In this document: positions 1-60,495 of the stretch, piece after piece
How the letters are laid out: each line of letters opens with the position of its first letter
Position numbering within the stretch: the first letter of the stretch is position 1
NCBI GenBank assembly: GCA_001775475.1
Contig: MEWW01000016.1
Span: 1 to 60,495, forward strand
Direction of reading: 5' to 3'
DNA: 60,495 bases
DNA from: Candidatus Adlerbacteria bacterium RIFCSPHIGHO2_12_FULL_53_18
Lineage (GTDB): Bacteria > Patescibacteriota > Minisyncoccia > Phycocordibacterales > SBAW01
Notes under the pieces: generated by a model
Told to the model about the DNA's origin: nothing
Seen by the model: only the letters and a program-made list of their open reading frames with translations
Database searches by the model: none
Position numbers and translations under genes: made by a program

Positions 1-671
<671 letters not shown>

Positions 672-835
672 TACCCGCATAGGTACAAAAAGAAGCTTGA
701 GAACCGCAATAATCTGTTGTGTCTTTCTTAATTCTATTTTTGTTTTTACCTGCCCATCTACACACCCACAAAAAGACCCACATTGGAAGTGAGCGCGCGA
801 TGGAATTTATTTGTCAAAGGTCGCCATCATTTAGA

Positions 836-861
836 AACAAAAAATCCCGCTCTTCGCGGGA
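836..861 (-). terminator. terminator-like hairpin plus U-run inside the 23S leader
   Basis: Minus strand reads TCCCGC-gaaga-GCGGGA followed by TTTTTTGTTT. It lies about 70-90 nt downstream of the predicted TSS of the 935-963 promoter. Confidence 0.4.
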
Positions 862-934
862 CAACGCGCAAGACAAGCTCGTGCTGTTATCGCCGCCTAG
901 TGAATTTCTCGTTTATAAACATATGGATACTTTG

Positions 935-963
935 AGTATATAGGAGGGGGTGTGGCATGTCAA
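935..963 (-). promoter_or_regulatory. sigma70-type promoter upstream of 23S rRNA
   Basis: Minus strand reads TTGACA (958-963), a 17-nt spacer, then TATACT (935-940). It sits about 255 nt upstream of the mature 23S 5' end. Confidence 0.6.
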
Positions 964-991
964 ACCCGAGAGGCCGGGGTCTTTGGTACGT

Positions 992-1017
992 AAAACCGCC
1001 CTTAATAGGGCGGTTTT
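992..1017. terminator. stem-loop terminator downstream of 1041..1736
   Basis: AAAACCGCCC-ttaata-GGGCGGTTTT forms a perfect 10-bp stem whose A/T runs make it usable on both strands. Confidence 0.7.
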
Positions 1018-1040
1018 ACAGGAATGATACGGAAGTGAAG

Positions 1041-1736
1041 CTAAGCGCGGTTGCCCCGATGCATGTCCTCGCGGGTGCGCTCGATAAAGCGCGCCGCTGC
1101 CTCTTGACCGCCAAGCCCGAATGAGAGGCCGAAGGCGAGCGAGAGTGCGACCACGATACCCATGAAGAGCGTCTGGAAGTACTGCGCCGCAATGCCAAGC
1201 TGGCTAAGTGCCACGATAATGGCAAAGACCCAGATAGACCAGCGAGCAACCGTACCGGCAAAACCGGCCGAGCGGATACCCGCCGCGCGAGCGGCACCCA
1301 CCACGATGTTCTGTACAAGTTCCGCGATAACGGCGCCGACCAGGATTATGAGTACGGCGACGATTACTGTCGGGAGGAAGGACACCACAACCTGCTGCAA
1401 GAAGAGCGTCACCGGTGTAAGCGCCAGCGCCTGCAAAGACGCCATCAAAAACACGATGATAACAAACCACTTGACCAAGGTGCCGAGGAAGGCGCCCGAG
1501 TCGAGGGTGTAACCTGCGCGTGACACTATCTCCTCAACGCCCACGCTTTTGAGCGCATGGTCTACCTTAATTGAGCGTACGGCTTGCGTGACGATTCGGC
1601 CCAGGAGGTTGCCGATGAACCAGCCGACGACAAAAATGATAATGGCGAACAGGAGATTCGGAAGGAAGGCAACGGTGCTTGAGAGCAAGTTCGAGAACGA
1701 CTGCTGAAGCACGTCAGCCCACGTCTGCACGATCAT
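1041..1736 (-). CDS. multi-pass membrane protein, conserved-TM-helix repeat type (MscS-associated family-like)
   Basis: The 231-aa ORF has repeated hydrophobic helices (FLPNLLFAIIIFVVGWFIGNLLGRIV, VARWSIWVFAIIVALSQLGI). The family call is from memory of TM_helix repeat proteins. Confidence 0.55.
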   Translation of the reverse strand: MIVQTWADVLQQSFSNLLSSTVAFLPNLLFAIIIFVVGWFIGNLLGRIVTQAVRSIKVDHALKSVGVEEIVSRAGYTLDSGAFLGTLVKWFVIIVFLMASLQALALTPVTLFLQQVVVSFLPTVIVAVLIILVGAVIAELVQNIVVGAARAAGIRSAGFAGTVARWSIWVFAIIVALSQLGIAAQYFQTLFMGIVVALSLAFGLSFGLGGQEAAARFIERTREDMHRGNRA

Positions 1737-1842
1737 ATGAAATTCGTTGGATGAATAATAAACGACCTACTAAAGTTCGACTCCTTAATTGTAACAACAG
1801 GGAAGCCTCCTGTCGCCCTGCGTGTGGATACCCAAAACTCCT

Positions 1843-2421
1843 TTATTTAAGCCCGATGTCGAGTCGGTCGAACACTATTATGTGTGGATAGTCGAACATG
1901 TCGCGCAGGAGGCGGTCGCTCATGTTGAGGCGATAAAAAAAGTCGGGAGTCGACATCCAGGCATAGCGCACCTCCTTCCCTATCTCTGCTTCGAGCATTT
2001 TTATCTTCTTGATGAGCGTTTTCTCTTTGATACGGTCTCCAACCACAAGTAGGTCAAGAGAGCCGTTCCACTCGCCTACAAAAACGCCAGCGACAACAAT
2101 GAGCTTGAGAGCCCCCACTGAGCGCAGGCGCGCGGGCATCTCTGCCCCACGCGCGGGTGCGTTGATCATCAAATTTTGAAGCGCCTCGATGTACGGCGAA
2201 GTTGCCGCAAGGCCGTAGCGCATCATGCCGCGGCGCGGATGGCGCTCGAGGAGCCCGAGGCGTAAAAAGAGACTGATTTCCTGCCGCGCGTCACGAGGCT
2301 TCACTTGCGCACGAATGGCGGCTTCTTCAATCGAGATCAAATGCTGCGGGTTAAATAAAAAAAGGCGCAGGAGCTTGACGCGTGCAGCAGAGCCAAAGAG
2401 TTTTATCAGCGTATCAGTCAT
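1843..2421 (-). CDS. winged-helix plus nucleotidyltransferase-like domain protein
   Basis: I moved the start to MTDTLIKLF (ATG at 2421) because the longer ORF would run through the rplL terminator. The N-terminus looks like a wHTH (ARVKLLRLFLFNP). The C-terminus has GSLDLLVVGD, a minimal nucleotidyltransferase-like motif. Confidence 0.55.
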   Translation of the reverse strand: MTDTLIKLFGSAARVKLLRLFLFNPQHLISIEEAAIRAQVKPRDARQEISLFLRLGLLERHPRRGMMRYGLAATSPYIEALQNLMINAPARGAEMPARLRSVGALKLIVVAGVFVGEWNGSLDLLVVGDRIKEKTLIKKIKMLEAEIGKEVRYAWMSTPDFFYRLNMSDRLLRDMFDYPHIIVFDRLDIGLK

Positions 2422-2480
2422 ACAGAGTGTCAGTACTACCCACCTGAGCTTCGTAATTGTATGCGAGAGCGCCCGACAAA

Positions 2481-2508
2481 GCAAAAATCCCCGGCTGGGG
2501 ATTTTTGC
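2481..2508. terminator. rho-independent terminator after rplL
   Basis: GCAAAAATCCCC-ggct-GGGGATTTTTGC forms a perfect 12-bp stem with U-runs on either strand. Confidence 0.75.
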
Positions 2509-2528
2509 AACACATTTGTCAACTGGTT

Positions 2529-2954
2529 TTACTTCAACTCAACCTTGCCGCCGGCTGCCTCGACTGCCGCTTTGAGCTTGTCCGCCTCCTCCTTCTTCAA
2601 GCCCTCTTTGAGCATGGCGGGAGCGGCGTCTACCAAGTCCTTAGCCTCTTTGAGGCCAAGGCCCAAGGCGTCCTTGACCGCCTTTATGACCTGCACCTTC
2701 TGCGCCCCTGCGTCGGTCAACTGGACGTTAAACGAGGTCTTTTCCTCGCCCGCACCAGCCCCGGCACCCGGTGCCGCTACGGCGACCGCCGCCGCTGAGA
2801 CGCCCCAGTGACCCTCCAAGGCCTTCACGAGCTCGTGGAGCTCCAAAACCGACATCTTCTCAACCTTCTCAACGATATCTTTGAACTTGGCGGGTACCTC
2901 GGCCCTTGTTCCTTCGGCCGCAACCGGTGCCGCTACTGCTGTTTCGTCTGCCAT
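2529..2954 (-). CDS. rplL: 50S ribosomal protein L7/L12
   Basis: The N-terminal dimerisation helix is followed by an Ala/Gly hinge. The C-terminal domain reads [24 protein letters not shown]...AGGKVELK. Confidence 0.95.
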
Positions 2955-2964
2955 ATGTTAATTA

Positions 2965-3483
2965 TTATTCTCCCTTTTCCGCCTTTGCGTTCAATACGAC
3001 CGCAAAGCGCTGTAAGGGGCTGTTAATAAGTTGTACAAACTGCGCGCGAAGCGCGTCCATGCCGGGGATTGCGGAGATCGAGATAATCTCTTCGCGGCCC
3101 ACAAACTTCCCGCCAAACACCCCGCCCACAAACGCGAGGTGCTCGGGGAACTTTTTGACAAAGCTGCCCAGCTCGCGTGCGGGCGCAAGCTCATCCTCTT
3201 TGCCTTGCGAAGCCTCGGCGGAGTAGGGGCCGTAAGCCAACGCAACCTCGCCCTCGAGCTCCGGCATCTGTCCTTCAAAACCAGCGCTTCCAAGCGCTCG
3301 ACGAAGTAAGGACTTCTTGGCTACCGTGTAGCCGATACCCTGCGCGCGAAGGCTTTTGCGCATCTCGTTTTGCTCTGCGACCGTGAGCCCTTTAAAGTTT
3401 GCAAACACAAGCGTCTTGGCCTGCTTTGCAATACCTTCAACCTTTTCTACTATTTCTGCTTTCTTTTGTTTTGTGATTGCCAT
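2965..3483 (-). CDS. rplJ: 50S ribosomal protein L10
   Basis: Sequence MAITKQKKAEIVEKV...LVFANFKGLTVAEQNEMRKSLR is typical of L10. The gene lies directly upstream of rplL. Confidence 0.95.
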   Translation of the reverse strand: MAITKQKKAEIVEKVEGIAKQAKTLVFANFKGLTVAEQNEMRKSLRAQGIGYTVAKKSLLRRALGSAGFEGQMPELEGEVALAYGPYSAEASQGKEDELAPARELGSFVKKFPEHLAFVGGVFGGKFVGREEIISISAIPGMDALRAQFVQLINSPLQRFAVVLNAKAEKGE

Positions 3484-3653
3484 ACTTCTTGATGTCGCAA
3501 ATTCCAGTCGGATTTGCGAAAAAGAAAAAGGCCCATAATCAGGCCATGGAGTCGACCTCTGCGTAGGAGTTCTTGTATTAACGCCCCTCTGGGCTTCCTA
3601 CGGTCTTCGTGGCTCTGTAAGGGAAGACTATCGCGGGTGGGCAACGTTGTCAA
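3484..3653 (-). promoter_or_regulatory. rplJL promoter and ~135-nt structured 5' leader (candidate L10-leader-type autoregulatory RNA)
   Basis: Minus strand reads TTGACA (3648-3653), a 17-nt spacer, then TAGTCT (3625-3630). The leader has a GGCC/GGCC hairpin followed by CTTTTTCTTTTT (3519-3545). A second 8-bp hairpin TCGCAAAT/ATTTGCGA (3495-3519) sits just before the ATG. Confidence 0.45.
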
Positions 3654-3751
3654 TGTCTTTAATCCTTATATCTTACTCTCTCACTCCTGTGTACAAATGT
3701 ATAAAGAACAAAATAGTTTTAAAGATGCGACCGTCAACTTACGACTATTTT

Positions 3752-4309
3752 TTATAAGCCAAAGCGGCGCCTAAGAGGAGCATCAAATTCCATTTTGTCT
3801 ACCACCATATACAAAAGATCTTTCCCTACACGCAGGTCGATCTTAAAGTTTATGACGATGTCTTCGCAGTCATAGGGGTACACCTACACACTGTCCTGAA
3901 GTCGTGTGAACCCAAGCTGCAGTAATGTTCTGCGTATTTGAGCACGGGTTCCTCTGCGTCGTTCTGGTATATCAAAGATGAGCACGCGCCACTTACCGTC
4001 CCAGCGACGAGGTTTTTTGGGGGCCAGTTTCCCCTCTCCAATAAATGCCGCGTATGTTTCTCCATTAGGAGTTAGCCGTGCGCGGCCATCTTCGAGCACA
4101 ACATAGCCATGCTCGATAAGTTTAGTCAGGGATTTTTTAACAGCTTGTCTCCGCTGTGGAAGCAGGCCGGTTTTACCGAGAGCACCGAGCACGTTAGGTG
4201 CTAGTATCGCAACCGCAAGCCCGCCACTAACAGCCAGCGTACCAATAATGGCCGAATTAATGCGGGTTCGCCGTACTTTCTTTCGTACAGAGTCTTCAAT
4301 CTTACCCAT
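3752..4309 (-). pseudogene. PaaX-like / Cas2-fold wHTH protein interrupted by one in-frame TAG (at 3884-3886)
   Basis: The 141-aa ORF ends ...FTRLQDSV-TAG. The same frame then continues VYPYDCEDIVINFKIDLRVGKDLLYMVVDKMEFDAPLRRRFGL-TAA, with that stop at 3752-3754. The motif WDGKWRVLIFDIPE is typical of the PaaX C-terminal-like family. Confidence 0.6.
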
Positions 4310-4379
4310 ATCCTTACAATACTACCGTAGTTTTAATTTGACGGTCGTTTAGTTATGAATATCTCTGATATTTTGGCCA

Positions 4380-4517
4380 CTATTGGGGATGTGCCACGTT
4401 GTCAACGTTAGGTACGCCTAGATTTGACACTACGACAACCACTCCGAAGGCTATCGTCACGATAGCCACAAAGCCGACAAAAAAACGGAAGAAGGTCTTG
4501 GTAAAGTAGCGGTCCAT
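4380..4517 (-). CDS. small hydrophobic protein (45 aa)
   Basis: MDRYFTKTFFRFFVGFVAIVTIAFGVVVVVSNLG has a single TM helix. The ATG is 8 nt after the stop of the upstream gene. Confidence 0.3.
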   Translation of the reverse strand: MDRYFTKTFFRFFVGFVAIVTIAFGVVVVVSNLGVPNVDNVAHPQ

Positions 4518-4524
4518 GACTGAA

Positions 4525-6498
4525 TTATATCTCCTCAAGCCGCATAACGGATATGGTGGATTTTTCCTTCTGCTCCTCAAAGTGTTGCTGCAACCTCTGT
4601 GTGAGAGGAGCGTTTGGATTAAGCTCAACTACCTTCTGCACTCTCTTTAGCGCCCCAGGTATATCCACACTATAGAGGTGGAGCAGCGCGTCTAGCGTGG
4701 GCGTGAGGAGGTTCGTAGGAGAGAGAGGGTACGCTCCAGCGACCACCTCTTTTGCCTCTTCCAATTTATCCTCCTCGCTGAGGATGGTCTCAATAGCGAG
4801 CAAGTGGGCAAAGTTAAGTCGAGCGCGGTAGTGGTCTGGCTCTACTTCTAGATAGCGGCGATACCGGTCTTCATATACTTGTATCTCAGAGAGCACCACC
4901 TCGACTGTCTGCGTAGTTGCTTCCCCATTTGCTATCTGTTCAAGAATCCCCCTAATAAGAGAGGCTGACGTCGAGCGTAACGGCTCAAAACTCGAAAGAC
5001 GAGCGGTGGCGACTTCTGCCAATTGGAGCCGCTTCTCTGTTCTCGGTTCAACAAAGAGTCGATAGAGGGCGTACTGTCGATTGTATTCATTAAAAGACAG
5101 CACCGCACTTACACCCGCCAGCACTACAAGCGCTGCCGCGCCCACTTTGTAGTATGCAGCTGGTATTGAAATAGCAGGTTGAGAGCCGACCATCGAGCGC
5201 TCGAGCCATAGTGTATACCCTCCGATAACCCCGAGCAGCATAAAGGAACCGACGGTATCAAAGGCGGTTTGCAGCTGCAAAAAGTGTGCAAGCGGCAGTG
5301 CGTAGAGAACGACCGCTTCGGTATCCCCCACAACACCACGTCGCCGAGCACGGTACACCGTCCACACAAACACCGCCGCTACCGCAAGGTGGGCGAGTAC
5401 GCCAACAAGTCCCGTAGTGACCAGCGTATCCACTATGACGTTGTGCGCACGATCAAACCAAACCTCGCCGATAAATTCGTCTTCAAAAAGCCTGTTGTTA
5501 AAGTGACCCTGAAATGCTCGCTCAAAATTCTCTGGTCCCCACCCAAAGAGCGGCCGCTCCTTAAACGCCTCGAGGCCGCCCTGCCAGACAAGAATGCGAG
5601 CTCCTGTTGAGGACTCGATATACTGCTCCTGCACCACACTCCCGGGCGTAAAGAGGAGCACCACGCCGCCCAGTACAGCCGCCACAAATATTCCACCCCA
5701 TGTGAACACTGCATACTTTTTATATGCGCCTGCATACTTCTGCAGTAAGAGATACCCTCCAAAAAACATGACCAGCAACACTGCTGTGGCACTCGAGGCC
5801 CGAGCGCTGCCGAGCGGCGCGGCTGCATGTACAAGATCCCCAACGCTAAAAAGTACCGGGGAAAAAAACATGAGAGCTGCGGCACCGATGAGCGAGTACC
5901 AGCTTCGCGTCCATGCAGGAGTTCTTGAAAGCTCAACAAGAGCTACCACGAGGGCAAGGAGGAGATAAGCCCCGGCAAAGGTACTGTTTCCAAAGGTAAG
6001 GCCCGGGACATCGAAGTTGAGCGTTAGTAAGCGCCCCGAGAGGCCGGCACCTTCGGTGCCAAACATGGTTAAAAACCCGAATAACCCGGCCGAGAATACA
6101 ATGGTGCGCCGTATAAGCGACCAATCCCGCGCCGTACAAAACTCACCGAGAAGCAAGGCAAGCACGGCAATATGAGTGAGAAAGAAAACACCACTCGAGC
6201 GTTGGATGTCGGCAAAAACCGACCGTTCAGGAAAGACCCCAAGAAAAGCCGAAAGCCAGTACACTGTAAGCAGTGCCGCAGCCGCCCACAAGAAGGGCCT
6301 TTGTTTGATATTGAATGACTGTTTACCTTGAGCGTATAAAACGGCTGCAATGCCTGCCAAAACAAGCACCGCGCCGACTATAAGAAAATACTTGACGTTT
6401 ATCGCCGCGTGAAAGAGATGCCGCGAAGTGGCAAACGGCACGACGGCAAACAGTAGGGCGGAGATAACGCCAAATACCGTAATTCTGTCCACCAACAA
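4525..6498 (-). CDS. O-antigen ligase/polymerase-like (Wzy_C-type) membrane protein with C-terminal helical-repeat domain
   Basis: The protein has more than 10 TM segments and the motif RPLFGWGPENFERAF. The start is uncertain: the track start at 6591 overlaps the upstream terminator, so I chose the in-frame TTG at 6498. Confidence 0.6.
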   Translation of the reverse strand: MLVDRITVFGVISALLFAVVPFATSRHLFHAAINVKYFLIVGAVLVLAGIAAVLYAQGKQSFNIKQRPFLWAAAALLTVYWLSAFLGVFPERSVFADIQRSSGVFFLTHIAVLALLLGEFCTARDWSLIRRTIVFSAGLFGFLTMFGTEGAGLSGRLLTLNFDVPGLTFGNSTFAGAYLLLALVVALVELSRTPAWTRSWYSLIGAAALMFFSPVLFSVGDLVHAAAPLGSARASSATAVLLVMFFGGYLLLQKYAGAYKKYAVFTWGGIFVAAVLGGVVLLFTPGSVVQEQYIESSTGARILVWQGGLEAFKERPLFGWGPENFERAFQGHFNNRLFEDEFIGEVWFDRAHNVIVDTLVTTGLVGVLAHLAVAAVFVWTVYRARRRGVVGDTEAVVLYALPLAHFLQLQTAFDTVGSFMLLGVIGGYTLWLERSMVGSQPAISIPAAYYKVGAAALVVLAGVSAVLSFNEYNRQYALYRLFVEPRTEKRLQLAEVATARLSSFEPLRSTSASLIRGILEQIANGEATTQTVEVVLSEIQVYEDRYRRYLEVEPDHYRARLNFAHLLAIETILSEEDKLEEAKEVVAGAYPLSPTNLLTPTLDALLHLYSVDIPGALKRVQKVVELNPNAPLTQRLQQHFEEQKEKSTISVMRLEEI

Positions 6499-6523
6499 AT
6501 TGTAGCAAGCGGGTAGGTAAAAC

Positions 6524-6549
6524 AAAAACACCCCCGAAGGGGTGTTTTT
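6524..6549. terminator. rho-independent terminator after 6622..8658
   Basis: AAAAACACCCC-cgaa-GGGGTGTTTTT forms a perfect 11-bp stem. Confidence 0.75.
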
Positions 6550-6621
6550 GTGCGTACCTTGTACAGCGTACGCTACCAGGTTCTTACTCAAGAGACCGCG
6601 CGACTGCTCGTCTTGGCTAAA

Positions 6622-8658
6622 CTAGTTAGCGAAGATCGGGTCAGTGTCGTAGTCGTCGAGGTCGAACTCGTAGAGGCTCATAGTATCGTCGTCCTGAGTC
6701 GTGGAGAAGCCAATACCGACCAGGTGCAGGCTGTGGTAGCCGTCGCTGGCGGTGTCAACCGTGGCGTTAGAGCGGGTAACCGTGAGGGTGATGCGAGCAG
6801 ATTCGCCATCCTCAAAGGTGTACTCGTCTACGCCGTCGTCCGCAACCGTTCCGGACTGGTCAACTTTGGAGACCGCAGTCGAGAGAAGGGTTGTAGTAGC
6901 TGTACCATCAATCTCGTAGCGGAACACTTGGCCGCCGAGGTCAACGTCCGGTACTGACGCACCGCCATCGGCCACGTCAGTAGAGGAGGCCAAGTTGCCC
7001 ACGTATACCGTGCCGTCAAAGGCCGCGATGTCGTAGACAAGCTTGAGGGTTGCGGTATCGTCGTCATTCGTACCATCCGCACCCGCCACGACGCTTTCCT
7101 CAGCCGAGACGAAGGTGGCATTGATACCTACATCGTAGAAGGCAATCGGATCGCCAGTTGCAGTGCCGGTCTTGTCGGTACCGTCGGTAAGTGATTCACC
7201 GGTCTCATCCTCCGCGTCAAGTACGGCGCGGTTAGAGGTAGAGAAGGATGCCGTAAGTGCATCGCCTTCCACAAGGTTAGCGTCAGTGTCGTTGATGTCT
7301 GCCTTGACGATAACGGTCACCTTGTCGCCCTCGTCGATAGTTACATCGACATCGTCGAAGGTAACAGTTGCGCCAGAAGTACCGACAACTGCTGCGGAAC
7401 CAGCTTCTGACCACTCTGTACCGTCAACGTCGATGTAGACAGTGCTTGCAATATGAGCAAGCGTGGTTGCCGTACCACCAGATGAGGTTGCGAAGTTAAT
7501 CGGGATATCGCGGACACGGATATCGCCGCCTTCTGCCTCAAGGGTGAAGCGGAAGAGCTCAACGCCATCTGTGTTGCTGGTGCTGTGGATGTTAACCACA
7601 CCTTTAGGTGTGTCGTCGCTCGAAGCTGCCTTCAACTCAACATCATTTGCAGTTGCAAAGGTGTCGAAGGTGAAGTTGCGGCCAGTGGCATCGTTGATGT
7701 CACCGGTTGCGCTGTCGGTGACAGACGCACCCTGTGCATCGCGGAAGCGCACATTCTCGAACTCAATGTTCCAGACGTCGGTTGCATCAGTCGAGTCAAG
7801 GTTGTTGATACCAGAAACTGCGATAGTAAGGTCGCCTGTTTCGCCGGCTTCAATGATGCCGCCTGCATCGAGTGAAATCGTTCGGTCGAAGTTCTGGTCA
7901 TCGCGGAAGTCACTTGCATCTACGCGAGCAACTTCTTTGCCGTTGACCCAGACAGAAACCTCATCAGCATACTCGTCAAGGTCCTTGGTTCCAACGCCGC
8001 TGCCAGGAGAGAAGTTGAGGTTAACTGCCGTGAGCTCAATGTCAGAGCCGCTGTCAGCCTCGAGGTCGAGACCAGCGACTTCTACATCTTCTGCGCCCTC
8101 GCCAACTTGCTCATTGTTGAGGCCAGAGACGTAGTCAGCGTCGTTGATAGAGCCTGCGCCGCCCTGAAGAGTGGTCGGAGTGCTCGGTGTACCCGGAGTA
8201 CCCGGAGTACCAGGGGCTGCTGAAGTAGCCCATGCCTGCTGCGAGATAGGGCCAAAGTAGCCTACTGGCGGAACAATATTCTTAGAGGCCTGCCATGCTG
8301 CTACTGCTGCCCGAGTCTGGGTACCGAAGTAGCCAGTCGCACCTGCGGGGATCGAGAAACCCATGGAGATGAGGTTCTCTTGGAGGCAAGTTACTTGCGG
8401 GCCAGTTGCACCTATCGTCAAAGGACCGGTGAAGGTGCAGAGGCTTGTAGTAGAGCTGCCACCTGATACCAGTGCCTGAATTGCTGCCGCCTGAGAGCCG
8501 GTCAACCCAAGGACCTGGATGATGGTCGTAGCCTCAGCTTGGGTAAGCGCGTATGCCGGAGCCACAAAGCCGCCGAAGGCGACTGCGAGCACCAAACCTG
8601 CGCCAACCGCCAAAGCGACGATCCGGGAACTTTTTGTAATGCTAATAGTCATACACAA
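6622..8658 (-). CDS. secreted, very acidic cell-surface protein: signal peptide, peptidoglycan-binding-like domain, then D/T/G-rich beta-modules
   Basis: The signal peptide ends ...FVAPAYA. The segment GATGPQVTCLQENLISMGFSIPAGATGYFGTQTRAAVAAWQ resembles PG_binding_1. A PGTPGTPGTPSTP linker is followed by about 500 aa rich in D, T, G and V. Confidence 0.6.
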   Translation of the reverse strand: MCMTISITKSSRIVALAVGAGLVLAVAFGGFVAPAYALTQAEATTIIQVLGLTGSQAAAIQALVSGGSSTTSLCTFTGPLTIGATGPQVTCLQENLISMGFSIPAGATGYFGTQTRAAVAAWQASKNIVPPVGYFGPISQQAWATSAAPGTPGTPGTPSTPTTLQGGAGSINDADYVSGLNNEQVGEGAEDVEVAGLDLEADSGSDIELTAVNLNFSPGSGVGTKDLDEYADEVSVWVNGKEVARVDASDFRDDQNFDRTISLDAGGIIEAGETGDLTIAVSGINNLDSTDATDVWNIEFENVRFRDAQGASVTDSATGDINDATGRNFTFDTFATANDVELKAASSDDTPKGVVNIHSTSNTDGVELFRFTLEAEGGDIRVRDIPINFATSSGGTATTLAHIASTVYIDVDGTEWSEAGSAAVVGTSGATVTFDDVDVTIDEGDKVTVIVKADINDTDANLVEGDALTASFSTSNRAVLDAEDETGESLTDGTDKTGTATGDPIAFYDVGINATFVSAEESVVAGADGTNDDDTATLKLVYDIAAFDGTVYVGNLASSTDVADGGASVPDVDLGGQVFRYEIDGTATTTLLSTAVSKVDQSGTVADDGVDEYTFEDGESARITLTVTRSNATVDTASDGYHSLHLVGIGFSTTQDDDTMSLYEFDLDDYDTDPIFAN

Positions 8659-8997
8659 TAATTACTTTTAAACCTAAACTTGTAATCGCACCAAGTATGT
8701 CTACCTGCTCTCCCCATCCTTAGCCCTGTTGCCCCTTTATAAAAGGAGCGGACGAAATTACGGAGAGAACGTTGGTAGTAAGAGGGGATTAGGAGTGTCA
8801 GCGTTTGCAGCCGTGGTGGGACAAGGTCGTACTGCCAGTTTATTTGGTGAACCTGCTTATCTATCTAGTAGACGCCTTAAATGCCGCGCACTTACAGGCG
8901 TTCTTCATGCTCTATGTTGTATTAAATTGTCAATGAGCACTCAGTAAACAAACCCTGCGTCAACCCCGTGCAAGGCACGAGGCAGTCGCTAGCCACT

Positions 8998-9027
8998 ATT
9001 ATAGGCCCCATTTGCAAGAGCTGGCAA
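8998..9027 (-). promoter_or_regulatory. sigma70-type promoter ~330 nt upstream of the surface-protein gene
   Basis: Minus strand reads TTGCCA (9022-9027), an 18-nt spacer, then TATAAT (8998-9003). Confidence 0.5.
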
Positions 9028-9134
9028 AAAGGCCTGTGGACAAGCAACTAAGAGCCCTTTTCTGGGCTTTTACCTTTGTTCTGCCGCACAAGGCTAACCT
9101 ATCGCAGGTAGGGGGGTTGGTCAATGTCCCCCAG

Positions 9135-9851
9135 CTAGAGCGCGCGGTAGACGCTCCAGCGACGTTCACCTTCCCGCCTGATGACCCCCTGCTCTATAAG
9201 AGTATTAAGCTCGCGCTGGATGGTCTTCTCACTATAACCCTGCACCACCTTTGCTATGTCTTTAATGGAGACCCCGTTACTTTTCCTCACATAATCCAGA
9301 ATAAGGAGGGCCCTATTTTGTCCTTTAGAACTCTCAGAGTCCTTTTGTGTCTTATGTCCTTTAGAAATGTCCTTTAGACCTGCGGGGGCGCTCGCAAGGC
9401 TAAGAGGAGAGGGGAGTGGGGTAAATAATGGCTCGTCCTCTAGTGCCGGTACCGCAAGATCCTGTGGAGAAACACTAAGGCCCAGGTGTCTACTGTCGCC
9501 GACTAACCTATCGACTAACGCCTCATATTCTTCTACCAAAACCCTTGCGGTTTCTTTACTTATGTATCCCCGTGTGGCATGCAAGCGGAGGGTGGAAATA
9601 ATGGAAAAAAGGTCGGCAAGAAGCGTCTCTTCAACTATCTCCCCCGCCGATGCGTAGATAACATCCTGCATGACTTGCACTGCAAAATTAGCGGTTCCTT
9701 TTAGGGCTTCGGCTGAGTCAGAGACACTCCTCGCGGCGAGCACTGCCAGAACGTGAGCAAGTTTCTCAGTCTTGAGATAGCAGAAGTACCAGTTGCTGCG
9801 TCCTTTAAAAAGCTTTGAATGAAAGGCTATTTTCGTAAAATCCCTTTTCAT
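9135..9851 (-). CDS. DNA-binding protein with C-terminal winged-helix (DeoR-type HTH) and helical N-terminal domain
   Basis: The C-terminus reads RALLILDYVRKSNGVSIKDIAKVVQGYSEKTIQRELNTLIEQGVIRREGERRWSVY. The N-terminal function is unknown. Confidence 0.55.
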   Translation of the reverse strand: MKRDFTKIAFHSKLFKGRSNWYFCYLKTEKLAHVLAVLAARSVSDSAEALKGTANFAVQVMQDVIYASAGEIVEETLLADLFSIISTLRLHATRGYISKETARVLVEEYEALVDRLVGDSRHLGLSVSPQDLAVPALEDEPLFTPLPSPLSLASAPAGLKDISKGHKTQKDSESSKGQNRALLILDYVRKSNGVSIKDIAKVVQGYSEKTIQRELNTLIEQGVIRREGERRWSVYRAL

Positions 9852-9892
9852 GTCTTTTTTGTAATGTCTTTTAAAGTCTTTTACTGTCTTTT
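9852..9892. repeat. four phased GTCTTTT(A) direct repeats in a divergent promoter region
   Basis: GTCTTTT starts at 9852, 9866, 9876 and 9886, giving spacings of 14, 10 and 10 bp. Confidence 0.6.
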
Positions 9893-9992
9893 AAAAATTC
9901 CTATCCGCCATGTAGGACACTTGTCCGTTAGAGTACGCTCTCCTCTTAATCGATGCAAGCCTCTGTCCACATGCTATGATGTGTGGTGACTT

Positions 9993-12200
9993 ATGGCGCG
10001 TAAAAACGGTAAAAAAGACAAGGGGTTACTGAACAATCCTGTAAGCGCGCTTCCGGCAGAAACAAAACGAGGGGTGCTCGTGGTGGCCTTAGTAACTGTC
10101 GGGCTCTTTCTCCTGCTTGCGGCGTTTGGCGTAGCGGGCGAGGTAGGGGGAGAGGCTTATGCATTTTTCTACAACCTGCTGGGGGTAGGGTACTTCCTCC
10201 TTCCCCTTCTATTTTTTGTACTCGCCGGAAGCGCACTGCGGCCGGATGTAGCGACCTTTACTCCATTTAAAATACTCGCGAGCGTGGCGTTTATTGTGGC
10301 AGGCCTGGGGTTTATGTCGCTCGTGGGAAACGGCGGCGGGATTATCGGGGCACTCATTGCAGAGCCATTGGTGGAATTTTTTGACATCTACGTTGCCGTA
10401 CTGGCCTTGGGCGGCTTGGCGCTTATGTCGCTCCTCGTGCTCCTCGAAGGTGGCATTCCGGTCGCCACCTTTGGAGAAATCGGCCATGTGATATTGGCAC
10501 CGTTTCGCCTCTTTAAAAAGAAGGACCCCTTTGCAGAAACTGTCATCTCCGGCGCGGAACTCGAAGGGCCGGTTGAGCCCATGGCAGAAGATGAAGATGT
10601 GGTCATCGCCCCTCCGACTAAAGACGCCATCGGTAGCGGTGCTCGCCCTGAACAAACCGCAATCTCCTTGGCGCACTTGCTTGGCGAGTATACGCCGCCG
10701 CCACTCTCGCTCCTTGAGCGTGACAAGGGCCGCCCGGGCGTGGGCGACATCAAGGCAAACGCTAATATAATTAAGCGAACCTTGCAGAACTTCGGCATTG
10801 TCGTAGAGCTCGATGAGATCTCAATCGGGCCATCAGTCACGCGCTATGCGATTAAACCAGCCGAAGGCGTACGGCTGCAGAAGATAGTTGCGCTCCAGCA
10901 AAACTTGGCGCTCGCACTTGCGGCCAAAGGCGGCATCCGGATCGAAGCACCGATACCGGGGAAGTCGCTTGTCGGCATCGAGGTTCCGAACTCCGCCAAA
11001 GTGACCGTGGGGCTCGGCACCTTGCTTGAGACAAAAGAGTTTACGGAGACGCACAAACCGCTTTTTGTGGCACTTGGACGAGATATTGCTGGCGGCTCGC
11101 ACTTTAGCAATATCGCTAAAATGCCGCACATGCTTATCGCCGGAGCCACGGGCTCGGGAAAGTCGGTCGCCATACACACGATTATCACGAGTTTGCTGTA
11201 TCGTTGTGGGCCATCTCAACTGCGATTTATTTTTATAGACCCTAAGCGCGTCGAGCTGACGCTTTATCGGTCGCTGCCACACCTCCTAACACCGGTTATC
11301 ACCGACGCAAAGCGCGCAATCATGGCGCTACGCTGGGCGGGCAAAGAAATGGAGCGCCGTTATAATATTTTGGAAGAGGAGCGCGTGCGCGATGTTGAGT
11401 CGTATCACCAAAATGTGCTCGCGCCGGCACTTGAAAACTTGCGCAAGCGCGGCGGAAAGCCCGAAGAAGGAGAGCGTGTGCCCGAGGCAATGCCCTACAT
11501 CGTCATCGTCATAGACGAGCTTGCGGATATTATGCATACCTTTCCGCGCGAATTAGAAGCGGCGGTTGTGAGGCTCGCACAAATGAGCCGCGCTATAGGG
11601 ATCCATCTCGTGCTCTCGACCCAGCGGCCGAGCGTGAACGTCATTACCGGTCTCATCAAAGCCAACATCCCCACGCGCGTAGCATTGCAGGTCGCTTCGC
11701 AGATAGACTCGCGCACGATACTCGACCAAGGCGGCGCCGAAACGCTGCTTGGCGCAGGCGACATGCTCTACCTCTCGGCCGAGATGAACAAGCCGGTGCG
11801 CCTCCAGAGTGCGTTCATCAGCGAAGTGGAGGTAAAGAAAATTGTCGACTTTATCGCCAAGCACAACGAAGCGGAGCTGCCGATTGAGATAGGCGCGAGC
11901 AGTGCAGGAGAGGGGGGAAGTCCCTCCACTCCTCTCGCAACCGGTGGCAGCTTTGGTGACGAGGAGGAAATCGACGATGACATGTACGAAGCCGCGCGCG
12001 CAACGGTCCAAGAGGCAGGTAAGGCCTCAACCTCTTACATCCAAAGGAAGCTGCGGGTCGGCTATGCGCGCGCGGCGCGGCTTGTCGACATGCTCGAGGA
12101 GCGCGGCGTTGTCGGCCCCGCAGACGGCGCCAAGCCGCGCGAGATTTTGGACAAGGGTACCGCGCCGCCGCCTGTCGGTGAACCCGAGTCAACGCCATGA
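9993..12200 (+). CDS. ftsK: DNA translocase FtsK/SpoIIIE
   Basis: The N-terminus has TM helices. Motifs include Walker A GATGSGKS and VIVIDELADIM, and there is a C-terminal gamma wHTH domain (YIQRKLRVGYARAARLVDMLE). Confidence 0.95.
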   Translation: MARKNGKKDKGLLNNPVSALPAETKRGVLVVALVTVGLFLLLAAFGVAGEVGGEAYAFFYNLLGVGYFLLPLLFFVLAGSALRPDVATFTPFKILASVAFIVAGLGFMSLVGNGGGIIGALIAEPLVEFFDIYVAVLALGGLALMSLLVLLEGGIPVATFGEIGHVILAPFRLFKKKDPFAETVISGAELEGPVEPMAEDEDVVIAPPTKDAIGSGARPEQTAISLAHLLGEYTPPPLSLLERDKGRPGVGDIKANANIIKRTLQNFGIVVELDEISIGPSVTRYAIKPAEGVRLQKIVALQQNLALALAAKGGIRIEAPIPGKSLVGIEVPNSAKVTVGLGTLLETKEFTETHKPLFVALGRDIAGGSHFSNIAKMPHMLIAGATGSGKSVAIHTIITSLLYRCGPSQLRFIFIDPKRVELTLYRSLPHLLTPVITDAKRAIMALRWAGKEMERRYNILEEERVRDVESYHQNVLAPALENLRKRGGKPEEGERVPEAMPYIVIVIDELADIMHTFPRELEAAVVRLAQMSRAIGIHLVLSTQRPSVNVITGLIKANIPTRVALQVASQIDSRTILDQGGAETLLGAGDMLYLSAEMNKPVRLQSAFISEVEVKKIVDFIAKHNEAELPIEIGASSAGEGGSPSTPLATGGSFGDEEEIDDDMYEAARATVQEAGKASTSYIQRKLRVGYARAARLVDMLEERGVVGPADGAKPREILDKGTAPPPVGEPESTP

Positions 12201-12550
12201 AGCGCATATTGCTAGCAGCTCTCGTCCTCGGCAGTATTGGCGGTATTATTGGTTATGGGTTCTTTGAAGCGCGGCGGCTTCTGGAGGGCCCGTCGATAAC
12301 AATCCTCTCACCCGAAGACGGTAGCAGGAGTGCAGAGCCGCTCCTCACGATTGAGGGAGTGGCGCGCAACATTTCGTTCTTGACTATTAACGACAAGCCG
12401 GCCCTAACAGACGAGTGGGGGCACTTTACGAAAAAAATGACGCCGCCGCCGGGCGCCAACGTCGTAGTGGTACAAGGAGTAGACCGCTTCGGCCGGCGCA
12501 CGTCAAACGATGTCCGCATTACTATGCTAAACTTTTGTCCTATAACCTGA
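12197..12550 (+). CDS. membrane-anchored hypothetical protein
   Basis: Its ATG overlaps the ftsK stop (ATGA). It has an N-terminal TM helix followed by a beta-rich domain. Confidence 0.5.
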
Positions 12551-12557
12551 CACACCC

Positions 12558-13625
12558 ATGAGCCCAAAAGAAAAAAAGTCATCGGCGCCCGCAGCATCAA
12601 AAGACTCCGCCGCAATAGACGCGGCTATCAGGGAAATTAAGACCAAGTTCGGCGACGAGGCGATTATGAAGTTGGGTGACGCACCAAAGGTAGACATTGA
12701 CGTTATACCCTCTGGTTCAATCGGACTTGATTGGGCACTCGGGATCGGCGGCTACCCGCGCGGGCGCATAATTGAAATCTTCGGCCCTGAATCTTCCGGC
12801 AAAACGACACTTACCCTCCACGCTATTGCTGAAGCACAAAAAAAGGGCGGGGTATGCGCGTTTATCGATGCCGAACACGCGCTCGACCCCGAGTATGCCA
12901 AGCGCATCGGCGTTAACATCTTCAACCTCCTAGTCTCGCAGCCGGACACCGGGGAGCAGGCACTCGAGATTGTCGAGAGCTTGGTTAGAAGCGGCAAGAT
13001 CGACCTCATCGTCATCGACTCGGTGGCGGCGCTAACTCCAAAAGACGAAATAGAGGGGGAGATGGGTTCCGCTCAAATGGGGAAGCATGCGCGGCTTATG
13101 TCCCAGGCACTTCGCAAACTAACTGCAATCACCTCGAAATCAAAGACGCTTATTATTTTTATCAACCAGATCCGAATGCAGATAGGGATGATGTTCGGTA
13201 ATCCGGAGACAACTACGGGAGGGAAGGCCCTCAAGTTTTATACGAGCGTGCGGCTCGACATTCGACGCATTGCACAAATTAAAAAAGGAGAAGAAGTTGT
13301 TGGCGGCCGGCACCGCATCAAAGTCGTTAAGAATAAGATTGCAGCACCGTTTAGAACAACCGAGTTTGACCTGCTCTACAATGAAGGAATATCTCGGGAG
13401 GGAGAGATTATCGCTCTCGGAGAGCGTCTGGGAGTTATCCACAAGTCGGGTTCTGCCTACTCATATGGCGAAGAAAAGCTTGGTCGCGGCTACGACGCCA
13501 CTCGTACGTACTTGCGGGAAAATAAGAAAATCGCCAACGACATTTTGCGCGAGGTTAAAAAAGGCCTTGCCGAACACGGGTCAGGCAAAAGCGCGGCCGC
13601 CGCGCAGGGCGGGAGTGACGAGTGA
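12558..13625 (+). CDS. recA: recombinase RecA
   Basis: Motifs [17 protein letters not shown] and [10 protein letters not shown] are present, and similarity runs the full length. Confidence 0.97.
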
Positions 13626-13901
13626 AATCGCGGCAAACGCACCTAACACAACCGCAAGTTGCACGACAAGGGTCGTACTAAGCAAAGCAGAAAAGACAAA
13701 AAGCGCGACGTTCCCTACCCCGCCCTCCGCAACCTTGACAAAATTTTCCGCAATGCTGGGGAGCGAAACAAACGCTGCGAGACTCGCCCCCGAAAACACG
13801 AGCGCGTAGAACTTGAGCGCGGTAACGCTCATGAGTTTCCGTGCGGTGTAAATAACCGCAACATTTCCCATCACCCGCTCTTCAATACTTGGCTTAGTCA
13901 T
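13581..13901 (-). CDS. small membrane protein downstream of ECF sigma (candidate anti-sigma factor)
   Basis: Its start overlaps the sigma gene stop by 4 nt. It has 2-3 TM helices. Its 3' end overlaps the recA 3' end by 45 nt. Confidence 0.45.
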
Positions 13902-14488
13902 ACGTTGGTATTAATCGACTTATAAATTTTTGCAAACTCCCGCTTGGCGCGGTGAACACGAGTCTTAACGGCCCCGACGGAAACCCCTTCAGCCCGTGCT
14001 ATCTCTTCCTGCGACTTCCCTTCCAAAAAGAAGCTCGAGAGTGCTTTGGCAAACAGCGGTGGCATGCGCACCAGGACCGAAGCTACCAGGTCTTGAAACT
14101 CTGCTCTTTCGAACTGGCGCAGGTTCTTGTCAGGGATTAAGTTCCAAATCTCTTCGTCGAGCGCTGCCGTGTGCTCTCCCCTCCTCTTGCGCTTCATATA
14201 GTGCGTAAGCGCGGTGTTGATGAGGATCCGGTATCCCCACGAAGAGAACGAGGCACCTTCTTGCGGAGCAAACTTCTTGGCGTTGAGGTAAATTTTCGTG
14301 AAGGCCTCTTGCACAATGTCCTCAGCCTCTTCCCGCTCCCGCACAATAGAGAGCGCCTTGCGCAGAAACGCCGCCTCATACCTGCGTACAAGCTCTGCAA
14401 AGAGGCTGGGGTGCGCCACAGATGCCGCAAGCAGCTCCTCATCAGGGTATTGCTCCTCGGCCTGCTCTAAAGAGAGATACGACATCAT
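13898..14488 (-). CDS. RNA polymerase sigma factor, sigma-70 family (ECF-type)
   Basis: Region 2 reads EAEDIVQEAFTKIY...SWGYRILIN. Region 4 reads EGKSQEEIARAEGVSVGAVKTRVHRAKREF. Confidence 0.85.
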   Translation of the reverse strand: MMSYLSLEQAEEQYPDEELLAASVAHPSLFAELVRRYEAAFLRKALSIVREREEAEDIVQEAFTKIYLNAKKFAPQEGASFSSWGYRILINTALTHYMKRKRRGEHTAALDEEIWNLIPDKNLRQFERAEFQDLVASVLVRMPPLFAKALSSFFLEGKSQEEIARAEGVSVGAVKTRVHRAKREFAKIYKSINTNV

Positions 14489-14494
14489 GTTTCT

Positions 14495-14500
14495 ACTCTA
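14495..14500 (-). promoter_or_regulatory. -10-like hexamer TAGAGT, 6 nt before sigma ATG
   Basis: Minus strand reads TAGAGT-agaaac-ATG. Confidence 0.4.
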
Positions 14501-14529
14501 TCACCGCCTCACCCCTATTAACAATATGA

Positions 14530-14997
14530 ATGCGGCCAAGGTTACGAGGCGGTATACTGAATGATGTGAGTTTTGTAGCCAAACGAGTCTTCCCCGCTCT
14601 AGCGGTCTTCTTTTTTATTACTGCGGCCATCACCGTACTCGACATTGCAAGCCACATACAGGAGTTCAGTGTTATACCGTGGCTCTTTATAGGGTACGCC
14701 AGCCTCAACGTCATGCGGGGAATTGGGTTCCTTAACCGCGAGCGTTGGCTGCTCTACTTCTTTACCCTACACGCCGTCGCCACCACCGTACTTGGCATTG
14801 TAAGCACGATGCTAGGCACCTCACCGGGGCTTCTTCCCATCAGTGTGAATATCGTACTTTCATGGGCCTTGTGGGTGCTACTATTTACTACGAGGCATGA
14901 GCTCACACAGTCCAAGTGGAGCATACTTGAAGCGGTAGTTGCATTTGTCATTTGGCTCCTCGTGTTCACCTCCACTGCTACACAACTGCTTATTTAA
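14530..14997 (+). CDS. integral membrane protein, unknown function
   Basis: The protein has 4-5 TM helices. An in-frame GTG at 14566 is an alternative start, preceded by TATACT (14553-14558) plus 7 nt. Confidence 0.5.
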   Translation: MRPRLRGGILNDVSFVAKRVFPALAVFFFITAAITVLDIASHIQEFSVIPWLFIGYASLNVMRGIGFLNRERWLLYFFTLHAVATTVLGIVSTMLGTSPGLLPISVNIVLSWALWVLLFTTRHELTQSKWSILEAVVAFVIWLLVFTSTATQLLI

Positions 14998-15013
14998 TTA
15001 ATCAAAAATCATT

Positions 15014-15724
15014 ATGTATGCGCTTTTAGAAAGACCGGTAGTGCGAGGGACGCTTGCATGCTTGGTAGTTGTGTCGCTTCTGTTGGTGCCGATGCATCAG
15101 CCGGCGCAGGGGAAGCCCGTGATACAGGTTATCATTGTGGCAATTGGTTTCGGTCTGATAGGTGTCGGCGTCGCATGTCTGACGCAATGGCTCGATATCT
15201 GCAAGGATGGCGGAGGTAAGAAGGGCGGAGGCGGGGGTGGAAATAATGATGATGACAATGGGGATGGAGGGGGCGGGGGTGAAAATAATGATGACGACAA
15301 TGGGGATGGAGACGGGAACGGAAACAACGTCCCTATTCAATGCGGACTATCAAATATAAACGGGTGTGGCATGCAAGAGCCGCGTACTACATTCCCAGGC
15401 GTGGCTTGCGACCTCTCTCCTATACCAAACAGTCAGTGCCCTGTGCCGGTTATAGGCGAAGCGGACTTTTACGCAGACCCGGACCGCGTGAGGTCGGGAA
15501 ACACAACCCGCCTCTATTGGGAAGTATCTAATGCGACCGTGTGTTCTCTCACGGGCGGCGGTCTTAACCTCCTTTCACTCTTGGACGAAGGCGCGCAAGA
15601 AACTAACGACATAACGGCTGCCACGACCTTTACGCTTACTTGTTCAAACGGCTCTGCAGTCGACAGTCCCAAAGCTTCACAGCAAACAAACGTTACCCTT
15701 ATTCCGTCGTTCCAGGAAATTTAA
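15014..15724 (+). CDS. membrane-anchored protein with G/N/D low-complexity linker and C-terminal Ig-like domain
   Basis: TM helices are followed by the linker GGGGGNNDDDNGDGGGGGENNDDDNGDG. The C-terminal domain is Cys-containing and beta-rich (TTRLYWEVSNATVCSLTGGG...TFTLTCSN). Confidence 0.55.
   Translation: MYALLERPVVRGTLACLVVVSLLLVPMHQPAQGKPVIQVIIVAIGFGLIGVGVACLTQWLDICKDGGGKKGGGGGGNNDDDNGDGGGGGENNDDDNGDGDGNGNNVPIQCGLSNINGCGMQEPRTTFPGVACDLSPIPNSQCPVPVIGEADFYADPDRVRSGNTTRLYWEVSNATVCSLTGGGLNLLSLLDEGAQETNDITAATTFTLTCSNGSAVDSPKASQQTNVTLIPSFQEI
15231..15314 (+). repeat. two copies of a 42-bp in-frame tandem repeat
   Basis: GCGGGGGTGGAAATAATGATGATGACAATGGGGATGGAG and GCGGGGGTGAAAATAATGATGACGACAATGGGGATGGAG begin at 15231 and 15273. 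Confidence 0.8.
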
Positions 15725-17153
15725 ACTCTCCCCTGAGCACCCCTTGCTCTCCGTACTCGAGTGATGCGAGGAGGTTGCCTTCCGCGTCAATGAGCGCAGA
15801 GGGGCCGTATACGGTAGCCCGTATGACTGGCTTTTGGTAGCGCGCGGCGTAGTACTGAGCCGCGGCTAAGCTAAAATTTGCGACGAGCGATCCCGGAAAG
15901 AACGAATCGTCGCCGACCGCAATAAGTAACTCGGTGTTCTTCCTCTCGGCCGGAGTAAGGGTTCTGCTATGCAGTTCGGAACAAATAAGACCACTTACCC
16001 CTACTCCTTGTACCACAAGGGTGTCGCCCCGCTCTCCCGCAGCGATATCGTATGTCCCTCGAGCAATACCTGCGCCCCTCATCCACTCCGGCACATAATC
16101 TGAAAACAGATATAGTTTCTGTTTTTGATACACAGCCTTCTCCTCTGCTCGCCAAAAGGCATACTCGTCGTAGAGACTGCCCCCTTCTGCAAGAGTGTTC
16201 CAAATCATAACGGTAGTGGAGGTGGGCACAGTGCGAGCAAACCACGCACCCACGGCCTCGTCGCGTGCTACGTCTTGTATGCCGGCAATTATAGGAGGCT
16301 CTCCACGGTATACCACGCCCTCAACCGGCGAGAAGGGGTAGATAACTAGGTCGGTACTCGAAGCTGCCTCAGTAATGATTCGCTCCAGCTCCGGAGCAAT
16401 AAAAATACCCTCAACCTCATTGCCATACGGAAGCTCCTGTACAGACACGGGGGCTGGCTGGATAAGCGCCACGGCAAGTGGTTGTGTGGCCATGCTACTA
16501 CTCTCCCGAGAACTCATGAGAAGTGCGACCGAGAGCACCGAGACAAGTGCGGCAAAACCTACCCACAATGCCGTTGTGGTTTGTTTGTAGTAGGCGGCAC
16601 GTACGCCTTCGGTAATAAGTGCATTGACGAGCATCACAAAACAGGAGACGAGAAGTGTGCCACCCACAGAGACGATCAGTCGCGCTACCGGCAGTGCAAC
16701 AACTGCATGGGCGAGCGAGCCAAAGTAGTACCCGCCGAATACCCACATGAGGATGCTTTCAACTACGCAATAGAGCCCCGCAGCGACAATGGGCCACACT
16801 GCATACATGCGGAGGCTCGCGCTATGCAGGAGGTAAACCACAGCACCGAACAAGGCCGCAATCGCGGCAAGCGTCGGAATGCTGCTGAGTTGCACCGCTA
16901 CGGTGAAAAGCAGCGAGTGTGGGAAGAGGACAACGTGTACGAGAGAAAAATAGACGAGCGGGCCTATACCCAAGATACCCACCTGGGCGCCACCTAAAAG
17001 AAGTTCGCGCCGAGTACGCGCAGGATCAAGTACAAAATAAAAAAGAGGCACCAGCGCTACAAACGCGAGCCACCAGAAATAAAACGGGTAGAACACAAGT
17101 GCAAGAAGCACGCCCGAGAGTGCGGGTAAAGCATAAAAGCGCATATCATACAT
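15699..17153 (-). CDS. lnt: apolipoprotein N-acyltransferase-like (TM domain plus CN-hydrolase domain)
   Basis: I moved the start to MYDMRFYAL (ATG at 17153, preceded by GAGGT). The protein has multiple TM helices. The C-terminus reads LICSELHS...RATVYGPSALIDAEGN. Confidence 0.7.
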   Translation of the reverse strand: MYDMRFYALPALSGVLLALVFYPFYFWWLAFVALVPLFYFVLDPARTRRELLLGGAQVGILGIGPLVYFSLVHVVLFPHSLLFTVAVQLSSIPTLAAIAALFGAVVYLLHSASLRMYAVWPIVAAGLYCVVESILMWVFGGYYFGSLAHAVVALPVARLIVSVGGTLLVSCFVMLVNALITEGVRAAYYKQTTTALWVGFAALVSVLSVALLMSSRESSSMATQPLAVALIQPAPVSVQELPYGNEVEGIFIAPELERIITEAASSTDLVIYPFSPVEGVVYRGEPPIIAGIQDVARDEAVGAWFARTVPTSTTVMIWNTLAEGGSLYDEYAFWRAEEKAVYQKQKLYLFSDYVPEWMRGAGIARGTYDIAAGERGDTLVVQGVGVSGLICSELHSRTLTPAERKNTELLIAVGDDSFFPGSLVANFSLAAAQYYAARYQKPVIRATVYGPSALIDAEGNLLASLEYGEQGVLRGEFKFPGTTE

Positions 17154-17181
17154 ATTACCTCGACAGCTGCCTTTTTTTGTA

Positions 17182-17187
17182 TACAAT
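17182..17187 (+). promoter_or_regulatory. -10-like hexamer TACAAT, 6 nt before efp ATG
   Basis: Plus strand reads TGTATACAAT-gcacaa-ATG. Confidence 0.45.
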
Positions 17188-17193
17188 GCACAA

Positions 17194-17763
17194 ATGCTTG
17201 AATACAACGAAATTCTTCCTAAAAAGATAATCCTCCTCGACGGAGAGCCGTATGAAGTGATAGACGCGCATGTCTTTCGCAAACAGCAACGAAAGCCGGT
17301 TAACCAGACGAAGTTGCGCCACTTCATCACGGGCCGCATCACCGAGCAAGCTTTTCATGTTTCGGAAAAAGTGGAAGAGGCGGACCTCTCTACGAAACCC
17401 GTTAAATTCCTTTATCAAAATCGCGGTCAATGGTGGTTTTGCTCCCCTACTAACCCAGCGGAGCGTTTTGAACTCCCTGAAGCAACCGTTGGTCCCCAGG
17501 GCCAGTTTCTAAAGCCAAACAGCGTCATAGATGCCTTAGTGTTCGACGAAAAGATAATCGCGCTTAAAATCCCCATCAAAGTAGAACTCCTGGTCAAAGA
17601 GGCGCCGCCCGCAGTGCGCGGCAACACCGCCCAAGGCGGCACTAAACAAATTATCCTTGAGACCGGTGCCGCTGTTAACGCGCCCCTATTCGTCAACGAA
17701 GGCGATATTGTGCGGGTAAATACCGAGCTCGCCAGCTACGTCGAGCGCGTAGACAAAAAATAG
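17194..17763 (+). CDS. efp: elongation factor P
   Basis: The 189-aa protein shows the three-domain EF-P pattern (LDGEPYEVID..., VELLVKEAPPAVRGNTAQGGTK). It ends with TAG. Confidence 0.93.
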   Translation: MLEYNEILPKKIILLDGEPYEVIDAHVFRKQQRKPVNQTKLRHFITGRITEQAFHVSEKVEEADLSTKPVKFLYQNRGQWWFCSPTNPAERFELPEATVGPQGQFLKPNSVIDALVFDEKIIALKIPIKVELLVKEAPPAVRGNTAQGGTKQIILETGAAVNAPLFVNEGDIVRVNTELASYVERVDKK

Positions 17764-17961
17764 TTATCGAACAATATACGGCAAAAGTGCCATAAAGCGC
17801 GCGCGCTTAACGGCGGTTGCAAGTGACCGCTGGCCGGCGGCAGAGAGGCCCGTGCGGCGGCGCGGCATAATCTTGCCATGCGGATTAAGAAAGCGTTTTA
17901 GCGTCTCGATGTCTTTGTAATCGATGTGGCTAATTTGAATGTTTGCTGAGTCAGGTTGCAT
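17764..17961 (-). CDS. rpsR: 30S ribosomal protein S18
   Basis: Sequence [48 protein letters not shown] is typical of S18. Confidence 0.9.
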
Positions 17962-18001
17962 AAAAGTTATTGATTGCTCTTTAATTTGTTCTAAAATAAA
18001 T

Positions 18002-18454
18002 TTAGAATGGTATATCGTCTGGGTTAATATCCTCTTCCGGATACTCTATCCCCTCCTCTTTAGGAGCGCGCTGCCCCTCGACTTTGCTCGGGGTAAACGG
18101 ACCTTCGTCACCTTGCCGTGAGCCTGTCGAACGGGGGCCAAACTGCACGCGCTCGGCGACAATTTCGGTGCGATACTGCTTGCCTTTTTCCGGACTCTCC
18201 CAGCTCCTGGTTTGTATCCGGCCTTCGACAAACACTCCTGCCCCCTTTTTGAGGTACTGCGAGACCGTTTCCGCCTGCCGGCCAAAGACAACTACGTTGT
18301 GGAACTCGGTGCTCTCCTGCTTGCTGCCGTCGGCCTTTTTAAACACGCGGTTGGTTGCCAAGCCAAACGATGCGACGTGCCCGCCTGAAGGGAGCGCTCG
18401 CAGCTCTGGGTCGCGCGTGAGGTTACCGAAGAGAAATGCTTTGTTGATGTACAT
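18002..18454 (-). CDS. ssb: single-stranded DNA-binding protein
   Basis: The OB fold begins [16 protein letters not shown]. The acidic tail ends DDIPF. Confidence 0.93.
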
Positions 18455-18459
18455 ACCTG

Positions 18460-18999
18460 TTAGTTTACCAGAGCGTCGATGCTCTTGGTCAACTCTTCGT
18501 CCGACACTTCGCCCGGCGTCTCGGGGGCTGTTGCTGGCTTCTTGATGGTTTCGCCCTCGAGACGATTGGAGGAGTAGACAGCACGGCGCGCGATAATCGG
18601 CTCTTCGCGCGTGGTTTCAATAAGGAGGTAACGCAAAATGTCTTTTGCGCTGCGCAACTGCGCCTCGAGTGCCGCGACATGCTCGCGCTCTGCAGCAAAC
18701 TTGATGAAGCCGAAGTAAGATTCCGTATACTTCTCGCGCTTTCCTGCCGCCGAACGTTCGATAGTGTAGGCGAGCGTCATTTTTTGTGGGAACTGATCCC
18801 TGATTATTTCCGCCTTGACCTCTGCGAGGACGGCACGAATAGTCTCCACCACATCGCCTACTTTTACCTCTTCTACCGTAGGCACGACATGAAAGCCGAC
18901 CTCGTAGACGGGGCGCGTGCCCTCCGTAGCTTGAGCGGAGGAGGGGCTGTTGTTCGCTTGGGATGAGGTCTCGGCTGAGACCTGCGACATTTCTGCCAT
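18460..18999 (-). CDS. rpsF: 30S ribosomal protein S6 (with N- and C-terminal extensions)
   Basis: The core reads YEVGFHVVP...YFGFIKFAAE...RYLLIET. The gene order is rpsF-ssb-rpsR. Confidence 0.85.
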   Translation of the reverse strand: MAEMSQVSAETSSQANNSPSSAQATEGTRPVYEVGFHVVPTVEEVKVGDVVETIRAVLAEVKAEIIRDQFPQKMTLAYTIERSAAGKREKYTESYFGFIKFAAEREHVAALEAQLRSAKDILRYLLIETTREEPIIARRAVYSSNRLEGETIKKPATAPETPGEVSDEELTKSIDALVN

Positions 19000-19005
19000 G
19001 CGGGC

Positions 19006-19011
19006 ACTATA
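19006..19011 (-). promoter_or_regulatory. -10-like hexamer TATAGT, 6 nt before rpsF ATG
   Basis: Minus strand reads TATAGT-gcccgc-ATG. Confidence 0.45.
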
Positions 19012-19025
19012 CTACAGCTTTTAAA

Positions 19026-19838
19026 TTAGTGCAACCCAAAAAGACGTTGTGAATTAAGGAGAATTTGGCTTCTTGCCTCTTCTTCCCCTACCCCTTTTAT
19101 TTCTGCAATCTTTTTAACTATGTGCGGAATATGCATCGGCTCGTTGCGTTTACCGCGATACGGAGCGGGTGTGACATAGGGTGCATCGGTTTCGGTCAGC
19201 AACATGTTAAGCGGCGTGTTTTTTACTACCTCGTCGTAGTCGTGGGTAAAGGTAATAACACCCGTAAATGACAGAGTGAAACCGAGATCTAAAAACTGTT
19301 TAGCTTCCTCCCAACTTCCAGCAAAAAAGTGTACATCCCCCTGCACCTTTGCATGTGTTTTCAAAACTTCCAGTGCGTCGCTATATGCCTGACGGATATG
19401 GAGCATCAGCGGCTTTCCTACCTTGTTCGCAAGCTCAATTTGAGCGACAAAGTTCTCTATCTGCAGCTTCTTCGTCGCTTCGCCCTGCCGGTAGTAGTCG
19501 AACCCGCACTCACCTATCGCAATCACTTTCGGATGTTGCGCCAGGGCCTCATACTTCGCACCATCAAACTGTTCGCCGCGAGAGGTAAACTCCTTGCCGC
19601 CCTCCCCAAGCTCTTTTGCATCATGGTACGACTTACTGGTGTGTATTGGGTGGAGGCCTATGGTTGCCCACACATCATCATATTTTTCTGCCATAGCCAC
19701 CGCGGCAACCGAAGTGTCGTATTGGGTGCCAACTATATTCATCCCCACCTCTGCTTCCTGTGCGCGCTTAACAACCTCATCGGCGTCGTCTTTAAACGCC
19801 ACAAATTGCACATGTGTATGCGCGTCGAAATACTTCAT
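19026..19838 (-). CDS. tatD: TatD-family metal-dependent hydrolase
   Basis: Motifs FDAHTHVQF, IGECGFDYY, LMLHIR and TETDAPYV are present. Confidence 0.85.
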   Translation of the reverse strand: MKYFDAHTHVQFVAFKDDADEVVKRAQEAEVGMNIVGTQYDTSVAAVAMAEKYDDVWATIGLHPIHTSKSYHDAKELGEGGKEFTSRGEQFDGAKYEALAQHPKVIAIGECGFDYYRQGEATKKLQIENFVAQIELANKVGKPLMLHIRQAYSDALEVLKTHAKVQGDVHFFAGSWEEAKQFLDLGFTLSFTGVITFTHDYDEVVKNTPLNMLLTETDAPYVTPAPYRGKRNEPMHIPHIVKKIAEIKGVGEEEARSQILLNSQRLFGLH

Positions 19839-19872
19839 ATCTTATTCTGATATTCTTGAGAATTTGAGAATG

Positions 19873-21318
19873 TCATTCTTTACGCGGGAACAAGGTCTCG
19901 GGCTTTTTGTTTGCAACAATCGCGTCGATGATTTTCTTGCTAGTTTCTGGCACCAAGGGCTCCAGCAGTAAATCAATTGCAGCGAGTTCTTTCACAAGCT
20001 CGACGATAAGCTTCTTGCCAGCCTCTGCATCAGTTTTAACCAGTTTAAATGGCTCTGTCGTAGTGATCTTTTTGTCGAGCGCATGGATGCGGCCCCAGAC
20101 ATATTCGCTCGCTTGGTTAATCTCAAAGTTGTTGAGCGCTTCGGTAAACTCCTCTGGATATGGCACTAACTCCACCTGCACTGGCTCTGGTAAGTGCGTT
20201 TGCGCGAGCGTCAAAATCCTCGAGGCCACGTTGCCGAGCCCATTTGCCAGGTCTGCATTGTACACTTCTTTAAAGCGCTCCATCGTAAAGTCGCTGTCCT
20301 CAAACGGATGTACGTGCCTTGCTAAAAAGTAGCGCAATGCATCCGCACCATATTCTTCAACAATCGCAAATGGGTTGATAACATTGCCGAGCGACTTGCT
20401 CATCTTGTGTCCGCCGCTTGTGATAAAGCCGTGTATAACAATTTGTTTGGTTTGCGGCAAATCAGCAGACATAAGCATTGCCTGCCACATTGCCGCCTGC
20501 TGGCGTATCTGGTCCTTGCCTGCCATCTGCAGGCCGTTTGGTTTTTCTTTCGTGCCCCAAAATTTCTCAAAATTCTTCTCATCCTCTGGCCAGCCTAAGG
20601 TTGAGATGTAGTTAACGAGCGCGTCAAACCAGACATACATCACCTGCGAGTCATCGCCGGGAACCGGCACACCCCAGGGCATCTTTTCCTTGAGCCTCGA
20701 GATGCTGAAGTCTTCCGGGCCATTTTCAATAAACTTTTTTATCTCGTTAAATCTGAAGTCAGGTACGACGAGTTCGGGGTAAGCGGCATACAGGTCAAGA
20801 AGCGGTTGTTTGTATTTGGAAAGTTTGAAAAAGTAATTCTCTTCATCAATCACCTCAAGTTCAAGGTTGGGATGCAGTGGACATTTGCCGTCAACAAGTT
20901 CGGAATCTGTTTTTTCAAGCTCGCAACCGACACAGTACTTGATTTGGTAATTTTTCTTGTAAATATCTCCCGCAACGTGGCACCGCTTCCAAAACTCCTG
21001 TGCAGCTGCTTTGTGATGAGGGTCTGTGGTGCGGGTAAAGGCATTGTAGCTGAGGTTAAGTGTGCCCTTAAGGGCATCAAACTTTGCGGCATATTCGTCT
21101 ACGTATGCCTGGGGAGTCTTCCCTTCTTCGAGCGCCTTGCGGTAGATTTTCACGCCGTGCTCGTCAGAGCCGAAGTTAAAAAATACCTCCTCGCCAAGAA
21201 GCGCATGGTAACGCGCTAAAATATCTGCCTGCACTATCTCAAGTGCAAAGCCTATATGCGGCGGCGCATTCACATACGGTATCGTCGTCGTTATATAGAA
21301 AGCTTTTTTTTCGGCCAT
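19873..21318 (-). CDS. metG: methionyl-tRNA synthetase (short form, no C-terminal tRNA-binding domain)
   Basis: Motifs YVNAPPHIGFALE (HIGH-type) and KMSKSLGN are present. A CXXC...CP knuckle segment is also present. The protein is 481 aa. Confidence 0.9.
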   Translation of the reverse strand: MAEKKAFYITTTIPYVNAPPHIGFALEIVQADILARYHALLGEEVFFNFGSDEHGVKIYRKALEEGKTPQAYVDEYAAKFDALKGTLNLSYNAFTRTTDPHHKAAAQEFWKRCHVAGDIYKKNYQIKYCVGCELEKTDSELVDGKCPLHPNLELEVIDEENYFFKLSKYKQPLLDLYAAYPELVVPDFRFNEIKKFIENGPEDFSISRLKEKMPWGVPVPGDDSQVMYVWFDALVNYISTLGWPEDEKNFEKFWGTKEKPNGLQMAGKDQIRQQAAMWQAMLMSADLPQTKQIVIHGFITSGGHKMSKSLGNVINPFAIVEEYGADALRYFLARHVHPFEDSDFTMERFKEVYNADLANGLGNVASRILTLAQTHLPEPVQVELVPYPEEFTEALNNFEINQASEYVWGRIHALDKKITTTEPFKLVKTDAEAGKKLIVELVKELAAIDLLLEPLVPETSKKIIDAIVANKKPETLFPRKE

Positions 21319-21328
21319 TGTTAAGACC

Positions 21329-22396
21329 CTATGCTGCCTCGCCGTCCGATGTCAACCCTTGCCGGGCAAGTGCGCGGGTCTTCTCTCGATCAACGTCCGA
21401 TACAAACTCCTGTATTGCGCCCGCAATCGGCACCGAAAGCAAGATACCGAGGAATCCGGCAAGTTCGTAGCCCACGATAAGTGCCAAAATGACGAGGAGC
21501 GGCGGAACTCCTACGACCTTTTTGACGACGACTGGATAGATAAGATGCGCTTCAAACTGCTGGACGATGACGTAGAGCCCGATGACAAGAAGCGCTTCGG
21601 TAGGGCCACCGTGCACGAGCGCCACGGCAATGCCTGGGATTGCGGCAAAAATAGGCCCAAAGACCGGGATAATTTCAAACACTGCTGCCAAAACCGCGAG
21701 AAGGAGTGCGTACGGAACGCCGAGTATCGTAAGCCCCAGGTACACCAAAATCCCCACAATGACTGCCAGGACAAGCTGCCCTTGCATCCACTTCCCTATC
21801 TTCTCCTGACTGCGCTTCCAGAGATGGAGCACGTAGGCCTGCTCTTTAATGGGCGTCACCACGCGTAAAAAGTCGTCGACGCCCGTCTCCTGCACTGAAA
21901 AGTAAAAGGAAAAAACGACAATAAGCACAAATGAGGCGATGCCTCCAAAGAAGGCGGAGAGGGTGGCAATTGCCCCGCCAGTTGAACCTCCGAGCGATGT
22001 CGATATCTCGCGCAGAATGTCCGCTACCGAAAGTGTCGCGGCAATGTCGTCGGGAAGGAGACCGCCGGTAACCGCGCCAAAGTCGAGCTCAGAGAGCGTT
22101 GTGGGGAGCTGGGCAAAAAAGGCCGCAGCGTCGTCGAGGACCGGCGGCACGAAGAAGAAAATAATTCCGAAAAATACCGACGCGACGAGCAGGTACACGA
22201 GGATAACGGAGAGGAGGCGGGACACCTTGCGCCGCATCAGAGCATGCACTGCGGGCTCTATCGCGGAGGCAATAACGATTGCCGTGAGGAGAATGAGCAC
22301 TAAGTCTCTTAAAAACCAGAGCACCGCGACCGTAAGCACGAGCAGGATCCCGATGAGTATACTCCCGGGCGAAACGCTGATAGAGAAATTCTGCAT
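21329..22396 (-). CDS. AI-2E family transporter (PerM-like permease)
   Basis: The protein has 7-8 TM helices and the motif FEIIPVFGPIFAAIPGIAVAL. Confidence 0.8.
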   Translation of the reverse strand: MQNFSISVSPGSILIGILLVLTVAVLWFLRDLVLILLTAIVIASAIEPAVHALMRRKVSRLLSVILVYLLVASVFFGIIFFFVPPVLDDAAAFFAQLPTTLSELDFGAVTGGLLPDDIAATLSVADILREISTSLGGSTGGAIATLSAFFGGIASFVLIVVFSFYFSVQETGVDDFLRVVTPIKEQAYVLHLWKRSQEKIGKWMQGQLVLAVIVGILVYLGLTILGVPYALLLAVLAAVFEIIPVFGPIFAAIPGIAVALVHGGPTEALLVIGLYVIVQQFEAHLIYPVVVKKVVGVPPLLVILALIVGYELAGFLGILLSVPIAGAIQEFVSDVDREKTRALARQGLTSDGEAA

Positions 22397-22405
22397 CCCC
22401 CTATT

Positions 22406-23734
22406 CTACACTGTGATGCCGCTCTTCAGAAGCGCAGAAAGTTCGCTTACTTGGACCCGCTTTTGCTCCCCGCTGTCGCGGTCGCGAAGCGTGACGGTGT
22501 CTTTAAGTTCTGGCTTCTCTCCCAACGTGTCAAAGTCTACCGTGACGCACCAGGGGGTGCCTATTTCGTCCTGCCGGCGGTAGCGCTTCCCTATGTTGCC
22601 GTTGTCGTCCCACACGATCTGCGGGATTTCTTTTTTGAGATTCTGGTAGACCTCGCGCGCCTTCTCAACAAGCTCGGGCTTGTTTTTAAGGAGCGGAAAG
22701 ATAGCAGCTTTAACGGGTGCCAAATGGGGAGGAAATTTGAGATATACGCGCTTCTCTCCGCCTAACTCATCTTCGGTGTAAGCCTTAACGATGACCGCAA
22801 GCAAGTGTCTACCTAGCCCAAACGTGGGCTCAAGCACATGGGGTACTGTGCGCTCGTTAGTGTTGGGGTCGAGATACGAGAGGTCAGTGCCGCTGTGCGC
22901 AATGTGGTTGTTAAGGTCAAAGTCGGTGCGGTAGGCTAACCCTCCTATTTCGTCAAATTTGTGTGGGTAGTTAAAGTGAAAGTCTACTGTACGCTTGCTA
23001 TAGTGAGCCCTCTCCCCGTCTGGAATTTCTATCTCTTTAATATCCTCAGGTCCAAATCCCAGTTTTTTAAACCATTCCTGCATTTGCCCGCGCCAGTACT
23101 CAAACCTCTCCTCCCAATTTTTTTCCTCAATAAAATATTCAAACTCCATCAGATCAAACTCGCGCACACGGAATATAAAATCACGCGGCGCAATTTCATT
23201 ACGAAAGGTCTTTCCTATCTGTGCAATACCGAACGGGAGTTTGGGGTGGTAGGAGTCAATGATGTTTTTAAAGTTGACGAACATGCCCTGAGCATTCTCG
23301 GGACGCAAATAAACCGCCGTATCCGAGCCGTCAACTGAGCCGACAGATGTTTTAAACATCATATTGAACTGTCTCGGTTCACTAAGCTTCCCGCCGCACT
23401 CGGGGCACTTGGTAGTGTCCTCAAGATGATCTGCACGAAAGCGGTGCTTGCATTTACTGCACTCCACCAGCGGGTCGGCAAAACCCTGCACATGTCCGCT
23501 CGCCTCCCACACCTTAGGGTTCATTAAAATGGCCGAGTCGAGCCCATACATGTCGTCACGGCTCTCGACAAAAAACCGCCACCACAAATTTTCAATATTT
23601 TTCTTAAGTGCTACGCCTAAGTGCCCGTAGTCCCACGTGCCAGCCAGGCCGCCGTAAATCTCGGAGCCCTGAAACACAAACCCGCGTCGCTTACAGAGCG
23701 ACACTATCTTTTCCATCAATCCTTCTTCAGCCAT
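22406..23734 (-). CDS. glyQS: glycyl-tRNA synthetase (class II, dimeric type)
   Basis: Sequence CKRRGFVFQGSEIYGGLAGTWDYGHLGVALKKNI is typical. Class II motifs and a C-terminal anticodon-binding domain are present. Confidence 0.92.
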   Translation of the reverse strand: MAEEGLMEKIVSLCKRRGFVFQGSEIYGGLAGTWDYGHLGVALKKNIENLWWRFFVESRDDMYGLDSAILMNPKVWEASGHVQGFADPLVECSKCKHRFRADHLEDTTKCPECGGKLSEPRQFNMMFKTSVGSVDGSDTAVYLRPENAQGMFVNFKNIIDSYHPKLPFGIAQIGKTFRNEIAPRDFIFRVREFDLMEFEYFIEEKNWEERFEYWRGQMQEWFKKLGFGPEDIKEIEIPDGERAHYSKRTVDFHFNYPHKFDEIGGLAYRTDFDLNNHIAHSGTDLSYLDPNTNERTVPHVLEPTFGLGRHLLAVIVKAYTEDELGGEKRVYLKFPPHLAPVKAAIFPLLKNKPELVEKAREVYQNLKKEIPQIVWDDNGNIGKRYRRQDEIGTPWCVTVDFDTLGEKPELKDTVTLRDRDSGEQKRVQVSELSALLKSGITV

Positions 23735-23744
23735 AAGTGTTTAC

Positions 23745-23804
23745 TATAAGCTAGCGAGTGAGAGAAATAAAGCTTGTTTTATTTCCGAGCGAGCGACGCT
23801 TATA
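23745..23804 (-). promoter_or_regulatory. nested-hairpin element, copy upstream of glyQS
   Basis: The sense strand reads TATAAGC-GTCGCTCGCTCG-GAAATAAA-acaagc-TTTATTTC-TCTCACTCGCTA-GCTTATA. The 3' arm plus GT gives TATAGT, 8 nt before the ATG. Confidence 0.5.
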
Positions 23805-23818
23805 TCCTGCGAAGTAGG

Positions 23819-25780
23819 TTACTTAGGAGCCACAACGTCCACACCAGACTGCGTGTCGCCGATAAGCTTGGTGGTTGCCGCCCCGCCGGTGGCGCTCAAG
23901 TTTACGTTCGCAAAGCGGTCCTGGCCGGTAAGCTCGGGAGTACTGCTGAGTGCGGGAGACTGGCCTACCTGGCTCTCGCTCGGCAGTAATTCAACCTGAA
24001 AAGCTCCCGTGCGCGGGCTGCTTGTGTAGCCAGCGCCGGCTTTAATCTCGCCCAAAGACCAGGTAACCGTGCGGCTCCCTTCGTTGTAGGAAATGCCGCT
24101 CCCCGCCTCCGCAGCGACAAAGCGCACGTACGTCGGGAGCGTTGCCACGACCTGGCCGTTCCCTACGGCATTGGCAGAGTTGCGCACCGTCCAGCGCACC
24201 GTGTAGGTCGTCTCTTGCTCCGCCTGCGGCGGCATGGGGCCGGAGTTCGTGAATGGTCCTGAAAAATGGAGTACCTCTGTCGAGAGCGAGAGCGCGGAGG
24301 CTACCGTGACTTTTGTCGAAGCCGCGGAGAGTATGGTCTCCGGCTCTCCGGCTTCGCGCACGGCGCGCACGGTCAGGTTGAGGTCGATGGTGGGGTTGGT
24401 GATGAGCACACCGCCCTCGCCGGGAGAGCGCGTCAAAAACGAGAATTGAAAGGTCCCGTTTGCGCCAGAGGCAACCGACTCCAGTTCAGAATTGTCGTCC
24501 TTGCTCCACACCAGCGAGTTATTGACGGATTGGAAAAACGCTCCCTGCCCTTGTATAGAGTCTTCATCGAGGGAGGGCCCTGCGAGCGTCAAGGTTACCT
24601 CAACATCGGAGACGGAATCGGAGAGGTTATTTTGCCACGACACCGTGCCACTGATGCGCGAGCCGGCGGCGACAGCGATGTTGCTGCCGCTTTTGCCTTC
24701 GACCGTAATGTTGCCTGCGATAAATGGACGCTTCACCGTTAAGGTTTGCGGAATCGTAATGAACGGAAGTTTTACCTCCGGGTCGGTTGCGTCGTCGTTT
24801 GAACCTGCAATAAAGCGGAAGATGCGTTCGTCGCCGTCCTCCCCTTGAATTGTGCCCGTAACCCTGATGGATTTCGAAGCACCGGGGTCAAGCGTACCTA
24901 GCCGCCACATCCCGCTCGTATCTGCGGCAGGCTCCGTACGTATAACTGAGAAGCCGAACGGATACTCTCCCTTGACCACGAGGTCGGCGATGGGGGTTGT
25001 CGCATTGGAGCGCACGGTCAGGTCAAAAGTAAACGGCTGTCCCGCGACACTCTCACTTGGGCCCTCTATCGCAAGCGACACCGGGGCAGAGCCGATCGTT
25101 ATCGTAACTTCTTCCTGCCGGACAAAGACCGCATTTGAGCCCTGGACACTATACTCAAGCGCTACCTTAATGGTTTGCAGCTGTCCCTCTTCGCCGAAGA
25201 GAAGCGCTGAAGCGGTGCGTTTGAGTTCTTGGCCTGACTCAATAGTTCCTACCGAGAGGCGGTCATGCAAGAGGTCAGTGCTGGGATTGTTAGGGTTGCG
25301 GGTACCGTCGGGGTAATCGATAACGAGGTCGGCGAGGAGAAGCGGCGTGGTGTTTCTGTTGCGTACGACGATCTCCACCTGCACCTCTTTGCCGCCGTCG
25401 ACGAGCGTTGGCACGACGAGCTCCAGGTCGATATTGCGCGGCGAGGTAGTGTTCACTCCGCCCAAAAAGACAAAGCTCGCGACTGCGATTGCAGCGGTAA
25501 AAAATATGATCGATCCTCCAAGAAATTTGAATGCAAATGACATGTGTGAGTGGCTCTCGGACGGCAGTGCGGGGGACGTGACCGGTGGACGCATCGGCGT
25601 GGTAGGTGGCGCAGGATCTGCGGCGTCGGGAGAAGGCTTCTGGGCTTCCCAGGTTTTTGGTGCGCTCGCCTCGCTGGGGGTAAGCGCCGTACGCTCTTCT
25701 TTCTTGATTTGTTTTATCCCTTCCCGCGCGTAGAGACGGTTTTTGAGCTTTTCCACCCCGCTCTTTTCCTCGCGAGTCAT
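23819..25780 (-). CDS. large single-pass membrane protein with Pro-rich N-terminus and beta-rich extracytoplasmic repeats
   Basis: The N-terminus is charged and Pro-rich, followed by a TM helix (FLGGSIIFFTAAIAVASFVFLGG). About 540 aa of beta-sandwich-like sequence follow. I recognise no catalytic motif. Confidence 0.5.
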   Translation of the reverse strand: MTREEKSGVEKLKNRLYAREGIKQIKKEERTALTPSEASAPKTWEAQKPSPDAADPAPPTTPMRPPVTSPALPSESHSHMSFAFKFLGGSIIFFTAAIAVASFVFLGGVNTTSPRNIDLELVVPTLVDGGKEVQVEIVVRNRNTTPLLLADLVIDYPDGTRNPNNPSTDLLHDRLSVGTIESGQELKRTASALLFGEEGQLQTIKVALEYSVQGSNAVFVRQEEVTITIGSAPVSLAIEGPSESVAGQPFTFDLTVRSNATTPIADLVVKGEYPFGFSVIRTEPAADTSGMWRLGTLDPGASKSIRVTGTIQGEDGDERIFRFIAGSNDDATDPEVKLPFITIPQTLTVKRPFIAGNITVEGKSGSNIAVAAGSRISGTVSWQNNLSDSVSDVEVTLTLAGPSLDEDSIQGQGAFFQSVNNSLVWSKDDNSELESVASGANGTFQFSFLTRSPGEGGVLITNPTIDLNLTVRAVREAGEPETILSAASTKVTVASALSLSTEVLHFSGPFTNSGPMPPQAEQETTYTVRWTVRNSANAVGNGQVVATLPTYVRFVAAEAGSGISYNEGSRTVTWSLGEIKAGAGYTSSPRTGAFQVELLPSESQVGQSPALSSTPELTGQDRFANVNLSATGGAATTKLIGDTQSGVDVVAPK

Positions 25781-25792
25781 TCCGCAATTGTA

Positions 25793-26374
25793 CTACAACC
25801 CGGTCGCCTGAAGCGACTCGTTTATAGCGCGCAAAAGCAACCTACGGGAGCGCATAACCTCCTCGGCAAGTTCGAGTGAAAAGAAGTCGGCATCTATAAA
25901 TCCTTTGAGCTCCTCTGTGTGCGGCAAATAACCCAGATGATAGAGGATTTTGAGCACCAAGACCGACTCGATACTCTCTGCCCCCCGTGTTTCTGGAGCG
26001 CGCGCGAGCGCGGTCAACCCGCCCTTTACGCTCTCGTAGAGCGCGGGCGCCACCTCCTCGCCCTGGACGAGCCGGAGGAGGAGTTTTGCCACCTTGCCCG
26101 ACTGTCGCGAACGAGCATAGCTGGCGCCCGCGCAGACTCGCGACGCTTGTTCAACTCCGACTAGCTTCCACTCATTTTTACCGCGCACAAGAGTAAAGCG
26201 CGCGTGGGTTAAAGGTTCAAGTCCATAACGCAATTTCGAACTTTCGGCGCGCGCACTGCGTGCCATGGCGCGCACGAGCCCAAGCTCGCTCGTAAGGATA
26301 AAGACAAGCACATTAGCTTCACCCACCCCTCTTTTTCCTAGCACCACTCCCTCGCACACGTGTAGCTGATGCAT
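25793..26374 (-). CDS. recO: DNA repair protein RecO
   Basis: The N-terminal OB domain reads EGVVLGKRGVGEANVLVFILTSELGLVRAMARSAR. Size and position are typical. Confidence 0.75.
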   Translation of the reverse strand: MHQLHVCEGVVLGKRGVGEANVLVFILTSELGLVRAMARSARAESSKLRYGLEPLTHARFTLVRGKNEWKLVGVEQASRVCAGASYARSRQSGKVAKLLLRLVQGEEVAPALYESVKGGLTALARAPETRGAESIESVLVLKILYHLGYLPHTEELKGFIDADFFSLELAEEVMRSRRLLLRAINESLQATGL

Positions 26375-26375
26375 A

Positions 26376-29300
26376 TTACTCTTCGCTAATAGTCAGAGAC
26401 TCAAGGCCAGTTTCTTTCAGAATTTCATTCCGGTATTTTTCTGCAATCTCTTTTTCTTCGCCGGCAACGTTGAGCGTGTAGGAAGGTCGGTCGGCAATGG
26501 TGAGCCCCTCTTCTTTGCGCCACTCCTGCACGCGGCGTATCAACGTGCGCACTACACCCTCCTCCTGCAGCTCCGGCGTTAATGTTGCATCGAGCCATGC
26601 GTCCCCATCGATCGAACTGTCTTCAACTACTTCTTTGACATTGAGCTCGTCGGCAACAAGCGCTACGAGTCCGTGGTCAGCGGGCAGCTTGCGTACTTTA
26701 AGCACAAAGAGCGGTTGGCGGACTTTGATTCCCGCCTCTTCGCGGAGCTTCAACCCCTGCGAGGCAAGCGAGCGCACCACCGCCATGTCACTGAGGAGGG
26801 CTTCGTCTGTTGCATACGGCGCAGGCCACGACTCCAGATGCACACTCTCCTTCTCTGCGCCAAGTCCTTGGTAGATGCTCTCTGCGACAAAAGGTGTCAC
26901 GGGCGCCATGAGACACGAGAGCGTGTAGAGCACCTCGCGCTGGGTCGCCAGTGCAAACTTCTTGTCCGTAATGTCCTCGCCGCGAGCGCGGTCACGCGAG
27001 CGGCGCACATACCAGGTTGAGTAGTCTTCAACGAAGCTGCGCAGCGCTCGCACCGCAGTCGGTGTATCGTACGCATCCATTGCTTCAGTAACGGTCTTGG
27101 TTGTTTTGCCGAGGAGCGAAAGCACCCAGCGGTCGAGCACATGTGGGCTGTCCTCCGCCTTGACACTCTTGTCCCACTCACTCTTATAAAGCTCGAAAAA
27201 CTTGTACGAGTTCCAGAGGATGCCTATGGTGCGGTTATGCGCCTCGCGCACGTCTTCGTCTCTAAAGTTAATGTCCTCGCCGCTCATCACGACAGAACCC
27301 ATAAGGTAGAGTCGGAGCGCGTCGGCGCCGAACTGATCCATAACCTGCAAGGGATCAGTATAGTTGCCTTTACTCTTGCTCATCTTGGCACCGTCAGCGG
27401 CAAGGATGGTGCCGGTCGATACCACGCTGCGAAACGACTGCTGGTTAGAAAGAAGAACGCCCATTGCATGCATGTAGTAAAACCACGTGCGGGTCTGGGC
27501 GATATACTCGGCGATAAAGTGTGCGGGGAAGCCTTTGGGCCACAGACCCCAGAGGCGCCCTGGGTTAAATACTTCTTTGTTCTCAAACGGGTAGTGGTTA
27601 GAAGCATAGGGCATAGTGCCAGACTCAACCCAGCAGTCGACAACCTCCGGAATGCGCTCGTACCCCCTGCCCTTGCTGTCAACGAGCGTCACCGCGTCGA
27701 TGTAGGGGCGGTGCAGGTCGAGTCCGTAGTCTTTGTTGTGGGGAAAAGGGGTAAACGAGAGCTTCCGTACTTCAGAGGTCTTGAGCATATACTCTTTTGA
27801 AAAGTCGTTGGATGGGCGGCGTGCCGCCACCTGTTGTAGCACCCATAGCGGATTGCCGTGAGAGATAATGAGAATCCGCTTGCCCGTGTAGCGTCGCTCG
27901 ATTTCAAAGATAAATTCCCCTATGCGCCGGCGCACTTCTATGTGTGCAGTCTCACTCGCCTCGCGCAGACGTTCGTCTACCATGACAGCACTCTCCGGAA
28001 GTCTTAATTCTTTTTGCACTAAAGCGGCGGTTTCTCGCGTACGCAAAAACGGTGAAGTTACAATGAGGTCTATACTCCCGCGCTTGAGTCCGACCGTCGC
28101 CACATGTATTGCGTCTGTTCTTCCTTTTTCAGTAACATGGTTGGCAGGGTCGCCCGTAGGGTCATCAACACCCTCTACATTGTGCCCGGCCTCCGCATGC
28201 CTCATTACAAAGTAGGTATTGCCGGACTTTTTTGTTTTCTCAAGCAGTTCTTTAAGCGAGCCTATAACCATGAGCCTGCTGCCTCCTTTCTCCTTCCAGA
28301 TTGGTAAGGCTGACGCCCAAAATCGATTTCGGGAGATTGTCCAGTCCGGCGCATTCTCGACAATGTGCTTAAAGCGGCCGTGTTTTAGGTGGGCAGGGAC
28401 CCAGTTCACCCGCTCGTTTTGAGCAAGCATGCTTTTTTTCACTTTCTGGATATTTATAAACCACGAGGGTACGGCACTGTAGATAAGCGCCGTACCGCAA
28501 CGGTAGCAGTGCGGGTAGGAGTGCGTATGGTTTTCTTTTTTAAACAGGAGCCCCTGCTCCTCAAGATGCGCTTTGATAACCTTTTCTGCCTTTTTGTAGT
28601 ATTCACCGCGGATAAACTCTGGCGCGGCGTCATTGTACGTGCCGTTGGCGTTTAAGAGTTGGATCATAGGAAGACCCTCTTTCTGACCCAAGGCATAGTC
28701 ATCTTCTCCATACATGACAGCTGTGTGCACGATGCCGGTACCTTCGTCTGTATTCACAAAATCAGCCGCGTACACTTTGTAGGATTTCATTCCGTGGAGA
28801 GCGGGTACGTCAAACAAGGGCTCGTAGCTCATGCCGACAAGCTGCGCGCCTTTTACGCTGCCGGGGCCCGCTTTAATAAAGTGTTCGCCGTCTTTCTCGA
28901 TGAGCTGATAGTCGATATCTTTTCCCACCGCAAGCGCTATGTTGCCCGGCAGCGTCCACGGTGTTGTGGTCCAGGCCAGAAGATAGGTGCGCTCGGGGAG
29001 GTTATACCGAAGCGGATTTTTGATCTTGAACTTCACTGTGACCGCCTCTTCGGTAATATCTTTGTAGGTGTTGTCCATTGCGATCTCGGCTTTCGCAAGC
29101 GGCGTCTCGCAGTGCGGGCAGTACATGAGGACTTTCCGGCCCTCGTAGAGCATTTTCTTGCCGTGGAGTTTTTTGAGCGCCCACCATACCGACTCCATGT
29201 ACGAGTTGTCCATGGTTTTGTAGGAGTTTTTAAAGTCCACAAACCGACCGATGCGGTCGATGTATTTTTCCCACTCGTGTTCAAACTCCATCACACTTGC

Positions 29301-29657
29301 GCGCGCGGCTTCGTTAAACGTGTCGATACCTATACTCAAAATATCTTTTTTGGTTTTGAGGTTGAGGCGTTTCTCTATCAAGCTCTCAATCGGCAAGCCG
29401 TGGCAGTCCCAGCCCCACCGCCGCGGCACGCGGTACCCCTGCATCGTTTTGTAACGCGGGATGACGTCTTTGATTACGGAAGAAAGGAGAGATCCGTGGT
29501 GCGGGAGGCCGGTTGCAAAAGGTGGTCCATCATAGAAGATAAACTCTCCCTTAGGCGCCCACTTACGGAGCGTCTTTTCAAAAATCTGGTTCTCCTTCCA
29601 AAACTCAACTACCCCTTCCTCGCGCTTGGCTGTCTCACTTTTACCCTTATCGGACAT
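26376..29657 (-). CDS. ileS: isoleucyl-tRNA synthetase (type 2-like) with nested histidine-phosphatase domain
   Basis: IleRS motifs FYDGPPFATGLPHHG, WTISRNRFW, DCWVESGTMPYA and KMSKSKGN are present. The insert at about aa 480-642 carries RHAE, SPFLRTRETA and ISHG motifs. Confidence 0.92.
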   Translation of the reverse strand: MSDKGKSETAKREEGVVEFWKENQIFEKTLRKWAPKGEFIFYDGPPFATGLPHHGSLLSSVIKDVIPRYKTMQGYRVPRRWGWDCHGLPIESLIEKRLNLKTKKDILSIGIDTFNEAARASVMEFEHEWEKYIDRIGRFVDFKNSYKTMDNSYMESVWWALKKLHGKKMLYEGRKVLMYCPHCETPLAKAEIAMDNTYKDITEEAVTVKFKIKNPLRYNLPERTYLLAWTTTPWTLPGNIALAVGKDIDYQLIEKDGEHFIKAGPGSVKGAQLVGMSYEPLFDVPALHGMKSYKVYAADFVNTDEGTGIVHTAVMYGEDDYALGQKEGLPMIQLLNANGTYNDAAPEFIRGEYYKKAEKVIKAHLEEQGLLFKKENHTHSYPHCYRCGTALIYSAVPSWFINIQKVKKSMLAQNERVNWVPAHLKHGRFKHIVENAPDWTISRNRFWASALPIWKEKGGSRLMVIGSLKELLEKTKKSGNTYFVMRHAEAGHNVEGVDDPTGDPANHVTEKGRTDAIHVATVGLKRGSIDLIVTSPFLRTRETAALVQKELRLPESAVMVDERLREASETAHIEVRRRIGEFIFEIERRYTGKRILIISHGNPLWVLQQVAARRPSNDFSKEYMLKTSEVRKLSFTPFPHNKDYGLDLHRPYIDAVTLVDSKGRGYERIPEVVDCWVESGTMPYASNHYPFENKEVFNPGRLWGLWPKGFPAHFIAEYIAQTRTWFYYMHAMGVLLSNQQSFRSVVSTGTILAADGAKMSKSKGNYTDPLQVMDQFGADALRLYLMGSVVMSGEDINFRDEDVREAHNRTIGILWNSYKFFELYKSEWDKSVKAEDSPHVLDRWVLSLLGKTTKTVTEAMDAYDTPTAVRALRSFVEDYSTWYVRRSRDRARGEDITDKKFALATQREVLYTLSCLMAPVTPFVAESIYQGLGAEKESVHLESWPAPYATDEALLSDMAVVRSLASQGLKLREEAGIKVRQPLFVLKVRKLPADHGLVALVADELNVKEVVEDSSIDGDAWLDATLTPELQEEGVVRTLIRRVQEWRKEEGLTIADRPSYTLNVAGEEKEIAEKYRNEILKETGLESLTISEE

Positions 29658-29667
29658 ATTGACAAAC

Positions 29668-29730
29668 TATAGTCGAGCGAGCGAGAGAAGTAAAATCTTT
29701 ATTTTAACTTCCGAGCGAGCGATGACTATA
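29668..29730 (-). promoter_or_regulatory. nested-hairpin element, copy upstream of ileS
   Basis: The sense strand reads TATAGTC-ATCGCTCGCTCG-GAAGTTAAAAT-aaag-ATTTTACTTC-TCTCGCTCGCTC-GACTATA. TATAGT sits 8 nt before the ATG. Confidence 0.5.
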
Positions 29731-29763
29731 TAGACGAAGTCTCTATAGCACTTTCAACGCTTT

Positions 29764-31338
29764 TTACATCTTTTCGGGCGCAGGGATGCCGAGCGCCGAT
29801 AGGCCTTTTTGGAGCGTTTTTTCTACTGCTTGTGCGAGGAGTGTGCCGTACTTGGGAGCACTGCCACCAATAACGCGCTCGCTTGCGTACCAGCTGTTAA
29901 AAGCCGAGGCGAGTTCTGTGAGGTAAGTCGTAACGTAGTGCGGCTCGAGTTCCTTCGCGGCCCGTTCAACTACGTCAGGGTAGTGAAGGAGAAGCCGCTC
30001 AAGAGTGTTCGCGTTTGCCGGCGCGTCACTTTGATCAGCTTTGATACCTACTTTCTCCGCTTCACGCAGTAATGAAAGCGCCCGAGTGTGGGCATACTGC
30101 ACATACGGCCCCGAGTCCCCTTCAAGCGAAAGTGACTTTTCCGGATCAAAGATAATATCTTTGCCGCTTCCCTGTTTTAATACCGCATATTTAATTGCCC
30201 CAACAGCCACGTCTTGCCGGTCCCGCGCGGCTTTTTGTAAATCGTCAAGCAATGCCTCACCAGTAATTATATTTCCTTTACGCGAGGACATTTTACCGGT
30301 TGTGAGCTTTAAGAATCCGTGGAATCGTCCAAGCATTTTGCCTTCAAGATCAGGAAAAATCTTTTCCGCTGCAGCACGGACCACCTTAAAATAATCTTGT
30401 ATTTCATTTGCGGTTACAGTGAGCGAAATATCGAAATCTCCTTTCTGCTTTTTTGCTTCGACCAACCCAAGCTCTTTTGCTTCGTACGTTGGGAGGCCAA
30501 GCGAGTTTATAAACACGCGTGTGTGGAGACCGTATTGCTCGCCGCGAAACACAATTGCCCCCTCACTTTCTTCAAAAACTTCACTGTGCTCCTTAATAAG
30601 CTTTAATCCTATGGGGCCCGTTTCGCTCTCAAAAAAGTAGTGAGCGAATTTGGTGCCGAGCACAGCATAGATCTCTTCAAAATGTTCAAGCGATTGTGCG
30701 CGGCCCTCGTCGTACAACTTGTTAATTATCTCGTCGCTTTTCTCATAAATCTTCTTATTTATTGCATCAATTTTCTCCTTATTGGCCTCGTATTCGTTGT
30801 TGCCATATACATACGCGTCCCCCCATGAAAGCCCTGGTTTTTGCAGCTTAGCCCAAATGGCTTTCGCAACGTGTACGCCCACATCTCCTTGGTAGTTGGC
30901 GCGCACAACTTCTGCTCCTGACATATCAAGCACACGAGCTATGGCCTCGCCTATCGCGTTGCTCATGAGGTGGCCGATGTGGAACTCTTTAAACGGATTC
31001 GGGTCAGTATACTCGACCATTATCTTCTTGCCTTTGTACAAATCGTTTGTGCCCCACCTCTCTTCTCTGGCTGCGGCCTCAACCTCTTTTGCAATCGCTT
31101 CGCGCGAGAGGAAAAAATTTATGAACTTCCCCACTACTTCAACCTTTTCTACCCCATCTATTTTGAGTTTCTCCGCAAGCTCATTGGGGTCCACTTTGGC
31201 CACAAGCGCGGCATTCGTTGAGTAATCGCCATGCGCCATCGAGCGCGGCCGCTCTACTACAAAAGTGGCCCCTCCTGCCCCAAGTGCCTTCAGCGCGGCT
31301 TCTACCGCCGCTTCTATACTGCCTCTTACCATACGCAT
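29764..31338 (-). CDS. argS: arginyl-tRNA synthetase
   Basis: The motif FKEFHIGHLMSNAIGEAI (HIGH) is present. The DALR anticodon-binding C-terminus ends ...PEKM. A possible alternative start is M3 at 31332. Confidence 0.9.
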   Translation of the reverse strand: MRMVRGSIEAAVEAALKALGAGGATFVVERPRSMAHGDYSTNAALVAKVDPNELAEKLKIDGVEKVEVVGKFINFFLSREAIAKEVEAAAREERWGTNDLYKGKKIMVEYTDPNPFKEFHIGHLMSNAIGEAIARVLDMSGAEVVRANYQGDVGVHVAKAIWAKLQKPGLSWGDAYVYGNNEYEANKEKIDAINKKIYEKSDEIINKLYDEGRAQSLEHFEEIYAVLGTKFAHYFFESETGPIGLKLIKEHSEVFEESEGAIVFRGEQYGLHTRVFINSLGLPTYEAKELGLVEAKKQKGDFDISLTVTANEIQDYFKVVRAAAEKIFPDLEGKMLGRFHGFLKLTTGKMSSRKGNIITGEALLDDLQKAARDRQDVAVGAIKYAVLKQGSGKDIIFDPEKSLSLEGDSGPYVQYAHTRALSLLREAEKVGIKADQSDAPANANTLERLLLHYPDVVERAAKELEPHYVTTYLTELASAFNSWYASERVIGGSAPKYGTLLAQAVEKTLQKGLSALGIPAPEKM

Positions 31339-31357
31339 TACAGTAGCACCTAGGGCG

Positions 31358-31396
31358 TTTTTAAAAAAGAATCAGCCGGTCCCCGTAGGGACCGGC
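31358..31396 (-). terminator. rho-independent terminator after 31429..31809
   Basis: Minus strand reads GCCGGTCCC-tacg-GGGACCGGC followed by TGATTCTTTTTT. Confidence 0.75.
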
Positions 31397-31428
31397 CGAG
31401 TGAACCATACGAACGAAGAATGAGTTGA

Positions 31429-31809
31429 TCAGGCCGGCAGGAGTTTGACGTACTCGAGCTTCGGGCATAGGCCCGCCAAGAAGCGACTCTGACGACCCTT
31501 CCACCTGAAGAACTCGTCCCTCAGCACGAACGACACCGGCACATTTTGTCGACGGTTTACATCGATCGAGGTGCGCTCCGCTGTCACAAAACGCACGCAG
31601 CCGTGGTCTAGCTCGATTGCAGATGACCTGCTGAGGTCCATGAGAATATCGAGATGTCTCGGCTTGTAATTCTTCGGGAATTTGACCTCGAGCCTTGAGC
31701 CGGGCTTTAGATGCGGAAGAATCTGGTTGATAGAATCGCCCTTGAAAATGAGCTCCGCTCCGGAGCCGGTCGCCTTATCGTCAACCGCAACCGCACTTTG
31801 AATCTGCAT
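31429..31809 (-). CDS. hypothetical protein (126 aa), monocistronic unit
   Basis: A good SD (GGGAGG) sits 9 nt before the ATG. It has a candidate own promoter (TTGCTA-17-TACTCT) and its own terminator. I recognise no family. Confidence 0.5.
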   Translation of the reverse strand: MQIQSAVAVDDKATGSGAELIFKGDSINQILPHLKPGSRLEVKFPKNYKPRHLDILMDLSRSSAIELDHGCVRFVTAERTSIDVNRRQNVPVSFVLRDEFFRWKGRQSRFLAGLCPKLEYVKLLPA

Positions 31810-31937
31810 TGAGACTTCCTCCCAAATATGTCCCCGCAGGGGCGTTGAAACCAGGCAACTAGAGTAGCACGTAACTTCTACTTTAGCAATATACTCCTTA
31901 CCGCGTGGAGGCAGGGTGAATTAAAAACTCTCCTTAT

Positions 31938-33059
31938 TTAGAGCCTTGTTTGAGCAAGCTCGGGCGGTGTCGTGCTCTCGACTACGGTAACCGTCGTGCG
32001 TCCTATAAGCGCGCCGTTTTGTGTCTCTACGTTGCAGCGCCAACGACCGGGCGTGACTGTGAAGTTGGTAAATCCGCGGAAGCCACCGTCGCGCCCGCCG
32101 CTTATCGCAAACGAGATGCGGGATACCTGCACCCATTTATTCTTGTCTTCGTCATACTTTTCCCATCGGTGGAAAATCGGGGCCGTAAGTTTGGCAGGAG
32201 CGAATACTGAAGAAAAACATACCGCAGCCGACGAGGCATGGAGCGTATAGGTAGAGTTTGTGGCACGCCAAAAAACAAACCACGGCGGCTCTTCGTAGGT
32301 TGCGGAGTAGATGCTTGCCGCCCCGCCCGCAGGGCTCGCCAGCCGCTCTATCGAGTGGTACATGCCGATATTTTTAAGCGAGAGCGGCACGGGAGGAATG
32401 ATGTTAAGGAAGTAGAGCCCGTTAAAAAACAAGAAGACAAGCCCCACCAAGACGGAGACTTCGTAAAACTGCTTCTCCCGCTGTCTGCCGCGCAACACCA
32501 GCCAGTACACAGCGCCTAGGAATAATCCTATAGTCACAAGACTTACTGCCCCGCTCGCCAAAAACACCCAGGTGTCGACAGAGTGGAAAAGAAAAGTCGG
32601 CAGCGCAACCAAGAGATACGTTAGGAGCAGCGTATAGTATGTAACGATGTTGAAGCGCAACTGAGCGTACCGGTTGCGCAGGAACTCGTTGCCAATAACC
32701 ATCCCGAGCAGAAGAAGGAAAAAGAGGGTTGATGCTGCAAAGGTGCCGCTGCGGCCATAGAGCACCAGAAGGTTCGACGCCAGGCCGCCAAAGCAGAACT
32801 GCAGCACGAACAGCAAAAATAGCGGCTGGTAGCCGGTTTCGACATCCCATCTACGGGCAGATTTGATGTTGAGCACAATTATGAGCCCACCGGCCATGAC
32901 CAGGTACGAGAGGAGGATGAGATTGTTGATAGGGCTGTCGGGCCGGTCGGCGATGATGAGGTCGAAGACAAAGCCGGTAGCAAGCCCCAGCACGCGCAAG
33001 TGCTGTTCGTAACGCCACCACAATTCAACTGGTTTTTTAACCAAAGAGCGCACGCCCAT
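31938..33059 (-). CDS. polytopic membrane protein with C-terminal beta domain (DUF2914-like)
   Basis: About 7 TM helices are followed by a soluble C-terminus (FHRWEKYDEDKNKWVQVSRISFAISGG...GRWRCNVETQNG). The family call is from memory and tentative. Confidence 0.5.
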   Translation of the reverse strand: MGVRSLVKKPVELWWRYEQHLRVLGLATGFVFDLIIADRPDSPINNLILLSYLVMAGGLIIVLNIKSARRWDVETGYQPLFLLFVLQFCFGGLASNLLVLYGRSGTFAASTLFFLLLLGMVIGNEFLRNRYAQLRFNIVTYYTLLLTYLLVALPTFLFHSVDTWVFLASGAVSLVTIGLFLGAVYWLVLRGRQREKQFYEVSVLVGLVFLFFNGLYFLNIIPPVPLSLKNIGMYHSIERLASPAGGAASIYSATYEEPPWFVFWRATNSTYTLHASSAAVCFSSVFAPAKLTAPIFHRWEKYDEDKNKWVQVSRISFAISGGRDGGFRGFTNFTVTPGRWRCNVETQNGALIGRTTVTVVESTTPPELAQTRL

Positions 33060-33071
33060 ACCACTACTTTA

Positions 33072-34415
33072 CTACACGAATGAGTCGGGGATCGGAAACT
33101 TCTTGCATAGCTGACGCACCTCCGCGTGAATTTTCTTGAGGGCCGGATTAGCGTGCGCGTGTTTTTTAACGCTAGCCAGATACGCTTTGCGCTCCCCTTT
33201 TTCTGTAGGCAATTGTTCGTCCTCCACTACCGCCATAGCGCGAACAATAGCGTGAGCAATAATCTTCATTTCCGGCTCTTTCATTCTACGTGTCGTTACA
33301 GAAGGCGTACCGAGGCGCACACCGCTAGGATAAAACGGCGAGGAGGGTTCGTTGGGAATGGTGTTTTTGTTCGCCGTAAGCCCAATAGCGTCGAGTGCAA
33401 TTTCAACAATTGCACCCCGCCCTACCCCGCACTTCATAAGCAACATGTGATTATCGGTGCCTCCACTCACAAGTTCAACACCTTCTGCCATAAGATCTTT
33501 TGCAAGCGCTTTGGCATTTCTTACTATTTGCTTGCCATAGGTACGAAATTTCGGAGTTGCCGCTTCTTTAAGCGCGACCGCGATCCCGGCGGTCGTATGG
33601 TCGTGCGGCCCACCCTGCAGGTTGGGAAAAATGGCGCGATCTACTTTTTGCCCAAGTTCTGGGTCCTTCGCAAGGCCTTTTTTGGTCACCATGATCATGC
33701 CGCCACGCGGGCCGCGCAGTGTTTTGTGCGTGGTAGTCGTTACAATGTGTGCGTACGGCACGGGGCTTGCGTGTGCCCCGGCAACTACAAGCCCTGCAAT
33801 ATGTGCAATGTCCGCAGCCAAGTAGGCACCGACGCTGTCGGCAATTTTAGCTAGTTCTTTAAATGGAAACTCGCGCACATAGGCGGTCGCTCCGACCCAG
33901 ATAAGTTTAGGTTTATGTTTTTTAGCGAGCCGTTCAATTTCTTTGATGTCGAGGTATCCGTCTGGCTTTACGCCGTACTGCACTGCCTTGTAGAACATTG
34001 CAGTTGCGCTCGCCTTCCAGCCGTGGGTCAAGTGGCCGCCGGCGGTTAGGAGCTGGCCCATGACAGTGTCACCGGGGTTGCAGGTTGCCAAGTACACAGC
34101 GAAGTTTGCCGGGGAGCCTGAATAAGGTTGAACGTTTACGTACGGGACTTTAAAGAGTTTTTTCGCGCGCTCGCGGGCCAAGATCTCTACTTGGTCAATA
34201 ACTTCGTTACCGCCATAGTAGCGGGCATGCGGATACCCTTCGGAGTATTTGTTCGTTAGGCATGAACCGACAGCCTCCCGTACTGCTTGAGAGACGATAT
34301 TTTCAGACGGTATAAGCTCAAGCCCTTCTGCCTGCCGTTTTTCTTCTGCGAGCAGCAGCTTATATGTTTCTTTGTCCTGTTTTTGTATATGGGTATAGAG
34401 ATTCATAGCTTGCAT
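33072..34415 (-). CDS. glyA: serine hydroxymethyltransferase
   Basis: Motifs LELIPSENIVS and TTTTHKTLRGPRGG (PLP lysine motif) are present. Confidence 0.95.
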   Translation of the reverse strand: MQAMNLYTHIQKQDKETYKLLLAEEKRQAEGLELIPSENIVSQAVREAVGSCLTNKYSEGYPHARYYGGNEVIDQVEILARERAKKLFKVPYVNVQPYSGSPANFAVYLATCNPGDTVMGQLLTAGGHLTHGWKASATAMFYKAVQYGVKPDGYLDIKEIERLAKKHKPKLIWVGATAYVREFPFKELAKIADSVGAYLAADIAHIAGLVVAGAHASPVPYAHIVTTTTHKTLRGPRGGMIMVTKKGLAKDPELGQKVDRAIFPNLQGGPHDHTTAGIAVALKEAATPKFRTYGKQIVRNAKALAKDLMAEGVELVSGGTDNHMLLMKCGVGRGAIVEIALDAIGLTANKNTIPNEPSSPFYPSGVRLGTPSVTTRRMKEPEMKIIAHAIVRAMAVVEDEQLPTEKGERKAYLASVKKHAHANPALKKIHAEVRQLCKKFPIPDSFV

Positions 34416-34460
34416 CCATTAGCTGATAGTGCGGTTATGTGAATCCCTAGATCATACGAG

Positions 34461-35078
34461 TTATATCACCGATTGTACTGCAGTCTTTACGTCTCTCCAA
34501 ACCTCATCCACCGAGCGGCTAGCGTCTATAACGCGAGACTGCGGGAGGTCTTTTGCAAGTTTTAAAAATGCCTGTCTGATACGCTCGTGCGACTCCCGCG
34601 GCATGCTCTCCATGGTGTCGAATAGCTTGCCCATCTTAACCATGCGCCCGTGCCCCACCTCGTAAGGCACGTCGAGGATGATGACGAGATCAGTCGGACA
34701 CCCATCAAATACTTTCTTCAGCACCTCAACCACTATCGGCTCCCAGTCAAACTGCGCGCGCCCGTGTATCTGATAGGCCAGAAACGAAATCCACGAGCGG
34801 TTGGAGATAACGTTTTTTCCTGCGGTAAGTGAAGGTTTAATCAGCTCTTCGACATGCTGAGCGCGGTCGGCGAGAAACAAGAGGAGCTCCGTGGGTAGTT
34901 TGATGTCGCCGTGAGAGTTGTGGAGGAGCATGTTGCGAAGCGTTTTCCCGAGCTCGGTGCCTCCCGGCTCGCGCGTGTAGACAAAATTTTGGTCGCCAAA
35001 CTCCGCTCGCAAGCGGTCTATATGGGTGTCCTTCCCTGCCCCTTCACCTCCTTCAATAACAATATATTTGCCTTTCAT
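34461..35078 (-). CDS. tmk: thymidylate kinase
   Basis: I moved the start to MKGKYIVIEGGEGAGKDT (P-loop). The motif REPGGTELG is present. Confidence 0.85.
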   Translation of the reverse strand: MKGKYIVIEGGEGAGKDTHIDRLRAEFGDQNFVYTREPGGTELGKTLRNMLLHNSHGDIKLPTELLLFLADRAQHVEELIKPSLTAGKNVISNRSWISFLAYQIHGRAQFDWEPIVVEVLKKVFDGCPTDLVIILDVPYEVGHGRMVKMGKLFDTMESMPRESHERIRQAFLKLAKDLPQSRVIDASRSVDEVWRDVKTAVQSVI

Positions 35079-35088
35079 CAAAAGTAAG

Positions 35089-35532
35089 TTACCTAAAGCT
35101 GGTATAGTGCATCCCCTGGTCAAGTCTTTCAAGTACTGGCCGAATGTAGTTAATAGTATTATCAGGTAAATTGTTTAGCGGAAACCACGAAAGATCCCCG
35201 CAACGATCAGGCTCCATATTTTTTGGCTCACCCTTCCACTTCTCCGTTACAAAAAAGATGCAGAAGTATTCGTAGTTGCCTGAGAGGTTATGCACGACGT
35301 GCACGGGAGTAAGATCTTGTGCGCTTACTTTAACTCCGGCTTCTTCCATTGCTTCTCGTACTATTGCCTCTTCAGCTGTTTCTTTACCATCTAAATGACC
35401 TGAGACTAGACCGTAATTTCCTTCCTCGTGCGACGTATTAATCCGCTTATGCAGCAAGACTTTACCCTCTTTCCGCATAACTAAAAAAGCTGCTGCGCGG
35501 AAGAGGGGGCGGTTTTCAAATTCTTGGTTCAT
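35089..35532 (-). CDS. Nudix hydrolase
   Basis: The Nudix box is perfect: GHLDGKETAEEAIVREAMEEAGV (GX5EX7REUXEEXGU). Its start overlaps the thyA stop by 4 nt. Confidence 0.85.
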   Translation of the reverse strand: MNQEFENRPLFRAAAFLVMRKEGKVLLHKRINTSHEEGNYGLVSGHLDGKETAEEAIVREAMEEAGVKVSAQDLTPVHVVHNLSGNYEYFCIFFVTEKWKGEPKNMEPDRCGDLSWFPLNNLPDNTINYIRPVLERLDQGMHYTSFR

Positions 35533-36476
35533 CCGTGGATTTTCTTGTTGTAGCCTCCCGAAACAGTAAGTTCAGCCTTAATCGGTGGGTGTGCATCATA
35601 GTTTTCAAGTTTTACCTGCTCGGGCGTAAATGCGTCGAGTGACGGTACAGCATCCTCAATACGGAGGGTTGGAAAAGGTTTCGGCTCGCGTGAAAGCTGC
35701 TCTTTAATCTGTTCGCGATGGTTCTCATACATATGATAGTCACCAAAGGTATGTACGAACTCCCCCGGCTCGCGGCCGAGTATTTTTGCCAGCACGACGG
35801 TGAGGAGTGCGTAGCTTGCGATGTTAAACGGTACCCCAAGGAAAATGTCGGCACTACGCTGGTAGAGCTGCAGGCACACCTTGCCCTGTTTAATATTTAC
35901 TTGATAGAGGTTATGGCAGATAGGAAATCGAGCCCCCTCTCCTGGCTTCGCCATTGAATAAAGGTACTGAGGGTCCCAGGAGGTAACGAGCGTATTGTGT
36001 GCATCGGGGTCTTTGCGAAGTTCGTCTACTACCCACCCCAACTGATCGACCGAACGACCGTCTTTTGCCGGCCAGCGACGCCAGAGTTCACCGTAAATAT
36101 GCGGAAGTTCGCCGTGCTGAGTAGCAAACCCGCTGTCATTTTTTATTTTTTCGACAAATTCTTCTTTAGAAAGACTTGTACCAAATTTTTCTTTGTAAAT
36201 CTTATAGGGATAGTCATCCCAAATATGTACATTCTTATCAACCAAGTATTTAATATTGCTTTGGCCGGAGAGAAACCAGTAGAGCTCGTGCAACACACCA
36301 CTCCAGTACACTTTTTTAGTGGTGAGCATCGGAAATCCCTGTGAGAGGTCGAAGCGTATCTGCGCGCCAAAACAGCTGTAGGTCTTTACCCCCGTTCCCT
36401 TATCAACCTGCTCCTCGCCTTCTTCCAAGGTCTTGCGAAGCAACTCTAGATACTGATACTCGGGATACTTGTTCAT
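35529..36476 (-). CDS. thyA: thymidylate synthase ThyA
   Basis: Motifs YLELLRKTLEEG, GFPMLTTKKV and FPICHNLYQ are present, with similarity across the full length. Confidence 0.93.
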   Translation of the reverse strand: MNKYPEYQYLELLRKTLEEGEEQVDKGTGVKTYSCFGAQIRFDLSQGFPMLTTKKVYWSGVLHELYWFLSGQSNIKYLVDKNVHIWDDYPYKIYKEKFGTSLSKEEFVEKIKNDSGFATQHGELPHIYGELWRRWPAKDGRSVDQLGWVVDELRKDPDAHNTLVTSWDPQYLYSMAKPGEGARFPICHNLYQVNIKQGKVCLQLYQRSADIFLGVPFNIASYALLTVVLAKILGREPGEFVHTFGDYHMYENHREQIKEQLSREPKPFPTLRIEDAVPSLDAFTPEQVKLENYDAHPPIKAELTVSGGYNKKIHG

Positions 36477-37024
36477 TTTTTTCTTTTCTTGGCGGCCACA
36501 TAGCCCTTGATGTTGTTTTTGGAGTATCGGCCCACTTCTTTATAGTTTTGTTTCGGAGGCGAGGAGAGCGGCGAGAAGGTGAGCTGTGCTATAGCCATTC
36601 CCGGATGGAGAATAATCGGCACGTTGTTGAGGTTGCAAAGCTCAAGCGCGATGTTGAGAAAGTGTCCTGGATTCACCAAAGCGGCAGAATTGTGCACCAA
36701 AAGGCCAATACGGGCAAGGCTGCTTTTGCCATTGACCTCAATGAGGTAGTTGTCTGAGCCAAAAAAGTCGCGCGAGTAGCCCAAAATCGAGATCCCCGGG
36801 TGGAGTACAAAGACATCACTATTTTTGAGTGTTATTTCAATCATCTTTGGATAAATTTTCTTTACTGGGTCGATAAAGCTCGAGGAGTGCGCATCGGTTA
36901 CAAAAAACGTGTTGCCGAGCAAAATGTCGTAGCTTGCTGGCTGCAAGCGCGACTCGTCGAAGGGCTTAAGGGTAATCGCTCCCGCCTTAACTGCTTTTTT
37001 AATATCAACGTCTGAAAGCATCAT
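36473..37024 (-). CDS. dcd: dCTP deaminase family protein (possibly bifunctional dCTP deaminase/dUTPase)
   Basis: Motifs LQPASYDILLG and GKSSLARIGLLVH are present. The gene overlaps the thyA start by 4 nt. Confidence 0.88.
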   Translation of the reverse strand: MMLSDVDIKKAVKAGAITLKPFDESRLQPASYDILLGNTFFVTDAHSSSFIDPVKKIYPKMIEITLKNSDVFVLHPGISILGYSRDFFGSDNYLIEVNGKSSLARIGLLVHNSAALVNPGHFLNIALELCNLNNVPIILHPGMAIAQLTFSPLSSPPKQNYKEVGRYSKNNIKGYVAAKKRKK

Positions 37025-37030
37025 AAAAAA

Positions 37031-37705
37031 TTATTCGACAGTAAATATCTTTTCAGTCCCGTAATACTCCGGCCAGTGCGCATTGTAGAACGCAAACATC
37101 CGCTCAAGCCGCTCCTGCGGCAGCTCCACAACCGCGCACGCCTGCATCAATTGTATAACTTCGGCCCGTGCAGAATCTACTTCCCCGGCACTCGGCACCA
37201 CCTTTTCAAACTCGGCAAGCCAGCCATAGCCCGCGTTCTTGTCGAGGCACACTGTTGTACCTTTACACATATATTCCTCCCGCTCGCGCGACCACTTGGC
37301 CTGGTAGCGAAAACCGGCCCGGAGAAGCAGGCGATCAAGTTGTTCGAGCGTTAAGTCCACCCGCTCTTCAAATTCCATTCGCGCAACCCCGTTGGCGCTT
37401 GTGTCGTCGCCCACCGATGCTTTAACTACTAGATATACGGCGCCATCTTTATTGCGGGTGCGGACGGAAATCTCCGTAACGCGAGTGATGAGATCGCTCA
37501 ATTTCTTCAGTACCTTGAAAGGGAGGTGGCCCTCCATCGTTTTAACCAAGGCGGCCATGGCGCCGCCCGTAAAATAGTGATTGAGCTGCTTATTGCGCGA
37601 AATAAGTTTGGAGGCTGGGTCAACTTCCTGCATCTTTTTGCGTAGTGCATCCGCCTTTTCTTCGCTCCCCAAAAGCGACTTTATTTCAACCTCGTAGTTC
37701 TGCAT
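37031..37705 (-). CDS. CYTH-domain (triphosphate tunnel metalloenzyme) protein
   Basis: The N-terminal EVEIK matches the EXEXK signature. The protein is about 224 aa. I chose the ATG at 37705 (the track start TTG is at 37708). Confidence 0.65.
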   Translation of the reverse strand: MQNYEVEIKSLLGSEEKADALRKKMQEVDPASKLISRNKQLNHYFTGGAMAALVKTMEGHLPFKVLKKLSDLITRVTEISVRTRNKDGAVYLVVKASVGDDTSANGVARMEFEERVDLTLEQLDRLLLRAGFRYQAKWSREREEYMCKGTTVCLDKNAGYGWLAEFEKVVPSAGEVDSARAEVIQLMQACAVVELPQERLERMFAFYNAHWPEYYGTEKIFTVE

Positions 37706-37711
37706 CAACCT

Positions 37712-37717
37712 ATCCTA
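37712..37717 (-). promoter_or_regulatory. -10-like hexamer TAGGAT, 6 nt before the CYTH-operon ATG
   Basis: Minus strand reads TAGGAT-aggttg-ATG. Confidence 0.4.
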
Positions 37718-37739
37718 CCCTCTCCGTCATAGAGAAAAA

Positions 37740-37758
37740 GTGGATAATCGGTGGATAG
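37740..37758 (+). promoter_or_regulatory. direct repeat GTGGATAA-N3-GTGGATAG between divergent promoters
   Basis: The repeats lie at 37740-37747 and 37751-37758, an 11-bp period. The second ends 10 nt upstream of the folA -10 box. They resemble DnaA-box complements (TGTGGATAA). Confidence 0.4.
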
Positions 37759-37768
37759 CGCACCATGA

Positions 37769-37774
37769 TATAGT
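37769..37774 (+). promoter_or_regulatory. -10-like hexamer TATAGT, 6 nt before folA GTG
   Basis: Plus strand reads TATAGT-cgagtc-GTG. Confidence 0.4.
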
Positions 37775-37780
37775 CGAGTC

Positions 37781-38299
37781 GTGGAGTCAAAAAAAACCAT
37801 TCGACAAGCTCAGGATAAACCTCGCATAAGCATCATCGTTTCTATAGGAAAAAACCTTGTCATTGGGCGCCAAGACAAGCTTATGTGGCCTATTCCGGAG
37901 GACTTAAAGCGAGTGAAGAGATTGACTATGGGGCATCCGATCATTATGGGCAGAAAAACACATAAATCTATCGGCAGGCCGCTTCCCGGCCGCACCAACA
38001 TCGTCATAACTCGCGACAGCGGCTACAAGGCCGAGGAGTGCATCGTAGTACACTCGCTCCAAGAGGCAATTGAAAAAGCACAGGAGGTCGAAAAAGAAGA
38101 GGTGTTCATCTTTGGCGGCGCACAGATTTATGAGCAAGCACTTCCTCTAGCCGACCGTCTTTATCTCACGCTCATTGATGATGAAAAGCCGGGCGACGCT
38201 TACTTTCCCCCATACGAACACCTCTTTACGAAAAAGCTCGCCGAGGAGAGCGGTGAGCATAACGGCCTAAAATATAAGTGGGTTAATTTGGAGCGCTGA
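37781..38299 (+). CDS. folA: dihydrofolate reductase
   Basis: Sequence ISIIVSIGKNLVIGRQDKLMWPIPEDLKRVKRLTMGHPIIMGRKTHKSIGRPLPGRTNIVITR is typical of DHFR. Confidence 0.88.
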   Translation: MESKKTIRQAQDKPRISIIVSIGKNLVIGRQDKLMWPIPEDLKRVKRLTMGHPIIMGRKTHKSIGRPLPGRTNIVITRDSGYKAEECIVVHSLQEAIEKAQEVEKEEVFIFGGAQIYEQALPLADRLYLTLIDDEKPGDAYFPPYEHLFTKKLAEESGEHNGLKYKWVNLER

Positions 38300-38722
38300 T
38301 TACTTTATGTCCACCCCCATCGAGCGGGCAGAGCCTGCAACGACTTTCATTGCCTGGTCTATATCGGTGGTGTTGAGGTCTGGCATCTTGCGCTCGGCAA
38401 TTTGCTTTACCTGCGCCTTCGAGAGCACGCCCACTTTTGCCGTGTTTGGGCGGCCAGAACCCTTTTCTTTCCCCAGAGCTTTCAATATGAGGCTCGAGAC
38501 CGGAGGGGTTTTAAGAACAAAGTCGTATGAGCGGTCTTCGTAGACCGAAATAATCGCAGGGACCATGTCGCCTTTCATCTCTTTAGACGCTTCGTTAAAC
38601 TTTTTAACAAACTCGCCGATGTTGATACCGGCAGGGCCCAAAACCTGGCCCATTGCAGGGGTCAAGGTCGCGGCGCCGCCGTTTGCAACAATCTTTATCT
38701 TTTTGACTACCTTCTTTGCCAT
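38300..38722 (-). CDS. rplK: 50S ribosomal protein L11
   Basis: Sequence KIKIVANGGAATLTPAMGQVLGPAGINIGEFVKKFN is typical of L11. Its stop codon abuts the folA stop codon. Confidence 0.95.
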   Translation of the reverse strand: MAKKVVKKIKIVANGGAATLTPAMGQVLGPAGINIGEFVKKFNEASKEMKGDMVPAIISVYEDRSYDFVLKTPPVSSLILKALGKEKGSGRPNTAKVGVLSKAQVKQIAERKMPDLNTTDIDQAMKVVAGSARSMGVDIK

Positions 38723-38740
38723 AAGCCTGGAGATATTACC

Positions 38741-39292
38741 CTATATTCTCTTTACCTGCAAAAAGTCCAACTCTACTGGCGTCTCGCGGCCAAACATGGC
38801 AACCAGGACCTTTACCTTGCCGCGAGCCTCGTCTACCTCGCCCACCTTGCCGTCGAGCTCCTTAAACGGCCCATCGACGATAGTGACGGAGTCGCCGATT
38901 GAGAGATCAATAGCGTGGCGGATAGAGCCTTCTGCCGCCTGCATGCGGCCCAGGAGTTCGTCCACCTCGTGCTGCTGCAGAGGCACCGGGTTTACGCCCG
39001 AGCCCACAAAGCCCGTGACACGCGGCGTGTTGCGCACCACATACCACGACTGATCGTCGACGATCATGTCCACAAGCACGTAGCCCGGGTAGACCTTCTC
39101 TTCCTCCTCAACGCGGCGACCGCCTTTAATTTTTACCGTGCGCTCGGTCGGGACAATTACTTGAAAAATCTTGTCAGACAGGCCGAGGGACTCTATACGC
39201 TGCCGGAGATTCCTAGCAACCGCATTTTCATACCCCGCATAGGTGTGTATCGCATACCATGCCCTGCCTACAGAAGTGTCTTGTTTTGCCAT
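38741..39292 (-). CDS. nusG: transcription termination/antitermination factor NusG
   Basis: I moved the start to MAKQDTSVGRAWYAIHTYAGYE. The KOW motif reads GDSVTIVDGPFKELDGKV. Confidence 0.92.
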   Translation of the reverse strand: MAKQDTSVGRAWYAIHTYAGYENAVARNLRQRIESLGLSDKIFQVIVPTERTVKIKGGRRVEEEEKVYPGYVLVDMIVDDQSWYVVRNTPRVTGFVGSGVNPVPLQQHEVDELLGRMQAAEGSIRHAIDLSIGDSVTIVDGPFKELDGKVGEVDEARGKVKVLVAMFGRETPVELDFLQVKRI

Positions 39293-39303
39293 ACGATTTG
39301 AGG

Positions 39304-39474
39304 TTAGACGATACGGAAGATAAAGGTAGAGAAGAGGTAGTCGAAGAGCCCCAAGTACACCGCCGCCGCAAGCGAGATAGCGATAACGACCGCAGTCGAG
39401 ATAATCGTTTGACGCCTGGTCGGCCACGAGACGTGTCTCATTTCAGCGCGAACTTCTCTCAAATATTGAATCAT
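39304..39474 (-). CDS. secE: preprotein translocase subunit SecE (56 aa, below ORF-track cutoff)
   Basis: Hand translation gives MIQYLREVRAEMRHVSWPTRRQTIISTAVVIAISLAAAVYLGLFDYLFSTFIFRIV. The gene lies immediately upstream of nusG. Confidence 0.75.
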   Translation of the reverse strand: MIQYLREVRAEMRHVSWPTRRQTIISTAVVIAISLAAAVYLGLFDYLFSTFIFRIV

Positions 39475-39575
39475 AGTAGCTTGTTAATTTATCCCTATGC
39501 GGTTAGTTTTCCTAAGAAAAAACCCCCTCGGACGGGGCTTCTTCTTATAATACCCTATTGGGGCTTATCGTCAAG

Positions 39576-40388
39576 TTACCTGATTTCGTAGGTTACAGAG
39601 ACGTTGGAAACCACTTTGTTTTCACCAGTCGAGATCTCCGGGGCCTTTTGAGCCACGGCTGACTCTGCTCCACCCATGCCGTAAGCCATGTCGCGCGAGT
39701 AGTAAGGAATAGGATACCCACTGCCGCTCTCGTTAAAGGAGACGACGCGCACAAGGGAGACCCCGAGCGAGCGGGCAAGCACCTCTGCCTTTTGTTTAGC
39801 GTTTGCAATGGCCTTGTCGCGTGCCTCGGCTTCTACCGCGTCAGGGTTGTCAAAGGTAAAGTTGAGCCCCGAGACTTCACTTGCACCAAGACCTCCAACG
39901 CCTGTCAGAAGATCGCCCGCCGCCGCCGTGTCCCGCACTTTTACCGTGGTGGTCTGGCGCACTTCGTAACCGCGCAGACGCTGCTCGCCCGGGGGGCAGA
40001 TGCCGCCCGCTACGCAGGTTTGCTGTACCCAGTCGTACTGCGGATACACCGAGTAGCCGGTCGTTTGGATGTCGCGCTCGGCGACGCCCCCCTCTTTGAG
40101 GTACGCGGTTATTGCGTTTGCTTTAGTAGTCGCGTCGTCCTGCGCCGCCGCAACCGTTGACCTCTCCGACACGACGCTAAAGGTAAAGGTCGCAATGTCC
40201 GGCACCGCCACTGCTTCGCCGTAGCCCGATACGTTTATCGTATTCGCAGGCATTACCCCCGCGCCGATGTAATGCAGGTTCATAAACTCACCGAACGTTT
40301 TAACGCCCAAAAACACGACCAAGACCACGACTGCGCTTAAAATTGCCAAGCGCAGCTTTTCTCCCCGAGGACCCTCAAACATTTCCAT
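39576..40388 (-). CDS. SIMPL/DUF541-family secreted protein
   Basis: An N-terminal TM helix is followed by NVSGYGEAVAVPDIATFTFSV...A pattern typical of 26-kDa periplasmic immunogenic protein homologues. Confidence 0.7.
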   Translation of the reverse strand: MEMFEGPRGEKLRLAILSAVVVLVVFLGVKTFGEFMNLHYIGAGVMPANTINVSGYGEAVAVPDIATFTFSVVSERSTVAAAQDDATTKANAITAYLKEGGVAERDIQTTGYSVYPQYDWVQQTCVAGGICPPGEQRLRGYEVRQTTTVKVRDTAAAGDLLTGVGGLGASEVSGLNFTFDNPDAVEAEARDKAIANAKQKAEVLARSLGVSLVRVVSFNESGSGYPIPYYSRDMAYGMGGAESAVAQKAPEISTGENKVVSNVSVTYEIR

Positions 40389-40429
40389 ACCTTATAAAAA
40401 CTACTTAATAATGGTTCGCTTATATGACG

Positions 40430-41104
40430 CTATCGAACCGAATTAATTACAGCCATGATTTGCGCATACGGTAAGGCACCGCTTATCGGCACTTGCCTTT
40501 CCCCCGCCACTACTATCGTAAAGGGCGTGCCAGTGCCACCGTTTGCCTGGGCATCGAGCGCTTGCGCGTCTATTTTTGAAAGATATGTTTCGCTCTCAAC
40601 GCAGGCTCTGTACTGCGCGACATCCGCGCCAAACTCTCCCGCAAGCGCTTCGTAGCGGGCCTCGCTCATGCCGCTCTGCTCCGCAAACATGTCGTCTGCA
40701 AACGCCCAAAAACCCTCATTACCCAGCTGCTCGGCAATACATTCGGAGGCCAAGGCCGAAGGCAATGCCTGCGGGTGGATGCTCTCAAGAGGCAAATGCC
40801 GGTACACCCACGCTACTTCTCCCCCGGACTCTTCGACAATGCGCTGCAGTGTTGGGTGTATCATCGCGCAGAACGGGCATTGAAAGTCGGAGTATTCAAC
40901 AAGTACGATCGGGGCCTCCGGTGAGCCTATCCAGTGGTCGCTTGCACTCGGAGCCGCTACGTTTGCCTCAACTACCGGATCTTCAACGGCTACGGTAGGT
41001 TGCGCAGGGCCGAGGTTCACAAACAAAATCGCACCGGCCACAAAAACGCCCGCAAGCAGTATCGCAACCGAGGGTGTCAACTCAAACTTTTTTTCTTCTG
41101 GCAT
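40430..41104 (-). CDS. DsbA-family thiol:disulfide oxidoreductase (membrane-anchored)
   Basis: A TM anchor is followed by EYSDFQCPFCAMIHP, which contains the CPFC active site. Confidence 0.75.
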   Translation of the reverse strand: MPEEKKFELTPSVAILLAGVFVAGAILFVNLGPAQPTVAVEDPVVEANVAAPSASDHWIGSPEAPIVLVEYSDFQCPFCAMIHPTLQRIVEESGGEVAWVYRHLPLESIHPQALPSALASECIAEQLGNEGFWAFADDMFAEQSGMSEARYEALAGEFGADVAQYRACVESETYLSKIDAQALDAQANGGTGTPFTIVVAGERQVPISGALPYAQIMAVINSVR

Positions 41105-41119
41105 ACTCTACACGCTAGC

Positions 41120-41551
41120 CTACTTCTTCTCTTTGAGCAAATCACGGATCTCCTCAAGCAAGCGTTCTTGCGCGGGCTTTTCATACGGCGGCGCAGGCTT
41201 CTGCTCCTCCTGCACAAAGAGACGCTTTCGAGCGCTTGAAATTATCTTAAAGACCAAAAAGATCGAAACCGCGATAAAAAAGAAATCGAATATTGCCTGC
41301 AAAAATGCGCCGTAGGTAAGAACGACATCGGACGCTCCGCCCGCGTCCTCCCGAAGTGTAACCGAGAGGTGTTTAAAGTCGGCGCTGCCGGTCATAAGGG
41401 CGATGGTTGGCGTGATGACATCCGCCACAAGCGAGCTTATGATTTTGCCGAAGGCGCCGCCGACGACTACGCCTATTGCCAGCTCCAAGGCGTTCCCCTT
41501 GATGGCAAACCCTTTAAACTCCTCAAGCACTCCGCGAGTTTTTTTAAGCAT
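41120..41551 (-). CDS. mscL: large-conductance mechanosensitive channel
   Basis: I moved the start to MLKKTRGVLEEFKGFAIKGNALELAIGVVVGGAFGKIISSLVADVITP. Confidence 0.88.
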   Translation of the reverse strand: MLKKTRGVLEEFKGFAIKGNALELAIGVVVGGAFGKIISSLVADVITPTIALMTGSADFKHLSVTLREDAGGASDVVLTYGAFLQAIFDFFFIAVSIFLVFKIISSARKRLFVQEEQKPAPPYEKPAQERLLEEIRDLLKEKK

Positions 41552-41636
41552 TTCTTCCGTTAGGTGTTCTTTTGATAGTTTGGTGAGCCTCCGCATTACA
41601 CCATATATGCCACACGCCGACTAGAGACTCCATGAA

Positions 41637-42068
41637 TTAGGAGTTTTTCTGCAGGCGCTCAAGGTCTTTGGCGAGTTTTTGCAGGCCCTGTCGGATTTCC
41701 TGGAGCGTCACTTTTTGCTCCTCTTTGCGCCGCTCGTCTTCCTTTTCCTCTTCGGTCATTTCCTCGACATCCTCCTGCAGCTCGTCGATGTCCTCCTGAA
41801 TTTCGTCGATGTCCTGCTCGACCTCCTCGAGACTCTCGGTTGTCTGGTTCACCGTAAGCTGGATAAAAATAGCGAGGTAAATCGCCTCAAGCGACACGAC
41901 GGTGGTGAGGATAAGCAGCATGCGGTCGAAGTTGAGCACCCCTGCCCATACTGCGCCAAAACTCACGACAAACAATATCGTGTGGACCGCAATAGACTCC
42001 ACCGACCCTATCCAGCGCGTAACAGAAAATACGGCGCCGCGCGTTCTTTTTTTCAAATCTTGCGCCAT
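41637..42068 (-). CDS. two-TM membrane protein with acidic coiled-coil tail (DUF1003 / low-affinity iron permease-like)
   Basis: Two TM helices are followed by EEVEQDIDEIQEDIDELQEDVEEMTEEEKEDERRKEE. The family call is tentative. Confidence 0.45.
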   Translation of the reverse strand: MAQDLKKRTRGAVFSVTRWIGSVESIAVHTILFVVSFGAVWAGVLNFDRMLLILTTVVSLEAIYLAIFIQLTVNQTTESLEEVEQDIDEIQEDIDELQEDVEEMTEEEKEDERRKEEQKVTLQEIRQGLQKLAKDLERLQKNS

Positions 42069-42097
42069 ATAGAAAGAATACCACTAACTTTTATCTG

Positions 42098-42170
42098 GGT
42101 GCCTATCCGGATTCGAACCGGAATTGACTCCTCCACAGGGAGCAGTGTTAACCATTACACTATAGGCACC
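42098..42170 (-). tRNA. tRNA-His (GTG) with encoded G-1
   Basis: The reverse complement reads G-GTGCCTA-TA-GTGT-AATGGTTA-ACAC-T-GCTCC-CTGTGGA-GGAGT-CAAT-TCCGG-TTCGAAT-CCGGA-TAGGCAC-C. Confidence 0.9.
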
Positions 42171-42196
42171 ATGCACTGCTGACCGGGCACTATGCG

Positions 42197-43195
42197 CTAG
42201 AGAATACCTTTTTTAAGCGCTCTGCGCGAGGATATGTAGGCGAGGGTGACAAACATAAGGCCGATAAGTCCTATCACCGCCTCCGGGATATGTATCACGA
42301 GCCCTGCGAGCATGGCGAGCGCGAGCCCCAAAATTGCCCAGTGCGCGCCGTGCTCAAGATACTTCAGCGTCTCGAGCGTCTTTTTGCGCACAAGGTGGAC
42401 GGTGATGGTACGCACAAAGAACGCGCCAATGCCAAGACCAACAAAGATAATCGGAATAGCGGTGGTGAGTGCAAACGCACCGATAACACCGTCGAGTGAG
42501 AAGGCGGCATCAAGAATGTTGAGGTAGATAAAGAGCACGAGGCCTGTCTGCGTTGCCATGCTTGCCGCATGGCCGTTGTCCATGCGAAGCGTGTTTGCAA
42601 TGCCCTGAATCACGATAAAAAGGAGGATACCGATGCAGCCCGCTGCAAGTACCGGCCCCTGCGGCGCATGTGCGAGGTACGAGAGCATGAGCACGATTGA
42701 GAGCGCGAGTGCCAACTCTATCGCCTCTATTCTCCCCCAGCGCGCGAGCCGACTCTCAATCATTGCAAGCCAGTGCACCTTCTTGCCGACATCAAAGAAG
42801 TATTTGAGCGAGACCATGAGGAGAAACGCACCGCCGAAGGCGCCGATGAGCGGCGTTGCTTCAGCAAGGAGTCGCCCGTACTCTTCCGGATTTTCAAGCG
42901 CGAGAATCGCGGCGGTTATGGGCGAGACGAGAGCCGCGATGCTTACAATAATTGCCGGGAGAATAAGCCGTGTGCCGAAGACCGCAAACAGTATACCCCA
43001 GGTCAAGAAACGGCGTTGCCACTTCTCGCTCATTTGTGCGAGCACTTTCGCGTTAACGACTGCGTTGTCAAAGGAGAGCGTAACTTCGAGTACTGAGAGC
43101 AGACACGCAAGCAGAAATGCCGCCCACCCGCCCCATATGAAAATGGCCCCGAGTGCTACCACCGAAATTACGACTGGCGCGATAAAAAGTCTCAT
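42197..43195 (-). CDS. integral membrane protein, DUF475/TerC-like
   Basis: The motif LEVTLSFDNAVVNAKVL is present, with a second half-repeat DAAFSLDGVIGAFA. The protein has about 9 TM helices. Confidence 0.6.
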   Translation of the reverse strand: MRLFIAPVVISVVALGAIFIWGGWAAFLLACLLSVLEVTLSFDNAVVNAKVLAQMSEKWQRRFLTWGILFAVFGTRLILPAIIVSIAALVSPITAAILALENPEEYGRLLAEATPLIGAFGGAFLLMVSLKYFFDVGKKVHWLAMIESRLARWGRIEAIELALALSIVLMLSYLAHAPQGPVLAAGCIGILLFIVIQGIANTLRMDNGHAASMATQTGLVLFIYLNILDAAFSLDGVIGAFALTTAIPIIFVGLGIGAFFVRTITVHLVRKKTLETLKYLEHGAHWAILGLALAMLAGLVIHIPEAVIGLIGLMFVTLAYISSRRALKKGIL

Positions 43196-43215
43196 TGTGT
43201 ATTACAGAAAACCGG

Positions 43216-43297
43216 TGCCCGGGAGAGGACTCGAACCTCCACGCCTTGCGGCACATCCACCTCAAGGATGCTTGGCTACCAATTACAACACCCGGGC
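43216..43297 (-). tRNA. tRNA-Leu (GAG), type II
   Basis: The reverse complement reads GCCCGGG-TG-TTG-TAATTGGTAGC-CAA-G-CATCC-TTGAGGT-GGATG-TGCCGCAAGGCGT-GGAGG-TTCGAGT-CCTCT-CCCGGGC-A. Confidence 0.9.
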
Positions 43298-43303
43298 ATC
43301 CAC

Positions 43304-43780
43304 CTATTCTACTGCACCCTCTTGATTTACAGGGGTGGAGGGTGCTACCTCCTCAACCACTTCTGCAGGAGCAGCTACCTGCAACTGCCGGCGCATCGCA
43401 CGTTTGACGTCTCGAGCAGCCTTGCGGCGGATAAAGTAGAGCTTGGCGCGGCGCACTCGTGCGCGGCGCACCACTTCTATAGTGTCAACAAGCGGCGAGT
43501 ACAGCGGGAAAATGCGCTCCACCCCAACTCCGCTAGCGACACGGCGTACCGTAAACGTGGAGCCAGCCTCAGTGCCGTGTTTTACTGCCAAGACCGTGCC
43601 CTCAAAGGCCTGGCGGCGGGCACTTTTGGTAACCACCTCTTTTTTGTTTGCTGCCTTACCTTTTTTGAGCTCGACGATGTTTTGCCAGACACGCACGGTG
43701 TCTCCGGCACGCAGCGAGAGAGCTTGACGCGCCTTCATATCAACCGGTGAGACTTTAACTGCTGACTGCATTGCCGACAC
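43304..43780 (-). CDS. rplS: 50S ribosomal protein L19 (C-terminal extension)
   Basis: Sequences RAGDTVRVWQNIVE...FEGTVLAVKHGTEAGSTFTVRRVASGVGVERIFPLYSP are typical of L19. The start is either GTG at 43780 or ATG at 43771. Confidence 0.88.
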   Translation of the reverse strand: MSAMQSAVKVSPVDMKARQALSLRAGDTVRVWQNIVELKKGKAANKKEVVTKSARRQAFEGTVLAVKHGTEAGSTFTVRRVASGVGVERIFPLYSPLVDTIEVVRRARVRRAKLYFIRRKAARDVKRAMRRQLQVAAPAEVVEEVAPSTPVNQEGAVE

Positions 43781-43797
43781 ACTTTAACACACGAGAT

Positions 43798-44457
43798 TCA
43801 ACCCCGCAAACGCGCCTCTGCTGCAATAAAATCAGCAGGAAGCGGCGCCTCAAAGGTCATCTCGCGGCCCTGTGGATGCGTGAAGGTAAGGGAGAGCGCA
43901 TGGAGAGCCAGCCGCTCAAATCCAAGGAGTTTCGGCCTCCCCGGCGCGTATAAGGGGTCGCAGATAATCGGGTGCTGTATCGCCGAGAAGTGCACGCGGA
44001 TCTGGTGCGTGCGGCCGGTTTTTGGAAACACTTCTACGTACGCAGCGTCGGAGCCATTTTGGATGACCCGGTAGGTCGTGAGCGCGTCGCGGGTTGCGCC
44101 ATGCGGCAGGTGTGCCGAGCGCGGGCCCTTGCCGCCGCGCGCAGAGCCGATGGGCTTGTCGATGACCCCGCGCTCGGCCTTGAGTGCGCCGTATACAAAC
44201 GCGCGATACGTCTTTTTTATCTCTCTGTTTTGAAACTGGCTTTTTAAAAACTCGAACGCTTTTTCTGTCCGAGCCACCACTAAGACCCCGCTCGTCTCGC
44301 GGTCGATGCGATGCACGAGATGAAAGCCGGGATACTTTTTCTCAAGCCACTCGGTTAATGCCGGATAGTCATGCGTTTTGTCGGGATGCACGATAACGCC
44401 CGCAGGCTTGTTAATCACAAGCAAGTCATCGTCTACGTAAAGAATCTCTGGGTCCAT
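43798..44457 (-). CDS. RluA-family pseudouridine synthase
   Basis: I moved the start to MDPEILYVDDDLLVINKPAG because the longer ORF reads through tRNA-Val. The catalytic motif HRIDRETSGVLVVA is present. Confidence 0.85.
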   Translation of the reverse strand: MDPEILYVDDDLLVINKPAGVIVHPDKTHDYPALTEWLEKKYPGFHLVHRIDRETSGVLVVARTEKAFEFLKSQFQNREIKKTYRAFVYGALKAERGVIDKPIGSARGGKGPRSAHLPHGATRDALTTYRVIQNGSDAAYVEVFPKTGRTHQIRVHFSAIQHPIICDPLYAPGRPKLLGFERLALHALSLTFTHPQGREMTFEAPLPADFIAAEARLRG

Positions 44458-44461
44458 TGTG

Positions 44462-44534
44462 TGGGCGATACAGGACTCGAACCTGTGACCTTCCCCGTGT
44501 AAAGGGGTTGCTCTACCAACTGAGCTAATCGCCC
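44462..44534 (-). tRNA. tRNA-Val (TAC)
   Basis: The reverse complement reads GGGCGAT-TA-GCTC-AGTTGGTA-GAGC-A-ACCCC-TTTACAC-GGGGA-AGGTC-ACAGG-TTCGAGT-CCTGT-ATCGCCC-A. Confidence 0.92.
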
Positions 44535-44638
44535 ATCTTTCTCTGTGGTCACGAATAATTGCTCGCCGACGCTCACAATTTTCGCGACCCCGGCTCGCGG
44601 TTTTGCCATTGCAAAACATCGCTGCGCCTGGCTTACGT

Positions 44639-44670
44639 GTTGAAAAAACAAAGCAGTTTGTTTTTTCAAC
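44639..44670. terminator. perfect 14-bp AT-rich hairpin between tRNA-Arg(TCT) and tRNA-Val
   Basis: GTTGAAAAAACAAA-gcag-TTTGTTTTTTCAAC. The internal U-runs make it a possible bidirectional terminator. Confidence 0.55.
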
Positions 44671-44674
44671 CGTG

Positions 44675-44746
44675 TGCCCCTGCGAGGAATCGAACCTCGA
44701 ACAGCGGCTTAGAAGTCCGCGGTTATATCCATTTAACTACAGGGGC
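44675..44746 (-). tRNA. tRNA-Arg (TCT)
   Basis: The reverse complement reads GCCCCTG-TA-GTTA-AATGGATA-TAAC-C-GCGGA-CTTCTAA-GCCGC-TGTT-CGAGG-TTCGATT-CCTCG-CAGGGGC-A. There is an A31/G39 mismatch. Confidence 0.88.
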
Positions 44747-44799
44747 TCCCCCGACCCACACAACGGCATAATAAATGAAAAATGCCAATAGCGCGAGGG

Positions 44800-45465
44800 C
44801 TACCCTTGGGTCTTTTCCCACTCTTTAAGCGTTGAGCGGAAAAGGAGAAACCCGAGCGGGATAAGGATGGCCCCAGCAGCAAGCGCTGCCGGCAGTACCC
44901 ACCACAGCCCCAGGGTGAGCGCAGATCCGAGGCCCGCGAGCGCCATCGTGGGTATAAGCCCAATCGGCACATAGATAAGGAAAAATGGGATGAAGCTGAT
45001 GCGGGTTAGTCCTGCACCGTAGGCAACAACTTCAGGCGCAGGCATAAAGCACACTCGTGCTACAAGAAAACCCTTAACCGTACCCATCATCTTAAGCGCG
45101 CGGGCAAGAAACTTCTGGTCGTCGCCAAGAAACTTCTCGACCAGGTGTCGCCCGAAGATACGACTTAGGTAAAATGCGATAATCCCGCCAAGCGCGTCGC
45201 CAATCACAAGAAGACCTACTCCTTTCCAAAACCCGAAGAGTGCTCCTGCAAGCGGATAGAGCGGCGACCCGCCAAGAGGCGCGATGACAACGGTTGATGC
45301 TTTGGCGAGTATCAGGGCGAGCGGAGCCCAGAAGCCCGCGCGCTTAATGGTTTCCTGAACCTCGGTAAGGCCGAAGTAGCGCAACAGAACATAAATACCT
45401 CCCAAGATAACCGTAAGGCTAACTAAGCTTGTGAGAAGTTGTTTTTTTGATACGCCGGTTTCCAT
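44800..45465 (-). CDS. TVP38/TMEM64 (DedA-superfamily) membrane protein
   Basis: The sequence shows the pattern APLALILAKASTVVIAPLGGSPLYPLAGALFGFWKG...IIAFYLSRIFGR. Confidence 0.7.
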   Translation of the reverse strand: METGVSKKQLLTSLVSLTVILGGIYVLLRYFGLTEVQETIKRAGFWAPLALILAKASTVVIAPLGGSPLYPLAGALFGFWKGVGLLVIGDALGGIIAFYLSRIFGRHLVEKFLGDDQKFLARALKMMGTVKGFLVARVCFMPAPEVVAYGAGLTRISFIPFFLIYVPIGLIPTMALAGLGSALTLGLWWVLPAALAAGAILIPLGFLLFRSTLKEWEKTQG

Positions 45466-45468
45466 ACT

Positions 45469-45798
45469 TTAATGTACGCGCGCGCCCGGAGCGCCGTTAC
45501 TTTCAAAAAGTGCGAAAGGAGTCTCGCCATCGCCTCCGGTTGCCATAATCATCGCCTGACTCTCTAAGCCCATCATCATCCTAGGCATCAAGTTCGTCAC
45601 AAACGGACACTTTTTGCCGACAAGTTCCTCGGGGTTTGGGAAATACGCCGCAATGCCAGAGAGCACTTGTCTCTCTTCACTTCCAAAATTAACCTTGAGC
45701 TTCAAGAGCTTGTCGCTCCCCTCTATCTTTTCGGCACTTTTAATTTCGCCGATCCGGATCTCTACTTTTTTAAAGTCGTCGATACTAATTGGTTCCAT
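45469..45798 (-). CDS. stand-alone tRNA-binding domain protein (Trbp111/CsaA-like)
   Basis: FKKVEIRIGEIKSAEKIEGSDKLLKLKVNFGSEERQVLSGIAAYF...ESQAMIMA has the OB-fold pattern found at the MetRS C-terminus. Confidence 0.8.
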   Translation of the reverse strand: MEPISIDDFKKVEIRIGEIKSAEKIEGSDKLLKLKVNFGSEERQVLSGIAAYFPNPEELVGKKCPFVTNLMPRMMMGLESQAMIMATGGDGETPFALFESNGAPGARVH

Positions 45799-46201
45799 GT
45801 TGGCCCATTTTGTCTAAATATCCTTGTAAAATCAACGCGGCAGCAGAAGCGTCGAGGTCTTCCTGCTTTGCCCCCTCTCCTCTTTTATCAAGGCCTTGCC
45901 GCAGCGCCTGCGCGCTGGTCATGAACTCCGGCTCGTACTCAACCGTGAGAGAAGTGAATTCTGCCAAATCTTTCTTAAACTGCTCTATATCCTCCATCAC
46001 AGGGTTTGGCTGGTCTTTAAAGTTGCGCGACTCGCCTATCACGATTTTTTCTATGCGGTTGTCCTTGGCAAGCTGCGCGACCTCAGAAAGCGCCTGTGGC
46101 CCCGCCACAACGGTTGCGAGCGGGAACGCAATCGTCCCTGTTTCGTCCGACTGCGCAACGCCAATGCGCTTCGTACCGTAGTCGATGCCCAAATACTTCA
46201 T
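45785..46201 (-). CDS. ruvX: Holliday-junction resolvase-like nuclease RuvX (YqgF)
   Basis: Sequence MKYLGIDYGTKRIGVAQSD is typical, and the size (138 aa) fits. Confidence 0.88.
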   Translation of the reverse strand: MKYLGIDYGTKRIGVAQSDETGTIAFPLATVVAGPQALSEVAQLAKDNRIEKIVIGESRNFKDQPNPVMEDIEQFKKDLAEFTSLTVEYEPEFMTSAQALRQGLDKRGEGAKQEDLDASAAALILQGYLDKMGQHGTN

Positions 46202-46251
46202 GTAGGTTCAGCATAGCGAACAATCACGAAAAAGTGTATCTTTTGGTGAAT

Positions 46252-46339
46252 GGAGGGGTGCGTGAGCGGTTGAAACGAGCAGTCTTGAAAACTGCCAGGT
46301 CGCAAGGCCTCGTGGGTTCGAATCCCACCCCCTCCGCCA
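46252..46339 (+). tRNA. tRNA-Ser (TGA), type II, CCA encoded
   Basis: GGAGGGG-TG-CGT-GAGCGGTTGAA-ACG-A-GCAGT-CTTGAAA-ACTGC-CAGGTCGCAAGGCCTC-GTGGG-TTCGAAT-CCCAC-CCCCTCC-G-CCA. Confidence 0.93.
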
Positions 46340-46357
46340 GACTGATACAATACCATT

Positions 46358-46672
46358 GTGATAGACACTATAGACTTAGTACACGCAGCTATTATCACTT
46401 TAGTAGCGTTTTTGTTTTACACATTCCTAAAAAAGAAATCTTTTCTTACTGTATTGGAGTATTTCACGTTTGGCATTGCAGGAGCTTTTGTCGGTCTTTT
46501 ATTTGCAATAGGACTTGCGGATGCACCCTACTGGTGTTCCTATACCATTTGCGCGTGGTGGGGCACACTTTCTTCTATCACAGGAACATTAATCCCCGTT
46601 GGAGTTGGAACAATAGGCGCATTGGCATATACTCACTATAGGCAAAAACGCGCAAGCTTAAATAGTGTCTAA
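46358..46672 (+). CDS. small 3-TM membrane protein in a low-GC islet
   Basis: The ORF encodes a 104-aa hydrophobic protein. Two 60-nt lines (46381-46500) count 32% and 38% GC, visibly lower than the flanks. Confidence 0.4.
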   Translation: MIDTIDLVHAAIITLVAFLFYTFLKKKSFLTVLEYFTFGIAGAFVGLLFAIGLADAPYWCSYTICAWWGTLSSITGTLIPVGVGTIGALAYTHYRQKRASLNSV

Positions 46673-47487
46673 TAATCAAACTCGCCGCCTGAGAAGATGC
46701 GCTTGCCTTGCGGAAAGGCATCGATGCGCAACAAATCTGTTTCTTCAATCGTGAAGTCGAGCGACTCGAAATTCTCTTTGATGCGCTCTGGGGTTTTGCT
46801 CCGCGGAATCGCCACCATACCGCGCGAGACAATCCAGTTAAGGATTATCTGCGGTGCTGTCGCGCCGTACTTGTTTGCAAGCTCGACAAGCAGCGGCAGT
46901 TCCAGGTCTGCACCGCGCCCAAGGGGCGCATACGCGGTAATAATGATCCCGTGCTCGGCACAAAACTCGCGCAAATCTTTTTGATTGAAAGCCGGATGTG
47001 TCTCTACTTGGTTAACACTCACCTCAACTCCGGTTTGAAACGTGTCTTCGAGATGGTGCCTGGTAAAGTTGGAGACGCCAATAGCACGAATCTTCCCCGC
47101 ATCTTTCAGCTCCTGCATGGCCTTGAGTGTCTCTCCCACTGGCACCGCGCGGTTGGGCCAGTGAATTAAGAGTAGGTCGATGTAGTCGGTATTGAGTTCC
47201 TCTAAATAACGCTTGGTTGCACTCAGCACATCTTTATACGCATGGTCATCGCCATCGATTTTTGTCGTCAAGAAAATCTCCTCGCGCGGCACGCCGGAAC
47301 TTTTTATCCCTGCGGCAACCGCTTCGTGGTTGCCGTAGCTGTCGGCGGTGTCGAGGAGCCGATAGCCGACCTCAAGCGCGTGTCTAACCGCTTCTGCGCC
47401 AACGTTGCCCGTGAGCCTTGAGGTGCCGAAGCCCATGACCGGCATGGCAACGCCGGCCTTAAGCGCAAAAGTCTTCGTCATACGCAA
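46669..47487 (-). CDS. aldo/keto reductase
   Basis: Motifs MPVMGFGT, GYRLLDTADSYGNHEAV, LLLIHWP and IGVSNF are present. Confidence 0.88.
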   Translation of the reverse strand: MRMTKTFALKAGVAMPVMGFGTSRLTGNVGAEAVRHALEVGYRLLDTADSYGNHEAVAAGIKSSGVPREEIFLTTKIDGDDHAYKDVLSATKRYLEELNTDYIDLLLIHWPNRAVPVGETLKAMQELKDAGKIRAIGVSNFTRHHLEDTFQTGVEVSVNQVETHPAFNQKDLREFCAEHGIIITAYAPLGRGADLELPLLVELANKYGATAPQIILNWIVSRGMVAIPRSKTPERIKENFESLDFTIEETDLLRIDAFPQGKRIFSGGEFDY

Positions 47488-47524
47488 AAGTATATCAAAG
47501 AGGTGGTGTTATACTAAAAGCTAT

Positions 47525-47989
47525 ATGCCGGCAGAGGCTGAGATCTCATGGGTGGTGCGGCGCGCGCATCACGAGCGCAGTAACGACTGGTACTGGGGCC
47601 TGGGAGCCTTGGCGCTTGCAGGAGCACTTGCCTCTATTTTTTTCAGCAACATACTGCTTGCAATCATTATTATAATGAGTGCGGTGTCAGTCGGCGTCTT
47701 GGCATCACGCGAGCCGCGAGAGCACTCAGTCAAGCTCGACCGCCGCGGCATGGTGATAGACGGCACGCGCTACCCCTTTGCTTCCATACACTCATTTTGG
47801 GTCGAGCATGAGACAAGCTCGCCGCGGCTTTTTCTCAGCATGAACGGCATTGTCACCTCGCACTTCTCTTTTGAGCTTGAAGACGAAGCACAAGGCAGCC
47901 GTGTGCGCGAGTTCCTCAAGCAGTTCGCGCTGGAAGAAGAGCAGGGTCCGCACATAGGCGAGCATCTCGCGGAAATTTTCAAACTTTAG
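47525..47989 (+). CDS. two-TM membrane protein, unknown function
   Basis: I moved the start to MPAEAEISW (ATG at 47525) because the longer ORF overlaps the AKR gene start. The gene ends with TAG. Confidence 0.45.
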   Translation: MPAEAEISWVVRRAHHERSNDWYWGLGALALAGALASIFFSNILLAIIIIMSAVSVGVLASREPREHSVKLDRRGMVIDGTRYPFASIHSFWVEHETSSPRLFLSMNGIVTSHFSFELEDEAQGSRVREFLKQFALEEEQGPHIGEHLAEIFKL

Positions 47990-47996
47990 TTTTTTG

Positions 47997-48068
47997 TGCT
48001 TCCGGCAGGAATCGAACCTGCATCACCTCCTTCGGAGGGAGATATTCTATCCATTGAACTACGGAAGC
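47997..48068 (-). tRNA. tRNA-Arg (CCG)
   Basis: The reverse complement reads GCTTCCG-TA-GTTC-AATGGATA-GAAT-A-TCTCC-CTCCGAA-GGAGG-TGAT-GCAGG-TTCGATT-CCTGC-CGGAAGC-A. Confidence 0.9.
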
Positions 48069-48103
48069 TAATGCTTCACTTATAACACTTTTACGTACGT
48101 TTG

Positions 48104-48175
48104 TGCTCCCGCGAGGAATCGAACCTCGATCACGAACTCCGCAAGCTCGCATTCTATCCGTTGAACTACGGGAGC
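48104..48175 (-). tRNA. tRNA-Arg (GCG)
   Basis: The reverse complement reads GCTCCCG-TA-GTTC-AACGGATA-GAAT-G-CGAGC-TTGCGGA-GTTCG-TGAT-CGAGG-TTCGATT-CCTCG-CGGGAGC-A. Confidence 0.88.
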
Positions 48176-48184
48176 GTAGAAAGA

Positions 48185-48427
48185 TTATACCTTGAGCGCC
48201 TTCGACACCTTCGCTTTGCGGCGGGCAGCGGTATTTTTAGTCATGAGTCCGCGTTTTGCGGCTTTGTCTATAGCCTTGTACGCGGCTGCGAGCGCAGCCT
48301 TGTCGCCTTTCTTCGCCATGCGCACTGTCTTAAGCGCCCCCCGAAGCGCATCTCTGCGCACGTCGTTGAGGACCTTCCGGCGGAGGCTTTGACGGTGAGC
48401 TTTCTTGGCGGACTTCGTTATTGCCAT
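48185..48427 (-). CDS. rpsT: 30S ribosomal protein S20
   Basis: I moved the start to MAITKSAKKAHRQSLRRKVLN. The sequence also contains AIDKAAKRGLMTKNTAARRKAK. Confidence 0.88.
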   Translation of the reverse strand: MAITKSAKKAHRQSLRRKVLNDVRRDALRGALKTVRMAKKGDKAALAAAYKAIDKAAKRGLMTKNTAARRKAKVSKALKV

Positions 48428-48434
48428 GCGCGAG

Positions 48435-48440
48435 ATAGTA
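48435..48440 (-). promoter_or_regulatory. -10-like hexamer TACTAT, 7 nt before rpsT ATG
   Basis: Minus strand reads TACTAT-ctcgcgc-ATG. Confidence 0.4.
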
Positions 48441-48508
48441 ACGCAAAAATGCACGGAGCGCAACGCCTACCTACCGCCAGGCAGGTGGCGTCTTTGCCCC
48501 GCTCCCTC

Positions 48509-48514
48509 TATGAT
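48509..48514 (+). promoter_or_regulatory. -10-like hexamer TATGAT, 7 nt before ruvA ATG
   Basis: Plus strand reads TATGAT-tagcagc-ATG (ATG at 48522). Confidence 0.4.
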
Positions 48515-48521
48515 TAGCAGC

Positions 48522-49112
48522 ATGATAGGAAGGCTCGAGGGGGCGTGCGCAGGAACAACGCCGGAAGGCTCCGCGATTATCGACGTCGGGGGCGTGGGTT
48601 ACGCGGTGCATGTGACCGCACCGACCTTGGCGCGCCTTATCGACGGCAAAGCAGGCCGGGCTTCTCTCTTCATACATACTGCCGTTAGAGAAGACGCAAT
48701 AGATCTCTATGGGTTCGAGACCGGCGAGGAGCTTATGTTTTTTAAACAGCTGACCAGCGTCTCGGGCATCGGTCCAAAGTCGGCACTTGGGATACTTAAC
48801 CTCAACGAGGTTTCGCACCTAAAGCGCACCATCATGCAGGGCGATGCAACTGCTCTTATGCGTGTACACGGCATCGGCAAAAAGAGCGCGGAGCGTATAG
48901 TGGTTGAGCTCCGCGACAAAGTGGCGGGCGGGCGCGGTGCCATGGGCGGCGCGCAGGGAGTAGACGTCGAGGTGGTTGATGCGCTTTTGGCGCTTGGCTA
49001 CCGAGCAGAGGAGGCCCGGGCCGCACTTAAAGAAATAGGCCAGGACGATGCGGGTGTCTCCGAGCGCGTTGCCGCAGTGCTGAAGTATCTGGGCTCAGAG
49101 CGGTCGCGCTAA
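48522..49112 (+). CDS. ruvA: Holliday junction DNA helicase subunit RuvA
   Basis: Sequences MIGRLEG...DVGGVGYAVHV...FKQLTSVSGIGPKSALGIL...VHGIGKKSAERI contain the HhH motifs. Confidence 0.88.
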   Translation: MIGRLEGACAGTTPEGSAIIDVGGVGYAVHVTAPTLARLIDGKAGRASLFIHTAVREDAIDLYGFETGEELMFFKQLTSVSGIGPKSALGILNLNEVSHLKRTIMQGDATALMRVHGIGKKSAERIVVELRDKVAGGRGAMGGAQGVDVEVVDALLALGYRAEEARAALKEIGQDDAGVSERVAAVLKYLGSERSR

Positions 49113-49115
49113 CGT

Positions 49116-50375
49116 ATGAAAGAGCTGGTCAAAAAATTCATCCCGCAGAACATTCTCGACCTCTACCACCGCGCATGGGCGCAGATAGGCGCTCTTGTCT
49201 ACCTCTACCCTTCCCGTCAGCTCTTTGTTGTTGGCGTCACCGGCACCAAGGGCAAGTCAACTACCGTAGAGCTTATCCGCTCGATGTTTGAGGAGGCGGG
49301 GTTTAAAGTGGCGGCAGCAAGCACCATCCGCTTTACCATCGGCGGCGAGAGCGAGCGCAACCTCTTTAAGATGACTATGCCGGGGCGCTTCTACCTCCAG
49401 CAGTTTTTGCGTAAGGCGGTCAGGGCAGAGTGTACGCACGCAGTTGTGGAGATGACCTCGGAGGGCGCGCGGCAGTTCCGGCACCACGGGATTGAGCTTG
49501 ATGCTCTAGTATTTACCAACCTCCAGCCCGAGCACTTGGAGAGCCATGGCGGCATGGAGGCCTATGCCGCGGCCAAGTTCTCTCTTGCAAAACACTTGGA
49601 AGAGTCTGCGAAACGCCCGCGCTACATAGTTGCCAACACAGACGACCCGTACGGCAAAAAGTTTTTAGAGGTGGGCGTCGAGCACAAGGTGCCCTTCTCT
49701 CTTAAAGACGCGGAGCCCTACAACACCGACGACAAGAGCGTGCGGTTTGTATTTAAAGGGAATGAACTGTTTACCGTGCCCTTGCCGGGCGTCTTTAACA
49801 TCAAAAATATGCTAGCGGCACTTGCGCTCGGCGAGGCGGTCGGACTGAAGCTCGCCGTGATGAAGCGCGCGCTTGAGCACCACGGGCCCATTGAAGGCCG
49901 CGCCGAGCGCGTGGAGAAGGGTCAGCCGTTTACGGTCGTCGTCGACTACGCGCACACGCCGGACTCGCTTCAAAGCCTCTATCACGCATACCGCAGCAAG
50001 CGCATCATCGGAGTTTTGGGCTCAACCGGCGGCGGCCGCGACAAATGGAAGCGCCCGCTCATGGGAAAAATTGCCGACGAACACTGCGAGACGGCCTTTT
50101 TGACAAACGAAGACCCGTACGACGAAGACCCGCAGGCGATTATTGCCGACCTCTCGCGGGGCTTTATCAAGAAAAAACCGCACGTCATACTCGACCGCCG
50201 TGCAGCCATCCGCGAAGCCTTGCGCGAAGCAAAGCCGGGCGACGCAGTGTTGATAACCGGCAAGGGCACCGACCCCTACATCATGGGCCCGCAAGGGAGC
50301 AAGGAAGAGTGGAGCGATAAAAAGGTTGCTGAGGAAGAGCTGGCAAAGTTGGGCTACGAGCTTGCGAGTAAATGA
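49116..50375 (+). CDS. murE: Mur ligase, MurE-like (short N-terminus)
   Basis: Motifs GVTGTKGKSTT, VVDYAHTPDSL, GGGRDKWKRPLMG and TNEDPYDEDP are present. The protein is 419 aa. Confidence 0.8.
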   Translation: MKELVKKFIPQNILDLYHRAWAQIGALVYLYPSRQLFVVGVTGTKGKSTTVELIRSMFEEAGFKVAAASTIRFTIGGESERNLFKMTMPGRFYLQQFLRKAVRAECTHAVVEMTSEGARQFRHHGIELDALVFTNLQPEHLESHGGMEAYAAAKFSLAKHLEESAKRPRYIVANTDDPYGKKFLEVGVEHKVPFSLKDAEPYNTDDKSVRFVFKGNELFTVPLPGVFNIKNMLAALALGEAVGLKLAVMKRALEHHGPIEGRAERVEKGQPFTVVVDYAHTPDSLQSLYHAYRSKRIIGVLGSTGGGRDKWKRPLMGKIADEHCETAFLTNEDPYDEDPQAIIADLSRGFIKKKPHVILDRRAAIREALREAKPGDAVLITGKGTDPYIMGPQGSKEEWSDKKVAEEELAKLGYELASK

Positions 50376-50387
50376 TAGTATTAACAT

Positions 50388-50597
50388 ATGCCTCCTAAGA
50401 AAGAAGAAGGTAGTCCGTACGAGATACTGTGGTTTGTCCTCGGAGGGCTGGCTGTTTTGATAGCGCTTTGGTGGGTGCAGGGCGGGCCGGAAAAAGCAGA
50501 CCTGCGTGGCATATTCCTCGCCCCGCCGCCGCCCATAGGCTCCGGCGACGCATACGGCCCGCAGATAGGAACTACTACTAACGAATTTAACTACTAA
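50388..50597 (+). CDS. small single-TM protein
   Basis: The 69-aa product has a TM helix ILWFVLGGLAVLIALWWV. Confidence 0.35.
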   Translation: MPPKKEEGSPYEILWFVLGGLAVLIALWWVQGGPEKADLRGIFLAPPPPIGSGDAYGPQIGTTTNEFNY

Positions 50598-50600
50598 CCT

Positions 50601-50999
50601 ATGCTTAATCCATTTCCAGATTTGCTCGTACTCGGCTTTTTTGCCCCCACTATCGTGCGGGTGACTGTTGGCACTCTTTTTATCTACGCCGGCTACATAC
50701 ACTGGCAAAAGCGTGAAAGTATTGGCAACATTATCTTCCCCATTATCGGCAAGGGCGATTGGATTGCGTGGGGCTCAATCCTCTTCCACACTGCAGTAGG
50801 TGTTATGCTTGTTTTCGGCTACTACACGCAGATTGCAGCGCTCTTGGGCGGCATCGGCGCGTTTAAAGGGCTCTGGTTTGCACACCGCTACCGCGAGGTC
50901 TTCGTGTATACGCGCTCAACGTACATTCTCCTTGCGGCAATCTGCGCATCACTTCTGCTCTCAGGCGCTGGTGCGTTTGCATTTGATTTACCTTTGTAG
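50601..50999 (+). CDS. DoxX-family membrane protein
   Basis: The protein has 4 TM helices and ends LLLSGAGAFAFDLPL, which is typical of DoxX. Confidence 0.6.
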   Translation: MLNPFPDLLVLGFFAPTIVRVTVGTLFIYAGYIHWQKRESIGNIIFPIIGKGDWIAWGSILFHTAVGVMLVFGYYTQIAALLGGIGAFKGLWFAHRYREVFVYTRSTYILLAAICASLLLSGAGAFAFDLPL

Positions 51000-51470
51000 T
51001 TGAGTGAGCGAGTGATACTCGTTTTACACAACATACGGAGCGTGTATAACGTTGGTTCTATCTTTAGAACCGCGGATGCGGCTGGTGTAGAAAAGGTCTA
51101 TCTCTGCGGCTACACGCCTGCACCACTCGACCGCTTTGGTGCGCCGCGAAAAGATTTGGCCAAGGTTGCTTTGGGCGCAGAAAAAACGATTCCCTGGGTG
51201 CAGGTAAAAACGCTTGCATCTGCAATTAAGCAGCTTAAAAAAGAAAACTATTTAGTTGCAGCAGTGGAACAAGATAAAAACTCGACTCCCTTGTTTAGCT
51301 ATAAACCACCAAAGAAACTTGCACTTGTCTTAGGTAACGAAGTGCGTGGGCTCTCTAAAAGCTCCCTCAAACTCTGCGATGTAGTTTTAGAAATCCCCAT
51401 GCGAGGGCATAAAGAGTCGCTCAATGTATCGGTCGCCGCCGGGATTGCAATGTTTGCGTTGAACGCATAA
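51000..51470 (+). CDS. SpoU/TrmH-family RNA 2'-O-methyltransferase
   Basis: Motifs NVGSIFRTADAAGV, LVLGNEVRGLS and IPMRGHKESLNVSVAAGIAMF are present. The TTG start immediately follows the DoxX stop. Confidence 0.8.
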   Translation: MSERVILVLHNIRSVYNVGSIFRTADAAGVEKVYLCGYTPAPLDRFGAPRKDLAKVALGAEKTIPWVQVKTLASAIKQLKKENYLVAAVEQDKNSTPLFSYKPPKKLALVLGNEVRGLSKSSLKLCDVVLEIPMRGHKESLNVSVAAGIAMFALNA

Positions 51471-51471
51471 G

Positions 51472-51499
51472 AAAAAACCGCCCTTGCGAGCGGTTTTTT
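51472..51499. terminator. bidirectional rho-independent terminator between convergent genes
   Basis: AAAAAACCGC-ccttgcga-GCGGTTTTTT. Confidence 0.75.
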
Positions 51500-51519
51500 C
51501 TTAACGTAACCGGCGTGTA

Positions 51520-51717
51520 TTACGCGCGGGTTACATTGACTGCACTCAACCCCTTTTCGCCCTCCTGAACCTCGAAGGAGACTGCGTCACCTTGCTTAAG
51601 TTCGTCGAAGGTAACGCCATTGAGGTCTTTGGAGTGGAAGAAGAGATCCTTCGCCTCGCCTTCGCGAGAGATGAATCCGAATCCCCTATCCGTAAGAGTC
51701 TTTATTGTTCCTGTCAT
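51520..51717 (-). CDS. cold-shock protein (CspA family)
   Basis: I moved the start to MTGTIKTLTDRGFGFISREGEAKDLFFH, which contains the RNP1/RNP2 motifs. Confidence 0.9.
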   Translation of the reverse strand: MTGTIKTLTDRGFGFISREGEAKDLFFHSKDLNGVTFDELKQGDAVSFEVQEGEKGLSAVNVTRA

Positions 51718-51908
51718 ACTTCTTTTAGTTGTGTCTTTGTTGAGAAACCGACCCCCTTGCTTTATCTCTATAGACCCTCCTAGCATAACACACAATACCC
51801 TGGTTGGATACGGGCTTAGTTATCCTTAGTGGAGTGCCTGTTTGGTTGACACACCGTAAATAAAATTACAGAATCCCCCTGTTCCTCAAGATCGAAAGGG
51901 TTCCTAGG

Positions 51909-52139
51909 ATGCAGAGAGCGGTCAGAGACTTGGGTGTGGTTGTTTTTCCACTCCTCGGTATCATAGCGGCCTGCCCGCTCATGATCAGCGCGGGGGTCCA
52001 ACTGAAGGTTGTGGACGCATTCTCGACCATCGGCACGGCAACGGTTCTCGGCGTCGGCTTCGCTGTCGCCCTGGGGCGACTCCGCCGCCTATGGCCCGAC
52101 CAGACGTGGAATGAGCGCTTCAAGAACATCTTCAGCTGA
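51909..52139 (+). CDS. candidate small two-TM protein (76 aa)
   Basis: The ORF is codon-like and GC3-rich. It is preceded by TTGACA-17-CAGAAT (51846-51874) and followed by its own terminator. Confidence 0.45.
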   Translation: MQRAVRDLGVVVFPLLGIIAACPLMISAGVQLKVVDAFSTIGTATVLGVGFAVALGRLRRLWPDQTWNERFKNIFS

Positions 52140-52164
52140 CCGCATTGCGGTGGCACGATCCCGG

Positions 52165-52193
52165 GGCCGTCCGAAAGGGCGGCCTCTTTTCTT
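52165..52193 (+). terminator. rho-independent terminator after 51909..52139
   Basis: GGCCGTCC-gaaa-GGGCGGCC (one G-U pair) is followed by TCTTTTCTT. Confidence 0.6.
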
Positions 52194-52229
52194 GCGCAGA
52201 AAACGCTTTAAGAATTAGGCATATTTTGT

Positions 52230-52235
52230 TATAGT
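52230..52235 (+). promoter_or_regulatory. -10-like hexamer TATAGT, 8 nt before tRNA-Lys position 1
   Basis: Plus strand reads TATAGT-gctgtcaa-CCGCCCA. Confidence 0.45.
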
Positions 52236-52243
52236 GCTGTCAA

Positions 52244-52316
52244 CCGCCCATAGCTCAGTCGGTAGAGCGGCTCCCTTTTAAGGAGAAGGTCCCAGGTTCG
52301 AATCCTGGTGGGCGGA
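52244..52316 (+). tRNA. tRNA-Lys (TTT), C1:G72 acceptor end
   Basis: CCGCCCA-TA-GCTC-AGTCGGTA-GAGC-G-GCTCC-CTTTTAA-GGAGA-AGGTC-CCAGG-TTCGAAT-CCTGG-TGGGCGG-A. Confidence 0.88.
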
Positions 52317-52361
52317 CAAGTACAAAAGAACTTTGTGGGACAAAGTTTTTTGACTTGTCCG
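52313..52361 (+). terminator. nested hairpin overlapping the tRNA-Lys 3' end
   Basis: The outer inverted repeat is CGGACAAGT (52313-52321) with ACTTGTCCG (52353-52361). The inner hairpin is AACTTTGT-ggg-ACAAAGTT followed by TTTTT. Confidence 0.5.
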
Positions 52362-52501
52362 AGCCGCAGGCGCGACGGCGCCGAGGCGGGCTCGCGCAAA
52401 AACTCAGCAGAGTTTTATGCGTGAGGACAAATTTTACTTATTCCGCTAGAGTTTTATAAAGAAAATCCGCCCGGCACAGGTCGTGTCGAGCGGATAGCGG
52501 T

Positions 52502-53074
52502 TCAGGAAATTGCTGAGCTTGGTTCTTCTGGAGGGTCCTCGAACTCGATGTATTCGCATTGGTTGTCCCACCACTCCTCCAACAGCTCCTTCAGGAATCC
52601 TGCAAGCTGGTAGAAGAAATAGCAGACGACAATAGCCGCAATCGCTGCTACTGGATACATTCCATAGGTCAGTGCGTACGAAGTTGCCGTCCGCAGCGGA
52701 CCAATGTACCAACTCCACCCGCCCCACAGAACAGCTACCGCCCAAAACGGAACTAGAAAAATGGGGGGCCAAATTCTTTTCTTGCCGAGACGCAAGTCCG
52801 GAAAGTAGCCGAACTTATCGGGCCAGTTGTTCCACGGCATCCAGATACCGAATCCGCAGAGAATTGTCACCGCGTTACCGAACATGGCGCCGATACCAAC
52901 GAACACAACAAGAAGTAGCGCCCCGAGAATCGTTGGAGCGGTCATGAAGATGATTCTTGGCCAGTAATGACAGGTGTAGGTATTTCGAGGCTTCGGAATC
53001 TGAGAGAAAATATAGGTCAGATTCCACAGCCAATAATGCCATGTGTCTGTGCGAATGCGCTTGGTCATTGCCAT
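52502..53074 (-). CDS. Trp-rich polytopic membrane protein, unknown function
   Basis: The protein is 190 aa with 14 Trp, 4 TM helices and an acidic C-terminus (EEWWDNQCEYIEFEDPPEE). I recognise no family. Confidence 0.45.
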   Translation of the reverse strand: MAMTKRIRTDTWHYWLWNLTYIFSQIPKPRNTYTCHYWPRIIFMTAPTILGALLLVVFVGIGAMFGNAVTILCGFGIWMPWNNWPDKFGYFPDLRLGKKRIWPPIFLVPFWAVAVLWGGWSWYIGPLRTATSYALTYGMYPVAAIAAIVVCYFFYQLAGFLKELLEEWWDNQCEYIEFEDPPEEPSSAIS

Positions 53075-53142
53075 CTCCCTGCGCAGGTTAAAAAGAGCGA
53101 TTACTCCTCCGCCAGTAAATACAGAAAGCTTTGTTGTGTCAA

Positions 53143-53676
53143 TTAGAGCTTCAAAGCAAACCGCTCAAGTAACAATTCCAAATCTCCGGCGCCGCGGTGG
53201 GAGTCGTGGTACATAAAGGTGAGTTCGCGGCTAAGCGCTAGGTCTTTCATAGCCCTCGCCTTCCAGGCCATGAGGCCTGCAACCGCCTCGGCCTTTTCCC
53301 CCGCCCTAAACGCCTGCATGAGGCCGAGCCAAAGCCGCTTTTTGTCGTGCGCGCCAAGTGCTGAGGCAACGCCATACTGGTCAAACTTCCACTCTTTCTT
53401 CTCTACCTTTACTGTTTCTATCTTTGCGCCCGCTTTAGTTAAGGCGTCGGTCTCTTTTTTTAAGAGCTTCTCTTCTTCAAAGATAAACGTGTGGGGAGAT
53501 TCTTTTAACTCCGGCACAAGCTCTATAAACTCTGCCGACTGGTCGCCCGTAAACACGCCAGCAAAGGTGTAGGTCTCTGCGCCAAAGAGTGCCTGCGTGG
53601 TCGCCAGGCTAAGGAGCTCCATCGGCGAGATGGTTATCGGCGGCACACTAACCCTTCCTACGATTACGCGGATCAT
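53143..53676 (-). CDS. hypothetical protein translationally coupled to polA (weak resemblance to clamp-loader delta C-terminal region)
   Basis: Its ATG overlaps the polA stop (4-nt overlap). The protein is 177 aa. The family suggestion is speculative. Confidence 0.4.
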   Translation of the reverse strand: MIRVIVGRVSVPPITISPMELLSLATTQALFGAETYTFAGVFTGDQSAEFIELVPELKESPHTFIFEEEKLLKKETDALTKAGAKIETVKVEKKEWKFDQYGVASALGAHDKKRLWLGLMQAFRAGEKAEAVAGLMAWKARAMKDLALSRELTFMYHDSHRGAGDLELLLERFALKL

Positions 53677-56114
53677 ATTTTTATTCTTTCCATCTCGCCC
53701 CAGTTCTTCCCTGCCTTGCCTTCAGCAATAATCGGGATGTTGTTGCGGTCTTTTGCAGGCACAATGTGTTCCATAATGTCTTTAATCTTCGGGGCAAGCA
53801 CACCCACTTTCTTGTCCTCGATCTCAAACACCAACTCGTCGTGTACTTGCAGAAGCAGGTGTGCGCCGTTTTCATGGCCTTCTTTCTTTAAGAGCTCGTC
53901 GATTTTAACCATCGCAAGCTTGATGATGTCGGCCTGGGTGCCCTGCATGGGCGCGTTTATAGCCATGCGCTCCGCGGCCGCGCGCACATAGGGTATCGGT
54001 GATTTAATGCCATCGAAGTACCTGCGGCGCCCGAAGTAGGTCTCCGTATACCCCTGCCGCGCAGCCTCTGCCTTTACCTCGTCTATGTAAGCGGCGAGGC
54101 GCGGAAAGGCTTCGAAGTATTGATTGTAAAACTCCTGCGCCTCGGCTCGGCCCGTGCTCAAGGACTGCTGGAGCGCCGTCACCCCCATGCCGTAGAGGAT
54201 GCCGAAGTTGATGACCTTGGCGACCCGGCGCTGGTCATACGTAACTTCGTTCGCTTTTACATGGAACACTCTCGAGGCAACTTCTGTGTGCACGTCGCGG
54301 CCGTCTTTAAATATCTGGGTGAGGCCCGGGTCACCAGAGAGCCACGCCGCAATGCGCAATTCAATCTGGCTGTAGTCGAAGGCCACCATCGTGGTGCCTT
54401 TGTCCGCCACAAATGCGTTGCGGATGGCGCGCCCTAGGTCGGTTTTAATCGGGATGTTCTGCAACCCCGGGTTTTGGGTCGCCAGCCTGCCTGTTGCAGC
54501 GCCGATTTGTATAAAGGTCGTATGCACGCGGCTTTGGTTGTCAACCAAGGTCGGCAGGTTGTCGATGTAGGTGCCGAGCAGCTTGGAGAGTTCGCGGTAC
54601 GCAAGAATATCTTCGACGATCGGGTGGAGGTCTTTCATCTTCTCGAGCTCGCTCTCGCGGGTTGAGCGCGCGCCGGTCGGCGTCTTTTTTTGCCTTGCAG
54701 GCTTCAATCCCAGCTTGTCGTAGAGCACATCGCCCAGCTGCTTTGGTGAGCTGATGTTAAAGGGCCCGCCCGCATGCTTATAAATACGCGCGGCAATTTT
54801 CTCCAGCTCTTTGGTGTACTCTTTAGAAAGTTTTTTAAGAAAGTCAGTGTCGATTTTCACCCCCCGCTTCTCCATCGCACGCAAGACAGGACTTAGCGGC
54901 AGCTCAATCTGCTCGTAGACAAACGTGAGCTCTTTTTCTTTTATTTCTGCAAGAATATTCTTTTTTGCCTCTTCAAAATTGCGACTATTACCCATGCGAT
55001 AAATGTCTTCGAGCTCGGGCTTTGCAATGTTGGAGTCTAAGACCGAGACGGCGAGCAGTATCTTTTGAAGTTCGTCTTCAGGAATATTTTCTGCAGGCTC
55101 ACCAAGCGAAGCAAATAGTTCTCCTGCAGGAGTGCCGTTTATCCCTGCCTTGCCGGCAGGCAGGTCTCCGGAGCGTGCGTCTTTTGCGAAGCCACTAACC
55201 CCAAACACCTGCCGCACGCGTGGTGCCAGTGAGCGAAACTCGAAGTTTGCAAGCATGTCGAGCGCGCGCTGCGGGTCAGACCCCTCCTTCCACGTGTGCT
55301 CCGGCATTTTAAAATCTATTGGTGCATTACGATGGATGGTGCCCAAGACTTTGCTGAATTCCGCCGCCTCCTTCCCCGCCTGGATTTTCTCCAGCGTTTT
55401 GCCCTTAACGCCCGCTTTCTCAAACCACTCCGGGTGCTTTTTGAGAGTTTTATAAATTTCTTCGACAGAGCCGAACTCTTTTATGAGTGTCGTCGCGGTT
55501 TTGTCGCCAATCCCCACGATGCCGGGGATATTGTCCGACGGGTCGCCGCGCAAACCTTTGTAGTCCGGCAGGAGCTCCGGCCCAAATCCGTAGCGCTCTT
55601 TAACTAGTGTCTCGTCGTAGATCACGGTGTCGGTGAGTCCTTTGCGCAAGGTGTAGACACGCACCTTGTCGCCATCCACCAGCTGGAGCGTGTCCATGTC
55701 GCCGGAGGCAATCACAACTTCAAGGTCGCGCTTGTGTTTTACCTTCTCGACAATCGTGCCGATAACATCGTCGGCCTCAAATCCTGCCTTTTCATACAGC
55801 GGTATGCCGAAGGCCGCAAGCACATCGCGCGCGCGGTCTATCTGCATCGCGAGTGCGTCTTCGGTCTTAGCGCGTTTGGCTTTGTAGCCATCAAATGCCG
55901 CATGGCGGTGCGTGCCGCCGGGGAGGTCGTACGCCGCCACGATGTAGTCGGGCCCAAGCTCGACGATGAGTTTGACCAACATGGAGATGAGCCCGTAGAG
56001 CGCACCGGTAGGCTCGCCCTTGCTCGAGGAGAGTTCCGGCAGCGCGTGGTAGGCGCGGTGCAGTATTGCGTGCGTGTCGAGCAAGACTAGTCGTTTTTTA
56101 TCCTGTTTTTTCAT
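53673..56114 (-). CDS. polA: DNA polymerase I
   Basis: The N-terminus is a 5' nuclease (LVLLDTHAILHRAYHA). The polymerase motifs DYSQIELRIAAWLSGD and QVHDELVFE are present. The protein is 813 aa. Confidence 0.93.
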   Translation of the reverse strand: MKKQDKKRLVLLDTHAILHRAYHALPELSSSKGEPTGALYGLISMLVKLIVELGPDYIVAAYDLPGGTHRHAAFDGYKAKRAKTEDALAMQIDRARDVLAAFGIPLYEKAGFEADDVIGTIVEKVKHKRDLEVVIASGDMDTLQLVDGDKVRVYTLRKGLTDTVIYDETLVKERYGFGPELLPDYKGLRGDPSDNIPGIVGIGDKTATTLIKEFGSVEEIYKTLKKHPEWFEKAGVKGKTLEKIQAGKEAAEFSKVLGTIHRNAPIDFKMPEHTWKEGSDPQRALDMLANFEFRSLAPRVRQVFGVSGFAKDARSGDLPAGKAGINGTPAGELFASLGEPAENIPEDELQKILLAVSVLDSNIAKPELEDIYRMGNSRNFEEAKKNILAEIKEKELTFVYEQIELPLSPVLRAMEKRGVKIDTDFLKKLSKEYTKELEKIAARIYKHAGGPFNISSPKQLGDVLYDKLGLKPARQKKTPTGARSTRESELEKMKDLHPIVEDILAYRELSKLLGTYIDNLPTLVDNQSRVHTTFIQIGAATGRLATQNPGLQNIPIKTDLGRAIRNAFVADKGTTMVAFDYSQIELRIAAWLSGDPGLTQIFKDGRDVHTEVASRVFHVKANEVTYDQRRVAKVINFGILYGMGVTALQQSLSTGRAEAQEFYNQYFEAFPRLAAYIDEVKAEAARQGYTETYFGRRRYFDGIKSPIPYVRAAAERMAINAPMQGTQADIIKLAMVKIDELLKKEGHENGAHLLLQVHDELVFEIEDKKVGVLAPKIKDIMEHIVPAKDRNNIPIIAEGKAGKNWGEMERIKI

Positions 56115-56578
56115 GTCACCTCAATATACCTTTCTGCTTCACCCGCGTCTTTAGATGAAAAATTAAGTACCAGGTCGGGCGTGGGGAGCGCCCCTTCTAC
56201 GCGTTCCGGCCACTCAATGCACACAAGATTATGTGGATCGTTTAGAAACGTCTCCGGCTTTAGTGCCTCAAACTCTTCAGCTTTCTCTAGCCGGTACGCA
56301 TCAATGTGCACGAGCTTTTTGTAAGGCGACACCTTGGAGAGCCCCGGTTTTAAGGTGTCGCCTTGAGAAATCAGGTACGATTTCATCAAAACATACGTTG
56401 GGCTTTGCACTGTGTCTTCCACCCCAAGTTCCTTTGCCAGCGCCTGCACAAAGGTCGTTTTCCCCGCCCCAAGCTCGCCGATGAGCGCGAGTATAATTGC
56501 ACGCTCATTTCCCTCCGGAAGTTGGGCTAACACTTCCTTCGCCAAGCTCTGAAGTTCGCCGAGGGCCACCTTCACCAT
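56111..56578 (-). CDS. tsaE: tRNA t6A biosynthesis ATPase TsaE
   Basis: The motifs ILALIGELGAGKTTFVQALAKELGV and SPTYVLMKSY are present. I chose the ATG start at 56578. The stop overlaps the polA start by 4 nt. Confidence 0.85.
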   Translation of the reverse strand: MVKVALGELQSLAKEVLAQLPEGNERAIILALIGELGAGKTTFVQALAKELGVEDTVQSPTYVLMKSYLISQGDTLKPGLSKVSPYKKLVHIDAYRLEKAEEFEALKPETFLNDPHNLVCIEWPERVEGALPTPDLVLNFSSKDAGEAERYIEVT

Positions 56579-56583
56579 GCCTG

Positions 56584-56589
56584 TATAAT
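56584..56589 (+). promoter_or_regulatory. -10 hexamer TATAAT, 6 nt before pilB ATG
   Basis: Plus strand reads CTGTATAAT-acacgt-ATG. Confidence 0.5.
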
Positions 56590-56595
56590 ACACGT

Positions 56596-58281
56596 ATGGT
56601 GGTCTTTAACGACACGGAGGAGCAGAAGCGTATCGAGTTCCTGCGTAAGCGTGAGGCGGAGGAGCTTGCGCAGATACTTTCGCAGAAATACGGCGTTGAG
56701 TATGTGGATCTTTCGCTGGTTGCCGTTAATACCGACGCCCTGCGACTCCTTACCGAAAAAGAGGCCAAAGACGCCGAGGTGGCGGTGTTTGGCCGCGTCG
56801 GCAAGCGCGTCTCGGTTGCCGCCCGCTCGCCGGAGAACCCCAAGGTCAAAGGCCTCGTGGCAAAACTTCAGGAGCTCGGCTACCAGGTAACGATGTTTAT
56901 TACCTCGCAGGAGAGCTTGAAGCGCGCATTTACCCGCTACGCCGATCTTTCCTACGCAACCGAAACTAAAGCCGGTGTATTCGAACTTTCGAACGAAGAG
57001 TTGGAACAGCTTTTAACCAAAGTTACTTCGCTGCAGGATATTTCGAAATTGATCGACGAGGCCATAACGCTCAAACACACCTACCGTGTCACCCGCATAC
57101 TCGAAGTAATTCTCGCGGGCGGGCTCTCAACCGGAGCCTCTGACATCCACTTCGAGCCTGAGGAAGCTGCGGTGCGCCTGCGCTACCGGCTCGACGGAGT
57201 GCTCTTAGACGTCCTTACCTTCGATCACGAGACGTACCGCCTCGCGCTCTCGCGCCTCAAACTCCTCTCAGGGCTCAAACTCAACATCACCGACGAGGCG
57301 CAGGACGGCCGCTTTTCTATAAAAATCAAAGGGAGCGAGATTGAGCTGCGCACAAGTATACTCCCCGGCAATTACGCAGAGACCTTGGTACTTCGTATTT
57401 TGAACCCTGCTTCAATCGGCGTGCAGCTCGAGGAGCTGGGACTCGAAGAAGATTTAAGACTGCGGATTGAAAAAGAGATTTTGAAGCCAAACGGCATGAT
57501 TTTAACCACCGGTCCCACCGGGAGTGGCAAAACAACGACGCTCTACGCTTTTTTGCGCAAGGTAAACAGCCCGCAGACCAAAATTATTACTATTGAAGAC
57601 CCTATTGAGTACCACCTTAAGGGCCTCGTACAAACCCAGGTAGACAAAAAGACCTACACCTTTGCCGCGGGGCTGCGTTCGGCGCTGCGCCAAGACCCAG
57701 ACATCATCATGATCGGCGAGATTCGCGACGGCGAGGTTGCCACAACCGCGGTTAATGCCGCACTTACCGGCCACCTGGTGTTCTCCACGCTCCACACCAA
57801 CAACGCCGCAGGCTCCTTCCCGCGTTTGATCGACCTCGGCGTCGACGAAAAAGTGTTGTCTTCGTCAGTCAACGTGGCGATGGCACAACGCTTGGTGCGC
57901 AAGCTTTGCAACGCGTGCAAAAAGCAGCGCGCTGCAAGCACTGAAGAAAAAACATTGATCGATAAAATACTTGCGGGGGTCGTCAACCGCGCGCTTATCC
58001 CACAAGACACAAGCATGGTCTACGGGGCTACAGAAGGCGGTACCTGCCCGGAGTGCCACGGCCGCGGCTACAAGGGCAGAATCGGTATATTTGAAGCCAT
58101 ATTTATGGACGGCGCTATAGAAACAATACTCCGAGAGAAGCCCTCGGAGCGCGAAATTGCCGAAGCCGCAAAGCCTCAAGGAATCCCCACCATGCCGCAA
58201 GACGGAATACTAAAAGTGTTGCGCGGCGTAACTTCGCTCGAGGAACTTAAGCGCGTGGTCGACCTTGATACCGGACGTTAG
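56596..58281 (+). CDS. pilB: type IV pilus / type II secretion ATPase (PilB/GspE family)
   Basis: I moved the start to MVVFNDTEEQ. Walker A GPTGSGKTTTLYA is present, along with Asp and His boxes and a tetra-Cys motif CNACKK...CPECHGRGYKGRIGIFE. Confidence 0.88.
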   Translation: MVVFNDTEEQKRIEFLRKREAEELAQILSQKYGVEYVDLSLVAVNTDALRLLTEKEAKDAEVAVFGRVGKRVSVAARSPENPKVKGLVAKLQELGYQVTMFITSQESLKRAFTRYADLSYATETKAGVFELSNEELEQLLTKVTSLQDISKLIDEAITLKHTYRVTRILEVILAGGLSTGASDIHFEPEEAAVRLRYRLDGVLLDVLTFDHETYRLALSRLKLLSGLKLNITDEAQDGRFSIKIKGSEIELRTSILPGNYAETLVLRILNPASIGVQLEELGLEEDLRLRIEKEILKPNGMILTTGPTGSGKTTTLYAFLRKVNSPQTKIITIEDPIEYHLKGLVQTQVDKKTYTFAAGLRSALRQDPDIIMIGEIRDGEVATTAVNAALTGHLVFSTLHTNNAAGSFPRLIDLGVDEKVLSSSVNVAMAQRLVRKLCNACKKQRAASTEEKTLIDKILAGVVNRALIPQDTSMVYGATEGGTCPECHGRGYKGRIGIFEAIFMDGAIETILREKPSEREIAEAAKPQGIPTMPQDGILKVLRGVTSLEELKRVVDLDTGR

Positions 58282-58542
58282 TCAATCTTGGCAGTAAAAA
58301 AATAGAGAGTAGAGTGGAGAGAGGTTCGTACACAGATACCTCTAAGCAACACAACATTTCAATCCTTGAAAAGCAGAGCCAATGCTGAGGATAGTCCCCG
58401 CGGCCGCGCGTAAAGCGAGGTGCCGGAGCGTCCTTGTTTTGGATCCAACGCATTGCTTAGAGATGTCTATGCCCGAACAGAAAAGAAAAAACTCCCTCAC
58501 GAGGAAGTTCAGCTACAATTAGCGTAGCACGCCCCTAATCGT

Positions 58543-59532
58543 ATGTCAAGCGACACCTTTTTGGACACGACGCTCCGCCCCGCCTCCTGGGACGAGTACA
58601 TCGGGCAGGATAGTGTTAAAAACAACTTGCATATTTTAATCAGCGCCGCCAAGGAGCGCGATAATCCGCCGGAGCATGTGCTGTTTTACGGCCCGCCGGG
58701 TTTAGGAAAGACAACGCTCGCCCACTTGATAGCCCGCGAACTCGGTGGAAGCTTGAGATCGACCTCGGGGCCCGCCATAGAACGTGTCGGCGACCTCGCC
58801 GCACTCTTAACCAACCTCGCCCAAGGCGACATTTTGTTTATCGACGAGATCCACCGCCTGCCGCGATCAATCGAAGAGGTGCTCTACCCGGCGATGGAGA
58901 GCGGAATGCTCAACATCATCATCGGCAAAGGCCCCTCAGCCCGCACGCTCGAGTTGCCGCTCGCACCCTTTACCCTGATTGCGGCAACAACTCGCGTTGC
59001 CGATCTCTCGGCGCCCTTGCGCAGCCGCTTCTCCGGCGGCGTGTTCCGCCTCGAGTTTTACAGCGAAGACGATATCGCAAAGATTGTGCGCCGCTCGGCA
59101 AAAATCCTCGATGTAAAAATCGACGAGGGGGGCGTCAAGGAAATTGCCAAGCGCAGCCGCGCAACGCCGCGTACTGCCAACTATCTCCTTAAACGCGCAC
59201 GCGACTACGCGCAGCTTAAGCGCGCCCCTCTCTCTGCTAAAACAGTTGCTGAGGCACTGGGCCTGCTTGAGGTGGATGCGCTGGGTTTGACCCCGCTTGA
59301 CCGTAAGCTTCTTGTGGCACTTATTGACCGCTTTCAGGGCGGCCCCACCGGCGTTGGCGCTCTTGCCGCCGCACTTGCCGAAGAGCCGAACACGCTCTCC
59401 GAGGTACACGAACCGTTTCTCCTGCAGCTGGGCCTTATTGAGCGCACCCCGCGCGGCCGCGTTGCAACCGCGCTCGCATACGAGCACCTGGGCCGCTCTG
59501 TGCCTCTTGGTTTGAACCAAAAGCTTTTGTAG
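58543..59532 (+). CDS. ruvB: Holliday junction DNA helicase RuvB
   Basis: Motifs [26 protein letters not shown] and [10 protein letters not shown] are present. Confidence 0.95.
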
Positions 59533-59547
59533 GGTAAAACTTTCTTT

Positions 59548-60072
59548 ATGGCAGGACACAGTAAGTGGGCAAAACTTAAACACACCAAAGGCAAGACCGA
59601 CGCGCAAAAGAGCAAGCTCTTTTCTAAACTGGTTCGCTTTATCTCTATAGAAGCCAAAAAGTCTAAGGGTGACCGCTCGTCACCCGGCCTTCGCGCTGCA
59701 ATGGACAAAGCGCGCGCGGCTAACATGCCAGCAGACAATATTGACCGCGCGATCGAAAAAGCTTCTACCTCCGGTGAGCTTGACCAGGTGGTGTATGAGG
59801 CCTACGGTCCCGGCGGTGTTGCGCTCGTTATAGAAGGCTACACCGATTCGCGCAACCGCACCGCACAGGAAATAAAACATCTCCTCTCACAGCATGGCGT
59901 GCATCTGGCGAACCCGGGCGCCGCAAGCTGGGCCTTTACCAAGGGCGAACAAGGACTCGAACCGCAGACGACTGTTGAAGTATCCGAAGAAGACGGTGCG
60001 AAACTTTCCGAGCTGGTTGATGCGCTTGAAGACCACGACGATGTCAGCGAAGTCTATACCAACGCGGCCTAA
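59548..60072 (+). CDS. yebC: YebC/PmpR-family protein, short form (174 aa)
   Basis: Sequences MAGHSKWAKLKHTKG...YEAYGPGGVALVIEGYTDSRNRT...LEDHDDVSEVYTN are typical of the family. About 65 aa of the usual third domain are absent. Confidence 0.8.
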   Translation: MAGHSKWAKLKHTKGKTDAQKSKLFSKLVRFISIEAKKSKGDRSSPGLRAAMDKARAANMPADNIDRAIEKASTSGELDQVVYEAYGPGGVALVIEGYTDSRNRTAQEIKHLLSQHGVHLANPGAASWAFTKGEQGLEPQTTVEVSEEDGAKLSELVDALEDHDDVSEVYTNAA

Positions 60073-60495
60073 CCGGGTCTTGGCGTTTGACCCGGGCTTT
60101 GAGCGGCTCGGCGTCGCGGTCGTGGAAAAATCGCGCACCAAAGAGGTTGTGCTCTACTCGGATTGTGTGCGCACTTCCGCCGCGCTCCCCTTCGCGGAGC
60201 GCCTGCGCATCTTGGGCGAAGCTGCTGAGGATTTAATGGCGCTCTGGGAGCCCGAGGCGGTAGCCCTCGAGCAAATATTTTTTGAGAAAAACGCCAAGAC
60301 CGCAATCGGTGTTGCGAGCGTGCGCGGCGTCCTTGCGTACATCGCCGCTTCACATGCGCTTCCTGTGTATGAATACACGCCCCTTGAGGTCAAAGTGGCT
60401 ATAACGGGCTTTGGCAGAAGCGACAAGGCGGCCGTGGCTACCATGGTTAAAAGACTGGTAAGTATCCCCCTTAAAAAACGTCTGGACGATGAGCT
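60041..60495 (+). CDS. ruvC: crossover junction endodeoxyribonuclease RuvC (3' end beyond window)
   Basis: Hand translation gives ...RVLAFDPGFERLGVAVVE...ALEQIFFEKNAKTAIGVASVRGV...PVYEYTPLEVKVAITGFGRSDKAAV. The start is ATG at 60041 (overlapping the yebC end) or the in-frame TTG at 60080. Confidence 0.8.
   Translation, partial: MSAKSIPTRPNRVLAFDPGFERLGVAVVEKSRTKEVVLYSDCVRTSAALPFAERLRILGEAAEDLMALWEPEAVALEQIFFEKNAKTAIGVASVRGVLAYIAASHALPVYEYTPLEVKVAITGFGRSDKAAVATMVKRLVSIPLKKRLDDE

Follow-up and report, generated by a model that had tools for sequence, protein, structure and literature searches.

The isoleucyl-tRNA synthetase (IleRS) of Candidatus Adlerbacteria bacterium RIFCSPHIGHO2_12_FULL_53_18 carries a complete branch-1 histidine phosphatase (HP) domain nested within it. 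On balance, we lean toward the view that this HP is a catalytically competent (as predicted), integral accessory module of a housekeeping type-2 IleRS, nested in the former zinc-knuckle loop of CP3. A neighboring HP gene would have been captured into ileS, in one event or in several, and the HP would hydrolyze a phosphomonoester through a predicted phospho-His487 intermediate. A first-pass annotation of the window (the whole 60,495-nucleotide stretch of contig MEWW01000016.1 that was analyzed) had drawn attention to the phosphatase. Beyond that annotation, we find that the insertion is a clade-wide feature, that in sister lineages its ancestor or sibling is a separate gene immediately upstream of ileS, that the insertion site is the CP3 zinc knuckle, and that valyl-tRNA synthetase (ValRS) provides a parallel.

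Architecture of the synthetase and its nested phosphatase

The ileS gene (26376..29657, minus strand, as are all genes and protein features below; stop codon, 26376-26378) encodes a product of 1093 amino acids that scores 794.8 bits against the ileS equivalog TIGR00392, above the cut-off of 621.4. The IleRS landmarks listed in the first-pass annotation (PPFATGLPHHG, WTISRNRFW, DCWVESGTMPYA, and KMSKSKGN) are all present. The N-terminal part (amino acids 1–477; 28227..29657), which aligns with residues 6–481 of Thermus thermophilus IleRS (1ILE), comprises the first half of the Rossmann fold, the CP core, the CP1 editing domain, CP2, and the first half of CP3. The C-terminal part (amino acids 644–1093; 26379..27728; Pfam Anticodon_1 and DUF5915) aligns with 1ILE residues 488–817 and contains the second Rossmann half, KMSKS, the anticodon-binding domain, and the C-terminal DUF5915 domain.

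The class I signature reads HHGS instead of HxGH (29490..29501). Its His1 and Gly3 never vary across the window clade, and the fourth position holds Ser in 105 of 118 sequences, Asn in 9, and His in 4. A non-canonical G/AXHH motif is tolerated by IleRS2, and the HxGS variant is absent from that account (PMC10485003). The K, S, K, and S of KMSKS (amino acids 758–762; 27372-27386) are invariant across 120 sequences, and the first zinc site in the CP core is retained (CPHC, 29109-29120; CYRC, 28497-28508). The CP1 region, which bears the editing motif WTTTPWTLPGN (amino acids 229–239; 28941-28973), can be aligned with structures of isolated editing domains (1WK8 and 1UDZ); across 76 sequences, W229, T230-T232, P233, W234, T235, H311, and D320 do not vary. 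An AF2 model of the whole IleRS (pLDDT 88.2) gave IleRS2 8c8v, yeast IleRS, and 1ile as its top Foldseek matches. The matches to 8c8v, 7d5c, 8wnd, and 1ile had E values of 1e-63 to 1e-75, whereas those to the IleRS1 structures 8c9e and 1qu2 were weaker (1e-46 to 1e-52). The phmmer ranking agrees, with IleRS2 and eukaryotic-type enzymes above IleRS1.

Flanks that are contiguous in alignments of ordinary IleRS are separated here by the block of approximately 165 amino acids that the first-pass annotation had described. The Pfam search returned the split that it predicted for a domain-within-domain fusion: tRNA-synt_1 (E 5.6e-117) is interrupted by His_Phos_1 (PF00300; E 1e-16, 61.6 bits versus a gathering score of 21.7). 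The location that it gave, 27732-28220 (amino acids 480–642), stands, and the boundaries are now placed slightly further out, at amino acids 478–643 (27729..28226), which delimit a cap-less short form of 166 amino acids. The phosphatase motifs FVMRHAEAGHN, LIVTSPFLRTRETA, DERLRE, and ILIISHGNPL are all present, and their catalytic residues are conserved and in the correct order. R486-H487 (28197..28202) lie in the RHG-type motif (RHA here; FVMRHAEA), and H487, the predicted phospho-acceptor nucleophile, immediately follows a strand in the AF2 model (E481-486). R539 in SPFLRTRETA (28041..28043) corresponds to the second phosphate-pocket Arg, E566 in DERLRE (27960..27962) is the predicted general acid/base, and H600 in ILIISHG (27858..27860) is the second catalytic His. 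Together with N493, these residues make up a catalytic set whose order is canonical and which aligns with the motifs of PhoE.

The insert folds independently, as had been anticipated: modeled alone, it reached a pLDDT of 93.5 and a pTM of 0.90, and it superposes on solved branch-1 phosphatases. Foldseek against the PDB returned 298 matches at E ≤ 0.001, the best 50 of which are all His_Phos_1. The superposition on PhoE (1H2E) has a TM score of 0.79 and an rmsd of 2.4 Å at 26% identity; further matches include Rv2419c, CobC, and PspA. In the model, the HP domain forms a self-contained α/β fold of the His_Phos_1 type, and its catalytic set is complete. It contains 25 Lys and Arg versus 23 Asp and Glu and is not markedly basic.

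Conservation was assessed in 198 HP copies, 157 nested and 41 free-standing. R486 and H487 occur in all of them where aligned (117/118 and 118/118, respectively, in the window clade), R539 is invariant in the 198, and H600 is invariant in the window clade and present in 197 copies overall. Position 566 is Glu in 118/118 sequences of the window clade and in 157/157 nested copies; in the free-standing copies it is Glu in 33 and Asp in 8. The inserts of the 118-sequence clade are otherwise merely 30–70% identical, and near-invariance of the R/H/R/E/H set within domains that drift elsewhere, in the 118 as in the 157 plus 41 copies, argues for purifying selection on catalysis.

Every NCBIfam equivalog score of the insert falls far under its cut-off. 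An identity as SixA phosphohistidine phosphatase was rejected on this basis (TIGR00249, 31.4 bits versus 74.5), and so was that of dPGM (NF038349, 42 bits versus 225; other gpmA and gpmB models, at most 27 versus at least 261), which is also contradicted by deletion of the substrate-enclosing cap from the window HP. PADLOC returned no match when queried with the HP domain, with a free-standing homologue, or with the full-length protein.

Could the fusion have arisen from a chimeric assembly or from two neighboring genes joined by sequencing or annotation error? The related contigs L001 and L002 do have ileS in pieces, and short proteins with PF00133 and PF00300 occur in the database. In L001 and L002, however, the breaks extend to every neighboring gene (argS is in five pieces), which marks both contigs as frameshift-prone assemblies. 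The window frame is unbroken through both junctions, a single ORF in which the insert is flanked by both halves of IleRS, and a complete enzyme needs each of them. GC content carries through the insert without a break. A 90%-identity cluster contains five full-length 1093-amino acid variants, spread over at least 12 contigs whose sources (ENA, NCBI, and JGI) are independent; the junctions have thus been assembled independently many times. The survey of relatives proposed in the first-pass annotation revealed the same insertion clade-wide: PF00300 is present in 118 of the 120 closest IleRS, those named being Paceibacteria/Parcubacteria, and the same architecture recurs in more than 100 orthologues. 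We therefore regard an artefact as having a negligible probability.

Insertion site and loss of the cap

The site of insertion is the CP3 subdomain (as defined in PMC7191050), the topology of which varies among solved IleRS. T. thermophilus IleRS aligns to query residues 5–476 and resumes at query 646, which leaves the ~165 additional residues in the window enzyme. In the upstream CP3 arm (amino acids 451–477, LPIWKEKGGSRLMVIGSLKELLEKTKK; 28227..28307), EKGG takes the place of a first Cys pair whose counterparts are IWVCQACG in T. thermophilus, IWKCKKCQ in the insert-less relative P0090, and FECECG in locus L007. In the downstream arm (amino acids 644–672, YGLDLHRPYIDAVTLVDSKGRGYERIPEV; 27642..27728), VDSKGRG replaces the second pair, which reads LACACGG in T. 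thermophilus and FACSCGD in P0090.

Loss of both pairs does not extend to all insert-bearing enzymes; the broader claim that insert-bearers in general lack the zinc site was rejected, as it is true only of the window clade. Among 33 divergent nested IleRS, the HP is still framed by both Cys pairs in 21, the other 12 have lost the two pairs, and every IleRS partnered with a free-standing HP keeps both. Since 21 of these 33 retain the ligands, the HP did not enter as a substitute for them. The nested forms seen are those with zinc ligands kept, those with zinc ligands lost, and those, like the window enzyme, from which the cap is lost too. As read from the aligned sequences, the HP was inserted in the CP3 zinc-knuckle loop, the zinc ligands were lost later, and then the cap, the window enzyme being the most derived form. 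Some IleRS inside the clade (P0090, P0117, and L003) lack the insert, have regained the zinc knuckle, and have no HP gene at their locus, which indicates that IleRS can work without the HP module.

The deleted cap has left a scar at amino acids 567–573 (ASETAHI; 27939..27959), where long-form relatives and PhoE have ~33–40 more residues; PhoE residues 84–122 find no counterpart in the window HP. Copies of the window type occupy 0–2 of 28 cap columns. The cap is absent from 25 of 157 nested copies and from none of the 41 free-standing ones. In a tree of the HP domain, all cap-less copies fall in one group. Repeated independent losses, which had been read from another tree, were withdrawn on account of this grouping; the trees conflict. 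The minimal phosphatase Alr0221 (3F2I) aligned whole-length to the window HP with a TM score, normalized to the target, of 0.70. We nevertheless assign the window HP, from these comparisons, to the secondary derivatives of a capped ancestor and not to the relatives of SixA.

Free-standing form and gene neighborhood

A profile built from the insert matches 337 clusters (50% identity) at E ≤ 1e-30. Some IleRS contain two HP copies, either as tandem pairs or with the second HP elsewhere in the protein. Among 80 genomic loci, the HP is nested in ileS in 39 and free-standing in 41, the latter drawn from species-representative genomes. In 39 of these 41 loci, which belong to sister Paceibacteria, an insert-less ileS lies directly downstream on the same strand; the gap between HP and ileS is at most 10 nt in 25 and at most 60 nt in 29. 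The partner ileS genes are of two divergent types (20 and 19 loci) that are only ~36% identical.

The surrounding gene order is conserved as well. In the window, ileS lies between argS (29764..31338) upstream and recO (25793..26374; Pfam RecO_N) downstream. The argS-ileS spacer of 106 nt (29658..29763), which is empty here, is the position of the free-standing HP gene in sister lineages. The order argS-(HP)-ileS-recO recurs in L001–L003 and L007, and argS is upstream in 40 of the 41 free-standing loci; in L007–L009 the order is argS-HP-ileS-recO with the HP/ileS junction TAA-T-ATG. Because this whole block is conserved, adjacency of HP and ileS alone could reflect inherited gene order. In eight loci, other genes lie between HP and ileS; judged by eye, these are heterogeneous (CYTH-like, cupin-like, PLP-enzyme-like, HD-domain-like, and toxin-antitoxin-like) and have no common theme.

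Sequence comparison delineates an IleRS-associated HP subfamily, defined by a strong match to the insert profile together with location in ileS or immediately upstream of it. The window HP is a member (224 bits), and free-standing proteins P0220 and P0006 score 171 and 148 bits. The remote free-living His_Phos P0008 adjoins a sulfatase and not ileS, which makes the association with ileS specific to the subfamily. A genome search with P0006 alone produced one remote match in Woesearchaeota (L006, 24% identity), near which there is no synthetase-sized ORF.

A parallel insertion in ValRS

ValRS of Gracilibacteria/Peregrinibacteria also carries an HP. Among 119 ValRS, 70 bear one, and 72 of the 83 copies sit at the homologous CP3 site. 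Scored with the IleRS-HP profile, these HPs have a median of 66 bits, whereas an unlinked free-living HP reaches 133. By this measure, the ValRS HP belongs to a different His_Phos_1 lineage from the IleRS HP, placed at the homologous CP3 site. Between about a quarter and a third of the ValRS copies appear in the alignment without the Glu or the second His. No HP, argS, or ileS gene was found near valS in the loci examined, and two loci with HP-less ValRS have no adjacent free-standing HP gene. Gene proximity thus does not explain the ValRS insertion.

Discussion

Aminoacyl-tRNA synthetases are among the best-studied enzymes, and to our knowledge extra catalytic domains in their catalytic core are very rare, the editing domain aside. 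The literature searched contains no description of IleRS, ValRS, or any other aminoacyl-tRNA synthetase combined with a histidine phosphatase, in CPR bacteria or elsewhere, in agreement with the first-pass annotation. The HP, conserved and to all appearances active, is tied to IleRS in three forms: it is encoded next door, it is nested within the enzyme, and it occurs there in more than one copy. Taken together with the ValRS parallel, these forms argue for functional coupling of a phosphomonoesterase with the Ile and Val synthetases, and HP activity is probably coupled to the synthetase, which would then be more than its carrier. The pattern points to an unrecognized phosphate-removing step tied to Ile and Val tRNA charging in ultra-small CPR bacteria.

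The HP might instead be a metabolite phosphatase or mutase of the ordinary housekeeping kind (such as a phosphoglycerate mutase, phosphoserine phosphatase, or nucleotide phosphatase) that a local rearrangement carried from beside ileS into a permissive surface loop, the two activities being unrelated and IleRS merely guaranteeing co-expression. Its structural neighbors are indeed small-molecule phosphatases, its ancestor has the usual substrate-shaping cap, and CP3, with its variable topology (PMC7191050), is plausibly permissive; moreover, argS-HP-ileS-recO is syntenic as a block, so the adjacency may have been inherited and not selected, and revertants without insert or HP at the locus exist. 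What makes us consider this account unlikely, although it deserves weight, is that a different His_Phos_1 lineage entered CP3 of ValRS in other CPR lineages with no neighboring HP gene. HP copies have also multiplied inside both IleRS and ValRS, the HP-ileS coupling has held across two strongly divergent ileS types, and cap loss is confined to nested copies. We consider it highly improbable that the HP is a pseudo-enzyme whose sole task is to keep the two CP3 strands joined now that the zinc knuckle is gone, or to offer a docking surface. Such a role would suit the absence of both CP3 Cys pairs from the window clade, the N and C termini of the HP that bridge the same two strands, and the dispensable cap segment; it is at odds with zinc ligands still present in 21 of 33 nested forms, with five catalytic residues kept near-invariant in 118–198 copies while the rest of the domain drifts to 30–40% identity, and with the same catalytic set in free-standing copies.

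If the HP is a coupled, active module, as we favor, its substrate may tentatively be sought among nucleotide or RNA-end phosphomonoesters met at the synthetase; candidates for this speculative class are a phosphorylated tRNA acceptor end that blocks charging and a nucleotide product. The nearest solved structures, which are generic small-molecule phosphatases, gave no pointer to the substrate, and neither did the NCBIfam scores, the charge of the domain, or the PADLOC search. It is tempting to speculate that a bulky substrate would be accommodated best by the cap-less, open-site HP of the window. A bolder proposal, to which we assign a low probability, would make the HP a third catalytic site of class Ia synthetases beside the synthetic and editing sites, with a tethered "end-healing" or de-inhibition activity. 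Charging would be enabled by removal of a phosphate, either from the tRNA acceptor end (for example, a 3′- or 2′-phosphate, or a pyrophosphate added by a toxin) or from the synthetase itself; the site would have originated convergently, in Paceibacteria within IleRS and in Gracilibacteria/Peregrinibacteria within ValRS, and the free-standing HP would act as a partner of IleRS in trans.

NCBI labels HP-bearing synthetases merely as "class I tRNA ligase family protein" or "hypothetical protein," and His_Phos_1 or PGAM matches in metabolic reconstructions of Parcubacteria and Gracilibacteria may be parts of synthetase genes. CP3 also emerges as a natural site of domain insertion that is potentially useful for engineering.

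Comparison with known systems

The window enzyme has the same architecture as T. thermophilus IleRS (1ILE) and Priestia megaterium IleRS2 (8C8V), its top matches in sequence and fold. It shares with them KMSKS, the CP1 editing motifs, and the first zinc site, and with type-2 IleRS the anticodon-binding and C-terminal domains; CP3 likewise lies between the WxISR motif and DxWxESG. Unlike known type-2 IleRS, it harbors a 166-amino acid enzyme domain in CP3 and has HxGS for HxGH, and the four CP3 zinc ligands of T. thermophilus IleRS are missing. The CP1 editing domain is a second catalytic domain inserted in the Rossmann fold of IleRS, ValRS, and LeuRS. CP1 is universal and hydrolyzes mischarged aminoacyl-tRNA, whereas the HP is lineage-specific, lies in CP3, and has predicted phosphomonoesterase chemistry. 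A curated precedent for IleRS with an extra enzymatic domain is NF040702 (isoleucine--tRNA ligase, N-acetyltransferase domain-containing), but its extra domain is a GNAT and not an HP, and the window IleRS is a non-member (297 bits versus a cut-off of 1999).

Among phosphatases, the window HP has its fold in common with the broad-specificity phosphatase PhoE/YhfR of Geobacillus stearothermophilus (1H2E/1EBB), Rv2419c GpgP, CobC, PspA, and RosC. The catalytic residues of the PhoE type are identical and in the same order; those enzymes, however, are free-standing proteins of ~200–230 amino acids with a cap that shapes a small-molecule pocket, whereas the window HP is cap-less and embedded in another enzyme. 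In size and in its open, cap-less active site, it resembles the minimal HPs of the SixA/Alr0221 type (~160 amino acids). The top NCBIfam match of the insert is the bifunctional RNase H/acid phosphatase of the Rv2228c type (NF005567; E 5.5e-13; 49 bits, far under the cut-off of 326), a fusion known to combine a CobC-like His_Phos_1 domain with an enzyme acting on nucleic acid. In that protein the phosphatase is joined end-to-end to RNase H, whereas the window HP is nested within its synthetase.

A histidine phosphatase domain nested in IleRS

The ileS gene (26376–29657, minus strand) encodes a 1093-amino-acid isoleucyl-tRNA synthetase (IleRS) that matches Pfam tRNA-synt_1 (E 5.6e-117), Anticodon_1, and DUF5915 and scores 794.8 against the NCBIfam ileS equivalog (cut-off 621.4). 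The first-pass annotation had claimed that a PGAM-like domain is nested in this gene, which is borne out: the ORF contains every motif quoted there, and His_Phos_1 (PF00300) matches between the two halves of the IleRS catalytic domain with an E-value of 1e-16 and 61.6 bits (gathering score 21.7). Residues 6–481 of T. thermophilus IleRS correspond to residues 5–476 of the query, and the alignment resumes at query residue 646 (T. thermophilus 488). The query thus has about 165 residues more here than ordinary IleRS, which has a six-residue connection at this point. We place the histidine phosphatase domain (HP) at amino acids 478–643 (nt 27729–28226, minus strand; codons of all features were checked). 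GC content shows no break across the insert.

Structure prediction agrees with the expectation of an independently folding insert. An AF2-type model of HP alone has a pLDDT of 93.5 and a pTM of 0.90, and the domain is equally confident within the full-length IleRS model (pLDDT 88.2, pTM 0.80). The top Foldseek matches in the PDB are exclusively branch-1 histidine phosphatases (mycobacterial hydrolase 6S2Q, PhoE 1H2E, Rv2419c, CobC, PspA, and RosC); superposition on PhoE 1H2E gives a TM score of 0.79 and an rmsd of 2.4 Å at 26% identity. Across 118 orthologues, H487, R539, E566, and H600 are invariant, R486 is found in 117, and N493 in 112, while whole inserts are only ~30–70% identical to that of the window. 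The same catalytic set, the acid being either Glu or Asp, recurs in 157 nested and 41 free-standing copies. Near-invariant catalytic residues amid divergent inserts are a signature of selection on catalysis. HP is a real histidine phosphatase and probably active, and we infer that it would act as a phosphomonoesterase via a phospho-His487 intermediate. HP has no characterised subfamily among the equivalog models compared: dPGM, GpmB, PspA, CobC, and SixA all score far below their cut-offs.

Recurrence of the nested architecture

Clustering at 90% identity groups five full-length 1093-amino-acid variants of the window protein, found on at least 12 contigs (ENA, NCBI, JGI). PF00300 is present in 118 of the 120 closest IleRS (57–100% identity) in a 5.8-billion-protein database. 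Together, these findings exclude an assembly artefact, including the chimeric assembly considered in the first-pass annotation, as the source of the architecture. Named members among the 120 belong to Candidatus Paceibacterota, Kaiserbacteria, Adlerbacteria, Parcubacteria, and Minisyncoccia; their annotations go no further than 'class I tRNA ligase family protein', 'isoleucyl-tRNA synthetase', or 'hypothetical protein'. A profile built from 32 inserts retrieved 337 clusters at E<=1e-30 in an exhaustive search of 1.84 billion cluster representatives.

Short proteins combining PF00133 and PF00300 are pieces of nested ileS on frameshift-ridden contigs; argS next to these fragmented genes is likewise in five pieces. 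At locus L001, from a relative of the window organism whose insert is 56% identical to the window's, genes for an IS605 OrfB/TnpB-like protein (419 amino acids) and Cas1 (254 amino acids) are inserted between argS and ileS (L001:1937-4022). The ileS gene on that contig is in four ORFs, probably through frameshift errors.

A free-standing HP gene beside ileS

The insert profile also retrieves proteins of ~185–220 amino acids that start M..N.YF.LRHG (E 1e-41 to 1e-59). One of these, P0220, occurs at three loci (L007-L009) in the order argS, HP, ileS, small ORF, recO, CLIPPER-like gene, which is the order of the window; the HP stop and ileS start are joined as TAA-T-ATG. Its partner IleRS (984 amino acids) is insert-less, retains the cysteines of CP3, and shares only 36% identity with the window IleRS.

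A scan with the profile of free-standing HP proteins, covering a single genome for each species, yielded 80 loci, with HP nested in ileS in 39 and free-standing in 41, a biased sample because it was found with peptide patterns of one free-standing subgroup. These loci come from Staskawicz-, Jorgensen-, Portnoy-, Nealson-, Taylor-, Lloyd-, Harrison-, and Nomurabacteria, Paceibacterota, and bins labelled Saccharibacteria, several of which are probably mislabelled. Among the 41 free-standing genes, ileS lies directly downstream on the same strand in 39; of the two exceptions, one is at a contig end and the other has no ileS within 4.5 kb. HP and ileS are <=10 nt apart in 25 loci and <=60 nt apart in 29, and 40 of the HP genes have argS upstream. 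Two divergent types of insert-less ileS act as partners, at 20 and 19 loci, and the zinc knuckle is kept in every partner IleRS that could be evaluated. In the window, the argS-ileS spacer (29658–29763), at the position of the free-standing gene elsewhere, is 106 nt long and contains no gene. No ileS is near the gene for P0008, a remote His_Phos protein. HP is one half of a Rosetta-stone pair: a single subfamily exists as a gene beside ileS or as a domain within it.

The window spacer has an AT-rich centre with two CGAGCGAGCGA copies and three CTATAG copies around it; the arrangement may serve ileS as an upstream promoter or regulatory element. At locus L070, an ORF between free-standing HP and ileS (L070:5055-6038) opens with an IleRS-like N-terminal peptide (MSIDFPKIEKKILKFWQENKIK) followed by unrelated sequence, and the recognisable ileS starts ~1 kb farther along. 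A mobile insertion or a disrupted gene start may account for this ORF.

Insertion site and loss of the cap

The scaffold is a type-2 (eukaryote-like) IleRS, with P. megaterium IleRS2, yeast and Candida IleRS, and 1ILE as best fold matches. HP is inserted in the CP3 subdomain, which follows CP2 and precedes the second half of the Rossmann fold. The three solved IleRS all differ from one another in CP3 topology, and only in the T. thermophilus enzyme does CP3 bind zinc (PMC7191050). EKGG and VDSKGRG replace the two Cys pairs of the knuckle in the window enzyme. Among 33 divergent nested IleRS, 21 keep CxxC...CxxC around HP and 12 have lost both pairs together; the retained ligands indicate that HP entered the zinc-knuckle loop and that the ligands decayed later.

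The cap shapes the substrate pocket in branch-1 histidine phosphatases. The window HP is a short form in which this cap, ~33 residues after the catalytic Glu (corresponding to PhoE residues 84–122), is deleted. In all, 25 of the 157 nested copies are cap-less, and all 41 free-standing ones have the cap. Being nested and without zinc ligands or cap, the window IleRS represents the most derived state. In quick neighbour-joining trees, all 25 cap-less copies form one block of the HP tree and their IleRS bodies occupy at least eight places in the IleRS tree. Possible causes of this conflict are recombinational spread of a cassette, convergent loss, and an artefact of the trees.

Two insert-less IleRS (P0090, P0117; L003:1692-4475) have a complete four-Cys knuckle and nest beside short-form, zinc-less, insert-bearing IleRS (~78% identity outside CP3). 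Their gene order, argS-ileS-recO, is that of the insert-bearers, and no HP gene is present at the locus. Since simple deletion cannot restore four cysteines, CP3 looks exchangeable by recombination.

Multiple copies and a second lineage in ValRS

Some IleRS carry two HPs, either in tandem at CP3 (P0177, 1468 amino acids; P0172, P0205, P0227, P0238) or with the second between the KMSKS region and the anticodon-binding domain (P0160, P0216, P0254; 1379–1419 amino acids). Nearly all copies in these enzymes have RHG and the second His.

The top match of the insert-profile search, P0129, is a ValRS with four HP domains. A search seeded with P0129 found His_Phos_1 in 70 of the 119 nearest ValRS (one copy in 58, two in 11, three in 1). 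The HP-bearing ValRS (within P0284-P0401; L096:4001-7303; one to four copies) span 1040–1626 amino acids and have complete C-terminal domains; those with names come from Gracilibacteria and Peregrinibacteria, and P0291 occurs on 12 contigs. Between WCISRQIWWGHxIPVWY and QDxDTLDTWFSS, the homologous CP3 site, lie 72 of 83 HP copies; seven (e.g. P0294, P0289) are at another site before the WCISRQ motif. CP3 cysteines are absent where HP is present and kept in an HP-less CP3 of the set. Against the IleRS-HP profile, from which catalytic-residue counts of ValRS copies also derive, ValRS HPs score a median of 66 bits; the free-standing partners reach 171 and 148, and an unlinked free-living relative reaches 133. 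These scores place the ValRS HPs outside the IleRS-associated subfamily, so that two paralogous synthetases from two CPR lineages have each taken up a different HP in the same subdomain. No HP, argS, or ileS gene is near valS in the loci examined.

Signature motifs and genomic setting

The class I signature of the window IleRS reads HHGS instead of HxGH (29490–29501, minus strand; amino acids 53–56). The fourth His of HxGH normally contacts ATP, and its replacement makes for an unusual active site in a sole housekeeping IleRS. In 118 clade members this position is Ser in 105, Asn in nine, and His in only four. HHGS differs from G/AXHH, a variant described for IleRS2 and linked to mupirocin hyper-resistance (PMC10485003). 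An insert-less IleRS type partnered with free-standing HP (L007:2709-5663 and 19 further loci, including L010, L012, and L017-L019) has GVHH, which is of this G/AXHH form, and EMHKS where KMSKS is expected.

The synthetase cluster (19873–31338, minus strand) encodes a minimal MetRS of 481 amino acids (19873–21318, minus), a class II GlyRS-like enzyme (22406–23734, minus), IleRS, and ArgRS, interspersed with recO and a gene for a 653-amino-acid CLIPPER-like protein. MetRS, the GlyRS-like enzyme, and ArgRS have no extra domain. The window begins inside a 23S rRNA gene (1–671, minus; 5' 627 nt) and contains eight tRNA genes at 42097–52317 (His, Leu, Val, three Arg, Ser, Lys) and no tRNA-Ile.

Possible functions

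We lean toward functional coupling of HP activity to the synthetase. The main rival, which we consider rather unlikely, is that an unrelated housekeeping phosphatase encoded beside ileS was taken up into a permissive loop. Block synteny, a fold like that of metabolite phosphatases, and the insert-less revertants P0090, P0117, and L003, which have no HP gene at the locus, are consistent with such capture; it accounts poorly for convergence in ValRS without neighbour capture, multiplication of HP copies, an HP-ileS pairing that persists across two ileS types, and loss of the cap only in tethered copies. A purely structural role is unlikely because the catalytic residues are invariant and some nested forms retain zinc ligands.

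For the substrate, our tentative working guess is a phosphomonoester, either of a nucleotide or of a tRNA end, encountered at Ile/Val synthetases. A bolder version, with HP as a third catalytic site tethered for tRNA-end or synthetase de-inhibition activity, seems improbable. Neighbouring genes at the loci examined are uninformative on substrate, a defence-system search gave no match for HP, and its surface has no basic bias.

Comparison with known systems

Full-text literature searches turned up no account of IleRS or ValRS with a histidine phosphatase domain; HP-bearing sequences are already public, under generic names only. The window enzyme combines a type-2 IleRS scaffold with the fold of PhoE-like broad-specificity phosphatases, in a cap-less state resembling the minimal SixA/Alr0221 forms, of which it is not a member. 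CP1 is the classical nested catalytic domain of class Ia synthetases. Precedents for an extra enzymatic domain are the NCBIfam 'IleRS with GNAT domain' family and the Rv2228c RNase H/acid phosphatase fusion. The window IleRS is an aminoacyl-tRNA synthetase whose accessory domain is an unusual nested enzyme with both a split-gene counterpart and a convergent twin.

Follow-up and report, generated by a model that had tools for sequence, protein, structure and literature searches.

Paired hairpin elements upstream of ileS and glyS in Candidatus Adlerbacteria are probably copies of a mobile palindromic repeat with a patchy distribution in Patescibacteria

Patescibacteria (CPR) have tiny genomes in which, by the usual account, mobile DNA is scarce. 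Among short palindromic repeats, REP/BIME sequences and REPINs (RAYT, HUH Y1) carry a GTAG head, form inverted doublets and are extragenic, and the IS200/IS605-derived PATEs are biased in orientation. Rickettsia palindromic elements (RPE) are Rickettsia-specific sequences of ~100-150 bp whose families encode conserved peptides. T-boxes, located upstream of aminoacyl-tRNA synthetase (aaRS) genes, are characterised by a specifier loop, the T-box sequence and a terminator/antiterminator. RPE are palindromic repeats of reduced, host-dependent genomes that occur in intergenic positions as well as in frame in unrelated housekeeping genes, where they are translated, and they have no associated transposase (PMC10969869). 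Prokaryotic MITEs (e.g. Correia/CREE, ERIC, Chunjie and QMITE) are non-coding, AT-rich, multi-copy sequences of less than 500 bp that form stable stem-loops and are mostly intergenic; they sometimes reside in operons without breaking them, and young copies are surrounded by direct repeats (PMC10969869).

The window, that is the whole stretch of 60,495 nucleotides analysed here, is bacterial and has a G+C content of ~52%; the sequences most closely related to it bear the label Candidatus Adlerbacteria. Two nested-hairpin elements are located on its minus strand, one upstream of ileS (copy 1) and the other upstream of glyS (copy 2). An earlier note on this DNA had described them as a conserved structured element and proposed an aaRS-specific regulator. 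The sequences exist as written there and the coordinates were verified. The features of both copies, all on the minus strand, are as follows.

29667-29750, minus strand: copy 1, whole insertion including the flanking direct repeats, between argS (stop 29764-29766) and ileS (ATG 29655-29657)
29664-29734, minus strand: copy 1, match of covariance model R1, 72.4 bits
29743-29750, minus strand: copy 1, left direct repeat T1, TGCTATAG, from the comparison with locus L119
29729-29747, minus strand: copy 1, upstream hairpin P0, TATAGA-GACTTCG-TCTATA
29724-29730, minus strand: copy 1, outer stem P1, 5' arm TATAGTC
29711-29722, minus strand: copy 1, conserved strand TCGCTCGCTCGG (complement CC GAGC GAGC GA)
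29686-29712, minus strand: copy 1, inner hairpin P2, GGAAGTTAAAAT-AAAG-ATTTTACTTCT
29675-29685, minus strand: copy 1, second conserved strand CTCGCTCGCTC
29668-29674, minus strand: copy 1, outer stem P1, 3' arm GACTATA
29667-29672, minus strand: copy 1, right direct repeat T2, CTATAG, overlapping the P1 3' arm
29666-29671, minus strand: copy 1, -10-like TATAGT, overlapping the P1 3' arm and ending 8 nt before the ileS ATG
23739-23825, minus strand: copy 2, whole insertion including the direct repeats, between a DUF11 gene (stop 23819-23821) and glyS (ATG 23732-23734)
23741-23808, minus strand: copy 2, R1 match, 70.0 bits
23818-23825, minus strand: copy 2, direct repeat T1, TAAGTAAC, left side
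23739-23746, minus strand: copy 2, direct repeat T2, TAGTAAAC, right side
23798-23804, minus strand: copy 2, outer stem, 5' arm TATAAGC
23785-23796, minus strand: copy 2, conserved strand TCGCTCGCTCGG
23763-23786, minus strand: copy 2, inner hairpin P2, GGAAATAAA-ACAAGC-TTTATTTCT
23752-23762, minus strand: copy 2, second conserved strand CTCACTCGCTA
23745-23751, minus strand: copy 2, outer stem, 3' arm GCTTATA
23743-23748, minus strand: copy 2, -10-like TATAGT, overlapping the 3' arm and ending 8 nt before the glyS ATG

In both copies the core of ~70 nt starts with an outer stem arm and a strand of (GCTC)n repeats; a variable hairpin then leads to another strand, (GCTC)n-like, and to the closing outer arm. 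The full minus-strand order of copy 1 is TGCTATAG-AGACTTCG-TCTATATAGTC-A-TCGCTCGCTCGG-AAGTTAAAAT-AAAG-ATTTTACTT-CTCTCGCTCGCTC-GACTATAG-TTTGTCAAT-ATG; the 3' arm of its P0 hairpin shares 2 nt (29729-29730) with the 5' arm of the outer stem. Alignment and folds bear out that the 7-bp outer stem differs at two positions between the copies, each compensated on both arms, and the inner stem has one compensated pair, G:C to A:T. The 8-nt spacing before the aaRS start codons is real as well, as the TATAGT hexamer ends there in both copies. The pyrimidine-rich strands are conserved, as had been claimed, but they are not unable to pair with each other: their CG steps pair in register and folding tools predict 2-3 isolated pairs. 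Fold stability is unremarkable on either strand of both copies, with z-scores of -0.9 to -2.6 relative to shuffles. Over the window Rfam gave no match at the gathering threshold, and in the region of the element it gave only snoRNA hits of chance level at E <= 10. The absence of a T-box signature thus stands, and a T-box or another known RNA family is rejected. Neither pattern searches nor R1 with filters off detected a third copy in the 60-kb window; the next-best R1 hit had 14 bits.

Outside the window the element is common. One genome per species was scanned with the pattern TCGCTCGCTCGGAA-N(10-34)-TTCTCTC, which matched more than 118 stretches of public genomes. At least 111 loci reached 45 bits or more with R1, and 7 further pattern matches are due to chance. 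The spread of this exact 14+7-nt pattern and the R1 scores of both window copies, set against 14 bits for the next-best hit, exclude a chance origin of the likeness between them. A hand count assigns the supported loci to ~65 assemblies, most of them MAGs of Patescibacteria, with bin labels of Adler-, Kaiser-, Moran-, Magasanik-, Falkow-, Berkel-, Sung- and Nomurabacteria, Paceibacterota and Saccharibacteria. Labels from outside the CPR occur on a few bins, and these were checked in part. One copy (55 bits) is located on a contig of 64% G+C beside a protein with homologues in Marmoricola and Nocardioides, and this contig is therefore genuinely actinobacterial. Viral contigs contained no copies, and a phage origin was rejected on this ground. 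The element measures ~70-95 bp, is non-coding and occurs in up to three copies within 8 kb (L043).

Among 87 non-redundant copies both helices covary. In the alignment 89.1% of the cells are paired versus ~50% with slid partners, and the covariation score is 0.406 versus ~0.08 for the control; none of 500 shuffles attained the observed score. The covarying nested-hairpin structure noticed in two copies is thus a property of a family. Columns of the outer arm vary in identity: the pair 9/84 is AU in 30 copies, GC in 23 and UA in 21, and the pair 10/83 is UA in 48, GC in 15 and CG in 12. The two strands that separate the helices hardly vary among the 87 aligned copies, the 5' strand being identical in all of them; this invariance is partly built in, since the search pattern prescribed the 5' strand and TTCTCTC. 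The two strands have the same orientation, i.e. they are direct repeats, and the complement of both reads (GAGC)2-3, seen as CC GAGC GAGC GA and, in copy 1, as GAGC GAGC GAGA. The hairpin loops differ between copies.

Covariation of this strength could point to a cis-regulatory 5'-leader RNA (riboswitch-like, attenuator-like or protein-binding) that tunes translation-related genes such as those for aaRS. The outer stem would hide the downstream RNA start and P0 would serve as an anti-sequestrator. Several traits agree with such a leader: P0 and P1 vie for the same nucleotides, an ATG lies inside the 3' arm in 15 of the 87 copies with U·G at that column, and both window copies are sense and upstream of aaRS genes. 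At L015 a consensus promoter, TTGACA-17-TATTAT, would transcribe the element as a leader of tRNA-Gln. We nevertheless regard a leader RNA as highly improbable. Outside columns 5/88, 6/87 and 23/68 there are 17 G·U pairs versus 41 A·C mismatches, and the G·U pairs are concentrated where an ATG or a TTG/TAA motif is fixed. Used as a test for RNA, this asymmetry gives no support, and the stem covariation, although strong, is no proof of an RNA role because a G·U excess is missing. The lack of an Rfam match and the fold energies close to those of shuffles also speak against a leader, as does the decay of loops between orthologous copies. In the orthologous ileS copies of the window and of the syntenic contig L201, 5 of ~25 loop positions that are otherwise conserved differ, and the consensus is therefore not kept by local purifying selection; the conserved strands have diverged no more slowly than the remainder of these copies.

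A tabulation of the genes next to the copies revealed no association with aaRS. Among the loci listed, 59 genes have their start within 120 nt of a copy; three of these encode aaRS, and the set comprises 67 Pfam families. A regulator specific to aaRS genes, as the earlier note had suggested, is not supported by these counts. Other adjoining genes encode S1, SecY, CTP synthase, UvrD, Obg, ribosomal proteins, pilin and M23 peptidases, and two copies adjoin tRNA genes, one in each orientation. Relative to its two neighbour genes a copy was found in same/same (31), opposite/opposite (18), divergent (13) and convergent (11) contexts. Copies abutting a gene start at a distance of up to 45 nt are more often sense (~27) than antisense (~12), a bias that counts against a mobile repeat; all these orientation counts are approximate because genes of the fetched loci were called with a crude longest-ORF heuristic. 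With local GC skew as a proxy for the replication strand, the top strand of the element was G-rich at 48 loci and C-rich at 40 (p = 0.46), and this lack of orientation bias argues against an IS200/IS605-like single-strand mechanism. The occurrence of copies in both orientations, between convergent genes and in frame within coding sequences is likewise at odds with a role as 5'-UTR RNA.

Comparison of close relatives demonstrates that copies are gained or lost at precise sites. Eighty metagenomic loci with IleRS relatives (44-87% identity, 428 kb) contained no copy. In the closest of them, L119, ileS is preceded by aaaaTGCTATAGTTTTGCAATATG, which represents an extended -10 box at a distance of 8 nt to the ATG. 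The corresponding window sequence is aaagTGCTATAG-insertion-CTATAGTTTGTCAATATG, flanked by the direct repeat CTATAG, and copy 1 is therefore an insertion at the extended -10 box. Syntenic contigs with GlyRS proteins ~86% identical share the gene order SHMT-DUF2914-argS-ileS-recO-DUF11-glyS-AI2E-metG-tatD-rpsF-ssb-rpsR. At glyS the copy is present in the window only, and the site is empty in L199, L201, L202, L204 and L205; the empty site of L204 is gaagTAGTAAAACtgacacgtATG, the sequence there being TAGTAAAAC...ATG. Copy 2 is flanked by TAAGTAAC on the left and TAGTAAAC on the right, a direct repeat of ~8 nt. At ileS both the window and L201 carry a copy, and L119 and L202 have an empty site; the L201 copy has the same outer arms as copy 1 and differs by five loop substitutions and an indel. 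In L199 (IleRS 78% identical to that of the window; L201, 75%) an ORF of 113 aa lies between argS and ileS, and R1 found no copy in this 21-kb locus. Between rpsF and ssb a copy occurs only in L202, exactly between the genes, and the window and L199 have spacers of 5-6 nt. Together with the N-terminus of metG, this makes four sites with presence/absence, each filled in one or two of ~6 syntenic genomes, in a patchy distribution that does not follow clades. The tRNA-Arg/Val neighbourhood of L029 was considered as a further filled/empty pair with the window and was discarded, the divergence being too great for alignment.

These comparisons speak against a conserved leader, since orthologous leaders of close relatives lack the element and consist of short spacers instead (of the AAGGA type at glyS). 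A 5'-UTR regulator of aaRS genes is not supported, given the absence of the element from all 80 IleRS-relative loci and its presence or absence at identical sites. Copies lie scattered whatever the gene context and with flanking duplications, a pattern that the earlier note itself had held to speak for a MITE-like repeat rather than a regulator. Of its two suggestions, a structured RNA or a protein-bound DNA site, the RNA regulator is not supported, and a DNA site recognised by a protein is still plausible.

We conclude that both elements are, with good probability, copies of a small palindromic repeat that is mobile but non-autonomous, comparable to MITE, REP and RPE sequences, and that is widespread but patchy in Patescibacteria. 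Copies reside at gene boundaries in either orientation, are carried in frame within genes and amplify within a genome. In the metG gene of L201 an antisense copy is located in frame after codon 4 and adds ~22 residues. The truB gene of L036 carries an antisense copy in frame at residues 126-149 (EFIYKSSERRVNLFTLPSERRKYV), where the Pfam TruB_N match is broken into two stretches; this TruB has 53 residues where TruB of T. maritima (1ze1) has 9, i.e. 44 aa extra. In the MAG JBDRCM01 the core is part of a ~215-bp unit, which occurs there at least 22 times in near-identical form and often at contig ends. The unit ends in 14-bp terminal inverted repeats, TTGATAAATTATGG and CCATAATTTATCAA, and fixed terminal inverted repeats were found only in this unit. 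L018 has inverted copies at both contig ends and encodes holA, an M23 peptidase and an H+-pyrophosphatase; it was rejected as an autonomous partner, no mobilising gene being present on the contig.

The missing G·U excess, shuffle-like folds, loop decay, scatter of contexts, filled and empty sites, copies within genes and amplification in one MAG together indicate that the consensus is maintained by propagating active copies rather than by local selection on an RNA. The unit comprises a variable outer stem, a GCTC-repeat strand, a variable hairpin, a second GCTC-like strand of the same orientation and the outer arm, often with an extra hairpin upstream. A trans-acting protein encoded outside the window would recognise both repeat arrays and the palindromes and mobilise the unit. 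Stem complementarity may be kept either because the substrate must fold or because the arms correct each other by template switching, and selection for RNA structure would not be required to explain the stems. Some observations count against a mobile repeat. No candidate mobilising gene was found in the window or on contig L018; the window encodes no transposase, integrase or HUH protein, and all its ORFs are housekeeping genes. In addition, repeat strands that are near-identical across very distant lineages also fit a conserved host function.

Such a function could be that of a chromosomal site at which a conserved host protein (e.g. a nucleoid, replication or segregation factor) binds the two duplex (GAGC)n arrays, with a cellular rather than a selfish role. 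The near-identity of two tetranucleotide arrays in the same orientation across lineages and the lack of strand bias would agree with it, and the complementary motif GAGC GAGC corresponds to the shortest motif bound by AAV Rep (PMC2900306). A host site of this type is nonetheless very unlikely in view of the lack of copies in 428 kb of related CPR sequence and in several of their syntenic loci of 20 kb, the presence or absence site by site, the copies within ORFs and the burst of identical copies in one MAG; binding would, moreover, not need covarying stems.

Short direct repeats of the flanking DNA are often found on both sides of a copy, CTATAG (6 nt) at copy 1 and TA(A)GTAA(A)C (8 nt, of which 2 are mismatched) at copy 2; elsewhere they measure ~4-5 nt (L202) or 13-15 nt (L015, L053 and L060), and most copies show none above the shuffle level. 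A classical DDE-type MITE fits poorly because the outer arms do not form terminal inverted repeats of conserved sequence and the direct repeats range from 4 to 15 nt. A P0 hairpin precedes most copies, its 3' arm overlapping the P1 5' arm, and a hairpin with the ACTTCG loop of copy 1 also precedes many copies elsewhere. In a subset with the arrangement T-T'-core-T, the 8-15 nt after the element are repeated just before it and occur once more, in inverted form, as its left arm. The repeat of L015 is GCATCGC followed by TCCCGGAT, of which 7 nt belong to the leader and 8 nt to tRNA-Gln; that of L053 is ATAGGGCCGACTGCG; L060 has GCTTATAGAAATG upstream and GCTTATGAAAATG downstream with the start codon included, and L035, L080 and L113 have repeats of the CAATAAGCC type. 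Because the inverted copy in the left arm differs from site to site, it cannot be part of what the element brings along. The target may have been duplicated, with subsequent template switching in the quasi-palindrome; another possibility is a guide-like choice of the target. The "compensatory" variation of the outer stem may hence be partly mechanistic. The more far-reaching idea that arms in general are not element-borne, and are written from the target at each insertion or guide the choice of target by the left arm, appears doubtful to us. If true, it would mean that a target-templated or guide-directed mode of insertion not described before, perhaps with a Rep/HUH-like protein as its driver, is active across CPR lineages and in at least one actinobacterium.

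The insertions may also bear on the expression of ileS and glyS. Many window genes have a TGnTAnnnT box 6-8 nt before the ATG and no Shine-Dalgarno sequence, which suggests leaderless mRNAs. Copy 1 would have landed in or beside the extended -10 box of a leaderless ileS. Its T1 is a remnant of this box (TGnTATAGT), now separated from the gene: the upstream box reads TGCTATAGA after the insertion, with the final T gone, and the gene-proximal box has kept TATAGT and lost the TG. Copy 2 would have taken the place of a short Shine-Dalgarno spacer before glyS, which lacks the AAGGA-type spacer of its relatives and has TATAGT 8 nt upstream instead. Since both copies leave TATAGT 8 nt before the ATG, any effect on expression would be a by-product of insertion, and the element may influence ileS and glyS in this manner. 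The promoter TTGAAA-17-TCTATA proposed earlier for ileS is present at 29757-29729, but the promoter scan requires A2 and T6, both missing from its second hexamer. The scan lists TTTACT-17-TATAGT at 29694-29666 instead, and TTTACT is supplied by an arm of the element's hairpin.

This last promoter would suit a mobile expression module, that is, a repeat that spreads and is retained where it provides a leaderless-gene promoter, a terminator/insulator or both. The 3' arm of the hairpin would act as -35, the GCTC strand as a spacer of 17-18 nt and the outer 3' arm as -10. In line with such retention, TATAGT ends 8 nt before the ATG in the two copies of the window and 7 nt before it in L201, leaderless-type boxes are frequent in the window, the AAGGA spacer is gone from glyS, and the 3' arm includes a TAnnnT-type hexamer in 57 of 92 copies. 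Only 5 of the 92, however, match at least 9/12 positions of the sigma-70 consensus, their -35-like hexamers are poor, and a general mobile promoter is rejected for these weak matches. Furthermore, ~15 copies have an ATG within the arm and hence no room for a -10, the ileS box is derived from the target, as L119 has TATAGT without the element, and copies occur between convergent genes and within ORFs. Retention as an expression module is therefore unlikely.

For the window, the finding removes a candidate aaRS regulator. More generally, the data point to a structured mini-repeat family that crosses lineages and inserts between and within essential genes (ileS, glyS, ssb, metG and truB). It would mark recent genome flux and horizontal exchange in CPR, and it causes assemblies to break and gene starts to be mis-annotated. 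It also calls for caution in the discovery of RNA motifs, as a DNA palindrome can yield strong stem covariation with conserved loops. Both the mobilising activity and the arms that mirror their flanks are open to study, some Saccharibacteria being genetically manipulable (PMC10633639).

The exact DNA and RNA strings did not occur in the literature searched, no paper among the top-ranked ones tied MITE or REP terms to CPR, and a 2026 preprint on intergenic features likewise contained nothing relevant. The family is thus apparently undescribed. Two systems with some resemblance were set aside. A boxA/boxB (nut-like) antitermination site came into consideration since CGCUC precedes a hairpin; boxA has a U-rich AACAA part, which is missing here, and the contexts are unfit. 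By the criteria for tandem interspaced guide RNA (TIGR/TIGR-Tas) arrays (PMC12045711) the element does not belong to these either, as its copies are solitary, box C/D is absent and the variable segments pair together. Similar to T-boxes, the window copies are located directly upstream of aaRS genes; in contrast to them, the element has no T-box sequence, specifier loop or terminator, and the family as a whole is not associated with aaRS genes.

With the Rep-binding element of AAV ITRs and with iteron-plus-hairpin origins the element shares a GAGC array beside a hairpin within a larger palindrome. It differs from AAV and rolling-circle origins in that no Rep/HUH gene, nick site or conserved loop was found in the sequence examined, and the resemblance, which is at the level of motif and layout, may serve as a lead to the recognising protein and not as a classification. 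REP, REPIN and PATE sequences are likewise short imperfect palindromes defined by structure and few conserved bases, located at gene ends and presumably mobilised in trans. Unlike them, the element has no GTAG head, its conserved strands are direct and not inverted, copies occur in ORFs and there is no strand bias (48:40); neither RAYT nor TnpA was found in the sequence examined. As a short, non-coding, dispersed multi-copy sequence, with 14-bp terminal inverted repeats in the JBDRCM01 unit, it resembles MITEs. In contrast to MITEs, its terminal arms conserve complementarity and not sequence, its direct repeats (4-15 nt) have no fixed length and it has no known parent insertion sequence. The strongest behavioural match is with RPE, for which the in-frame copies in truB and metG are the counterpart. 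By description, however, RPE differ from the element, which is ~70-95 bp long, has stems that vary per copy with only the two GCTC-repeat strands conserved, and spans many CPR lineages and one actinobacterial contig. Its variable complementary arms, internal direct repeats, variable flank repeats and phylum-level spread set it apart from MITE, REP and RPE alike.

The truB gene of L036, a locus that carries the element in frame within this ORF, contains a second insertion of approximately 49 amino acids relative to the TruB of T. maritima.

L036 5819-5929: second truB insertion, residues ~228-276.

This second insertion is a different palindrome, with perfect inverted repeats of 16 nt (CGATTTTGTCCCGATT and AATCGGGACAAAATCG). 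Two different palindromes within one truB gene therefore indicate that ORFs of this MAG are invaded by more than one family of palindromic elements. A second repeat family was also present in the MAG JBDRCM01.

L018 1-140 and 5189-5328: JBDRCM01 second repeat family.
L008 7021-7091: JBDRCM01 second repeat family.

It consists of identical sequences of ~140 nt, each including a core copy of the element (variant GCGCTCGCTCGG). On the 5.3-kb contig L018, which carries holA together with genes for an M23 peptidase and an H+-pyrophosphatase, one repeat is located at each end, inverted relative to the other. At the locus L111 (~2140-2292), the element itself occurs twice in tandem. The upstream copy is degenerate, with the 5' strand GCGTTTGCTCG, and both copies share the arms ATGTTGCC and GGCAA.

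A full-length copy with GC-rich stems was found on a contig of 64% G+C, flanked by a direct repeat of 14 nt (GCTCGCTCAGACGT).

L045 1490-1558, minus strand: full-length element copy, 55 bits against the covariance model R1.

Since the neighboring protein has homologs in Marmoricola and Nocardioides, this contig is actinobacterial, and the copy may represent a cross-phylum transfer of the element.

The window contains further repeats. A 42-nt tandem repeat (15224-15307, plus strand; two copies, 90% identical) is located within the ORF 15014-15724, where it encodes a Gly/Asn/Asp-rich stretch; this ORF had no Pfam match. A pair of 35-nt inverted repeats (3713-3747 and 4328-4362, 71% complementary) flanks a small PaaX-like gene (3884-4309).

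Many genes in the window have an extended -10-like box, TGnTAnnnT, located 6-8 nt 5' of the start codon, and lack a Shine-Dalgarno sequence.

Window 18999, 22396, 25780, 33059, 14488 and 37781: examples of gene starts with a TGnTAnnnT box.

This combination at many starts suggests that leaderless mRNAs are widespread in the organism.

The IleRS of the window contains a histidine-phosphatase domain (His_Phos_1, PF00300; residues ~483-567) that is inserted into the class I catalytic domain, between its two halves.

Window 26376-29657, minus strand: IleRS gene, 1093 aa.

The same architecture is annotated in the syntenic relatives L199, L201, L202 and L205. Between argS and ileS, at the site of the window copy 1, L199 encodes an ORF of 113 amino acids (3598-3939) without a Pfam match. 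The genes for GlyRS (glyS) and an AI-2E transporter are direct neighbors in the window as well as in L199 and L202; in L201, an insertion of ~3 kb (8301-11437) separates them. This insertion, which contains a fragment of an rve integrase as well as bAvd and a reverse transcriptase (RVT_1), looks like a diversity-generating retroelement cassette.
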